Shown: positions 1-30,357 of the stretch, one piece after another
Layout of the letters: the number at the start of each line of letters is the position of its first letter
Numbering within the stretch: position 1 is the stretch's first letter
From: an uncultured Methanosarcinales archaeon
GTDB lineage: Archaea > Nanobdellota > Nanobdellia > Woesearchaeales > CAZPDB01
Direction: 5' to 3'
NCBI GenBank assembly: GCA_964585285.1
Contig: CAZPDB010000004.1
Coordinates: 2,839 to 33,195, forward strand
Length of the DNA stretch: 30,357 bases
The notes under the pieces: generated by a model
Database searches by the model: none
Told to the model about the DNA's origin: nothing
Seen by the model: the letters and a program-made list of their open reading frames with translations, nothing else
Position numbers and translations under genes: made by a program

Positions 1-1
1 T

Positions 2-2131
2 AAAAAAGAAAAGGAGAAAAAGGGAAAAATTAAGTGGGAGTATCCTATTTTTAATGTTGAATGGGTTGAATCTTCTACTAAAAAAGGTTCTGCTTTTACT
101 AAAAAGTATCTTAACACTCTTAAGAGCCTTTCTAAAAAAGCTCAGAATTTTACTATTGCTTGTGATTATGATATTGAGGGGGAGACTATTGGTTATAATA
201 TTGTCCGTTTTATCTGTCAGCAAAAGGATGCCCATCGTATGAAATTTTCCACTCTTACCAAATCAGATCTGGTTGAAGCTTATGAAAACAAATCCCCTCA
301 TCTTGACTGGGGCCAGGCTCATGCTGGCGAAACCAGGCATTTTCTTGATTTTTTTTATGGCATCAATCTCAGTCGTGCCTTGACTGCTGCTATTACCCAG
401 GCTGGTTTTTTTAAGATTCTTAGTATTGGCCGTGTTCAGGGGCCGTCTCTTAAGATTGTTGTTGAGCGCGAACAGGAGATTAAGGCTTTTAAGCCAGAAC
501 CTTTTTGGCAGCTTGAATTAAAAGGCACTACCCAGGCAGGCCAGATTATTGCTTGGCACCAGAAAGATAAGTTTTGGAAAAAAGAAGAGGCTGAGGATGT
601 TCTTAAAAAAACAACTAAAGACAACAAGATTAAATCTAAAAATTATCATCAGGCTGCAATAGAAAATATTGAAAAAAAGAGATTCAACCAATCTCCTCCT
701 TTTCCATTTGATTTAACTTCTCTTCAAACAGAAGCTTACCGCTGTTTTGGTCTCTCACCCAAGAGAACTCTTCAACTGGCCCAGAACCTTTATACTGCTG
801 GTTATATTTCTTATCCTAGAACTTCTTCTCAAAAACTACCTCCCAAGCTCGGTTATAAGAAAATTCTGGAAAAACTCAAGAAACAACCCATTTACAAAGA
901 ATTAGCAGAAAAACTTCTTCGGCAAAAAACCCTTGCCCCAAATGAAGGCAAAAAAACTGATCCAGCTCATCCTGCTATTTACCCCACTGGGATTGTTCCT
1001 AAATCTCTTGATTCCCAAAATAAAAAAATTTATGATTTGATAACCAAAAGATTTCTGGCTACTTTTGGCCCTCCTGCTAAAAGAGAAACTGCTGTTGTCA
1101 AAACCAATTGCCAGGATGAAATTTTTATTACTAAAGGAACCAGAACAATTGAACCTGGTTGGCATCTGCTTTACCAACCATATGTTAAACTTAAAGAAGA
1201 AGAACTTCCTAATTATCAGCAAGGTGACACAGTAAAAGTTAAAGATATTAAGATGCATCAAAAAGAGACTCAGCCCCCTAAGAGATATACTGAATCTTCT
1301 CTTATCAAGGAGCTTGAGAAAAAAAATCTTGGAACCAAAGCCACTCGTGCCCAGATCATTGATACTCTTTATCAGAGAAATTATATTAAGGATAAGAAGA
1401 TTAAAGCCACTGATTTTGGTGTTAAGATTATTGAAACTTTGAAGAAACATTCTCCTTTGATTATTGATGAAAAACTGACCAAGCATTTTGAGGAGGCCTT
1501 AGAAAAGATCCGGGAACAAAAAGAAAAACCAGCCAAGGTTCTTGATGAAGCTAAAGAGATTATTCTCAAAATCTCTGATAAATTCAAAAAAGATGAAAAA
1601 GAAATTGGCCAGGCCCTTGTTGGAACTTATAAGGAAAGTGAGAGAAAAGCCTCCACTGTGAGTAAATGTCCTCATTGTGGTTCTGATCTTCGGGTCAGAA
1701 GAGGCAAGTTTGGCCAGTTCATTGCCTGTTCTAATTATCCAGATTGTAAGACTACTTTCTCCTTGCCAAAGGGATTAGTTAAATCAACTGATAAACTCTG
1801 TCCAGAATGTAACTGGCCCTTGATCCAAATCATCAGAAAAGGAAAAAGACCTCAGAATGTTTGTTTTAATCCTGACTGTCCCACTAAAAAATTAACCAAA
1901 CAAGAAAAAAAGATGGAAAAGAAATGCCCTAAATGCAGTGCTCCTATGGTCCTCAGACAATCTGTTTATGGCAAGTTCTGGGGTTGTTCTAAATATCCCA
2001 AGTGTAAAACCATTGTTCCTTATGGAGATAAGGGAGATAAAAAAAGTAAGGGAAAAAATAATTGGAACAAGGGAAATAAGAAGAGTAGTTGGAAAAGTAA
2101 AAACAAGAAGGATAAAAAAAAGAAAAAGTAA
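2..2131 (+). CDS. topA: Type IA DNA topoisomerase (archaeal TopA), 5' end outside window
   Basis: Frame is open from position 2, upstream of the ORF-track Met at 239, and reads ...FTIACDYDIEGETIGYNI (Toprim DxD). Active-site GYISYPRT, three C4 zinc ribbons (CPHC..CSNYPDC, CPEC..CFNPDC, CPKC..CSKYPKC) and a Lys-rich tail. Confidence 0.97.
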   Translation, partial: KKEKEKKGKIKWEYPIFNVEWVESSTKKGSAFTKKYLNTLKSLSKKAQNFTIACDYDIEGETIGYNIVRFICQQKDAHRMKFSTLTKSDLVEAYENKSPHLDWGQAHAGETRHFLDFFYGINLSRALTAAITQAGFFKILSIGRVQGPSLKIVVEREQEIKAFKPEPFWQLELKGTTQAGQIIAWHQKDKFWKKEEAEDVLKKTTKDNKIKSKNYHQAAIENIEKKRFNQSPPFPFDLTSLQTEAYRCFGLSPKRTLQLAQNLYTAGYISYPRTSSQKLPPKLGYKKILEKLKKQPIYKELAEKLLRQKTLAPNEGKKTDPAHPAIYPTGIVPKSLDSQNKKIYDLITKRFLATFGPPAKRETAVVKTNCQDEIFITKGTRTIEPGWHLLYQPYVKLKEEELPNYQQGDTVKVKDIKMHQKETQPPKRYTESSLIKELEKKNLGTKATRAQIIDTLYQRNYIKDKKIKATDFGVKIIETLKKHSPLIIDEKLTKHFEEALEKIREQKEKPAKVLDEAKEIILKISDKFKKDEKEIGQALVGTYKESERKASTVSKCPHCGSDLRVRRGKFGQFIACSNYPDCKTTFSLPKGLVKSTDKLCPECNWPLIQIIRKGKRPQNVCFNPDCPTKKLTKQEKKMEKKCPKCSAPMVLRQSVYGKFWGCSKYPKCKTIVPYGDKGDKKSKGKNNWNKGNKKSSWKSKNKKDKKKKK

Positions 2132-2145
2132 TAAACTAAGGAAGA

Positions 2146-3153
2146 CTAAATTTGAGAACCTCCCCAAACTCTCTCAAACTCTTCCAAAAACTCCTTAGCA
2201 ATCTTCTCATCAGAAATAATCACTATATTCTCATCATTTCTTTCATTGCCTGATTTAGTGGGATTATAACTTCCAGCCACCACTATTTCCCTGTCAATAA
2301 TAAATACCTTGTGGTGCAGCATTTTGCTTGTCTTTTCCCATTTGACTTCTATGCCTGCTTTTTCCAGTCTTTTTTTCTGTTCATATTTGCTTGAGCCTTG
2401 CTTTTCAATCATTCCCCTTACTCTTATTCCCTTTTTGAATTTTTCAATCAGTTTCTTTCCTATCCCATAATCAGTTAATCTGTAGGTCATAAAAAGTATC
2501 TCCTCTTCAGCTAAACTTAACTCTTCCAATACTCTTTCTTGACAATCATCTTCTGGACAAAAATAATTTTTCACCAACATTCCGCTTAGATTAACTTTTG
2601 GATGCCTCACCTTTTTCCCTCCTCTAAATTTGCCCCTCCACATCTCTTCAAATTCATCTTCATAATTCTCAGCTAACAATCTTGACTTAATAAACAGCAT
2701 GTGATCAAATTTTTTCTCCTCGCCTTTAAGGTTAGAACTGCCCGTCACCACTCTCTCCCCCTCAACACAAAATTTGTTATGCATCAACCCGCTTCTTCTC
2801 TCGCCACTTAATTTATATTCAATTTTGCCCTCAATCCAGTCAATCCTAACACCCTCAGTTAAACCATCTTTATTCCTTCCCTCTAAAACCAATCTTGCCC
2901 CATTATTTTCTGCCAAAGTCCTTCCAACTTTTCCTTCTAAAGCATAAAATGCACAATCCACTTCACCTTCTTTAATCATCTCAGCTACCAAAGGAGCACA
3001 ATCACTGCCACAGAAGATTACTTCTATCTCTCCTTCATCATTCTCAATCTGCTCTGAAACAGATAAAACAGAACAACCACTAACAAACAACCCTGCTGAG
3101 ACCAGCAAAACCACTAAAACATAAACAATCCTCCAACTAATAATTTTTTTCAT
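2146..3153 (-). CDS. Phospholipase D/nuclease superfamily protein, probable lipoprotein
   Basis: Two HKD-type motifs (LMHNKFCVEG..TGSSN and LHHKVFIID..AGSYN..NDEN). N-terminal hydrophobic helix ending in VSGC. Confidence 0.9.
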   Translation of the reverse strand: MKKIISWRIVYVLVVLLVSAGLFVSGCSVLSVSEQIENDEGEIEVIFCGSDCAPLVAEMIKEGEVDCAFYALEGKVGRTLAENNGARLVLEGRNKDGLTEGVRIDWIEGKIEYKLSGERRSGLMHNKFCVEGERVVTGSSNLKGEEKKFDHMLFIKSRLLAENYEDEFEEMWRGKFRGGKKVRHPKVNLSGMLVKNYFCPEDDCQERVLEELSLAEEEILFMTYRLTDYGIGKKLIEKFKKGIRVRGMIEKQGSSKYEQKKRLEKAGIEVKWEKTSKMLHHKVFIIDREIVVAGSYNPTKSGNERNDENIVIISDEKIAKEFLEEFERVWGGSQI

Positions 3154-3169
3154 AAAAAACTAATAGAAT

Positions 3170-3700
3170 TTATTCTTTATTACTTTTCCTTCTTTTTTTC
3201 GGAGATTTTTCTAAATATCCCTCAATTTTCCGGATTGAACTCAGAATTGATTGTTTTGTCTCTGGATGTTCTTTTTGTAATTTCTCTATTCCCTCTCTGA
3301 TCTTTTTTTCTTTTACTTTCCCTCTCTCTTTTCCTGTTTTCCTTTTTCTCTTAGTCTTTAACTTTTTTGCTAAATAATCAATCTCCTTTTCTGTTAAATC
3401 TTCTGTTAAAACTACCTCTTTATCTCTTCCTTTCCTTCCAGAGAAAATCCTTTTCAGCTCTGAAACAATCTCTTTTTCCAGATTTGTTGGTCTTATCAAA
3501 ACTGCCTTTACTTTTTTTTTCGCAGTTTTCCCTCTCTTAATCTTAATTGTTGGATCTTTCACATTTCTCTTTAACAACAACTCCAAAATCTCTGCTTCCA
3601 CACTCTCATCATCTACCACCACCAAATCTATTCCTTCCCTCAACAGATTTTTCTGTCTCAGATTTTTTCTGAACTTTTTTTCTAAGTCTTTTGTTTTCAT
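3170..3700 (-). CDS. Degenerate TtuA/TtcA (PP-loop tRNA thiolase)-like protein
   Basis: LEKKFRKNLRQKNLL..GIDLVV and LTEKEIDYLAKKL resemble the start and the PL..EKEI..YA segment of TtuA-family proteins. SGGKDS and Cys motifs are absent. Confidence 0.4.
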   Translation of the reverse strand: MKTKDLEKKFRKNLRQKNLLREGIDLVVVDDESVEAEILELLLKRNVKDPTIKIKRGKTAKKKVKAVLIRPTNLEKEIVSELKRIFSGRKGRDKEVVLTEDLTEKEIDYLAKKLKTKRKRKTGKERGKVKEKKIREGIEKLQKEHPETKQSILSSIRKIEGYLEKSPKKRRKSNKE

Positions 3701-3761
3701 TTTTGTTTATAATTTTTATTATTTTATAATAAATTTTTATTACTTCAGAATAGTTAAAAAT

Positions 3762-3776
3762 CGAAAAGTTTAAATA
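3762..3776 (+). promoter_or_regulatory. BRE + TATA box with no downstream + strand ORF
   Basis: CGAAAAG-TTTAAATA matches the CGAAAGA-TTTAAATA elements at 12794-12811 and 25391-25408. Confidence 0.55.
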
Positions 3777-3832
3777 TAAGTTAATACTACTCTAAAGTAA
3801 TCACTTTTTTATATTCACTATCACCTCTTTTT

Positions 3833-3864
3833 CCCGCCAAGGGCTTCGGCTCTTGGTGGGTTTT
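3833..3864 (+). terminator. 12-bp C(UUCG)G hairpin followed by T4
   Basis: CCCGCCAAGGGC-TTCG-GCTCTTGGTGGG-TTTT. Two G.U pairs form only in the + strand RNA and become A.C mismatches on the - strand. Confidence 0.7.
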
Positions 3865-3868
3865 ATAC

Positions 3869-5848
3869 TCATTCTCTAAAAACATAATACAAAACCATCA
3901 TTAAGATAATCCCTAATACCCATATTAATATCATTCTAATTGTCAAATTCAGTCCTTGTTTTCTTGCTTCAGGAAAATATTGGTCTAGGTTGCTTAACTC
4001 CAGGGCGTAACTGGCAAATAACAAGGCACTGGGAGAGTCCTCATCTCTCAGGCTTTGTGCATATTGGTAATAAGAATATCCTAATATTGGCAAACTTCCT
4101 TTCTGCTGCTGCTTTAATAATCCTTGTTTTGCTGCTTCTAATCTTTTTTCAATCATTGGCTGGATCTGTTCTTCTGTTAATCCTATCAAACTAATTATAT
4201 TATCTGCTTTGGCTTTAGCCAGGCTGGAGTAATGCAAACACATCGCATAATCTATCTTCTTTCTGCTCTCCTCTGCCCTGTCAATCTCTTTTTTAACACT
4301 TTCCAGTTCTGGTACAAACATAAGCAGGTATTGATAAAGCTCGTCAGCTTCTGATTTTTTTTCCAGACAACTCTCCTTTAACCTCTCAGCTTCTAACTGC
4401 ACTTCTTCCCCTTTTAATTCAAAGAACTTGCTCCAGACCTTGGCTGAATTTATTCTTTCTAATCCTTGTGCCAGTGCTTGTTGGCTTTCCCAACTTGTAT
4501 TCCCACTACCTAATTCAACTTTTCTCAACAAATTCTCTGCTTCTTCTAATCGTTCTGTTACCACCAGGTATGTCTGCAAACTGGTCAGGGTTATTTTTTC
4601 TTTGAAAATAGCTTCTGCTCTGGATTTCAGCTCTCCTATTTCCAGTATTTTTTCTTTTCTTATCTTTTCTAAATCCTCAATTTTTCCTTTCTTTTTAACT
4701 GCATTAATTAGGAGAGTTTGATAGTTTATGTTGGCTTGGTAAAAGAATGAGGCTGCTGAATAATATTTCCCTTCTTCTAATGCTTTCTCTCCTTCTTCTT
4801 TGGCTTTTTCTGCTCTTTCATAATTTTGTTTTTTTCTTCTCTCTTCTAAAAATTTTCCCCATCTCTCTTCACTTATTCCTGTTTCATTCAAGAAGTTCTC
4901 TACACTTTTGCTTTCATTCCCTTCTTTCCACTGCCAAAAACTTTGGTTTACATCCTTAATCAGTTCTTCATCCACTACTAGTTCTATCCTGCCTAATCTC
5001 TTGGTTCTGTTAGCCAGCCTCATGGCAATCTGCCCCATCACTTGGTTATAAATTCCCATCTCCAGTTCCCCTTTTTTTCTCTCAACCCCTTTACCAGTCA
5101 GTTCCTTAACTACTTCTTCCAGCCATGAAACTCTGACTACTTTTATCCCCTTCTCTTTTCCATATTCTTCTATATCCAAAATTGTCCCACTTTCATTAGT
5201 TGCATTGTTCTTAGTCATATTGCTGTTATTAATTAATCCGGCTGATTTAATTGTTTCAAAATCTGGCACAATAACTTTGGTCAGTCCGCCCTGACTTGCT
5301 GCTTCTATTTTCTCTTTTAATCCGCCCACACTACCTACCATTCCTCCTGAGTTTATTGTCCCTGTTATAGCTGTTTTTTCTTCATAATTTTCATCTTCCA
5401 GCACAGCCATTGTCAAAGCAGCAATAGCTGCTCCTGCCGACGGTCCCCCTACAATGACTGAGTCTGACCTGATAGTGTAGAAGAAGTCATATTTTTGGCA
5501 GTCTTTTTTAGTTTGCTGGCAGGCTATTCTTTTGGCTCTTCTGGTAGAAACCTGCGTGTCTAGTTTAGTCAGGGGAAATGTGTCTAAGAAGACTCTTCCT
5601 TCCCCTGGCCTTATTTCCAGATAAAGATCAGCTAAACTTCCTTCCAGTTTCTCTCCTCCAATCTCTTTCACTGCTAATAGTTTTAATTCTCCTTTTCTGG
5701 GCAGGCTTTCTTGAAAAAGCTTAACTGTTAAGAAGATGATTATTATTATCACTACCAACCCCAGAATTCTCCTCCCTCCTCTTCTCGCTTTTTTTTGATT
5801 CCCTGTTTTTCTCTTTTTCTGGGTAGTTTTCTTTAATTTCTTGACCAT
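3869..5848 (-). CDS. Membrane-anchored Lon-like (S16) serine protease without ATPase domain
   Basis: VGGPSAGAAIA (catalytic Ser), ITGTINSGGMVGSVGGLKEKIEAA (Lys of the dyad), N- and C-terminal TM helices, no Walker motifs. Start at 5848 preferred from TATA spacing. Confidence 0.88.
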   Translation of the reverse strand: MVKKLKKTTQKKRKTGNQKKARRGGRRILGLVVIIIIIFLTVKLFQESLPRKGELKLLAVKEIGGEKLEGSLADLYLEIRPGEGRVFLDTFPLTKLDTQVSTRRAKRIACQQTKKDCQKYDFFYTIRSDSVIVGGPSAGAAIAALTMAVLEDENYEEKTAITGTINSGGMVGSVGGLKEKIEAASQGGLTKVIVPDFETIKSAGLINNSNMTKNNATNESGTILDIEEYGKEKGIKVVRVSWLEEVVKELTGKGVERKKGELEMGIYNQVMGQIAMRLANRTKRLGRIELVVDEELIKDVNQSFWQWKEGNESKSVENFLNETGISEERWGKFLEERRKKQNYERAEKAKEEGEKALEEGKYYSAASFFYQANINYQTLLINAVKKKGKIEDLEKIRKEKILEIGELKSRAEAIFKEKITLTSLQTYLVVTERLEEAENLLRKVELGSGNTSWESQQALAQGLERINSAKVWSKFFELKGEEVQLEAERLKESCLEKKSEADELYQYLLMFVPELESVKKEIDRAEESRKKIDYAMCLHYSSLAKAKADNIISLIGLTEEQIQPMIEKRLEAAKQGLLKQQQKGSLPILGYSYYQYAQSLRDEDSPSALLFASYALELSNLDQYFPEARKQGLNLTIRMILIWVLGIILMMVLYYVFRE

Positions 5849-5870
5849 TCTAAACCTAAATAGCATCAAA

Positions 5871-5878
5871 TTTATATA
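5871..5878. promoter_or_regulatory. Central TATA of a divergent, probably leaderless promoter
   Basis: TTTATATA lies exactly 22 nt from ATG 5848 (-) and 22 nt from ATG 5901 (+). Confidence 0.6.
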
Positions 5879-5900
5879 TTTTCAGGTTTGTTTCTTAATT

Positions 5901-6881
5901 ATGCCTAAAAACATAAAAAATAATCAGCTTGGCATTAGACCTTCTAATTTTGCCTCTCTTTTCTACCCCTCCCAATCTTCTGCTCTCACTGCTCAGCTTC
6001 AGGCTATTTTCCAACACCAACTCGGACCAAAAAAACCTCCTCTGGAAGAATCAAAAAGAAACTCCTACAATCAATCTCTCATTGCAGGCATTGCCCCCCA
6101 TGCTGGCATCTCATATTCAGGACCATGTGCTTCTCACTTTTATCAACTCCTCTCCCAATTCAATCCCCCTGACATCTTCATCATCCTTTCAACTAGTCAC
6201 TCTTCCCCTCACTCTTATTATGATAACAGAAATTTCTCCACCCCTCTTGGATTAGCTAAAATCAATCAATCCTTTTTAAAAGCCTTTCAAAAAATTTCCT
6301 CTATTAATTCCTCTCTCAAACCAAATCATTTTTTCTCTGATCAGGAACACTCTGTTGAAGTCCAGCTTCCTTTTCTCCAACATCTTTACCAGGATAATTT
6401 TACTTTTTTCCCAATCATTATCAGCCAAGATCACCAACTTCAAAACCTTGCTCAGAATATTCTAAGAACAATTAAAAAAACTAAACTTTCTTTCTGTCTC
6501 ATCTGCTCTGCTGACCTCACCCATTATGGCCCTAATTATGGTTTCACTCTGCCTGTAACTTATAACCAAAACAAAAATGATCAAAACAAGAACAAAAGAA
6601 TCATTAAGGATATTGAAGAATTTGATCAGCAATCAATAAACCTCATTAAAAACCTTGATCCAAAATCATTTGACCACTTCTGCAGCAACACAGGTGCCAC
6701 CCTCTGCGGCCACCATCCCATCATTGTGCTCCAGAACATCCTCAACCAACTTAATTCCCAACCAGGCAATCTCCTTTCCTATTATAACTCTTCCCAAATC
6801 TCTGGTGACTGCATCAACTCAGTTTCTTATGCTTCAATTGAGTTTAGAAAAAAGCAGATAAAAAGCAATAATAAAAAATAA
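5901..6881 (+). CDS. amrB: MEMO1 family / AmmeMemoRadiSam system protein B
   Basis: GIAPHAGISYSG, EHSVEVQLPFLQ, SADLTHYG and TLCG motifs. ATG 5901 preferred over TTG 5841. Confidence 0.92.
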   Translation: MPKNIKNNQLGIRPSNFASLFYPSQSSALTAQLQAIFQHQLGPKKPPLEESKRNSYNQSLIAGIAPHAGISYSGPCASHFYQLLSQFNPPDIFIILSTSHSSPHSYYDNRNFSTPLGLAKINQSFLKAFQKISSINSSLKPNHFFSDQEHSVEVQLPFLQHLYQDNFTFFPIIISQDHQLQNLAQNILRTIKKTKLSFCLICSADLTHYGPNYGFTLPVTYNQNKNDQNKNKRIIKDIEEFDQQSINLIKNLDPKSFDHFCSNTGATLCGHHPIIVLQNILNQLNSQPGNLLSYYNSSQISGDCINSVSYASIEFRKKQIKSNNKK

Positions 6882-6913
6882 CAAAAAGCAGATAAAAAGC
6901 AATAATAAAAAAT
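6849..6913 (+). repeat. 31-bp exact direct repeat, two copies, 34-bp period
   Basis: AAAAAGCAGATAAAAAGCAATAATAAAAAAT at 6849-6879 and 6883-6913. Confidence 0.95.
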
Positions 6914-7232
6914 GGCCCTATCAAAACCCGCTCCACCATTAAAAACCTGCGCCACTCCTCTCTCCCAATCCATTGGTCTGATGTTTTCCAGAAAAAAGAT
7001 TTGCCTTTTCATTCTTAAAAAACCAAAAAGAATTTCCTTACACAATTGGTTTGTCTTTTATCCCTTAACAATTTATTTTTTCAACAAAAACAAACAATTA
7101 ATAGAAAAAAAAGAAAAATTCTTGCCTTTCTCCTTCTACACCTCTAAAAAACCAGCCCAGTATGTTCTTGAAATTCCTTTTTCTTGGAAAGATTTATACT
7201 CTCTTCAACAACTCAGACAATTCATCAAATAA
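6912..7232 (+). CDS. DUF192 family protein
   Basis: ATPLSQSIGLMFS..CLFI..HNWFVFYPLTIYFFN..PAQYVLE matches the DUF192 pattern GLMFR..MLF..PLDIIF..YVLE. Confidence 0.72.
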   Translation: MALSKPAPPLKTCATPLSQSIGLMFSRKKICLFILKKPKRISLHNWFVFYPLTIYFFNKNKQLIEKKEKFLPFSFYTSKKPAQYVLEIPFSWKDLYSLQQLRQFIK

Positions 7233-7288
7233 TTCTTATAGAAAATATTAAAGACTAAAAGATTTAATATGTTAAGCATATGGGGTAC

Positions 7289-7340
7289 TAAAATTAAAAT
7301 TAAAGTTAAAATTAAAGTTAAAATTAAAATTAAAATTAAA
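7289..7340 (+). repeat. Hexamer microsatellite (TAAAAT/TAAAGT), 8 full units plus a partial unit
   Basis: Read directly from the sequence. Confidence 0.95.
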
Positions 7341-7541
7341 CATGAGTGTATTATCTGCAACAGATGTAAAAAGGAAAGGATTGGCAGGCTCAGTCAAAGA
7401 ATTGAAGATTTTACTAGCATAGTTTGGTGATTTCTTTTTCTATTTCAAAAAAAAACAAAAAACTTAATAAGTAAGTTGAGAATTCTTTTTTTATCCTATC
7501 AGTGGGGGCGTAGCATAACCTGGCAGTGCGGCCGGCTCCAG

Positions 7542-7590
7542 TTTTGGTGCGCTGAGCTCAATTATGAGCAATGATTTACACATTGGCGGC
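7542..7590 (+). ncRNA. 49-nt canonical tRNA intron with a C'/D'-type K-turn and candidate guide
   Basis: CTGA, GCTCA/TGAGC stem, AAT bulge, GA, TT. The BHB central helix CTCC/GGCG has one mismatch. Confidence 0.75.
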
Positions 7591-7611
7591 ACCGGCTGAT
7601 CTGAGTTCAAA

Positions 7612-7654
7612 ACAGAAGCAATAAATCAATAGAAGATTTTTGTTTCTCTGAAAC
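7612..7654 (+). other. 43-nt non-canonical tRNA intron at 59/60
   Basis: Central helix TTCA (7606-7609)/TGAA (7649-7652), bulges AAA and ACT, intron helix AGAAGCAA/TTGTTTCT after one C.C mismatch. Confidence 0.88.
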
Positions 7655-7724
7655 TCTCAGCGTCCCCACTTTTCATTTTCATTTTCAAAACCTTTTTATA
7701 GCAGCTTGAGTTTTTTTCTTTCTT

Positions 7725-8873
7725 ATGAAAAAAAAGAGGGGGGCATTCTTTGAAGCCACCAGTACTATTATTGGCACTGTTATTGGTGCTGGAATTTTTG
7801 GCATTCCTTTTGTTGTTGCCCAGGCTGGTTATATCTCTGGTCTTTCCACTATCTTCATTGTTTGGGCTTTGATTCTTTGCACTTTTCTCTTGCTTGGCGA
7901 AATTGTTCTCAGAACTAAGGGAAAACATCAGTTAGCTGGTTATGCTCAGAAGTATTTGGGTAAAAAAGGCAAGACTCTTATGTATTTGGCTTTAATTATT
8001 GGTATTTATGGTGCTCTGATTGCTTATCTTATTGGTGAGGGCCAGACTATTTTTAACCTTTTCCAGCCACTTTTTGGAGGTTCTGTCTTTATCTATCAGT
8101 TGATCTTTTTTGTTTTTGGAGCGGGTATCATCAAGATTGGGCTTAAGGGTGTGAAGAAATCAGAATTTCTTCTTGTTTTTGCTCTGATTATTATTGTCTT
8201 GATTCTTTCTTTGCTTGCTCTTGCTTTTTTTCAACCATCTAATCTCCAGCAGTCTGAATTTACTCTTAAGAGTTTTTTCCTGCCTTATGGAGTTATTCTT
8301 TTTGCTTTTCTTGGTTTTGTAGCCATTCCTGAAGCTTCTCAAATTTTGAAAAAAAAGAAAAAACTTCTTTGTCCATCACTTTTTCTTGGCTCCTTGGTGC
8401 CTTTATTCATTTATGTTATTTTCACTACTGTTATAGTTGCTGCTACTGGCCAGCAAACCACTGAGATTGCTACTATGGGTTTGGGCCAACTTGATTTTTG
8501 GTTGAGAATATTTGGCAATCTCCTTGTTATGATCGCTATGGCTACTTCTTTTCTTGCTCTTGGTTTGGCTCTTAAGGAAACTTTTGTTTATGATTATAGT
8601 ATGAATGAATGGCTTGCCTGGGCTCTCACTTGTTTTGTCCCCCTCTTTTTTGCTCTTTTCAAGTGGGTGGATTTTATCCAGGCTATGAGTATTGCCGGTT
8701 CTATTGCTGGAGGTCTTTCTGGTCTTTTGATTATTTTTATGTATCCTCAAGCTAAGAAGTTAGGCCAGAGAAAACCAGAGTATTCCCTCAATCTCCCTCA
8801 CTGGCTTCTTTATCTTTTTGGAGCAGCTTATGTTATCGGTATTGTCTATATTATCCTGAATAATCTTCTTTAA
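7725..8873 (+). CDS. Aromatic amino acid permease (Mtr/TyrP-like, HAAAP family)
   Basis: GTVIGAGIFGIPF, YGALIAY, YGVILFAFLG and ATSFLA motifs; about 11 hydrophobic helices. Confidence 0.88.
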   Translation: MKKKRGAFFEATSTIIGTVIGAGIFGIPFVVAQAGYISGLSTIFIVWALILCTFLLLGEIVLRTKGKHQLAGYAQKYLGKKGKTLMYLALIIGIYGALIAYLIGEGQTIFNLFQPLFGGSVFIYQLIFFVFGAGIIKIGLKGVKKSEFLLVFALIIIVLILSLLALAFFQPSNLQQSEFTLKSFFLPYGVILFAFLGFVAIPEASQILKKKKKLLCPSLFLGSLVPLFIYVIFTTVIVAATGQQTTEIATMGLGQLDFWLRIFGNLLVMIAMATSFLALGLALKETFVYDYSMNEWLAWALTCFVPLFFALFKWVDFIQAMSIAGSIAGGLSGLLIIFMYPQAKKLGQRKPEYSLNLPHWLLYLFGAAYVIGIVYIILNNLL

Positions 8874-8947
8874 AATTCTCTTTACTCAAAAAATAGTTAG
8901 GCTAAATATTATAGAAAGATTATATCATAGAAAGATTATTAATTCAA

Positions 8948-11317
8948 TTAACTTAACAAGTTTTCTAAAGTACTTCTTTTTCTTTTTTTCTTGGATTTAT
9001 ATTTAACTATAACTATGGCTATCAAGCCAGTAAAAAGGATTAGCACAAAGAGCATTCCTAAAAGCAAGGGCAAGTTTTCTTTGTGTTTGAAGATTGCTTT
9101 TATTTTGTCCTTAACCATTTCTTTCCTGCTTGCTCTGTCTTTTACCTGCACTCTAAAACTTTCTTCCACTAAAGCTCCTTGTTTGTCTGTGACATAAACT
9201 GTGATTTCTTCTTCTCCAAACCAGTGCTGGCGAGGTATGATTACTAATTCATCTTGGTTAAGCTTTGCCCAGATGTGTTCTGTGCTGGTAGCTTCAAAAT
9301 AAAGAGTGTCATTATCCGGGTCTTTGAAGTATTCAGAGAGATTCATCTTCACCCCAGTGTTCTTAAGCATTATCTGAGCTTCTATCTCTCCTGGAGTTAG
9401 TTCAGTTAACATATTATCCCTTATATCTAAAGGATAAGATAATCCTATAATCAGTGCTTCAATACCTAAACCTATTATTGCCAGACCTAATACTAGTATC
9501 ACTGTCCACAATAAGGCCCAGTTTCTTTTTTTCTTAATTCTCAGTAATCTTTCCTTTTTTTTGGTTTTTTTCTTTTTTGATTTTTTTCTTTTGATTATTA
9601 ATAAGCTTAACAGAATTATAACTAAAATAATAATTAAAAGAATAATTGCTGTCCATACCGGATGATTTTTTATTGGCCTTGATTTATTCTTAGTCCATAC
9701 CCACCAAATTGGTTGTTCAAAAGAGGTTATTTTCACACTCAATGTTTGGCTGAAAAGAGCGTCTTTTCCTTCCCAATCTTTTACCTTGGCATAAATATCA
9801 ACTGTGTAACTTCCTTTTTCTGCTTCTTTTCCATTAGTATAAAGATCTATTGTTTTTATCTCTTCTGAGTTTAATTCAATTTCAGTTTTGTTTAGGCTAA
9901 CCCATTCTGGTCCTTCCAGTGATAGTTCTATCTCCACCTCCCGGCTGCCTTTATTTTCTACACTGACAGGGATAATGATATTGGACTTGTTAGTCACGAT
10001 TTTTGGATTGTTCTCAGCTATACCTATATTATAATAATCATCTATCATTATTTTTTTGGTTAAGTTTTTGGCATAGAGACCTTTTTCTGCTACTCCTTCC
10101 AGAATCAGTTCATTTTCTCCCAGGTATTCTTCTGGCCAGTTCCATCCTTCTTCCCCTTTCCCTAATACTAATTGAACATATTCTTTTTCATAAGGTTCCA
10201 GCTCAACTTTTTTCTTTTCTAATTGAGCCATTTCGCTGATAGCACTGATAGAATCCGCGCTGCTTAATTCTAAACTGACAGTGTTAGTAACATTATATAA
10301 GTTGCTCACTTCTATCCAGTAAATCCTCTGTCCTTCTTCCTCTCCAAAACTTATTTCAGCTGATTCTTCAAAAACAAGGCTCACATTTTCCAGCTCTGTT
10401 CCATCCCCTGCACTTTCATTTAATCCATTTTCCTCTACCTCATTTTCATCTCCATTATTTTCATTATCTGTCTGATTTGCTCCACTTTCTTCTCCTGTTA
10501 ATTCTTCTCTTAGCGTCCCAATCTTCAGCTCATAATCATAACAGGTTTGGTCTATTTCTAATTGAAAAGGAGTCTCTGTTTTCAGATTGCCATTCTGAGA
10601 AATAATTTCTAAGGTAAAATTTTGTTCTCCTGTTAATGAGCAGGGCAGGTCAAAATAGACATAAAGAGTCTTATTAGTTTCTCCTGGCATTATGCTGCTG
10701 GCTTCACTTAAAAGAATATGTTTGGTGAATGGTTTGACTGTGTAGCTAAATTCATCAGCGAATTTTTGTGTGTTTTGGATTATAAATGGATAGCTGGTCA
10801 AGGTGCATGGACAGGCTTTTGGTTCTTCTGGGGGCAGAGCAATAACATTAGGACACTTTTTAACTTCTATCTCCTGTTTTAACTGTTTTTTTAATCCTCC
10901 CAAAGTCTGAATATTAGTTATCAAGGAATATTTTTTTTCTTTATAATCGCACGGAATAGTTATAGTGTTGTAGATATAACCTGTTTCACCTTCATTTATA
11001 GTAATAATTGTTGGGGCTGTAGAAGTCAAAGCAGCCATATCTCCTTGAGTGCTTATTGTGTAAGTAGTTGGCCCTCCTTTTTTTTGAGTTAACCCACTTC
11101 CTCCTAGTTCATAAGTCACTATGTCTGAAGCAGTATTTGTCAGGGTTATTCTGCTCAGATAGGTTCCGCAGGCACAAACAGTTGGGCTGGCTTCTGCACT
11201 GGCTGTAAAATCTTCAGCTGCTGCTAATCCAGAGCTATTGATAAGAATTAAAAAGATTAAACTTAGAATAGAAAGAAGGAATATCTCCAGTGTCTTGCCT
11301 TTCTTAGCCTTAACCAT
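8948..11317 (-). CDS. Surface protein: signal peptide, Cys-paired Ig-like ectodomain, three TM helices and a cadherin-like domain
   Basis: Signal ending LAAA, beta-rich ectodomain with Cys pairs and sequons, TM-Lys loop-TM, NLSEYFKDPDNDTL..VTDKQG, final TM and basic tail. Confidence 0.8.
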   Translation of the reverse strand: MVKAKKGKTLEIFLLSILSLIFLILINSSGLAAAEDFTASAEASPTVCACGTYLSRITLTNTASDIVTYELGGSGLTQKKGGPTTYTISTQGDMAALTSTAPTIITINEGETGYIYNTITIPCDYKEKKYSLITNIQTLGGLKKQLKQEIEVKKCPNVIALPPEEPKACPCTLTSYPFIIQNTQKFADEFSYTVKPFTKHILLSEASSIMPGETNKTLYVYFDLPCSLTGEQNFTLEIISQNGNLKTETPFQLEIDQTCYDYELKIGTLREELTGEESGANQTDNENNGDENEVEENGLNESAGDGTELENVSLVFEESAEISFGEEEGQRIYWIEVSNLYNVTNTVSLELSSADSISAISEMAQLEKKKVELEPYEKEYVQLVLGKGEEGWNWPEEYLGENELILEGVAEKGLYAKNLTKKIMIDDYYNIGIAENNPKIVTNKSNIIIPVSVENKGSREVEIELSLEGPEWVSLNKTEIELNSEEIKTIDLYTNGKEAEKGSYTVDIYAKVKDWEGKDALFSQTLSVKITSFEQPIWWVWTKNKSRPIKNHPVWTAIILLIIILVIILLSLLIIKRKKSKKKKTKKKERLLRIKKKRNWALLWTVILVLGLAIIGLGIEALIIGLSYPLDIRDNMLTELTPGEIEAQIMLKNTGVKMNLSEYFKDPDNDTLYFEATSTEHIWAKLNQDELVIIPRQHWFGEEEITVYVTDKQGALVEESFRVQVKDRASRKEMVKDKIKAIFKHKENLPLLLGMLFVLILFTGLIAIVIVKYKSKKKRKRSTLENLLS

Positions 11318-11439
11318 TTTAGGATAAATAGGATAAACATTTTATATAATCATCACGTTTTTCACATCGCCATCTTTTTATTTAAAAATTTTAAAAAAAA
11401 TAAAAAATTAGGGGATAGGAAGTTGGAAAGGAAACCTAC

Positions 11440-12702
11440 TTAGTAGTAGGCTTGTCCTGAGATGTCTTCCTCTTCTTCTCCGCCTTTAAGTTTAGTGAAC
11501 AACACTATCAGTCCAATTATCACTAACAAAGCGATAAGCACGTAGAGGGTTACTTCTAGTCCCTTGATCAGTCCTTTGTCTCCACTGCCAGCTTTGACAT
11601 TAGCTGTCATAGTCACTGCATATTCTTGTTCTCCATCATTTAGTTTAACAGAGAACATTTTTGCTCCTTCTGCTGCCTCTTCACTTGGAGTCAGATAGAC
11701 ATAGATAGTTTGTGTTCCTTGTCCAGCAACTGAAATTGTATTAGATGGCTGTACTTGAACACTTGCCCATCCTTCTACTCCTTCAACACTCACCACAAAG
11801 TTTTTGCTTTGACTGGCTGGGTTGCTGATGGTTATTGGGAAAACAGCAGCTGTTCCTGCATTGACATCAGCAGACTGTGCTCCAACAGTAACACTTGGTT
11901 TAGCCTCAACATCAATAATTGGAATATCGCAGGACTCATCTTCTGTCACTAGGATATCATCTTCAACTTCATAACTCTCGTATCCCTCGTCGTATTCTAC
12001 TTCTACTTCCACACTGTATCTTCCGCCTGGAGAACAGTCTGGGATTCTCAAGTAGATTGGTTCTGAGAGGGTGCTCTCATCATATTCTAATTCGTCAATA
12101 TAAGTGGATTGTTCAACTCCGAGTTCTGGGATTCTTACTGTTACTTTGATTGCTTCCTCATCTTTTTCTCCCAAGTTCTTAACCCGAACATTAGCCACTA
12201 ACAATCTGCCTGCTTGAACACTGTGGGCTGGAGTAAAAACAACATCTCTAATCTTAAGCTGATGTCTTTCCACATCAAGTTTGAGATTAAAGTTTTCAAC
12301 TTCTTCATCTCCATATCTGTCAGCTACAACTACCCTTAATTTGTAGTCGTCTTCATCCACCTTGTCTGGCAGGTGCAATTTTAATTTCTTTACATACTTA
12401 ACTCCTGATTCCATATCTGAGATGTGTTCAAAATCTGCAATTCTTTCATGGTCATTATACTCATAACCAAAGATGAATGCAGCAATTTCCACATCAGAAA
12501 GATTATCCTCAGCTACAATTTCAACTCTTACTTCAAAGTCTCCATCTCTTATTAAGTCAAGTCTGTTGACTCCATTTGGTTCAACCTCAGTGCCGTCAAC
12601 CTGCACTTCGGTGATATTTACTGGCAGTGCCTGAGCAATTCCTACCAAAGCAAGTATGCTTACCAGGAACAACACTAAAACTCCTATTTTTCTTCCTTTC
12701 AT
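11440..12702 (-). CDS. S-layer-like protein with CARDB/NEW3-like Ig folds and a C-terminal TM anchor
   Basis: Signal ending IAQA, about three acidic beta-sandwich domains, C-terminal TM then EEEEDISGQAYY. GGGGGTAG SD-like sequence and a consensus promoter upstream. S-layer role is inferred. Confidence 0.7.
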   Translation of the reverse strand: MKGRKIGVLVLFLVSILALVGIAQALPVNITEVQVDGTEVEPNGVNRLDLIRDGDFEVRVEIVAEDNLSDVEIAAFIFGYEYNDHERIADFEHISDMESGVKYVKKLKLHLPDKVDEDDYKLRVVVADRYGDEEVENFNLKLDVERHQLKIRDVVFTPAHSVQAGRLLVANVRVKNLGEKDEEAIKVTVRIPELGVEQSTYIDELEYDESTLSEPIYLRIPDCSPGGRYSVEVEVEYDEGYESYEVEDDILVTEDESCDIPIIDVEAKPSVTVGAQSADVNAGTAAVFPITISNPASQSKNFVVSVEGVEGWASVQVQPSNTISVAGQGTQTIYVYLTPSEEAAEGAKMFSVKLNDGEQEYAVTMTANVKAGSGDKGLIKGLEVTLYVLIALLVIIGLIVLFTKLKGGEEEEDISGQAYY

Positions 12703-12793
12703 TTTATCCTACCCCCTTCAAATTTTTTGAAGATATTGTTTCTTATTTTTTTAGGAACATAACTTCTTCTTTATCGTCAAGTAACTTCCACCA

Positions 12794-12811
12794 ATATTTA
12801 AATCTTTCGCT
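12794..12811 (-). promoter_or_regulatory. BRE + TATA upstream of the S-layer-like gene
   Basis: Minus strand AGCGAAAGATTTAAATAT, identical to 25391-25408. Confidence 0.7.
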
Positions 12812-13020
12812 TTTTTAGTATATTGGAGTAGTTACATAAGTTCACTATTCTTAAGTTGTTTTTGTCTGGTTAAGTCCTCTGAATACTCTTGGTTTTCTCT
12901 TATTCCACCTATTTTTAGAAGCTTTCTTAGAAGCTTTTTCCAAAAGACTTGCTGTTCTTTTGAATTTTTAAGTTTTCTTGTCTTCTAAAAAATACTTTGA
13001 TTCATAACTTTTTTATGATA

Positions 13021-16000
13021 CTATTCTATAATTTTCACTTCTTGCCAGAGGATTCTTCTTTGTTCTCCATCTTCATTAATAGTTATCATAACCGGATAAA
13101 TTCCTGGTTTGGTTCCCGCTGGTATTCTCACTGCTCCCACTTTAGTCACTCTTTCATCATGTTCCAGTTTGAATGGACCGTATTGTCTGTACACCCCTAA
13201 CTCTGGCAGGGCAATTAACACTTTTGTCTTTCCCATATCATAATAATCATTATTTCTGAAATTTACACTCACCAACAAATCTTCTCCTGGACGTACTTCC
13301 CCTCCGTTGATAAACTCTACAAGAGAGAGATAGATTTTTCTTCTTGGCAGATGCTCTTTAGGAGGTACCATCACCCTTATCGTGAATGATTGTCTGTCAT
13401 TACTGGTATTCCCTCTTGTTCTAGCTTCAACTACTACTTTGTTGCTTCCTACTTGCTTCTTCTTTGGTGTCCAGACAATTAAACCATTTTTTTTATTAAT
13501 GGTCATGCCCCCTGGCTTATCTACCAGTTCATAAATTATTTCTTCTCCGTCTGGATCTACTGCATCCACATCATATTTGTATACTGAGTCAAACTCATTA
13601 GGATCATCAATTAAAAAGTCAGTTATTGGGGTGGAAATAATTCTCACTCCCCTATCCATCTCTCTCACCCTTACTTCAACAACTTCTTCCACACTATGAT
13701 TGCCATCACTCACCCTGACCACAAATTCATAGACTCCGCTATCTTCAAATCCAGTCTGCCATTCAAATCTATTTCCCACACCTTCTAAACTAACTTGTTT
13801 AAATCTAGTGTCATTAATTGAATAAATAAGTTCTTCCTTGGGAGTTTCTTCATCACTGGCATTGATAATAATGACTGCTGTCTCATTTTCCAGCACATCT
13901 AAAGAACCATAAATAGAATTTATTTCCGGAGCATCATTTTCAGGGTTAATAGTTAAAATAAATTCTGATTCAGCAGCCAAGTCCCACACCTTTGCTTCTA
14001 TCTTAAGGCTGGTGTTGCCATAGACATTCTCATAACTATTACAATCAAGATAATGTTCATTAATAATTGAGCAGGAAACTACTCCTTCATTGCTTGTATT
14101 GGCTGAGAATTCCACCAAACTACTATCATAAAAAGTTAAATAATCCCAAAGGTTTATTTGCCAGTTGCCAAAGTCTTCACTCAAATTTACATTTGGCATC
14201 TCTTCTAAGATCAATGCTGGAGAACCAACATTGACAGGAATGATTTCTTCCACTCTTCTCTCATCCGCATCTATCACTCCCACTCTAATCTGGCCGTTTC
14301 CCGGAGCTTGAGACCTCACTCTTAGGCTTTTCTCACCCTCACTAACATTTACAGTCTCAACTTCAAATACGCCTTCACCACCTTCAGTTATTATTTCCAT
14401 TTCAATTTCTCCTTCTATATCCCTGGCTCTCACAGTTACATTTTCTCCTTCTGGCAGTATTAAATTAACCTCATTAGGGCCTATTTCTATTTCTGGTGGA
14501 TTGTTAAGAATTTCTAAATCCATTTCCCATGAATCTTCTAATGTATAAGGCATTGAAACAGGCATTGAAACCAGCCTATAACCAATCTTTAATTCACCCT
14601 CTCCAGTCTCTGCTGTTACTGGAAGGGTTATCATAGCTGAGAAAGTCTCTTCTTCAAGGATGATATCATTCTCATTAATACTGAATATTTCATTTCCTTG
14701 AGAATCATAGATTGTTAAGTTTAGTTCACCTTCTCTGTGATTAACATATTCTTCGTCAAGATGATTATATATCTTAAAATTAATTTCTTCTTCTCTACCC
14801 CTATAAATTTCTTCAGCTAAGGAGCCTATTTCCAAACTTAATCCTGTTTCAATCACTTCATAACTAATCTTGTCCATTATCTGGTAACCTTGGTATTCAA
14901 GAGTAAAGCTAATCTCGTGTTCTCCTACACCAGAAACTATCCACGAACCAGAACAGGTTCCATCCTTATCAGAAGAACATTCATCCTTTTCTACTCCATT
15001 ATCATTAAAAGTAATTTCTGCTCCTTCAGCTGGATTATTATCATAATCTATTATAATCTCGCAGGTTTGTCTTTCTCCTTCAACCAGCCTGTCAAAAAGG
15101 CAAGTAGCAGAATAATTTATTTTCTCTGGGTCAAAAGATTCAATAACTTCAACTTCAAATTCAGTTTGAGCACATTCTTGGTCTAAATCACAGACTTCCA
15201 CACTTATTTTAATCTCTCCTTCTGCTAAAGCTTCTATGATTAGAACTTCTTCTTCAATCCTTGCTCCTACTATCTCATTATCCTCTACATCAATAACTTT
15301 CCATTCCAGAATTTCTTGATCTTCAACATCAACTGCCTTTCCTTCTAAATTAATTTCTCTTCTTTCTTCAATTTCTAATTCCAACTCTTCAAATTCTCCA
15401 ACAACCTCTGGAGGATTGTTCATGACCATGATAGTTACTTCTCTTTGTCCGCTGGTTTCATCTTCAAAATTAACTGCAAATGTTTTTAACAAAGTTTCGT
15501 CAATAAAATCATGATTAGCCGGAATCACTCCTTCAAACCTATAATAATCACCAACCAATCCCTCAGCATCCAACTTCAACTCTCCGCCAGCACTACTTCT
15601 TAAAACTGCGCTGGTCACAATGCTTTCATCACTCACCAACACATTCCCCTCATTCAAATCACGAACCCTAAAACTAACATAAATATCTCTGCTCCGATAA
15701 AACTCATCACTCTCCACACTATAACCACTATCATTATACACTCCCAAATCAGTAATGTTATACCTGGAACTAAACACACTATAACCAAAACTAGGCTCAT
15801 CATCCAAATCAGGCACAAACTCAGGGAACAACTGAGCAGTAGCATAAACCTCATAATCTCCCAGCTCCTCCTCTGTCCAGCTCGCACTACAACCACCACT
15901 CAACTCATCAGTCAAACACTCACCAACCCAAACATCATCATCCCTAACTCCAACCATACCATCCTTCTGATAAAAATTAACTTCCACCCCTCCCACAGAT

Positions 16001-19000
16001 GTTTCTCCTGCATTAACCATCACATTACAAGTCTGCCTTTCATCAACTGTCACAATCTCATCACAATCAATACTCTCCACTTCCAACTCATTACCCCTAA
16101 CACTAACCCCAACAATTTCTTCATCAAAATCCCCATCAAGATCAACCAGATGCAAAACAACATCAGCTTCACCAACACTCTCCCCAACCAAACTCAAAAT
16201 CTTTCCTCCTCCAAGATTAACCCCAACCACATCTTCATCAAAATCAACCAACTCCCAACTCAAATTCTCCCCACTATCCTCCAAATCAAACTCATACTCC
16301 TCCAAATTAAACAATCTCTCCTCACCCACTCTTAAATCAATCTCACCTAAATCCCAACCAACAACCTCTGGAGGATTGTTCATGACCATGATAGTTACTT
16401 CTCTTTGTCCGCTGGTTTCATCTTCAAAATTAACTGCAAATGTTTTTAACAAAGTTTCGTCAATAAAATCATGATTAGCCGGAATCACTCCTTCAAACCT
16501 ATAATAATCACCAACCAATCCCTCAGCATCCAACTTCAACTCTCCGCCAGCACTACTTCTTAAAACTGCGCTGGTCACAATGCTTTCATCACTCACCAAC
16601 ACATTCCCCTCATTCAAATCACGAACCCTAAAACTAACATAAATATCTCTGCTCCGATAAAACTCATCACTCTCCACACTATAACCACTATCATTATACA
16701 CTCCCAAATCAGTAATGTTATACCTGGAACTAAACACACTATAACCAAAACTAGGCTCATCATCCAAATCAGGCACAAACTCAGGGAACAACTGAGCAGT
16801 AGCATAAACCTCATAATCTCCCAGCTCCTCCTCTGTCCAGCTCGCACTACAACCACCACTCAACTCATCAGTCAAACACTCACCAACCCAAACATCATCA
16901 TCCCTAACTCCAACCATACCATCCTTCTGATAAAAATTAACTTCCACCCCTCCCACAGATGTTTCTCCTGCATTAACCATCACATTACAAGTCTGCCTTT
17001 CATCAACTGTCACAATCTCATCACAATCAATACTCTCCACTTCCAACTCATTACCCCTAACACTAACCCCAACAATTTCTTCATCAAAATCCCCATCAAG
17101 ATCAACCAGATGCAAAACAACATCAGCTTCACCAACACTCTCCCCAACCAAACTCAAAATCTTTCCTCCTCCAAGATTAACCCCAACCACATCTTCATCA
17201 AAATCAACCAACTCCCAACTCAAATTCTCCCCACTATCCTCCAAATCAAACTCATACTCCTCCAAATTAAACAATCTCTCCTCACCCACTCTTAAATCAA
17301 TCTCACCTAAATCCCAACCAACAACCTCTGGAGGATTGTTGAGTATCATCACTTCAACATCTCTTTGCCCGCTTGATTTGTCTGTATAATTGATGACCAG
17401 ACTTGTTAAGATACTTTCATCAATAAAATCATGGGTTAATGGGATTCGGGCTTCATAATGGTACCAGCTGTCAGAGAATCCTTTCTTATCAAATTCAAGC
17501 ACTCCTCCTGCTGCCGGGCTGCTTAGTCTTACTTCGCTCACTACTTCATTCTCAATTAGTTCCCCTGTAAATATCTCTTCTACTTGGAATCTGACATAAG
17601 CCCACTCTCCTCTGTAAAAAGTTTCATCTTTAGTGCTGAAATCAGCATTTTTTGAGATTTCCAGATTAGTGATATTATATTTTGAACTATAGACTTCAAA
17701 GCTGGCTGTTGGTTCTTTTAATTCCCAATCTTTAAACCCATCTTTTTCAGCTCCAGCATAAACAGTCCATTCTCCCAGCCTTCCCGGACTAAAAACTACT
17801 CCGCAAGCTCCAGTAATCTCATTTGTTGAACAACTACCTAAGCTTTCATCATTATCATAATTATAAAGTTCAACTTCTACCTCTCCAATCATTCTACTAT
17901 CAGCCTCTATCTTAGCATTGCATATCTGAGTGTTATCAACAGTCATTATAGGGTGAGCACAGTTAAGAGAAACAATAACTAATTGATTATCAAGCACCTC
18001 CACTCTAAAGATTCTGGCTTCCATTCCTTGGTCACTATCTACCACAGTCACAGTTATCTGGCTTGTTCCCTTAGCTTTTCCTTCTATCACCAATTCTTCG
18101 CCCAACACTTCTACTCCTACTATGTCCTGAGCAGAACTTTCTGCAGTGATAATTAATTGGCCATACTCATCTTCCAAATCACTAATTTTCTCTCTCAGGT
18201 TTATTCTTTTTTCTTCTCCAGTGTATAATTCAATATCAGAAATGTCTCCTATCTCTGGTTCGTTGTTCCAGAGATAAATCTCTTTGCTTCCTTGACCAGC
18301 AGTATTATCAATAAAATTAAAGGCAAAACTAAAGACCTTGCCTGGCTGGTTCTCATCTGTTGTTAAATAATCATCTGTTAATGGGATTGCTTCCAGATAG
18401 TATCTATAATATAATTGTTCTGCTGATATTTGGGCTAAGGCTGGAGAACTTAAAGTTGAAGCATCTTTATAACTTTCTACTTGTCTTACAAACATCCCGC
18501 TTCCTACTGGTTCTAACCCAATAAAATCAAAATAAAGTGGCTCAGCATTTTTCATTCTCAAGAAAACTTCTGTCACTACTTCCTCATTCACAAACTCTCC
18601 ACTGAATTTGTCTTTAACTTGGAATTGAACAAAGACCTGATCTCCTCTGTAAAATTCATTTACGCGATTAACAAAATCACTCTCATTATAAGTGTCCAGA
18701 TTAATTATTTGATATTGTTCTGCCCAGACTTTGAATTCTTTTTCTGTACTGCTCCTTGCTGATTCATATCCTTCTTTCTCAGCTTCAACATAATAACTGT
18801 AATTTGCTGGTTCAAGATTAATCACTGGTTCAATTATGACATAACCATAATCATCTGTTTCTCCACTACCAATACTTGTGCCATCTCCTAGTTTGAATCC
18901 AACCTCTGCCCCGGTAACCATATATTCTTCATCATCACTAGTGCTCACTCCAACCCTAGCTGTGCAGTATTGTTCTTTTCCCTGAACCACATTCGGATTA

Positions 19001-22000
19001 CAGCCAAATTCTTTTATTTCCAGTTCTGCTCGAACAGTTATTGGTTTAGTGATTTCATCACTTAATCCTCCCTTATCAGTCACTTCTAAAATAACATCAT
19101 AAACACCCGGCTCTTCATAAACATGACTCACTCCCACCCCTTCACCATCTGAACCATCACCAAAATCCCATTCATAACCAACAATATCCTCACAATTTCT
19201 CCCTTCACAATCAGGGTCAGCGCTTTCTGAAGTAAAAACCACCTCTTCAAAAACAAGTGGTTCTAAAGGTTCATAAACAAAATCAGCTTCAGGCCTATCA
19301 TTAACATTAACCACCCTAACCAAAACATCCTCACTCACAACCCCACCATCAGTATCATTAACAACAAAACTTATTATCTCTTCATCATCAACAAATCCTT
19401 CTAAAGGAATAATAGTTGCCACCCTATTAATTATCTGCACCCCGACATTTTCACTCCCAGAAGCACTCCATAACAATTCCTCATCTGGTGTTTCCACATC
19501 TTCAACATAATCATCTAAAACCAAATTCTCTACCTCATATTCACCAATCCTTACCACTTCAGGTAAACTCACACTTGGCAGATTATTATAGACTCTCACA
19601 CCCAAATCTTCCTGACCAGCTGTGCCATCTTCCAGATTAAAAACAAAACTAAACACCTTGCCCTCTCCCAAAAAGTCATCAGTCAATGGTATTGACTCCA
19701 AATAATAACGATAATAAACAGGTCCCTGACCAGCACTATTAACCTCAGAATATTGTTCTCCAATCATCACATAAGCACCTACCTCTTCCAAATATTCTTC
19801 AAAATAAAGAGGTTCATCATTATTCACCCTTAAGAAAACCTCCTTTAACAAACCCGGATCATCAACATAATCACCTGAAAACAAATCAACAATCTGGAAT
19901 TGAGCATAAACAGAATTACCCCTATAAAACTCCCTAGAAGATGTAATAAACTCATCTGAATAAACATCAAAATTAGTAATATTATACTGGTGTTCCCAAA
20001 CCCTAAACTCAAACAGCTCTGATTCTCCAGCTTCATAACCTTCCTTTCCAGCTCTAACATAAACTCTCTCTAACCCCGGCTCCCTCTCAATCACTGGATT
20101 AATATGACCATAACCTTTGAAGTTTGTCTCTACCCTACCCAATTCTTCTCCATCCTCATAAAAGAATATCAACTCTGCTCCCTCAACCGCAAACTCCCTA
20201 TCAACCAATTCAACTTTTGCACTGCAATGCTGAATCTCACCCCGAACCACGTTAGGATTGCAGCCAAACTCTTCTAATTTCAAAGCCCCACTTACCTGCA
20301 CACTCTTAACTATCTCATCACTTAATCCTCTCTTATCAGTCACTTCTAAAATAACATCATAAACACCCGGCTCTTCATAAACATGACTCACTCCCACCCC
20401 TTCACCATCTGAACCATCACCAAAATCCCATTCATAACCAACAATATCCTCACAGTTTCTTCCTTCACAGTCTTGGTCATGAGAAATTGATCTAAAATTA
20501 ACTTCATCCAAAACTACTGGGTTGAGTGGTAAATAAGCAAAATTAGCTTCAGGCCTATCATTAACTGGTTTAATAATAATCTTAAACCCTTGAGTGACAA
20601 TATTTTTACCATCAGAAACAATTAAGTCAACATTGCAAATCCCATTAAAATTAATTTCTGGGTGGATATCTAGATAATTTCTTTCATCAACCATTGCTCC
20701 GCATCTTTCGTCATCTTGTTCAAGGGAATATTCCAGGTTTCGGCTTGGTGTCTCTGCATCAATAACATAATCTGGGAAATAAAGAAGGTCATTTTTTTGT
20801 TCATCCTCATCCATAAAAATATCTTCAATCTCTTCAATCACTGGAGCATCATTAACCCAATCAACTGTTACTTGGACTGGCTCAGAATAAGCAAAAGCTC
20901 CTTCTGGATCAACCACCTTAAAAACCAGTTCTTCTCTTCCATCCCAATTGGTTTCCGGTTCTATTCTTATTAAGTGTTCTTCACTATTTGGGATAACATC
21001 CACAGTTAGATGCCTGTGCTCGCCAGTTTCCTCTACTTCCAGTGCAGAGTCAGCATCATCTTCATCATTTATGTAAGGATCAATATCAAATTCGTAAACT
21101 TCATCTTCCTGCATATTGATATCTGGGATCTTTGTAAACATTGGCGCTAGATTATTTTTTCTCATTGAAACATAAATATAATAATCAGCAAATCCTAAGT
21201 CAAATTCTCCTGAGTTTTTGGTATAGTCTGGATGGACAATTTCATAGATATATTTTCCAGGTTCAAGATTAATTCTTGCCTCTCCCTGTTCATCACTGAC
21301 TGCATTCCAAATATCAGATCTAGACTCCGTGTTTATTACTTCAACTGAAGCTCCTTCAATTGCATTGTTCGTATCAATCTCCTTAATCAAGAAATTCACA
21401 TCATAGGTTGGGACTGGCTGAACATAGATTTCTTCTTCCAGAGTCTCTTCAAAATTATTTAATCCCTCACAAAGATTGCTCTCTCCCAGACCTCTAACTC
21501 GGATAATATACCGGCCAGTTTCTTCAGGAGTCCAGCTAAAACTTATCTCTGTTGGCTCATAAGCATCCGCATTCTCTTCCACTACCAAATCGTTTTCAAA
21601 AACAATCTCTCCTGTTTCTTTTTTAACAATCTCATAATTAACCCTGGTTGGGATTGGTGTGTATTGATCAAGATTATCCATATAATTGCTTGTCTTTTTA
21701 TAATATATAGTTAGTTCATCTCCAACAATTGGGAACTGTTCATCTGTTCTTAGATTATTCAGCAAAGTATAACATTGTCCCACTGGCCTGGCTGGCAGCA
21801 CATTGAAATTTTTATTAGTGCTTTCTGTTTCAGCACTCAAACACTGACAATCAGTCACTTCTGATTCTAAGACTGCTTTATAATTTTCTCCAGCTATAGT
21901 TGGTGTCCACATAAACCTTATTGTTTCATGTGTGTCCATGTAGATATTTAATTCCCTGCTATCCTCATAAACCATTTCTCCTTCTGGATTATAAATCTTT

Positions 22001-22614
22001 AAACGAACAATTGTCTCTGCGCTGTAAAACTCTTCTTTATACTCTTCAGGGATGTAATGTGGTGCTCTTCCAGAGGAATGGAAAGCTGAATAAGTTTCTG
22101 CATCCAGTCTGGCATCTACTTCCACTACTAATGGTTCATTTTCGTGAACAGTATTAATAATAGAAAAATCTTCAATTGGCGCGTGGCAATTTTCTGCTTT
22201 ACCTAAGTAATGGTCATAATAATAACTCATCCCTCCCCCCCAATTATTAGGTATTACTCCTCTCATTGGAGCATAGCATTCTTTGAATAAATAAATAGCA
22301 TAATCTCTTGGTTCAGAAGTGTAAGGATAAACTATTGTTACAGAGTTTTCTTCTCCAGAATTATCATTAAAGATGGGTGGTTCTTTTACTGCCCAGCACT
22401 GTTCCAGATTGTCTTCACATTCATGAACAATCATTTGCACCCCATTTAATGGTTCTCTACTGTATTGGTCATAAAAAGAATCCACTTCTCTGTTGCCGTC
22501 AGCTAAAACTATTGGTAAAAAAATCAGAACCCCAGTTAAGATAATTAAAAATAAAATATTTTTTTTGAGTGGGTTTGTTTTCATTTTAGTTTTCACCATC
22601 ATAATCTTCACCAT
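13021..22614 (-). CDS. Giant (3197 aa) secreted adhesin-like protein with PKD, cadherin-like and repeated Ig modules
   Basis: Signal peptide (true start may be 22584), two PKD domains (YEWDFGDG..SHVYEEPGVYDV), many NDAP/NNPP..DxD cadherin-like units, six FYRG-type modules, CARDB-like C-terminal domain, no C-terminal TM. Confidence 0.9.
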   Translation of the reverse strand: MVKIMMVKTKMKTNPLKKNILFLIILTGVLIFLPIVLADGNREVDSFYDQYSREPLNGVQMIVHECEDNLEQCWAVKEPPIFNDNSGEENSVTIVYPYTSEPRDYAIYLFKECYAPMRGVIPNNWGGGMSYYYDHYLGKAENCHAPIEDFSIINTVHENEPLVVEVDARLDAETYSAFHSSGRAPHYIPEEYKEEFYSAETIVRLKIYNPEGEMVYEDSRELNIYMDTHETIRFMWTPTIAGENYKAVLESEVTDCQCLSAETESTNKNFNVLPARPVGQCYTLLNNLRTDEQFPIVGDELTIYYKKTSNYMDNLDQYTPIPTRVNYEIVKKETGEIVFENDLVVEENADAYEPTEISFSWTPEETGRYIIRVRGLGESNLCEGLNNFEETLEEEIYVQPVPTYDVNFLIKEIDTNNAIEGASVEVINTESRSDIWNAVSDEQGEARINLEPGKYIYEIVHPDYTKNSGEFDLGFADYYIYVSMRKNNLAPMFTKIPDINMQEDEVYEFDIDPYINDEDDADSALEVEETGEHRHLTVDVIPNSEEHLIRIEPETNWDGREELVFKVVDPEGAFAYSEPVQVTVDWVNDAPVIEEIEDIFMDEDEQKNDLLYFPDYVIDAETPSRNLEYSLEQDDERCGAMVDERNYLDIHPEINFNGICNVDLIVSDGKNIVTQGFKIIIKPVNDRPEANFAYLPLNPVVLDEVNFRSISHDQDCEGRNCEDIVGYEWDFGDGSDGEGVGVSHVYEEPGVYDVILEVTDKRGLSDEIVKSVQVSGALKLEEFGCNPNVVRGEIQHCSAKVELVDREFAVEGAELIFFYEDGEELGRVETNFKGYGHINPVIEREPGLERVYVRAGKEGYEAGESELFEFRVWEHQYNITNFDVYSDEFITSSREFYRGNSVYAQFQIVDLFSGDYVDDPGLLKEVFLRVNNDEPLYFEEYLEEVGAYVMIGEQYSEVNSAGQGPVYYRYYLESIPLTDDFLGEGKVFSFVFNLEDGTAGQEDLGVRVYNNLPSVSLPEVVRIGEYEVENLVLDDYVEDVETPDEELLWSASGSENVGVQIINRVATIIPLEGFVDDEEIISFVVNDTDGGVVSEDVLVRVVNVNDRPEADFVYEPLEPLVFEEVVFTSESADPDCEGRNCEDIVGYEWDFGDGSDGEGVGVSHVYEEPGVYDVILEVTDKGGLSDEITKPITVRAELEIKEFGCNPNVVQGKEQYCTARVGVSTSDDEEYMVTGAEVGFKLGDGTSIGSGETDDYGYVIIEPVINLEPANYSYYVEAEKEGYESARSSTEKEFKVWAEQYQIINLDTYNESDFVNRVNEFYRGDQVFVQFQVKDKFSGEFVNEEVVTEVFLRMKNAEPLYFDFIGLEPVGSGMFVRQVESYKDASTLSSPALAQISAEQLYYRYYLEAIPLTDDYLTTDENQPGKVFSFAFNFIDNTAGQGSKEIYLWNNEPEIGDISDIELYTGEEKRINLREKISDLEDEYGQLIITAESSAQDIVGVEVLGEELVIEGKAKGTSQITVTVVDSDQGMEARIFRVEVLDNQLVIVSLNCAHPIMTVDNTQICNAKIEADSRMIGEVEVELYNYDNDESLGSCSTNEITGACGVVFSPGRLGEWTVYAGAEKDGFKDWELKEPTASFEVYSSKYNITNLEISKNADFSTKDETFYRGEWAYVRFQVEEIFTGELIENEVVSEVRLSSPAAGGVLEFDKKGFSDSWYHYEARIPLTHDFIDESILTSLVINYTDKSSGQRDVEVMILNNPPEVVGWDLGEIDLRVGEERLFNLEEYEFDLEDSGENLSWELVDFDEDVVGVNLGGGKILSLVGESVGEADVVLHLVDLDGDFDEEIVGVSVRGNELEVESIDCDEIVTVDERQTCNVMVNAGETSVGGVEVNFYQKDGMVGVRDDDVWVGECLTDELSGGCSASWTEEELGDYEVYATAQLFPEFVPDLDDEPSFGYSVFSSRYNITDLGVYNDSGYSVESDEFYRSRDIYVSFRVRDLNEGNVLVSDESIVTSAVLRSSAGGELKLDAEGLVGDYYRFEGVIPANHDFIDETLLKTFAVNFEDETSGQREVTIMVMNNPPEVVGWDLGEIDLRVGEERLFNLEEYEFDLEDSGENLSWELVDFDEDVVGVNLGGGKILSLVGESVGEADVVLHLVDLDGDFDEEIVGVSVRGNELEVESIDCDEIVTVDERQTCNVMVNAGETSVGGVEVNFYQKDGMVGVRDDDVWVGECLTDELSGGCSASWTEEELGDYEVYATAQLFPEFVPDLDDEPSFGYSVFSSRYNITDLGVYNDSGYSVESDEFYRSRDIYVSFRVRDLNEGNVLVSDESIVTSAVLRSSAGGELKLDAEGLVGDYYRFEGVIPANHDFIDETLLKTFAVNFEDETSGQREVTIMVMNNPPEVVGEFEELELEIEERREINLEGKAVDVEDQEILEWKVIDVEDNEIVGARIEEEVLIIEALAEGEIKISVEVCDLDQECAQTEFEVEVIESFDPEKINYSATCLFDRLVEGERQTCEIIIDYDNNPAEGAEITFNDNGVEKDECSSDKDGTCSGSWIVSGVGEHEISFTLEYQGYQIMDKISYEVIETGLSLEIGSLAEEIYRGREEEINFKIYNHLDEEYVNHREGELNLTIYDSQGNEIFSINENDIILEEETFSAMITLPVTAETGEGELKIGYRLVSMPVSMPYTLEDSWEMDLEILNNPPEIEIGPNEVNLILPEGENVTVRARDIEGEIEMEIITEGGEGVFEVETVNVSEGEKSLRVRSQAPGNGQIRVGVIDADERRVEEIIPVNVGSPALILEEMPNVNLSEDFGNWQINLWDYLTFYDSSLVEFSANTSNEGVVSCSIINEHYLDCNSYENVYGNTSLKIEAKVWDLAAESEFILTINPENDAPEINSIYGSLDVLENETAVIIINASDEETPKEELIYSINDTRFKQVSLEGVGNRFEWQTGFEDSGVYEFVVRVSDGNHSVEEVVEVRVREMDRGVRIISTPITDFLIDDPNEFDSVYKYDVDAVDPDGEEIIYELVDKPGGMTINKKNGLIVWTPKKKQVGSNKVVVEARTRGNTSNDRQSFTIRVMVPPKEHLPRRKIYLSLVEFINGGEVRPGEDLLVSVNFRNNDYYDMGKTKVLIALPELGVYRQYGPFKLEHDERVTKVGAVRIPAGTKPGIYPVMITINEDGEQRRILWQEVKIIE
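15398..17340. repeat. Exact in-frame tandem duplication, 960-bp unit (320 aa)
   Basis: Line-by-line comparison of 15398-16380 with 16358-17340 found no mismatch. Confidence 0.97.
19055..20472. repeat. Pair of near-identical 158-bp PKD-core repeats (19055-19212 and 20315-20472)
   Basis: Offset 1260 bp; 4 mismatches, all transitions; flanks diverged. Confidence 0.93.
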
Positions 22615-22642
22615 TATAAATTAATTTTTGAGAGATTTTTAT

Positions 22643-25231
22643 TTAAAACTTATTCTCTTCAAGCTCGCCTCTACCTCCACTTACCCCTCCTCCACCAATG
22701 CTTTGTTCAGCAGTTGCTCCAATGAATATAATATAGTTTGTTCCTAATCTTACTATGCTTTTCCAGGCTTCTGTTTGGCGGGTTTTAAATTCTTCCAGAT
22801 CAAAGGTAGCGTTGTCAAGATTGGTGGTGAATCTGCCCTGCCCATTTTTAAAAGCTACTGCCACTAAATTATCTTTATCATCAACCAACATCATCGGTAT
22901 TTCTTTGTAATCAGCAAGCATTGTTTCAAAAGCTTCTTTGGTTATACTTTCTGGTTCAAGATAATCTTTTTCCACTATTTTCTTTTCTCTAAAGCCATTT
23001 CTCACTCCAAAAAAACCATTTTTTCTTGCTTCTTCTATCTCTCTTCTGTCAGTTAAACGAGATGGATGTACTTTCTCCAATACTGCTCTTGTCCTTCCTT
23101 CTTTTGCCGCTTCTTGTTTTGGGATAATTTCTATCTGAGCATCACCTACAGAAGGATTAGCTAAATCTCTGGACATGCCTTTTCCATAGATGTTAATTTG
23201 GTGTCCTGGTTCAAACATTACTAATTGGTATTTTGTGCCTGCTGGTGCGCCACTAATTTCTTTTTCATAAATAGGCAGTCTCTCGTCTTCCACAGATTTA
23301 AGGATCTCTCCCAGATCTTCTTTAACTGCTTCTCTTGCTGCATCATAAGCTTCTTTGGTTGTTCCTCCCCTAAACAAGATTTGAGCCAGAGCTGTTGGCA
23401 ATCTTCCTTCCTTCATATATTCACCTGCTTTAATTATGTCTCCAGGCAGATTAAGGCCGTCAAGAATCACTTCTGCTGGTTTGCCTCCTGCTTTTCTCAC
23501 AGCTCTTCCAGGTAAACTAATAATTTTACCTGCTTTTCCAGCTCCTTTTTTTAAAGCTTTGATTGGATTAGAACCTTCTCCACCACTTTCCTCAACCACT
23601 CTGCTTTCTCCTCCTTCATTCCACTTTTCAAAATAAGTTGGGAGTGGGTTATTAACTACACCTTCCAGGTATCCTTGTCTCACTTTTTCTCTCTCACTTT
23701 CTGGCGCAAAATTCCTTGCCCAGATATCTGCTCCCTGCCTTAAATATTCTCTTAACCAAGGCTCTGCTTCTTCTAACTCTCCTTGTCCTTCAGCAGTCTT
23801 GTACATTTCACAGAAAGTTTCCATAAATCTCTCTTCAGCAGATGATCCAAATAAATTTTTAAAGAATTGGACAGCTGTTTTTGAATTTGGTTTTTTTCCC
23901 TGCACTATCCTTTCCAAATCCTCTTCAGAATAACTTGGTGAATAATCATCCAGAGCAGCAAAAATATCTTCTTTCTGTTTTTTCCTAATTTGTTTTTCTT
24001 CCTGCTGCGTTGACAAGCTTATTTTTTCTGGTTGGTCTTCTTTTACTTCTTTTGATAGGATTGGGGTAGTTATTTCTTGTTCTGGTTCAAAACTTTCTAA
24101 ATATCTTCCTAAATTTTCTCCCTCTAATTCTATCTCTGCTCCAGCTTTAACTCTCTGAGCTAATTCCTGGCCTCTTTCCTTGGCTTCTAAAACCTCTTTC
24201 TCTGAGCCAAAGCTTCCCAGATAATCCATTAAGCAATCATTATTCTCTTTTTCCCAGCATTCTTTGCCTTCCAAAACTGTCAGCAACCAGAGATTTTGCA
24301 GGGCTGTTCCCTCGTATTTTTCTCCAAGATTTTCCCTAACCATAGGATCTTCATTCTTAGTTTCTTGTTGCAGTACTGCTTTATACAATTCTTTTCTTGA
24401 TTCAAAATCAGAGGAGAGATTTTTTGATTTAAGATAATCAACTATTGAATTTTTATTGATTCCATCAATTCTTCCTTGTTCATCCTGAGTTTGTTCCTGC
24501 TGAATTTGCTCCACTCTTATGTTTTCACTCTTATTTTCATTTTCTGCACACACCTGACTTAGAGGTAATAAAGAGCTGGAAATTAATAATCCCGCAGCCA
24601 CTAAACCAGCAGCTGCTTGCCCCCAACCTTCTCTTGCATATCTGTTTATTCTCTTCAGTAAACTTGATTCATCTTTTCCTTTATCATAATTTGCTTGAGT
24701 GTGGCTTGCTTGAGTGCGGGTTTTACCAACAGCATCATCAATAGAAATACCAGTATAGGTTGCCTCTGGTTCTCCAACAGAACCTTCAACAGAGGATTCT
24801 AATTCTCCCGGTTCAATCAATTCCAGAGAATTTGCTGGTAAAAGATATTCTTTTAAATTTGATCTGGTTCTGTCAGCCATACTCCTTAATCGGGTATGGA
24901 CATTTTTCTTGTTTCTTTTTAAATAATTGTTAGAATTAACTTCATTGGTTAAGAGCTCATTAACAACTGCCAGGTCTTCTCTCACTTCTTCATTTATTTC
25001 TTCTGGAGCCAATTGAGTTAAGTAATCATCTAGACCTTCTAGTTTCTCATTAAGATATTTTTCCCTCTCTGTCCATTTCCATGCTCTTTTGCCGTCAGCC
25101 CGGTAATTTCCTGAAAGAATTTGAGCAACATCATCAATATATCCTCTTAAATTTTCTCTGGCTAAAGAATTTGATTCATAATTAGCTGTGTAATCATCTA
25201 AAATTGAATTCCTTGTAGCAATAATCCCCAT
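22643..25231 (-). CDS. 862-aa membrane protein of unknown function with a DUF3597-like motif
   Basis: About 200-aa N-terminal region, one hydrophobic helix (aa ~202-229), then NSIVDYLKSKNLSSDFESRKEL..YEGTALQNLWLL, and a Gly-rich C-terminus. GGGGGTAG SD-like sequence. Confidence 0.75.
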   Translation of the reverse strand: MGIIATRNSILDDYTANYESNSLARENLRGYIDDVAQILSGNYRADGKRAWKWTEREKYLNEKLEGLDDYLTQLAPEEINEEVREDLAVVNELLTNEVNSNNYLKRNKKNVHTRLRSMADRTRSNLKEYLLPANSLELIEPGELESSVEGSVGEPEATYTGISIDDAVGKTRTQASHTQANYDKGKDESSLLKRINRYAREGWGQAAAGLVAAGLLISSSLLPLSQVCAENENKSENIRVEQIQQEQTQDEQGRIDGINKNSIVDYLKSKNLSSDFESRKELYKAVLQQETKNEDPMVRENLGEKYEGTALQNLWLLTVLEGKECWEKENNDCLMDYLGSFGSEKEVLEAKERGQELAQRVKAGAEIELEGENLGRYLESFEPEQEITTPILSKEVKEDQPEKISLSTQQEEKQIRKKQKEDIFAALDDYSPSYSEEDLERIVQGKKPNSKTAVQFFKNLFGSSAEERFMETFCEMYKTAEGQGELEEAEPWLREYLRQGADIWARNFAPESEREKVRQGYLEGVVNNPLPTYFEKWNEGGESRVVEESGGEGSNPIKALKKGAGKAGKIISLPGRAVRKAGGKPAEVILDGLNLPGDIIKAGEYMKEGRLPTALAQILFRGGTTKEAYDAAREAVKEDLGEILKSVEDERLPIYEKEISGAPAGTKYQLVMFEPGHQINIYGKGMSRDLANPSVGDAQIEIIPKQEAAKEGRTRAVLEKVHPSRLTDRREIEEARKNGFFGVRNGFREKKIVEKDYLEPESITKEAFETMLADYKEIPMMLVDDKDNLVAVAFKNGQGRFTTNLDNATFDLEEFKTRQTEAWKSIVRLGTNYIIFIGATAEQSIGGGGVSGGRGELEENKF

Positions 25232-25390
25232 TTTCTACCCCCATATATTAACTGTTAACCTTAAAGTTTAATGCCTTAATTAATACTCAGGCATACAAAT
25301 TTAACACAAGCATAAAAATATACACTTATAATAGAATCACCATCTTTTTCAATAAGCTTTTCAAAGCAAAGTTTTTAGAACGAAGCCCTT

Positions 25391-25408
25391 ATATTTAAAT
25401 CTTTCGCT
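25391..25408 (-). promoter_or_regulatory. BRE + TATA upstream of the 862-aa and giant genes
   Basis: Minus strand AGCGAAAGATTTAAATAT, identical to 12794-12811. Confidence 0.65.
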
Positions 25409-25506
25409 ATTTTACTATCCTAAAATGACAAAGAAGTTTAATCACTCACATAATATATTTTATTGAAGGCAAATAATTAAAAACTTTTGTTCAACACTAA
25501 GAGAAT

Positions 25507-26784
25507 ATGGTTTTCATTATTGGTGGTGGTCCAGCAGGTCTTTATGCAGCCCATCTCTTAGCCAAAAAAGGCTTTGAGGTCACGCTTTTTGAAGAGCATC
25601 AAGAGATAGGAAAACCAATCCAATGCACAGGCATCACTACCTCTTCACTTAAAAAATATCTTCCCAGATTAGAACAGGAAAAAGAAAAAAAAGAATATTT
25701 TAAAAATAATTCAGTTGAAAGTGCTAATATTAATCCTGTCATTAACAAAATCTTCTCAGCTCAGGTTTTCTCTCCCCACCACCAGGTTGAATTTAATTTC
25801 CATCAACCCAATCTTATCCTCAACCGCCACATTTTTGATAATTACCTGGCTCAGCTTGCCCATCAGTCTGGGGCAAAAATTTTCACCTGCCATCGTTTTC
25901 TCCAGATCAAAGACAATCACCTTTTAATCAAAGATTTCAAAAACAAAAAGATAAAAAGATTCCCTTTCACTTCTCAAACAGCAGTCATTGGCGCTGATGG
26001 GCCTAACTCCAAGATTTCTTCTCTTATCAATTCTAAAAGCAATTCCCAGTTTAACAATACCCATCTTAGACCACAATTTTGGTCTGGTGCCCAAGTCCGT
26101 CTCAAACTTAAAAATGCTAACCAAGTCAAATTCTATCCTTTTCTCGGCGCTATGGCCTGGCTTGTTCCTGAAAATAATGATATTGCTCGTTTTGGAGTCT
26201 TAACCAGACAAAATCAATCCTCTTATTTTTTGCTTCAGCATTTACTCAAATCGCATTTACTCAAATCTTATCTTAAACATTCCTCTCCATCCTTTCCTGC
26301 TGAGAAAAAACCCAAAATTCTTGGATATCAGGGAGGTCTTGTGCCAATTTTTCAACCAAAACTTAAATTACAAAAAGATAATCTTTTTCTTCTTGGTGAT
26401 GCTGCCACCCTTGTCAAAGCCACAACTGCCGGCGGCATTGTCCAGTCTCTTGAAAGCGCCCGCCTTCTAACCAAAAGTCTTTCTCAAAAAAAAGATTTTT
26501 CCACATTAATAAAACCACTCAAAAAAGAACTCTTCCTTCACCTTTTAGCCAGAAGAACTATTAACAAATTCTCTGCTCAGGACTGGGATAATCTCCTCCA
26601 GTTGGTTAATCAAAAGAAAACCAAAAATTTGTTAGAAAGTTTTGACCGGGATCACTTTTCATCCTTTGCTCTGCGCTTACTTATCCATCAACCCAGGTTT
26701 ATCTCATTTGCTAAATATTTATTTCCTTTGCCTAATCTCTACCATCAATCGCAGGAGAACACAGGAGAACAACAATCTTTATAA
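25507..26784 (+). CDS. Geranylgeranyl reductase family FAD-dependent oxidoreductase
   Basis: IIGGGPAG, KPIQCTG, RHIFDNYL, IGADG and LLGDAA..TTAGGI motifs. Confidence 0.92.
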   Translation: MVFIIGGGPAGLYAAHLLAKKGFEVTLFEEHQEIGKPIQCTGITTSSLKKYLPRLEQEKEKKEYFKNNSVESANINPVINKIFSAQVFSPHHQVEFNFHQPNLILNRHIFDNYLAQLAHQSGAKIFTCHRFLQIKDNHLLIKDFKNKKIKRFPFTSQTAVIGADGPNSKISSLINSKSNSQFNNTHLRPQFWSGAQVRLKLKNANQVKFYPFLGAMAWLVPENNDIARFGVLTRQNQSSYFLLQHLLKSHLLKSYLKHSSPSFPAEKKPKILGYQGGLVPIFQPKLKLQKDNLFLLGDAATLVKATTAGGIVQSLESARLLTKSLSQKKDFSTLIKPLKKELFLHLLARRTINKFSAQDWDNLLQLVNQKKTKNLLESFDRDHFSSFALRLLIHQPRFISFAKYLFPLPNLYHQSQENTGEQQSL

Positions 26785-26811
26785 ATAAACTTTTTTTCTT
26801 CTCTTCTGATC

Positions 26812-29800
26812 ATGGTTGAAAAAGAAACTTCTCCAGAAAAAAAAGGAAAAAAAGAAGTCAGAGAAGAATCAGAAACAGGAAAAGAAAAAGAAGAGATTAA
26901 AAAAGAATCAGCAGAGAAACCAGCAGATGAGTCAACAGGAGAATCAAAAGAAGAAGCCAATGTAGAGGAAGAAATCACCCTTGATTTTTCCAGAGTAAAG
27001 AACATTTTTCGCCGGAGAAAAAAAAAGGATGAAAAGCTTAAACAAGAACTGGAGGATGTTGAAGAGGAAGTTAAGGATGAGGAAGAATCGCTTCAAGAGG
27101 AGATTGAACAAGGAGAAGAATTAATTGGAGAAGCCAAGCAAAAAATTTCTGAAGATAAAAAAAGAATCCGACAGCTTAAAAAAGAAGAGGAAAAGATTGG
27201 AAAAGCTGAAAAAGAGATTGAAGAACAGACTGAAGAGGATTTTGAAACTGCTCTTGATTTTTCTAAACTCAAAAAATGGTTCAGCCATTTAAAAAAAGAT
27301 GAGGAAAAAGCGCCTGGTGAAGCAGGAAAAGAAGAAAAAGAAGCTGAAGAATTATCTCTGGATCTTAAAAGCACAGCCCGATTCTTCACCCAACCTAAAG
27401 TGTATATCCCTCTTTTGATTATTATTGCTATGTTCTTTGCTGTTTTTTTTAGAGTCCAGTCTGCTTATCTTCCTGTTACTGATGATTGGGCTAAGAGCAC
27501 TGTTGAGAATTATTTTAAATCTCAATTAATGGGGCAGATTAATCAGCAAAATCCTCATCTGCCTCAGGAAAACAAGCAGATTCTTCTCCAGCAAAAATGG
27601 ACAGAATATAAGAATCAGAATAAGAAGATTATTAATGAGCAGATTTCTCTTCTTTCTCAGCAGTACAAAGAGGTTTTTCAGGATGACCAAACCGGGCACA
27701 CTTATCTTTTAGCTATTGACCCTTATTATTATTTAAGGCATGTTCAGCATTATTTGGAGAATGGTCAGGCCGGCACTACTTATATTGGCGGCGATTATGG
27801 GGTTAGTGATGATATTAAGTTATATTTTACTGGCCGGGATAAGGAGTTTGATTTCAGCCGAGCTCTTGATTGGGATGGACAGCGAATGGCACCTATTGGT
27901 TCTCCTTCTAAGATGAATCTGCACACTTATTTTGAAGCTTATTTATACAAGTTTGTTCATTTTTTTAATCGTGATCTGCCTCTAACCACTTTAATTTTTT
28001 ATATCCCTGTTATCATTTCTTCTTTAGCTGTCATTCCTGCTTTTTTTCTGGGCAGAAAGATGGGAGGTAATGTTGGCGGTTTGTTTGCTGGAGTGATGAT
28101 TGCTGTTCATTCTGCTTTTATTAACCGAACTGCTGGTGGTTTTGCTGATACTGATGCTTATAATGTCTTTTTTCCCTTGCTTATTGTCTGGATCTTCTTA
28201 GAAGCTTTTGAAACAACTAATCTTAAGAAAAAATTTGGTCTAACCATTCTAGCTGGTTTCTTCACTGGCTTGTTTGCTTTTGCCTGGTCAGGTTGGTGGT
28301 ATATTTTTGATTTTATTCTTGGCGCCATGGTCATTTATTTGCTTTATGATATTTTTATTTATAGGAAAGAGATTAAAAGAGGTTTGAGGAATTATCTCAC
28401 TCAGACTACCATTAAAAACACTCTTTTAATTTTTATTGCTTTTATTTTATTTGCTGGTTTGTTTGTGACTTTGTTTAAAGATTCCAGTAATTTTATCCAA
28501 GCTCCTTTCCAACCTATCATCAGAGCAAAAACTCTCAAGACTGTGGGCGTAGTTACTATCTGGCCTAATATTAAAACCACTGTGGCTGAGCTTAATCCTG
28601 CTTCATTAAAAGCTATTATTAATCAGATGGGAGGCAAGTTTTTATTTTTGGTTGGTTGTTTAGGCGTTCTTTTGTCTTTTATTAAAAAAGATAGGTTTGG
28701 CAAGACAGATATCAAATATGCTATTATTATTTTAATTTGGTTTATTAACACTATTTATATGAGCACTCAGGGTGTCAGATTCACTTTATTGCTTGTGCCT
28801 GCTTTTTCAGTTGCTTTTGGTGTTGCTGTCGGAATTATTTTCAACTACTCCTCCAAATGGGTTTCTAAAGAGCTTAATATGAACAAGGTTCTTGTCTCAA
28901 TAGTACTTTTTGTTTTGCTCTGTCTCTTGTTTATTAAACCAATGAAGATGGCGCAGGCCACTGCTCAACAAGAGATTCCCAGTATGAATGATGCCTGGCA
29001 TACTGCCTTAACTAACATCAAGACCAATTCCAGTCAGGATGCTATCATTAACAGCTGGTGGGATTTTGGTCACTGGTTTATCACTCTTGCAGATAGAAGG
29101 GTAACTTTTGACGGTGGGGGCCAGGATAAGCACATGGCTCATTGGGTAGGAAAAAGTTTGTTAACTAATACAGAGGAGAAAACTATCGGAATTTTAAGAA
29201 TGGTTGATTGCGGTAATAATAACGCTTTTTGGGCTCTTAATAGCCTTATTAATGATACAGTCACTTCTATTGATGTCCTCAATGAGATTATTGTTCTGGA
29301 TAAAGAAGAGGCCACAACAACTCTTGCTCAATACATTCCTCAGGAAAAAATAGATCATGTTTTGCAGTATACTCACTGCCCACCCCCTGAAAATTATTAT
29401 ATCACTTCAGATGATATGGTTGGTAAGGCTGGTGTTTGGGCTCATTTTGGCAGTTGGGATTTCAAACGGGCTCTAATTTATCATACTCTTAAAAAGAAAG
29501 CGTATAAAAATAATCAGGCTAAAAGTGTTGAATTTCTTAAGAACAAGTTTAATTACTCCCAACAAAAAGCAGAAAATTTGTTTTATGAGGTTCAATCTAT
29601 TGGTTCTAATAAAGAGGCTAATTCTTGGATTGCTCCTTGGCCTAGTTATCGCGGTCAGTCTAATTGTCAGGAAACAAAAGAGGGTATTTTTGAATGTAAT
29701 AACGTCCGGGTCAACTGGCATAATCTTACTGCTACTTTAACTACTCAGCAGGGTTGGGTTAAACCAGCTTCCCTTGTTTATCCTACTGCTCAAGGTGTTG

Positions 29801-30357
29801 AGGAGAAGAAGTTTGATTCAGATGTTCCTTATTCAGTCATCTTCATCAAAAAGAGGAATTCTGCTCAGGTTGTTCTCTCTGATCCAGCTCTGGCTGCCAG
29901 CACTTTCACTAAACTTTATTTCTTTGAAGGCCATGGTTCTAAGTTCTTTGATTTATTTGACTTGCAGACAGCGCCTACTGGCACCAGAATTTATGTTTGG
30001 CAGGTTGATTGGCAAGGCCTGGGCAAGTATCTTAATCCTGCCTTTTTACCTTTAAAAGAAGTGGAAATTGAACACTTGCTTCTTTGCCATAATGAATCTG
30101 TTATGCCTTGCCCTCTTAATTTAACCAAGCAGCAAGCACAAGAACAGGCTGAGGAGATTTTAGAAGAGCTTCCTCAATACAATTATTCTTTCCAGGATTA
30201 TAAACAAGAACATAATCAGAGTGTTATCTATGAATATTTGGGTTTCATCAGTCAAGAATCTCCTTTAGATCCTCATTTTCTTGAGGCTGCCTTGCCCCTT
30301 TCTGCTCAGGAGATTTCCAGTATTGTTGAGACCCAGTTTGGTTTTCATCTTATCAAA
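26812..30357 (+). CDS. aglB: Oligosaccharyltransferase AglB (STT3 family) with charged N-terminal extension and C-terminal parvulin-like domain; 3' end outside window
   Basis: Manual frame-1 translation is open for 1182 codons: AIDPYYYLR, GFADTD (28147), TVAE (28579), GVRF, SWWDFGHW (29056), DMVGK (29413), IYVWQVDW. Absent from the ORF track because there is no stop in the window. Confidence 0.97.
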   Translation, partial: MVEKETSPEKKGKKEVREESETGKEKEEIKKESAEKPADESTGESKEEANVEEEITLDFSRVKNIFRRRKKKDEKLKQELEDVEEEVKDEEESLQEEIEQGEELIGEAKQKISEDKKRIRQLKKEEEKIGKAEKEIEEQTEEDFETALDFSKLKKWFSHLKKDEEKAPGEAGKEEKEAEELSLDLKSTARFFTQPKVYIPLLIIIAMFFAVFFRVQSAYLPVTDDWAKSTVENYFKSQLMGQINQQNPHLPQENKQILLQQKWTEYKNQNKKIINEQISLLSQQYKEVFQDDQTGHTYLLAIDPYYYLRHVQHYLENGQAGTTYIGGDYGVSDDIKLYFTGRDKEFDFSRALDWDGQRMAPIGSPSKMNLHTYFEAYLYKFVHFFNRDLPLTTLIFYIPVIISSLAVIPAFFLGRKMGGNVGGLFAGVMIAVHSAFINRTAGGFADTDAYNVFFPLLIVWIFLEAFETTNLKKKFGLTILAGFFTGLFAFAWSGWWYIFDFILGAMVIYLLYDIFIYRKEIKRGLRNYLTQTTIKNTLLIFIAFILFAGLFVTLFKDSSNFIQAPFQPIIRAKTLKTVGVVTIWPNIKTTVAELNPASLKAIINQMGGKFLFLVGCLGVLLSFIKKDRFGKTDIKYAIIILIWFINTIYMSTQGVRFTLLLVPAFSVAFGVAVGIIFNYSSKWVSKELNMNKVLVSIVLFVLLCLLFIKPMKMAQATAQQEIPSMNDAWHTALTNIKTNSSQDAIINSWWDFGHWFITLADRRVTFDGGGQDKHMAHWVGKSLLTNTEEKTIGILRMVDCGNNNAFWALNSLINDTVTSIDVLNEIIVLDKEEATTTLAQYIPQEKIDHVLQYTHCPPPENYYITSDDMVGKAGVWAHFGSWDFKRALIYHTLKKKAYKNNQAKSVEFLKNKFNYSQQKAENLFYEVQSIGSNKEANSWIAPWPSYRGQSNCQETKEGIFECNNVRVNWHNLTATLTTQQGWVKPASLVYPTAQGVEEKKFDSDVPYSVIFIKKRNSAQVVLSDPALAASTFTKLYFFEGHGSKFFDLFDLQTAPTGTRIYVWQVDWQGLGKYLNPAFLPLKEVEIEHLLLCHNESVMPCPLNLTKQQAQEQAEEILEELPQYNYSFQDYKQEHNQSVIYEYLGFISQESPLDPHFLEAALPLSAQEISSIVETQFGFHLIK

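What the first reader, a model, noticed from the sequence alone, without database searches (positions are those of the whole stretch)
7542..7596. Minimal half C/D guide in the tRNA-Trp intron pointing at C39
Seen: CUGA (7552-7555), a 5-bp stem, AAU bulge, GA, UU form a K-turn with a C'-like AUGAUUU. The guide upstream of CUGA (UUGGUGC, 7544-7550) pairs with GCACCGG (7589-7595), and the fifth nucleotide upstream of the box pairs with 7592, which is C39. Established: euryarchaeal pre-tRNA-Trp introns carry box C/D guides for 2'-O-methylation at 34 and 39. Here the terminal C/D boxes and the 34 guide are not visible. Inference: a 49-nt single-K-turn remnant or minimal guide. The duplex is short (5 WC + 2 GU), spans the 3' splice site and competes with the BHB.
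Basis: partly seen in the sequence, partly recalled or inferred. Interest (0 to 1): 0.62.

Follow-up and report, generated by a model that had tools for sequence, protein, structure and literature searches.

The report
tRNA-Trp intron guide retargeted to C39
The intron of this tiny archaeon's tryptophan tRNA carries a one-kink methylation guide that in about 200 related genomes aims at anticodon base C34, but here a single-base change plus a matching intron end appear to re-aim it at C39; the methylation itself has not been measured.

Summary
Observation confirmed; interpretation partly right. The 49-nt intron (7542-7590) of a Woesearchaeota tRNA-Trp(CCA) holds box D, a 5-bp hairpin and a C-like box (one K-turn). 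The guide pairs across the 3' splice site with D+5 on C39 (5 WC + 2 GU). It is not a lone C'/D' remnant. The same guide-D-hairpin-C design is in 200 of 401 genomes of the order, where it aims at C34 (A at D-4 in 141 of 142 introns). This genome alone has U at D-4, together with a rare intron end (GC; 3 of 141 others) that completes the C39 duplex. Other lineages show first-slot C39 guides whose bases covary with the intron end. One other A-to-U case still fits C34 better. Best reading: a C34 guide switched, or broadened, to C39. Single-K-turn guides work in vitro in recent work. Fibrillarin and L7Ae are present; Nop5 is missing, probably at a contig break. No reads could be checked. The scan had already noted single-K-turn intron guides in other genomes; none of the earlier notes I saw described this target switch. 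New variant of a known kind.

The parts
7504..7541 (+). tRNA-Trp(CCA) exon 1 (positions 1-37; C34 = 7538)
   Evidence: ARAGORN on the doubly spliced sequence
7542..7590 (+). Intron 1 at 37/38, 49 nt
7544..7550 (+). Guide (D-8 to D-2). D+5 base = G7547. U7548 replaces the A found in 141 of 142 order introns
7552..7555 (+). Box D (CUGA; NUGA in relatives)
7556..7569 (+). Canonical stem of the K-turn, 5 bp with a 4-nt loop; first pair G-C as in 133 of 139 introns
7570..7577 (+). 3-nt bulge and box-C-like heptamer (7571-7577); this variant is in 7 introns of the set
7585..7588 (+). 3' strand of the BHB central helix; pairs with 32-35 with a U33.C mismatch (relaxed BHB)
   Evidence: sequence
7589..7595 (+). 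Preferred guide target spanning the 3' splice site; C39 = 7592. The intron end GC is rare (3 of 141 relatives)
7535..7541 (+). Ancestral target G31-G37 (C34 at D+5), now with U.U at D-4
7591..7611 (+). tRNA exon 2 (38-59)
7612..7654 (+). Intron 2 at 59/60 in the T-loop, 43 nt, hairpin; not part of the guide
7655..7668 (+). tRNA exon 3 (60-73); CCA end not encoded

Best explanation
A monopartite (single K-turn) box C/D-type guide in the pre-tRNA-Trp intron, re-aimed from C34 to C39. Shown from sequence: the K-turn elements, the 7-bp duplex with D+5 on C39, order-wide conservation of the scaffold, and the base that differs. Inferred: L7Ae binds the K-turn and recruits Nop5-fibrillarin. The guide then opens the anticodon stem of an unspliced pre-tRNA, either in cis or from another pre-tRNA or the excised circle (23-nt closed loop), and C39 is 2'-O-methylated. 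The RNA refolds into the BHB and EndA splices it. Methylation must precede splicing, because two of the five WC pairs use intron bases. Residual C34 activity is possible.
For: The scaffold is in 200 of 401 order genomes, and a K-turn is found in 139 of 142 extracted introns. U at D-4 occurs only in G000 of the 401. The same A-to-U change would give an unbroken WC run D-2..D-6 on the 39 site in only 3 of 141 relatives, and a mismatch-free D-2..D-8 in none. Independent first-slot 39-type guides covary with the intron end: GC/GC (L169; 0 of 27 phylum-mates end in GC), AU/AU (L179, L185), UU/AA (L175, L176), UA/UA (L207, L208). In long order introns a separate 39 element pairs with the intron end at both positions in 50 of 54 cases, in 7 pair types, so C39 is an ancestral target. 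Fibrillarin, L7Ae and EndA are present. Nop5 lies next to fibrillarin in 9 of 12 relatives, and the G000 fibrillarin gene runs off its contig. Monopartite K-turn guides with L7Ae methylated 8-11-bp substrates specifically (PMC9670817). Halfmers work, closed ones with a spacer of about 18 nt or more (PMC7229835).
Against: The duplex is only 7 bp with 2 GU, below the 8 bp minimum tested in PMC9670817 and the 9-WC rule used for predictions (PMC6009581). It is a singleton in the order sample, with no same-family genome and no reads to exclude an assembly error. L173 has the same A-to-U change but fits C34 better, and L169 is a tie. The D+5 register on C39 comes for free, because both sites read CC at the same offset. 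Nop5 is not found in this assembly. An older study found hemi-complexes non-specific (PMC1635284).
Confidence: 0.55

Rival explanations
1. It is still (or was) a C34 guide carrying a tolerated or decaying U.U mismatch at D-4, or an assembly error, and the GC intron end is a coincidence.
For: The guide keeps the 34-type C and G at D-2/D-3 and still forms 5 WC + 1 GU with G31-G37. L173 shows A-to-U without gaining the 39 site. C34 is the target in the other 141 introns and in this genome's tRNA-Met intron. No free-standing Trp C34 guide was seen.
Against: The GC end has a base rate of about 2%, yet two of the three A-to-U cases have it. The 34 duplex (-7.1 kcal/mol) is weaker than in all 141 relatives (-7.4 to -15.1). 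Mismatches at positions 3-4 lower activity in vitro (PMC1635284; PMC9670817).
Confidence: 0.25
2. The K-turn binds L7Ae and the pairing is a folding or splicing-control switch (alternative to the weak BHB), without methylation.
For: The BHB fold (-10.2), 39-duplex fold (-12.3) and 34-hairpin fold (-11.6 kcal/mol) are close in energy. The BHB helix has a mismatch. The duplex is short.
Against: Across lineages the pairing keeps a WC pair at exactly D+5 and keeps box D and box C. Fibrillarin is over the cut-off in 186 of 201 order genomes.
Confidence: 0.15
3. The intron is a canonical-order half guide (39 guide-D'-C') inherited or acquired from another lineage.
For: Such introns exist in the same class (L207, L208).
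Against: The guide matches the order's 34 guide in all but one base, and the K-turn details (first G-C pair, C-box variant) are order-typical. L207 and L208 have a different guide and keep a downstream 34 element.
Confidence: 0.05

Closest known systems
Intron-encoded box C/D RNA of euryarchaeal pre-tRNA-Trp (Haloferax volcanii; Pyrococcus sR50; alignment in PMC2584109 Additional file 4)
   Same: Same host intron (37/38 of tRNA-Trp CCA). Antisense across the 3' splice junction with D+5 on position 39. Must act before splicing.
   Different: One K-turn and one guide instead of two. Order is guide-D-loop-C instead of C-guide39-D'-C'-guide34-D. The 39-type sequence sits in the slot that holds the 34 guide in relatives. 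The duplex is 7 bp.
Engineered halfmer / monopartite C/D guides (MMG4; PMC9670817, PMC7229835)
   Same: One K-turn with one guide upstream of box D.
   Different: Natural, embedded in its own substrate, shorter duplex, activity untested.
Permuted C/D sRNA24 and tRNA-Met intron RNA of Nanoarchaeum equitans (PMC3491384)
   Same: Box order correct only in the circle; C/D-like elements in a DPANN tRNA intron.
   Different: sRNA24 is free-standing with two box pairs. No target switch was described in the passages read.

Membership tests
Euryarchaeal pre-tRNA-Trp intronic box C/D sRNA | Located in the 37/38 intron of tRNA-Trp(CCA) | tested here: met
Euryarchaeal pre-tRNA-Trp intronic box C/D sRNA | Two box pairs (C/D and C'/D') in the order C-D'-C'-D | tested here: not met
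   One pair, D before C (compared); no Rfam match at gathering score
Euryarchaeal pre-tRNA-Trp intronic box C/D sRNA | Two guides, for 34 and 39 | tested here: not met
   One guide; the downstream 39 element of long relatives is absent
Box C/D methylation guide (works like) | K-turn: stem, 3-nt bulge, tandem GA/AG | tested here: met
   Sequence; 139 of 142 order introns
Box C/D methylation guide (works like) | WC pair at D+5 within a guide-target duplex | tested here: met
   G7547-C39; also G7547-C34 in the weaker duplex
Box C/D methylation guide (works like) | Duplex of about 9-10 WC pairs | tested here: not met
   5 WC + 2 GU. The order's conserved 34 guides are also short.
Box C/D methylation guide (works like) | L7Ae, Nop5 and fibrillarin encoded | tested here: inconclusive
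   L7Ae and fibrillarin found; Nop5 not found, contig break upstream of fibrillarin
Box C/D methylation guide (works like) | 2'-O-methylation of the target | not testable with these tools
   Needs RiboMethSeq, MS or reconstitution

The most novel reading that the evidence does not exclude
One guide, two targets. The guide keeps the D-2/D-3 bases needed for G31-C32 while the intron end has come to match them, and U at D-4 gives a WC pair at the 39 site and only a U.U mismatch at the 34 site. A single K-turn and a single 7-nt guide could then methylate both C34 and C39, compressing the classical two-guide, two-K-turn system into one element. L169 (a tie between the two sites) would be a second, independent origin.
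Probability: 0.2. Interest if true: 0.72.

Novelty: new variant of a known kind. Interest (0 to 1): 0.5.

Why it matters
It would be a natural case of a methylation guide changing its target by one base inside its own substrate, and a natural test of single-K-turn guides, which in archaea I found described only as engineered RNAs. The 142-intron series (29-96 nt) also holds long forms in which a plain stem replaces one box pair. PMC9670817 names that design as an open question in nature. The constructs are under 130 nt and can be tested directly with standard recombinant L7Ae/Nop5/fibrillarin. Physiological stakes are probably low: the title of Joardar 2008 (listed; not read) says the Haloferax intron and its methylations are not essential.

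Tried and rejected
Rfam at gathering score: no match. The weak snoU2-30 hit joins the C-like box to a CUGA in the T-stem exon; that CUGA is not conserved in relatives, so I rejected it. MFE folding of the intron alone is uninformative (z -0.11). Loose ARAGORN intron mode on the genome gave mostly false calls. The unconstrained box-pair pattern is far too common to be useful. No free-standing Trp C34 guide with a K-turn was seen in G000 (the genome is 90% complete). Nop5 fragments were not found by tblastn. Clouet d'Orval 2001, Bortolin 2003, Singh 2008 and a DOI recalled for a guide-duplex paper were not held. Alignment A1 had wrong minus-strand coordinates for two rows and was not used for counts. 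Guide positions D-2, -3, -5, -6 and -7 were fixed by my search pattern, so their invariance is circular; only D-4, D-1 and D-8 were free.

Full report
Setting. The window comes from a 1.0-Mb, 90% complete assembly. The named relatives of its L7Ae are from Candidatus Woesearchaeota. The finding lies in a tRNA-Trp(CCA) gene at 7504-7668 that ARAGORN and Rfam miss because it has two introns. Removing 7542-7590 (37/38) and 7612-7654 (59/60) gives a normal tRNA-Trp.

Observation. The K-turn-like hairpin is rare genome-wide: 15 in 2.03 Mb. The guide pairs with 7589-7595 (5 WC + 2 GU, -10.6 kcal/mol) with D+5 on C39. It also pairs with G31-G37 with D+5 on C34, but with a U.U mismatch at D-4 (-7.1). 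On spliced tRNA the 39 duplex drops to -4.2, so only the precursor is a target.

What relatives show. A pattern for anticodon + guide + box D hits 200 of 401 genomes of the order, with 1 control hit. I extracted 142 distinct introns of 29-96 nt. They begin with a short lead, a guide antisense to G31-A36 with D+5 on C34, and NUGA. In 139 of them a hairpin with an NNU bulge and GA follows. Position D-4, left free in the pattern, is A in 141 and U only here. A direct search for the U form found only G000 among the same 401.

Long forms. About 51 introns carry a second element after box C that pairs with the last two intron bases and A38-C40. It covaries with the intron end in 50 of 54 candidates, in seven pair types, and mostly with N41 (45 of 51). 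It ends 12-13 nt after box C in 40 of 51 and is followed by a plain hairpin, not a K-turn. A C'-like heptamer doubles as the BHB helix strand. The order guide34-D-loop-C-guide39-stem-C' is a circular permutation of the euryarchaeal C-guide39-D'-C'-guide34-D (PMC2584109 supplement 4). The surviving K-turn is therefore best read as the terminal C/D pair (inference). A stem replacing one box pair is the engineered BMG1 design, which works with archaeal Nop5 (PMC9670817).

Is the C39 match selected? The focal intron ends in GC; 3 of 141 relatives do, two of them with the matching second element. Giving each relative the same A-to-U change yields a WC run D-2..D-6 on its 39 site in 3 of 141 and a mismatch-free D-2..D-8 in none. 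Scans of the public genome and metagenome collections and of the class found other first-slot 39-type guides. L169 (a Thermoproteota-labelled MAG) has the same guide core and also ends in GC, whereas 0 of 27 phylum-mates do. L179/L185 pair AU with AU. The Aenigmatarchaeota L175/L176 pair UU with AA, and L207/L208 pair UA with UA. L173 has the A-to-U change but ends in UC and fits C34 better; L169 is a tie. Two of three A-to-U cases having a 2% end argues for selection, but the numbers are small and the D+5 register is not independent evidence, because both sites read CC at the same offset.

Machinery. Fibrillarin, L7Ae and EndA are encoded. Nop5 is not in the assembly, but the fibrillarin gene runs off the end of contig C66, where Nop5 sits in 9 of 12 relatives. 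A relative's Nop5 aligns over the coiled coil and C-terminal domain of Sulfolobus Nop5. This genome's tRNA-Met(CAU) intron has the same design, with A at D-4 aimed at C34.

Mechanism. L7Ae-bound K-turn, Nop5-fibrillarin, guide invasion of the anticodon stem, methylation, refolding to a relaxed BHB (the folds lie within about 2 kcal/mol) and splicing. All steps after base pairing are inferred. Recent in vitro work supports single-K-turn guides (PMC7229835; PMC9670817). Older work found them non-specific and sensitive to mismatches at positions 3-4 (PMC1635284), which counts against efficient C34 activity with the U.U pair. Cis versus trans is open. My odds: C39 guided 0.55 (of which about 0.2 together with C34), C34-only, decayed or error 0.25, structural only 0.15, foreign canonical half 0.05.

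Comparison and novelty. It works like the euryarchaeal Trp-intron C/D guide but fails its two-box, two-guide and box-order features, so it is filed as a variant. Four literature searches for such DPANN or uncultured-archaeal introns found no description; the library lacks many subscription papers. The scan's earlier notes already report single-K-turn guides in DPANN and Asgard tRNA introns, including a half guide for C39 in another archaeon. None of the notes shown described a 34-to-39 switch within one slot.

Data caveats. Kin are not independent, so the counts are descriptive. The tallies 200/401 and 186/201 include unpublished genomes (G315, G209, G244, G131, G374, G182, G111). The 9/12 Nop5 count includes G182 (8/11 without it). 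The 142-intron set contains none of them.

Noticed in passing
window 7612-7654 (+): Second tRNA-Trp intron at 59/60 in the T-loop, with a BHB and a stable hairpin (z -3.2 for 7601-7661).
   Followed up: partly
L006, L012, L013, L048 and about 50 other order introns: Long Trp introns are circularly permuted dual guides in which a plain stem replaces C'/D'; the 39 element covaries strongly with the intron end. Candidate natural BMG1-type guides, possibly more interesting than the focal case.
   Followed up: partly
L175:18-71 (-), L176:3278-3328: Aenigmatarchaeota Trp introns have a 39 guide + D box and a 34 guide + D box in tandem, upstream of a single C box, suggesting alternate K-turn use.
   Followed up: no
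L214-L240 (phylum of G401): Trp introns of about 22 nt hold a 34 guide and box D but no box C; many are followed, just after the tRNA 3' end, by a conserved G-rich element that might supply the missing half.
   Followed up: no
L049, L106, L077: Minimal 29-34-nt introns in which box C doubles as the BHB central-helix strand.
   Followed up: no
G000:C50:562-682 (+): The tRNA-Met(CAU) intron has the same guide-D-hairpin-C design, aimed at C34.
   Followed up: partly
window 7725-8873 (+): A Trp/Tyr permease family gene (PF03222) starts 56 nt after the tRNA-Trp gene; linkage in relatives not checked.
   Followed up: no
window 13021-22614 (-): A 3197-aa ORF next to Ig-like-domain genes; not examined.
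   Followed up: no
window 7290-7340 (+): AT-rich hexamer tandem run upstream of the tRNA gene.
   Followed up: no

Follow-up and report, generated by a model that had tools for sequence, protein, structure and literature searches.

A C-terminal Ig-like domain paralogous to a domain of the neighbouring putative S-layer protein may hold a giant anchorless protein on the surface of a DPANN archaeon

DPANN archaea live by attachment to other cells, and the locus described here raises the question of what keeps their very large and rapidly evolving surface proteins on a cell that has no wall. The window, a stretch of 30,357 nucleotides from the 90%-complete genome of an uncultivated organism, carries an open reading frame of 3197 aa (13021-22614), here called the giant, next to the gene of a 420-aa putative S-layer protein or envelope anchor (SLP, 11440-12702). 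These and all other features of the window lie on the reverse strand unless stated otherwise. Homologues of the SLP come from sources named 'Candidatus Woesearchaeota' and 'Nanoarchaeota'. In the literature searched on S-layer anchoring in DPANN and Woesearchaeota and on 'PACE-CTERM', we found neither a description of the C-terminal domain of the giant (CTD) or of the gene pair, nor a paper characterising the S-layer or anchoring in Woesearchaeota-type lineages.

The giant starts with a Sec-type signal peptide (aa 1-39, 22498-22614). Its n-region is rich in K, its hydrophobic core spans aa 15-41, and cleavage is predicted at VLA, which is followed by DG. The core is the sole hydrophobic segment of the protein, and the giant is therefore without a C-terminal TM helix, as the first-pass annotation had stated. 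Shuffled PKD, Big_9, He_PIG, cadherin-like, MG3 and CarboxypepD_reg modules make up the array that follows, with a He_PIG Ig domain (aa 3010-3081, 13372-13587) directly ahead of the CTD, which comes last and runs to the stop codon. The bounds first proposed for this end domain, 13021-13345, were roughly right, and the HMM envelope is slightly longer (aa 3083-3197, 13024-13368). The structure model of the CTD is a confident seven-stranded Ig-like beta-sandwich (pLDDT 88.3).

The spacer between the giant and the SLP gene measures 318 bp (12703-13020). It holds a T6 run at 12987-12992, past the stop of the giant, a BRE/TATA-like element, AAAGATTTAAATATT, at 12793-12807, and GGGGGT at 12711-12716, 8 nt ahead of the SLP ATG; transcription of the SLP gene probably starts from a promoter of its own. 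Its product consists of a signal peptide, the domains D1 (aa 27-146, 12265-12624; DUF4625-like), D2 (aa 147-258, 11929-12264; with the motif IPELGV) and D3 (aa 268-372, 11587-11901; NEW3/FixG_C-like), a C-terminal TM helix (aa 377-408, 11479-11574) and an acidic tail ending in YY. The structure model corroborates this layout with three sandwiches and a single helix of ~30 aa (aa 376-406) right after D3. Foldseek matches of this model were generic tandem-Ig proteins (hydin-like, integrin legs, transglutaminase), with nothing S-layer-specific among them. The SLP scored 88.9 bits (E 3e-25, model positions 251-612 of 627) against NCBIfam NF033506, a longer DPANN/Pacearchaeota-type model of 627 positions whose label, 'PACE-CTERM-PROT, putative S-layer protein', is itself putative, and thereby stayed below the 110-bit cut-off for membership. 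With this score below cut-off and the structural matches generic, the lattice that the first-pass annotation assigned to the SLP is putative.

The surroundings of the pair are partly conserved. Downstream of the SLP gene lies the gene of a 789-aa multi-pass membrane protein with D3-like/NEW3 and Big_9-like domains (P0003, 8948-11317), and genes for P0003-like homologues come after the SLP gene in many relatives. Upstream of the giant, an 862-aa protein with no assigned function is encoded (22643-25231); in relatives this position is taken by an unrelated-looking ORF of 380-890 aa. The forward strand carries an FAD-dependent oxidoreductase and an AglB (STT3)-PPIase fusion (25507-30357), which form a conserved flank of the envelope cluster of relatives. 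A 960-bp duplication was also seen by repeat search, its length exceeding the longest period of Tandem Repeats Finder (500).

The end of the giant had been aligned by eye with the middle domain of the SLP, and this relationship is borne out over the same stretches. BLASTP of giant aa 3080-3197 against the SLP gave a single alignment, between giant aa 3086-3182 and SLP aa 141-238, with 28/98 identical residues (29%, 33.1 bits, E 9e-7). The Smith-Waterman score of the CTD against D2 was 84, compared to 27.3 +/- 4.6 for 2000 shuffles of D2 (maximum 61, z 12.4), and the scores against D1 (24) and D3 (25) were at background level. When all 5855 six-frame ORFs of the genome were searched by phmmer, D2 was the sole other match (19.2 bits, E 3.5e-4; the next reached 8 bits), and the CTD profile gave D2 45.6 bits and all ORFs outside the SLP at most 23.5 bits. 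Profile alignment by hhalign identified D2 as the nearest relative of the CTD (E 3.6e-21, 99.4%) and D1 as a more distant one (E 1.2e-12, 97.8%), with D3, which serves as an internal 'generic Ig' control, at E 1.6e-4 and 50.7%. The similarity is thereby specific and above the CARDB/generic-Ig background.

The PELGV motif that had been recognised in both proteins is a family-wide feature, since IPELG is kept in the alignment of 35 SLP homologues (P192 and L194 invariant, G195 at least 90%) and is also conserved across 46 CTDs. In the tree, support is 100/99 both for the D2 clade and for the split of CTD and D2 from D1. The separation of CTD and D2 into groups of such support indicates that their relationship is old and maintained, the two domains being paralogues of ancient origin. 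That the CTD arose recently from the D2 of its own genome, by duplication or gene conversion, is rejected, since the D2 clade excludes all CTDs.

The CTD represents an uncurated DPANN C-terminal Ig domain family, defined by alignment A2, with 314 cluster representatives at E<=1e-3, and the giant is clearly a member (118.9 bits, HMM positions 3-113, aa 3085-3196). In Pfam, the CTD of the giant reached NEW3 (PF10633) alone, at 13.8 bits against a cut-off of 24.4, and gave no match to CARDB (PF07705), for which D2 is also below cut-off (20.5 against 22.7 bits). Weak matches among the 46 CTDs were to NF033506 (25/46), NEW3 (20/46) and CARDB (3/46). The PDB matches listed by Foldseek for the CTD model were generic Ig/E-set domains (NPC2, NBR1 FW, Sec63 Ig and GH3 C-terminal domains; TM score at most 0.66), with no S-layer protein, cohesin or T9SS CTD among those listed, and the ESM Atlas feature search returned generic CARDB/NEW3-like clusters. 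The CTD shares with CARDB, NEW3 and DUF4625 the general seven-strand E-set/Ig-like sandwich, but it lies under the curated thresholds and is distinguished by the motifs IPELG, GPF and a terminal R...R.I.V together with an obligatory C-terminal position.

This position is not random among homologs, which accords with the role first suggested for the domain. The CTD ends within 5 aa of the C-terminus in 133 of 148 proteins and within 25 aa in 147 of them, and in none of the 148 does a hydrophobic helix follow; the giant itself has a 0-aa tail and no TM helix past its CTD. Exceptions in the synteny set are the lineages L023 and L024, where a linker and then a TM-like helix come after the CTD and put this domain next to the membrane. 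The hosts are TM-less multi-Ig proteins with signal peptides, built of shuffled PKD, Big_9, He_PIG, cadherin-like and CarboxypepD_reg arrays, and where the terminal CTD is clear they measure 79 to ~2800 aa, in addition to the 3197-aa giant. An AxA-like site is present in the signal peptide of 14 of the 17 listed CTD proteins adjacent to an SLP. Proteins of ~130 aa that consist of a signal peptide and a CTD alone also exist, and the CTD is thus an autonomous extracellular unit.

The description of the CTD as a C-terminal surface-display tag agrees with the strictly C-terminal position and the varied passengers found here, but its generality was overstated, since in most genomes there is a single strict CTD protein and no genome was seen with more than three. 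The usual presence of one such protein per genome suggests a dedicated partner of the SLP and not a general display tag. A general multi-cargo sorting tag is ruled out by the usual one to three strict copies per genome.

The pairing of CTD and SLP genes extends well beyond this genome. The SLP was found in 35 of 41 related families, and in 21 of these 35 the SLP gene is immediately preceded by a CTD gene of the same orientation, as it is in the window by the gene of the giant, with a gap of 318 bp. When 39 further top-scoring CTD genes were sampled, a full-length SLP was directly downstream in 32 (82%), with ORF gaps of -16 to 365 bp and 32 of 35 genomes covered; the other 7 do not adjoin an SLP gene. 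The related genomes G004 and G020 have a strong CTD and no SLP at E<=1e-25. The gene order matches on two independent metagenome contigs, and a region search with P0125 retrieved two close relatives only. In an exploratory partial Mantel analysis of 49 adjacent pairs, whose signal is weak, with saturated distances and incomplete control for shared phylogeny, CTD distances co-varied with those of D1 (partial r 0.26, 0/1000 permutations) and D2 (partial r 0.18, 10/1000) and not with those of D3 (partial r 0.03, 346/1000). The conserved gene pair strongly indicates a functional tie of the CTD to the anchored SLP. Since the whole cluster, including AglB, the oxidoreductase and the membrane protein, is syntenic, the adjacency could also reflect co-regulation of envelope genes and not contact. 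A complex prediction for the SLP ectodomain (aa 27-372, alignment A1) and the CTD (A2) scored 0.00 and was weighed neither way.

The reading to which we give about even chances is that the giant is a Sec-exported, anchorless, adhesin-like fibre held by its CTD on the anchored SLP, the two forming a pair like SlaA and SlaB. The modular giant would be exported by Sec, with its signal peptide presumably cleaved, and its last 113 residues would act as an Ig-like retention module. The CTD would grip the SLP array at D1-D2, the portion farther from the membrane, by non-covalent Ig-Ig contacts, of the kind made by a domain of a lattice subunit. Scaffold and adaptor would stay constant, and the exposed passenger could be swapped, shortened or expanded. 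We infer from the combined observations both that the CTD binds the SLP and that the SLP has a role in a lattice.

Two other readings must be weighed against this one. The CTD could be a surface retention module for a partner other than the SLP, be it the P0003-like protein, an N-glycan or a membrane lipid, and its likeness to D2 would then reflect shared ancestry only. The P0003-like gene that comes after the SLP gene in many relatives makes the cluster a triad, and AglB is within the conserved cluster; moreover, some CTD genes are found away from the SLP, two genomes have a CTD and no detectable SLP, and the structural neighbours of the CTD include lipid- or ligand-binding Ig folds (NPC2/ML), albeit at TM scores of only 0.55-0.66. 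However, the domains of P0003-like proteins are D3-like and not D2-like, their genes stay with the SLP even in L031 and L032, which lack the adjacent CTD gene, and the divergence of the CTD follows that of D1 and D2, so that we find such a partner unlikely. Alternatively, the CTD may serve as a terminal structural, capping or oligomerisation domain, with the giant either released or held by an uncleaved N-terminal signal-anchor and carrying the CTD at its distal tip. Ig-like end domains are common in adhesins, and at aa 15-41 the giant has a long N-terminal hydrophobic core, cleavage of the signal peptide being a matter of prediction. The TM helix directly after the CTD in two lineages nevertheless points to the membrane and not to a tip, the N-termini resemble ordinary cleavable signal peptides with AxA-like sites, and neither the 82% adjacency to the SLP nor the free-standing proteins of signal peptide and CTD would be explained. 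A role as cap is in our judgement rather improbable.

As a beta-sandwich of ~100 aa that is found strictly at the C-terminus of varied secreted proteins, the CTD follows the gross logic of the CTDs of bacterial type IX secretion (T9SS), which are also Ig-like, occur on diverse secreted surface proteins and include those of TfsA and TfsB, S-layer proteins of Tannerella (PMC12175726). One may ask if it directs sorting or secretion from the C-terminus and is recognised and removed by dedicated T9SS- or archaeosortase-like machinery. T9SS CTDs are, in contrast, bacterial, depend on outer-membrane machinery, are cleaved and replaced by a lipid-linked anchor, and are found on tens of cargos per genome, whereas about one to three CTD proteins per genome are found here, in most genomes a single strict one. 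No T9SS or other sorting-signal model of Pfam or NCBIfam matched the CTD, and archaeosortase-type anchoring is rejected, the exosortase/archaeosortase family PF09721 not having been found in the 90%-complete genome. Proteins of signal peptide and CTD alone would be signals without cargo, and a TM helix comes after the CTD in some lineages. A sorting signal is highly improbable.

Retention on the SLP is best compared with Sulfolobus, where the C-terminal domain of SlaA (D6) is proposed to contact an Ig domain of SlaB, and where the exposed partner is more variable than the anchor (PMC10903991; review PMC12175726). The division into SlaA and SlaB allows the surface protein to evolve independently of its anchor (review PMC12175726). 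The present locus is similar in that the gene of a large TM-less protein is upstream of that of an adjacent TM-anchored protein of three Ig domains, and the three sandwiches and helix of the SLP correspond to the layout of SlaB, three Ig domains and a helix (PMC10903991). The differences are considerable. No Pfam match to SlaA or SlaB was obtained, and neither was among the listed top Foldseek PDB matches of the two models. The SLP has a short TM helix and lacks the trimeric coiled-coil stalk of ~130 aa, and the CTD-bearing partner is a modular adhesin-like array that varies in length from ~130 to ~3200 aa, and not a conserved canopy. The contact module would here be paralogous to a domain of the anchor itself, in a pair known from sequence for which lattice and binding are proposed. 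The proposed arrangement also resembles cohesin-dockerin and SLH systems, where the cargo varies and its terminal module plugs into a conserved scaffold bound to the cell, but their folds and sequences are unrelated, and here the adaptor and the presumed receptor are paralogous Ig domains.

What is new is a compact, widespread and uncurated domain of ~110 aa that is tied by homology and gene order to one conserved membrane-anchored protein, the CTD gene coming immediately ahead of the SLP gene in the same orientation. Since the end domain and the gene pairing recur across the whole order, this is probably how the cells mount fast-changing adhesins on their coat. Because the CTD is paralogous to D2 of the coat protein, it would, on the most far-reaching reading, occupy the slot of a coat domain in the array. 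One may tentatively speculate that the pairs of CTD protein and SLP constitute a two-component coat of Woesearchaeota-type DPANN, in which the CTD, by mimicry of a subunit, would provide a plug-in socket for a lineage-specific, hypervariable and often giant adhesin for host contact. If such mimicry is true, it would be a previously undescribed, paralogue-based manner of anchoring surface proteins in archaea. If the CTD does bind the SLP, it would mark the coat-mounted adhesin in each genome, and the SlaA/SlaB principle would have a second case that evolved independently of the first.

The giant (3197 aa; 13021-22614, minus strand), which the first-pass annotation had described as lacking a C-terminal TM helix, indeed carries a single hydrophobic segment at aa 15-41 and none at its C-terminus. 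Its Pfam modules are PKD, He_PIG, Big_9, MG3, CarboxypepD_reg and cadherin-like. Two identical tandem 960-bp modules lie within the gene at 15398-17317, where 300-nt reference copies at 15398 and 16358 are 100% identical and 960 nt apart and about 320 aa are exactly repeated in translation; either the fibre expanded very recently or the duplication is an artefact of assembly. The C-terminal Ig-like domain (CTD) spans aa 3083-3197 (nt 13024-13368) by HMM envelope, so that the location noted earlier was right while its extent, 13021-13345, is adjusted.

The TM-anchored neighbour SLP (420 aa; 11440-12702, minus strand) is single-copy and belongs to a well conserved family of about 420 aa, with 205 of the scored candidates qualifying as homologues at E ≤1e-3, 34 of them aligned and 36-48% identical. 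Homologues of SLP carry the source names 'Candidatus Woesearchaeota' or 'Nanoarchaeota', and some sources label family members 'putative S-layer protein'. In the AlphaFold model (pLDDT 85.6), a signal peptide is followed by three beta-sandwiches, namely D1 (aa 27-146), D2 (aa 147-258) and the NEW3/FixG-like D3 (aa 268-372), and aa 376-406 form a TM helix. The IPELG motif of D2 is kept across 35 sequences, P192 and L194 being invariant and G195 present in at least 90%. The S-layer role is still putative, since the score against NCBIfam NF033506 (PACE-CTERM-PROT, putative S-layer protein; 88.9 bits) is under the 110-bit cut-off and Foldseek on the model returned generic tandem-Ig proteins only. 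Outside the window, a 791-aa paralogue (G000:C47:2450-4822, plus strand) is a second anchored protein with a D1-D2 unit, composed of a signal peptide, several CARDB/NEW3-like domains, the D1-D2 pair, an acidic linker rich in Ser/Thr and, at the C-terminus, a TM helix; its D2 scores 29 bits by the D2 profile and has the motif NTELGIS. In one relative, an SLP homologue (G037:C25:6611-7366) is broken by a TGA and a TAA stop codon, with a second partial copy nearby; a pseudogene or a fault of assembly could account for this.

The by-eye alignment of the giant's tail with the middle domain of SLP was borne out. BLASTP of the last 118 aa against SLP gave one alignment (98 aa, 29% identity, E 9e-7, SLP aa 141-238), and the Smith-Waterman score against D2 was 84, versus 27.3 +/- 4.6 in 2000 shuffles (z 12.4), with D1 (24) and D3 (25) at background level. 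A search of the genome's 5855 six-frame ORFs turned up D2 as the tail's sole other match. The CTD profile matched D2 at 45.6 bits (i-E 2e-12) and all ORFs outside SLP at no more than 23.5 bits, the reciprocal D2 profile recovered the tail at 22 bits (E 3.5e-5), and profile-profile comparison gave 99.4% for D2 (E 3.6e-21, 103 columns), 97.8% for D1 (E 1.2e-12) and 50.7% for D3 (E 1.6e-4). These three comparisons show that the likeness of CTD to D2 exceeds a generic Ig background. In a maximum-likelihood tree of CTD, D1 and D2 from the window and 20 related loci, D1 and D2 each form a clade (both 100/99) and D1 is split from CTD and D2 together (100/99). Since the groups are separate and supported and no CTD falls inside the D2 clade of this tree, CTD and D2 are ancient paralogues, and a recent copying of CTD from D2 is ruled out.

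When the 113-aa tail was compared exhaustively by phmmer with 1.84 billion cluster representatives, 314 proteins matched at E ≤1e-3, and the domain was re-mapped on the best 150. It is C-terminal rather than randomly placed, ending within 5 aa of the C-terminus in 133 of 148 proteins and within 25 aa in 147, and no hydrophobic helix follows it in any of the 148. Most full-length members of this set begin with a hydrophobic stretch resembling a signal peptide. Where the CTD is clearly terminal, host length varies between 79 and about 2800 aa, and eight of these hosts carry arrays of PKD, Big_9, He_PIG, cadherin-like and CarboxypepD_reg modules, each shuffled differently. An alignment of 46 CTDs shows a signature of its own, which opens with PR.KI.I, has a central IPELG.R..GPF as well as PG.YDV, and closes with R...R.I.V at the extreme C-terminal end. 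The domain falls under no Pfam or NCBIfam family, its members giving only weak matches to NEW3 (20/46) and to NF033506 (25/46). AlphaFold models it with confidence (pLDDT 88.3) as a seven-strand sandwich; this has no close solved relative, its best structural matches being generic Ig/E-set folds (TM ≤0.66).

Among 17 listed SLP-adjacent CTD proteins, 14 start with an ordinary signal peptide that has an AxA-like site. In two such proteins from relatives, L024 (G025:C1, ORF 7159-8820) and L023 (G024:C9, ORF 5563-8976), a 59-73-aa tail with a linker and a TM-like helix comes after the CTD and so puts it at the membrane-proximal end; these are anchored variants of an otherwise anchorless family. 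There are also genuine proteins, about 130 aa long, with nothing but a signal peptide and CTD (P0137, P0192, P0209 and P0229), so that CTD is an autonomous extracellular unit and not a mere export signal. Short CTD ORFs of 119-131 aa are found in G009, G012, G018, G019, G020, G021, G023, G032, G035 and G039. Four genomes with SLP and no adjacent CTD gene were examined, and in three (G009, G012 and G018) these short ORFs are the sole extra CTD-profile matches.

The gene-order evidence is new relative to the first-pass annotation. SLP is present in 35 of 41 genomes (the window's and 40 relatives, one per different family of the same order), and 21 of these 35 have a CTD-ending gene immediately upstream of it in the same orientation. 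The order that recurs runs from AglB through FAD-oxidoreductase, an unknown ORF (380-890 aa), a CTD-ending protein (245-3197 aa) and SLP to a homologue of the 789-aa membrane protein. Conversely, of 40 further top-scoring CTD matches out of a 301-genome phylum sample, 39 were evaluable and 32 are directly followed by a full-length SLP gene (ORF gap -16 to 365 bp; 32 of 35 genomes), leaving seven CTD genes without an adjoining SLP gene. Two related genomes have a strong CTD and no detectable SLP. The same order was seen on two independent metagenome contigs. At a strict threshold (E ≤1e-18), CTD matches turn up in 131 of the 301 sampled genomes, all those listed being in the window's order, mostly once and at most three times per genome. 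Literature searches returned no description of this CTD or of the CTD/SLP gene pair.

In the window, four surface or membrane protein genes stand in a row on the minus strand. Upstream of the giant, the 862-aa protein of unknown function (22643-25231, minus strand) has one weak hydrophobic segment, a weak DUF3597-like match (18.6 bits) and no BLAST homologue at 1e-8 among relatives' ORFs in the same position. The last gene encodes a 789-aa multi-pass membrane protein (8948-11317, minus strand) with a signal peptide, D3-like/NEW3 domains, three more hydrophobic TM-like segments and a Big_9-like loop domain; since its homologues come after the SLP gene in many relatives, the conserved unit is a triad. 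The plus-strand flank holds a FAD-dependent oxidoreductase and an AglB(STT3)-PPIase fusion (26812-30357) whose C-terminal PPIase domain is parvulin-type, and in many relatives AglB and the oxidoreductase likewise stand beside the envelope cluster. The spacer between giant and SLP contains a T6 run after the giant's stop, and a BRE/TATA-like box and a GGGGGT ribosome-binding site ahead of the SLP start; on this basis, separate transcription of an abundant scaffold and a rarer fibre is probable.

Export of the giant would be via Sec. Its sequence holds neither a membrane nor a lipid anchor signal, and a PF09721 sortase was looked for in the genome (1.0 Mb, 85 contigs, ~90% complete) and not found. 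The docking suggested earlier would operate by Ig-Ig contacts between CTD and the D1-D2 part of anchored SLP, which would retain the giant and let its Ig-like modules, about 3080 aa in all, extend outward. In 49 adjacent pairs, CTD distances co-vary with those of D1 (partial r 0.26, 0/1000 permutations) and D2 (0.18, 10/1000) and not of D3 (0.03, 346/1000), other SLP domains being controlled for; this exploratory analysis lends weak support to the CTD-SLP link, because the distances have reached saturation and the effect of shared phylogeny is removed only in part. The partner of CTD could instead be the 789-aa protein's family or a glycan.

Among known arrangements, SlaA/SlaB of Sulfolobales comes closest to the giant/SLP pair. 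SlaB comprises three beta-sandwich domains plus a membrane helix at its C-terminus; SlaA is without TM and more variable, its C-terminal D6 being proposed to contact a SlaB Ig domain (PMC10903991). No homology to either was detected here, the SLP anchor lacks a coiled-coil stalk, and both lattice and binding are putative. According to a review, the SlaA/SlaB split frees the exposed protein to evolve independently of its anchor (PMC12175726); here, the putative exposed partner is a modular adhesin-like passenger of widely varying size, and its proposed adaptor, the CTD, is a paralogue of the anchor's own domain.

Follow-up and report, generated by a model that had tools for sequence, protein, structure and literature searches.

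Bacterial Wall-Targeting Parts in Archaea and the DUF3597 Repeat

Proposals of bacterial partners for DPANN archaea have so far drawn mostly on enzymes of the SLT type. Murein hydrolases of DPANN and Nanoarchaeota have already been published (PMC12352652, PMC8204110). They include, in Woesearchaeota/Pacearchaeota, large extracellular SLT proteins (PMC8204110) and, besides these, the modular archaeal peptidoglycan hydrolases of the Woldo/Danwoldo type (PMC12352652). In both cases, archaea free of murein carry bacterial-type wall-targeting parts, which are read as signs of interaction with bacteria. The same applies to P0002, the protein described here, which falls outside the definition of a modular archaeal peptidoglycan hydrolase in PMC12352652 because it has no recognisable catalytic domain.

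Hundreds of lysins from Bacillus and Listeria phages (about 305 phage records) contain the DUF3597 module (PF12200), which has no published ligand (PMC11674121). Its partners in bacteria and phages are Amidase_2, Amidase_3, M15, GH25, PG_binding_1 and CW_7, in agreement with the initial annotation of this DNA, which had described the module as an appendage of bacterial and phage wall hydrolases. All 121 collected bacterial carriers have murein-specific enzymes and 114 of them have two or three module copies, while P0002 has one. Many Bacillus phage lysins have no non-catalytic part other than tandem modules (see also PMC11674121). CW_7 (PF08230, the Cpl-7 repeat) is a separate domain that lies beside DUF3597 modules within the same arrays, and a likeness between the two was rejected (hhalign probability 1.2%).

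The lysin-type repeat, i.e., the C-terminal part of PF12200, is represented by D2 of the Listeria phage endolysins PlyP100 and Ply511, by residues 153–197 of Ply118 and by the tandem repeats in Amidase_2 lysins of B. subtilis/pumilus phages. These share with P0002 a pattern of about 49 residues (xSIVDYLKSxGxDSSFxxRKxLAxxYGIxxYxGTAxQNxxLLxKL). P0002 differs from them by an insert, a single copy, the lack of a recognisable catalytic domain and its place on an archaeal membrane-anchored protein. In PlyP100, D2 (residues 199–251) is a DUF3597 module (HMM match at 205–248). Autoclaved Listeria cells brought down little of D1+D2, D3 was the sufficient binder, and D2 added little wall binding, yet was required for full activity on live cells (PMC12221725). 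In this one published dissection, which is also the sole direct experiment on a module of this kind, D2 is thus not the part chiefly responsible for wall binding, and the result suggests that the module is not a simple high-affinity anchor. The CBDs of Ply118 and Ply511 reportedly recognise Listeria peptidoglycan. Another form is RPA2825 of Rhodopseudomonas palustris (PDB 2GQB), a free 130-residue DUF3597 protein with an extra N-terminal part; such full-length proteobacterial proteins are unattached to hydrolases. The GTA-x-QN half is missing from 2GQB, whereas P0002 has the Y-x-GTA-x-QN-x-x-LL half that is typical of the lysin-type repeat.

The P0002 Gene and Its Neighborhood

The window, i.e., the whole stretch of 30,357 nucleotides that was analysed, holds the P0002 gene within a cluster of four surface-protein genes.

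22643..25231, minus strand: P0002 gene, 862 aa, from the ORF list, stop codon included
22646..24268, minus strand: orphan C-terminal region, residues 322–862, presumed extracellular
13021..22614, minus strand: giant surface protein, 3197 aa, with PKD_4, PKD, He_PIG, Big_9, bMG3 and Cadherin_5 and an N-terminal hydrophobic leader

The giant adhesin that had been placed next to P0002 is indeed its neighbor, its gene lying 28 nt downstream on the same strand, and from this arrangement the two are probably co-transcribed. By the searches made, P0002 is an orphan apart from its DUF3597 module and N-terminal domain. The search for full-length homologues returned only P0002 itself, none was found among 40 genomes of the same archaeal order, and a lookup of contigs encoding it gave no record. 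Pfam, NCBIfam and PHROGs recognised no catalytic domain in P0002 and nothing in the C-terminal region, so that the 540 outer residues other than the module are orphan; a murein-cleaving domain is joined to the module in the 121 bacterial carriers and in some archaeal carriers of the same order, with none recognised in P0002. PDB sequence matches of the whole protein (HypK, Fab chains) were not significant and were dismissed, and ESM Atlas matches of residues 440–862 scored at most 0.78, within the noise range. A second, degenerate module copy at residues 334–343 (LMDYLGSFGS) was rejected at −3.7 bits with the bacteria-only HMM described below. The single-sequence AF2 model of residues 195–460 had a pLDDT of 44 and was uninformative.

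A DUF3597 Module Split by an Insertion

The segment 24272–24451 (minus strand) translates exactly to NSIVDYLKSKNLSSDFESRKELY...YEGTALQNLWLLTVL, residues 261–320 of the 862-aa ORF, and the two conserved stretches are separated by an insert, as the initial annotation had seen. Residues 260–321 very probably form an endolysin-type DUF3597 module, composed as follows.

24386..24454, minus strand: module half 1, residues 260–282, KNSIVDYLKSKNLSSDFESRKEL; helix 1, loop and start of helix 2
24320..24385, minus strand: insertion, residues 283–304, lineage-specific, in place of 7 profile positions (AxxYGIK), from alignments and the AF2 model
24269..24319, minus strand: module half 2, residues 305–321, KYEGTALQNLWLLTVLE; Y-x-G-T-A-x-Q-N-x-x-L-L loop and helix 3

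An HMM trained on 295 module copies, all of them from bacteria or phages and none archaeal, recovers the two halves in their proper order (30.7 bits; E 1.3e-11 for the single sequence), half 1 at HMM positions 2–24 (22.4 bits) and half 2 at positions 32–48 (8.9 bits). Run against the 14,703 six-frame ORFs that the genome yields, this HMM has P0002 as its sole significant match (E 1.9e-7; runner-up 0.71). P0002 is also matched by phrog_2307, ‘L-Ala-D-Glu peptidase’ (E 3e-6), and the module profile matches residues 68–109 of 2GQB (E 5e-6), the only solved structure to do so. The family assignment, first made by eye, is thereby upheld, while the HMM check proposed for it came out in two ways, significant with the bacteria-only HMM and below the cutoff with Pfam. 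PF12200 is the top Pfam family for P0002, at 18.6 bits with the full-length protein, 19.9 with the region cut out and 21.4 in the six-frame search, under the gathering threshold of 29.8 bits; single bacterial modules score 32.5–35.1 bits. The Pfam model aligns with half 1 only, and the low score arises because the insert splits the match.

Outside the insert, identity to lysin modules is 42–53%, and an alignment of six module sequences has 17 invariant columns. The R, N and L that are invariant across 94 sequences are all present in P0002, the Y, G, Q, N, L and L columns of half 2 are invariant or nearly so, and every invariant or near-invariant residue of the module is retained. These alignments show homology between the module and the repeats placed after the catalytic domains in murein hydrolases of Bacillales and phages. 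An exhaustive phmmer search with residues 250–340 gave two genuine matches and a third, P0003, which was rejected as a module relative since it is a low-complexity artefact.

The AF2 model of residues 256–326, made from the 94-sequence alignment, has a pLDDT of 80 and helices at 8–14, 21–35, 41–47 (in the insert) and 55–65. Its top match in BFVD is a ‘DUF3597 domain-containing protein’ (prob 0.99, 35% identity, TM 0.55, E 0.13). In structure the model aligns weakly with 2GQB (Z 3.1, 30% identity), whose Z is not exceptional in the wide VIA-align comparison, and Foldseek against the PDB found nothing. The insertion puts 22 residues in place of 7 profile positions (net +15), lengthens helix 2 and adds a short helix in the model, with a pLDDT of 74–75 in that stretch. 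None of the 295 bacterial copies, which are 42–55 residues long, has an insertion of such size. The insert may change or destroy the binding surface of the module.

Membrane Topology and the N-Terminal Domain

Upstream of the module, P0002 has two further parts.

24827..25207, minus strand: N-terminal domain, residues about 9–135, motif ILSGxYxxDGKRxWxW, presumably cytoplasmic
24554..24622, minus strand: hydrophobic segment, residues 204–226, probably an anchor of type II in the membrane (N-in, C-out)

The segment is the only hydrophobic one in P0002 (19-residue Kyte-Doolittle maximum of 1.88 at residues about 204–226); it is rich in Ala, Gly and Ser and moderately hydrophobic, with five K/R on its N side and two K/R plus five D/E on its C side. 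The module begins 35 residues past it, which agrees with its initial placement just after a membrane helix. The N-terminal domain has no Pfam match and recurs in highly charged proteins without TM segments in five other genomes of the same order. Two of these proteins start with JAB/MPN ‘GHSH’ motifs; elsewhere in the order, the domain is fused to JAB/MPN deubiquitinase-like domains and adjoins an E1-like gene. As far as its sequence allows this to be judged, P0002 most likely crosses the membrane once, N-in/C-out, in an archaeon of DPANN type with a small genome. Because of the flanking charges and the recurrence of the N-terminal domain in TM-less JAB/MPN proteins, the module would probably lie on the outer face of the membrane.

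Archaeal Carriers of the Module

Twelve other genomes of the same order encode secreted proteins with the module, and three of these proteins are fusions with Peptidase_M23, N-acetylmuramidase or SleB-like domains. The G223 protein joins the module to Peptidase_M23 (88.9 bits, with HxxxD and HxH intact), the G157 protein to an N-acetylmuramidase (Muramidase PF11860, 70.6 bits), and the G385 protein has two modules and a SleB-like domain (Hydrolase_2, 22.9 bits). These fusions have cleavable-looking signal peptides, a shared N-terminal region of about 450 residues and a catalytic C-terminus. P0002 has the same module and, by inference, the same extracytoplasmic location, but differs in its presumably cytoplasmic N-terminal domain, internal anchor and orphan C-terminus. 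At 33% identity, 106 residues of P0002 can be aligned with the G385 protein, 30 of them preceding the module. Signal peptides or N-terminal anchors are present in nearly all other archaeal carriers, one of which lies within a closed single-contig genome. A match in G091 (L017) falls in an asparagine-synthase/diphthamide-synthase reading frame and was treated as a false positive.

A module phylogeny, proposed as a check by the initial annotation, was made with FastTree. In this low-resolution tree, the P0002 copy groups with other archaeal copies (support 0.81), its closest kin being modules of secreted proteins of the same order, some of them with murein-hydrolase domains. Because of this grouping and because the GC content of the P0002 gene (0.376) matches that of the genome (0.354), the module is not a recent import.

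Two SLT transglycosylases are encoded by the genome itself, and one of them combines an N-terminal anchor with a QES...GLFQF motif. Searches of this genome, which is 90% complete, turned up no Mur ligase, transpeptidase or MraY-type transferase; nothing therefore points to the archaeon having its own wall, and the possibility that the module serves such a wall was rejected as far as this completeness allows.

The literature search found no published DUF3597 in archaea. The archaeal module is thus new as far as found, whereas DPANN murein hydrolases are known. PF12200 is absent from the domain list of the PMC12352652 survey, hence this class was uncounted there; PF11860 is absent too, so that the survey could not detect the enzymes of the relatives. 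The DUF3597 repeat is a second, independent bacterial-wall-associated part in a DPANN lineage, carried here by a membrane protein beside a giant adhesin and in relatives by secreted M23, muramidase and SleB-like enzymes.

Possible Contact With a Bacterial Wall

The inference that P0002 may bind a bacterial envelope, made in the initial annotation, gains from the M23, muramidase and SleB-like fusions of the same order and from the two SLT enzymes, and loses from the little binding of PlyP100 D2. A bacterial wall is plausible as the target because of these fusions, the two SLT enzymes and the lack of detectable wall-synthesis genes; on balance we consider the chances of this target to be about even. 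P0002 would display one intact, insert-bearing DUF3597 module about 35 residues outside the membrane, and the module would touch bacterial peptidoglycan, or a polymer linked to this, with low affinity. A large number of copies anchored in the membrane, or joint action with the giant adhesin and the secreted SLT transglycosylases of the genome, might then hold the archaeon against the bacterial wall or, alternatively, position wall-cutting enzymes on it. The finding modestly supports the published idea that DPANN-type archaea touch bacterial walls. Several features of P0002 were counted against wall contact, namely the poor geometry of a module near the membrane for reaching another cell, the single copy, the absence of a recognisable catalytic domain, the moderately hydrophobic TM segment and the weak fold matches (2GQB at Z 3.1; nothing from Foldseek against the PDB).

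An extracellular module might instead be a spacer, positioning or protein-contact domain, with P0002 serving the envelope of its own cell, e.g., by anchoring the giant surface protein. This is rather unlikely, although it would suit D2 of PlyP100, with its little wall binding and its need for full live-cell activity (PMC12221725), as well as the single copy near the membrane and the position of the gene 28 nt upstream of the adhesin gene in the four-gene cluster. The module accompanies murein hydrolases of at least four unrelated catalytic types in bacteria, phages and the archaeal order, and because of this it looks like a typical substrate-targeting domain; its role as the sole non-catalytic part, in tandem, of many Bacillus phage lysins (PMC11674121) points the same way. 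It is less probable still that the module targets a polymer from outside the bacteria, for instance pseudomurein, chitin or the S-layer glycans of a host archaeon, in which case the module would say nothing on bacterial partners. DPANN with known hosts live as episymbionts on other archaea (PMC8204110), some wall-binding domains, e.g., LysM, bind chitin too (PMC12352652), and the ligand of DUF3597 is unpublished (PMC11674121). Against these points stand the M23, N-acetylmuramidase and SleB-like partners and the SLT enzymes of the genome itself, all acting on bacterial murein, the murein-specific enzymes on 121/121 bacterial carriers, and the fact that no link to pseudomurein-binding repeats was seen.

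Equally improbable is a cytoplasmic or peripheral P0002, in which segment 204–226 is no membrane helix and the protein resembles the free-standing proteobacterial DUF3597 proteins, possibly with a stress-related role. The Ala/Gly/Ser-rich segment reaches just 1.88, the protein is highly charged (119 K/R, 156 D/E), its sequons are not enriched (3 observed vs 4.8 expected), its N-terminal domain is common to cytoplasmic proteins, and stand-alone forms such as 2GQB exist; the family is also mentioned in a paper about the general stress response of Sphingomonas. However, the lysin-type half missing from 2GQB, the signal peptides or anchors of nearly all other archaeal carriers, the charges that fit N-in/C-out and the surface-protein cluster all favor an outer location. 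A fortuitous likeness between short helical motifs, to which the Pfam scores of 18.6–21.4 bits against a cutoff of 29.8 and the empty Foldseek search against the PDB might be ascribed, is effectively refuted by the independent HMM, which matches both halves in order with no near competitor genome-wide, and is made extremely improbable also by the 17 invariant columns, the PHROG match and the 42–53% identity outside the insert.

Within the reading of contact with a bacterial wall, there is a slim chance that P0002 acts as a transmembrane coupler, which would recognise murein outside and signal via its helix to the JAB/MPN-associated cytoplasmic domain. If so, a DPANN lineage would sense or dock onto bacteria, probably those with exposed walls, rather than archaea, and bacterial contact would be linked to a ubiquitin-like system.

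Identity of the Module

The peptide that the initial annotation compared by eye with DUF3597 is the exact minus-strand translation of 24272-24451, corresponding to residues 261-320 of the 862-aa protein P0002. In the Pfam check, DUF3597 was the top-ranked family for it, as had been proposed, but the score of 18.6-21.4 bits fell short of the cutoff of 29.8, and the alignment covered the first half of the module alone. The PHROGs family phrog_2307 (L-alanyl-D-glutamate peptidase) matched across both halves (E 3e-6). When the module region of P0002 was searched exhaustively with phmmer against 1.8 billion representatives, two true relatives emerged, an Amidase_2 fragment with three module copies and a Peptidase_M15_4 protein with two, and single copies from both exceed the Pfam cutoff (32.5-35.1 bits). 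In an alignment of these with the archaeal copy, 17 columns are invariant; the archaeal copy is 42-53% identical to them and carries a net insertion of 15 residues.

A bacteria-only HMM was built from 295 module copies found in 121 of 328 collected relatives of the amidase protein, with no archaeal sequence included. On P0002, its positions 2-24 and 32-48 matched residues 260-282 and 305-321 in the same order (30.7 bits), and none of the other ORFs in the genome's six-frame set of 14,703 gave a significant match (E 1.9e-7 for P0002, the next at 0.71). The family assignment therefore holds where the Pfam score had left it short: the module is very probably a genuine, diverged lysin-type DUF3597 repeat, and a resemblance by chance is highly improbable. 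A 94-module profile matched one solved structure, 2GQB (E 5e-6), and the AlphaFold model of residues 256-326, computed from the 94-module alignment, has four helices, one of them from the insert, at pLDDT 80. Fold comparisons are weak but agree with this identity: the best viral match was a "DUF3597 domain-containing protein" (probability 0.99, E 0.13), another search gave 2GQB at Z 3.1 and 30% identity, and Foldseek against the PDB gave no matches.

Gene Neighborhood and Topology

The following features frame the module:

22643-25231, minus strand: P0002 gene, an 862-aa ORF
24827-25207, minus strand: N-terminal domain of P0002, about 130 residues, motif ILSGxYxxDGKRxWxW...NKYLxK, unannotated
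26812-30357, plus strand: STT3/AglB oligosaccharyltransferase with a C-terminal PPIC-type rotamase domain (Pfam), continuing past the window edge

The gene of a giant 3197-aa protein, which contains domains of the PKD, Big_9, He_PIG, cadherin-like and bMG3 types, starts 28 bases downstream of the P0002 gene on the same strand, and two more surface-type proteins lie beyond it. Upstream and divergent are a geranylgeranyl-reductase-like flavoprotein and the STT3/AglB-parvulin fusion. The genome (1.0 Mb, 90% complete, 35% GC) fits a DPANN-type archaeon.

P0002 is hydrophobic over one segment only, residues ~204-226 (Kyte-Doolittle maximum 1.88), which is directly preceded by five K/R and directly followed by two K/R and five D/E; the module starts 35 residues after it. 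The N-terminal domain recurs in five other genomes of the same order, at these loci:

L003, 634-1824, plus strand
L022, 1-2952, minus strand
L021, 1339-3003, minus strand
L023, 1-1866, plus strand
L024, 370-1983, plus strand

These relatives are highly charged and without a hydrophobic segment in the same hydropathy scan which, together with the charge bias, supports an N-in/C-out orientation. From these features and hydropathy, the module probably lies outside the cell. The remaining 540, presumably outer, residues had no significant match in Pfam, NCBIfam, PHROGs, PDB or ESM Atlas searches.

Carriers in Bacteria, Phages and Archaea

Among annotated phages, the module occurs in ~305 records (214 Bacillus and 88 Listeria), in amidases, L-Ala-D-Glu peptidases, transglycosylases, 3D-domain proteins and one tape measure protein; it spans residues 153-197 in Ply118 and 205-248 in the Ply511/PlyP100 type. 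Its partners in the protein collection are Amidase_2, Amidase_3, VanY/M15_4, GH25, PG_binding_1 and CW_7, which bears out the initial annotation's statement that it is appended to bacterial and phage wall hydrolases. Reviews class DUF3597 as a putative, uncharacterised binding domain (PMC11674121, PMC12996196). The closest phage match to the archaeal module (37% identity, E 3e-3; Bacillus phage vB_BcoS-136, MH884508.1 82376-82528) sits in a tail tape measure protein, not an endolysin. In six bacterial lysins (P0089, P0105, P0085, P0111, P0121 and P0122), CW_7 and DUF3597 are intermixed in one tandem array after Amidase_2. A likeness of the module to CW_7 was tested and dismissed, the two repeat types having no profile similarity.

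Within the order to which the archaeon belongs, a search of 401 genomes with the module profile gave matches in 13 (its own included), always in large ORFs, and in a phylum sample of 401 genomes matches at E<=1e-4 were confined to that order. Rescored with the bacteria-only HMM, G385 was highest (73 bits, two copies, with a canonical uninterrupted copy), followed by G223 (32 bits). Nearly all archaeal carriers have an N-terminal signal peptide or anchor, and in three of them murein hydrolase domains lie downstream of the module:

L008, 865-3057, minus strand: G223, secreted; Peptidase_M23 (88.9 bits), HxxxD and HxH intact
L013, 874-3012, minus strand: G157, secreted; N-acetylmuramidase PF11860 (70.6 bits)
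L006, 526-3075, minus strand: G385, secreted; SleB-like Hydrolase_2, sub-threshold

The G157 genome is closed in a single contig, and its protein and that of G385 have their first ~530 residues in common and unlike catalytic ends. In G162, a secreted giant protein of 3023 aa (L026, 1109-10180, minus strand), in which no Pfam domain was found, has a partial module near its N-terminus (~residues 389-420).

In the module phylogeny, P0002 clusters with G385, G230 and G164 (support 0.81, at the low resolution of 49 columns), and the GC of its gene agrees with that of the genome, which together argue against a recent one-off import. Murein-targeting enzymes of DPANN/Nanoarchaeota, with possible bacterial interaction, are already described (PMC8204110, PMC12352652). 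The domain list of the archaeal peptidoglycan hydrolase survey omits PF12200 and PF11860 (PMC12352652), and of the eight papers that mention DUF3597 none seems, judging by title and abstract, to have archaea as its subject. P0002 thus carries a variant of an already known module, in an architecture that is new, and the archaeal DUF3597-hydrolase fusions are a small set uncounted before.

Possible Function

The archaeon also has two proteins of its own with an SLT lytic-transglycosylase domain (58.5 and 34.4 bits); one of them bears an N-terminal anchor and a catalytic motif that looks intact:

L018 (contig C54), 715-2592, plus strand: larger SLT-domain protein, N-terminal membrane anchor, continuing past the contig end
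L019 (contig C74), 230-1204, minus strand: second SLT-domain protein

M23, muramidase and SleB domains were not found in this 90% complete genome, nor were a Mur ligase, a transpeptidase or a MraY-type transferase; there is therefore no sign of an own wall for the module to bind.

The companions of the module across its bacterial, phage and archaeal carriers are typical of a murein substrate-targeting part, and the simplest reading is weak contact with a bacterial wall. Evidence against it comes from the one dissection published for such a module, that of PlyP100, whose D2 domain (residues 199-251) maps onto the module by the HMM match at 205-248. D2 raised pelleting with autoclaved Listeria cells only a little, and D3 was the sufficient binder; D2 improved lysis of some substrates and was required for full live-cell activity (PMC12221725). 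P0002 has a single copy with an insert, near the membrane and without a recognisable catalytic domain. For these reasons, the bacterial wall is put at even chances as the target. The low pelleting by D2 would also suit a spacer or positioning role, which we consider unlikely, given the companions, though less so than either a non-bacterial polymer as target or a cytoplasmic P0002; the former departs from the murein context of the carriers and the latter from the charge bias, and both are quite improbable. If the bacterial wall is the target, the module might touch peptidoglycan or an attached polymer weakly, and many anchored copies, the neighbouring giant adhesin and the SLT enzymes together could make such contact effective.

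Two relatives of the N-terminal domain begin with JAB/MPN metalloprotease "GHSH" motifs, and a ThiF/E1-like ORF immediately precedes the gene in G021, which hints at a possible tie to a ubiquitin-like system.

Follow-up and report, generated by a model that had tools for sequence, protein, structure and literature searches.

A parvulin-fold domain at the C terminus of an archaeal oligosaccharyltransferase

What could it mean for an archaeal oligosaccharyltransferase (OST) to run on, in frame, into a domain that resembles a prolyl isomerase? The question is posed by the last gene of the stretch of DNA analyzed here (the window, 30,357 nucleotides in all), a forward-strand open reading frame for an AglB-parvulin fusion (26812-30357) whose 1182 amino acids are cut short at the 3' end, contig and window stopping at the same nucleotide. 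The gene belongs to a small, uncultivated DPANN-type archaeon; its source genome, 1.0 Mb and 90% complete, was recovered as a metagenome bin broken into 85 contigs. Answers depend on whether the fusion is genuine, on which side of the membrane the added domain lies, how widely relatives share it, and what a parvulin with an eroded active site might contribute to N-glycosylation.

Architecture and identity of the fused domain

The protein opens with an E/K-rich cytoplasmic region (aa 1-196; 26812-27399, forward strand, as are all parts of the gene), followed by the OST membrane domain (aa 197-711; 27400-28944), which is delimited by the Pfam STT3 match, hydropathy, invariant columns and likeness to STT3A and PglB chains, and in which about 11-12 hydrophobic segments can be counted from simple hydropathy, against the 13 TM helices typical of the family. 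The external C-terminal AglB domain comes next (aa 712-1067; 28945-30012), with W749-W-D-F-G753 at 29056-29070 and V1065-D-W1067 as its last residues (30004-30012). Unfused relatives stop shortly past this V-D-W position. In the window copy, a 15-aa linker (Q1068-K1082; 30013-30057), with low pLDDT at model residues 35-37, leads into the parvulin-fold domain (E1083-K1182; 30058-30357), which stops three profile positions short of the end of the Rotamase family; relatives go on for 5-27 residues past the point where the window copy is cut. The coordinates proposed for this domain in the initial annotation agree exactly with this layout.

The OST part of the fusion looks functional, judging by its motifs. 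The STT3 family (PF02516) matches aa 282-706 at 142.3 bits (cut-off 24.5, E 4e-41), and the AglB sequence resembles STT3A and PglB chains. In alignment A2 (36 fused homologues), no variation is seen in D303, D446-T-D448, T590-V-A-E593 or, for the W, W, D and G of this WWDYG-type motif, in W749-W-D-F-G753; on the basis of known PglB and AglB structures, we take D303, D446/D448 and E593 to be the catalytic acidic residues. In the DK/MI region, where the alignment is coarse, D767-K781 aligns with the STT3A segment DNNTWNNTHISRVGQ, and D767, G768 and Q771 are invariant in A2.

Comparison with GT66 relatives (human STT3A, 6S7O; C. lari PglB, 3RCE; the C-terminal domain of P. horikoshii AglB, 3VU1) places both the shared and the added parts. 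The STT3 domain, the acidic residues of the external loops, TVAE (of the TIXE/SVSE type), WWDFG past the final TM segment and a large external C-terminal domain are common to all. The matched characterized structures are without a peptidylprolyl isomerase (PPIase) domain, whereas in the window AglB the linker and parvulin together add about 115 residues to the normal end; unlike the matched OSTs, it also has an extra charged cytoplasmic extension of about 190 aa, with a repeated motif, before TM1. In this N terminus one copy of EE-I-T-L-D-F-S-R-V-K-N-I-F is accompanied by two looser copies, and the N-terminal extensions of AglB relatives hold one to five copies of (D/E)(D/E)-I-S-I-D-F-S-K-I-K-x-F-F-K. 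When searched with a strict pattern, 85 of 121 AglB relatives have the repeat, and it is also present in P0002, P0003, P0042, P0084, P0088 and P0108. The motif may serve to dock a cytoplasmic partner.

Identification of the C-terminal extension as a parvulin had first been made from the sequence alone, by its likeness to the PpiC/rotamase pattern, and profile searches bear this out. Rotamase (PF00639, curated cut-off 21.7 bits) matches aa 1088-1182 over profile positions 1-94 of 97, at 29.8 bits for the whole protein (E 1.2e-6) and 36.6 bits for the tail piece alone (E 9e-9). The Rotamase_3 profile also scores above its own cut-off, and the NCBIfam PrsA-type 'peptidylprolyl isomerase' model matches aa 1083-1182. 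The residues that had been listed as signatures of the family, H1088, H1179, F1155 and T1174-Q-F-G, are all present.

Structure prediction likewise returned a parvulin fold. The AlphaFold2 model of aa 1040-1182 (22 homologues) has a mean pLDDT of 85.6, exceeding 90 in the domain and low in the linker only, and its secondary structure runs from a strand through two helices, a strand and a helix to two final strands. In a Foldseek search of the PDB, the top matches were all parvulins (Pin1, PrsA, SurA domain II, NmPin and Ess1), with probability 1.0 and TM-scores of 0.6-0.68 as normalized on catalytic-domain-only targets. The best PDB sequence match of the domain is B. subtilis PrsA (E 1e-5), followed by Ess1 and SurA. 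A profile of the fused-parvulin family scores PrsA at 104-112 bits, NmPin at 106, SurA domain II (P2) at 83 and Pin1 at about 82; on these scores the family fits extracytoplasmic chaperones best, with NmPin and Pin1 close behind. Two stand-alone proteins with three tandem parvulin domains each, P0152 (392 aa) and P0159 (376 aa), are among the nearest matches of the domain.

The reading frame across the junction also withstands inspection. Four runs of a single microbial-mat study supply Logan contigs that span 29972-30138, 30033-30347 and 30006-30357 with no indels, and 30000-30060 is thereby bridged. GC content does not break where AglB and parvulin meet, and on the opposite strand of the parvulin region every open reading frame is shorter than 60 aa. 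Two of the Logan contigs, from runs X2 and X4, extend beyond the window by 91 and 102 nt; the terminal 41-mer of the window, searched as an exact string, matched nothing in metagenome_contigs.

A probably external domain with an altered active site

The location of the domain can be approached from the enzyme that carries it. The WWDYG domain is outer or lumenal in all solved STT3/PglB/AglB structures, and a simple hydropathy scan finds no hydrophobic segment past aa 711. From this homology, the lack of a later transmembrane segment, and the cysteine pair and sequons described below, we infer that the parvulin domain would lie outside the cell.

All four Asn residues of the 100-aa domain (N1094, N1103, N1124 and N1135) sit in N-x-S/T sequons; shuffled versions average 0.37, and none of 5000 reaches four. 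C1092 and C1100 lie with the first two of these sequons in an insert after strand 1 (30085-30126), as delimited in the alignment of fused parvulins; the cysteine pair and four sequons noted at the outset are each in place. The insert, the cysteine pair and the following N-x-T (here N1103) are common to a subgroup of ten fused parvulins. A single origin of this subgroup was considered and not adopted: its members fall in many places on the AglB core tree, where starred branches force at least four changes, a pattern that either an ancestral state or domain exchange could produce. The pattern of cysteines and sequons is consistent with an external, disulfide-bonded, glycosylated domain, and the domain itself is presumably N-glycosylated.

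When AglB (190-1066) and the tail (1067-1182) were modeled as a complex, the prediction scored 0.57, whereas the highest of three controls reached 0.00; the tool rates this as weak support. Its contacts involve tail residues 1-15, which comprise the final stretch of the last AglB strand and the linker; the parvulin body contributes one residue, 1149. The model was therefore not taken as evidence that the parvulin docks on AglB, near the active site or elsewhere, since the contacts come from the cut-off strand end and linker and not from the parvulin body; the prediction is compatible with a flexible tether.

The active site is where the window copy departs from its family. H1088, H1179, T1174, L1143-G1144 and F1155 are kept. 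The catalytic His-(Cys/Asp)-His-Thr network is incomplete, with S1137 in the Cys/Asp column (Q1136 in the PrsA alignment), a position at which 16 of the 21 other A1 sequences have Asp and one has Cys; S1137 also belongs to the sequon N1135-Q-S. The surrounding loop (K1131-G1144; 30202-30243) has a 4-aa deletion and is without GGDLG and without the catalytic Asp/Cys: in place of GGDLG(W/F)F it reads I-Y-E-Y-L-G-F. The A1 consensus is (K/E)YSxDPGSxxxGGxLGWF...MVxEF...TQFG(Y/W)H(L/I)I, and the domain is canonical in most fused homologues, with Rotamase scores of 74-82 bits for canonical fused copies versus 30 for the window copy. Degeneracy of the LAkkyS/GGDLG segment, as first called, is thus confirmed by the segment KQEHNQSVIYEYLG and the low Rotamase score, and it is unusual among fused copies. 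No alternative frame encodes a hidden canonical loop and independent contigs agree with the sequence, so the loss is no sequencing artefact.

The window copy is not the only one to have diverged. P0122 (aa 948-1100, 18.7 bits) and P0190 (aa 935-1055, 18.9 bits) carry fused parvulins that have degenerated even further, both below the cut-off, and in P0122 the first catalytic His is also lost; erosion of the fused domain is therefore a repeated event. Strain variants within the window domain (n = 4) comprise three synonymous changes and one non-synonymous change (P1162S), too few to prove selection, and the pattern hints at constraint on the domain. What is new for the window copy is its degenerate active site, the conserved subgroup defined by the cysteine pair and N-x-T, and the placement of every Asn in a sequon.

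Recurrence of the fusion and of a second isomerase fold

Fusion of AglB to a parvulin extends well past this genome. Of the 120 AglB relatives that match best, 21 combine STT3 with Rotamase, on contigs of up to 397 kb, and one of these relatives carries the NCBI name 'peptidylprolyl isomerase'. When one genome was taken per family of the order, the full fusion (frame of at least 1000 aa) was found in 8 of 41, the source genome included; across the phylum it was found in 20 of 301 sampled genomes, all of one order and spread over 9 families. The survey of AglB homologues shows that the same fusion recurs in relatives, and within one family it reaches 11 of 36 genomes. In a representative library of 1.8 billion proteins, about 37 of the best 150 clusters (50% identity) extend from the end of AglB into the parvulin; among these best 150, the nearest match is 38% identical to the window copy and none has E <1e-30.

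Taken together, the Rotamase score, the fold prediction, the contigs across the junction and the numerous homologues of the same architecture sustain the central proposal of the initial annotation, an AglB-parvulin fusion, and what the gene encodes is very probably a real, external parvulin-fold fusion. The annotation had also raised possible novelty, and here the outcome is divided. Full-text literature searches and a 2024 review of archaeal N-glycosylation yielded no published description of an AglB-PPIase fusion, so this part holds for the literature searched; the architecture itself is widespread in public sequence data.

A second isomerase fold appears at the same place. P0088, P0108 and P0144 have FKBP_C (PF00254) where others have the parvulin, and among 10 more relatives with long tails that were scanned, 9 have it there as well (at least 12 in all); carriers of the AglB-FKBP fusion include P0184 and P0186. 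No third type of folding domain was noticed in the tails scanned. These fusions of sister lineages share with the AglB-parvulin proteins the enzyme, the C-terminal position, the taxonomic neighborhood and a prolyl isomerase fold; the PPIase families themselves are unrelated (PF00254 versus PF00639).

Trees of the AglB core interleave parvulin-fused, FKBP-fused and unfused sequences, with at least 10 state changes among 118 sequences. The starred clade of 26 that includes the window core comprises 18 members with parvulin, 1 with FKBP and 7 with neither, and the window core is sister to the unfused P0017 and P0023 (58% identity), which bear a short sequon-rich tail instead. Since the closest cores are unfused and other fused copies are more degenerate, the domain can evidently be lost or decay. 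Unfused relatives such as P0003, P0008, P0022, P0026 and P0078 have acidic, low-complexity, sequon-rich tails of 40-95 aa at the fusion position. Replacement of a stand-alone parvulin by the fusion was considered and set aside for the group, most fusion genomes also encoding a parvulin protein in a frame of 300-500 aa; the source genome is without a stand-alone parvulin.

A tethered domain, probably beside the glycosylation site

A single-subunit OST needs its sequon in an unfolded, flexible stretch of the acceptor, and glycosylation therefore competes with folding. The explanation that we prefer begins here, and as a whole, including a client-handling role for the tethered domain, it is one in which we have moderate confidence. 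Held by a short flexible linker at the external C terminus of AglB, the parvulin would be positioned outside the cell, beside the glycosylation site, and would most likely act on the clients of AglB itself, chains that have just been exported and are still unfolded. By binding these as they emerge, a tethered parvulin or FKBP could keep proline-containing segments accessible for the OST, and prolyl isomerization could be sped up by the same domain afterwards. The idea of tethered folding or holding is strengthened by the at least 12 relatives in which the unrelated FKBP fold stands in the place of the parvulin: two unrelated prolyl isomerase folds at one position point to selection rather than accident, and specifically to selection for the handling of proline-containing clients beside the OST, which is the strongest argument available. 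A holdase or foldase role as such, read from sequence and predicted fold, has somewhat better than an even chance of being correct.

For the window copy, emphasis would fall on holding. Having lost the catalytic Asp/Cys and GGDLG and kept the pocket, the fold, both His and the Thr, it is expected to bind without efficient catalysis. Precedents exist in well-studied parvulins: C113S/A mutants of Pin1 are much less active, neither SurA P1 nor the PpiD parvulin has catalytic activity although both work as chaperone modules, and the isomerase activity of PrsA is not essential. The window copy would then have weak or no isomerase activity and work mainly by binding, as a disulfide-bonded and N-glycosylated domain; on this evidence it is probably an extracellular, glycosylated binding or holdase module more than an efficient isomerase.

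Known systems offer partial parallels. PrsA (1ZK6, 4WO7) and SurA/PpiD (1M5Y) are the closest sequence matches of the domain and have the same fold, and by functional analogy they too present a parvulin at the outer face of a membrane, where newly exported chains are met. Unlike them, the fused domain has no lipoprotein anchor and no match to the N/C chaperone domain, the OST serving as anchor, and the window copy is without the Asp that PrsA and SurA P2 retain. With Ost3/Ost6 (Tusc3/MagT1) of the eukaryotic OST only the concept is alike, that of a folding-related module that holds substrates for glycosylation; Ost3/Ost6 is a separate subunit with a thioredoxin fold that works through mixed disulfides, and there is no homology. 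A broader proposal, that Woesearchaeales-type archaea repeatedly fused a proline-directed module to their sole OST and that the window copy is a pseudo-isomerase for client binding, a counterpart of Ost3/Ost6, is put forward tentatively, as an idea that may well fall short.

Other readings would give the domain less to do. According to the one that survives best, it was functional in ancestors and is now a useless remnant drifting toward loss. An open frame over all 100 residues and a predicted fold with pLDDT >90 are hard to square with such decay, as are the retention of core residues, both His, the Thr, the cysteine pair and the N-x-T, the non-random, selected-looking placement of every Asn in a sequon, and the ratio of 3 synonymous to 1 non-synonymous strain variants. 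Decay would nonetheless account for the degenerate loop and low family score, for the loss of the domain in the nearest relatives P0017 and P0023, for the further erosion in P0122 and P0190 and for the at least 10 state changes on the AglB tree, and we regard it as unlikely.

Alternatively, the domain might act in cis and not on substrates, as a glycosylated, disulfide-stabilized cap or spacer for AglB or for its placement in the envelope, or as an intramolecular chaperone of AglB's external domain. Four sequons, a cysteine pair and a lost catalytic residue would suit such a role, and the sequon-rich 40-95-aa tails of unfused relatives suggest that a glycosylated C terminus is itself selected; yet two unrelated PPIase folds were recruited, most copies have full catalytic motifs, which points to prolyl-peptide handling and not bulk, and the complex prediction gives the parvulin body no confident contact with AglB, all of which leaves this role quite improbable. 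An artefact, in which chimeric assembly or a frameshift joins aglB to a separate parvulin gene, gains some color from the position of the gene at a contig end in a metagenome bin of 85 contigs and is almost certainly wrong, being effectively refuted already by Logan contigs from four runs that bridge 29972-30357 without indels, by composition that is continuous across the junction, and by dozens of homologues on long contigs with the same in-frame architecture.

The genome (90% complete) encodes one true STT3 and one parvulin, the fused copy, together with one FKBP (143-aa frame) and no cyclophilin. With a single STT3 that bears the parvulin, all N-glycosylation in the organism would pass through the parvulin-bearing enzyme. 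On the same strand, 27 bases upstream of aglB, lies a gene for a geranylgeranyl-reductase-family FAD-dependent protein (25507-26784; TIGR02032, E 2.5e-38, below the curated cut-off), a possible isoprenoid/lipid or dolichol-saturating reductase that might be co-transcribed with the OST.

Candidate clients may be close at hand, in a run of putative surface proteins on the minus strand (8948-25231). The run includes a 3197-aa PKD/Ig/He_PIG protein with a signal-like N terminus, an 862-aa protein without a family match, a 420-aa NPCBM_assoc/FixG_C protein and a 789-aa Big_9 protein with 13 sequons versus 6.1 expected. Also on the minus strand, a 666-aa protein with a Lon_C (S16) protease domain near its N terminus (3869-5869) has 10 sequons versus 2.6 in shuffles, and may be an external, glycosylated Lon-like protease.

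A foldase or holdase within the OST would be a direct prokaryotic solution to the competition between glycosylation and folding, and would parallel the accessory subunits of the eukaryotic OST. Catalytically degenerate copies such as the one in the window constitute a natural experiment on whether binding or isomerization is what matters. Fused proteins of this kind are candidates for engineered glycosylation with better efficiency on substrates prone to folding. If the reading of the window domain as a holding pseudo-isomerase is true, the efficiency of glycosylation in these archaea would depend on chains being kept unfolded at the enzyme.
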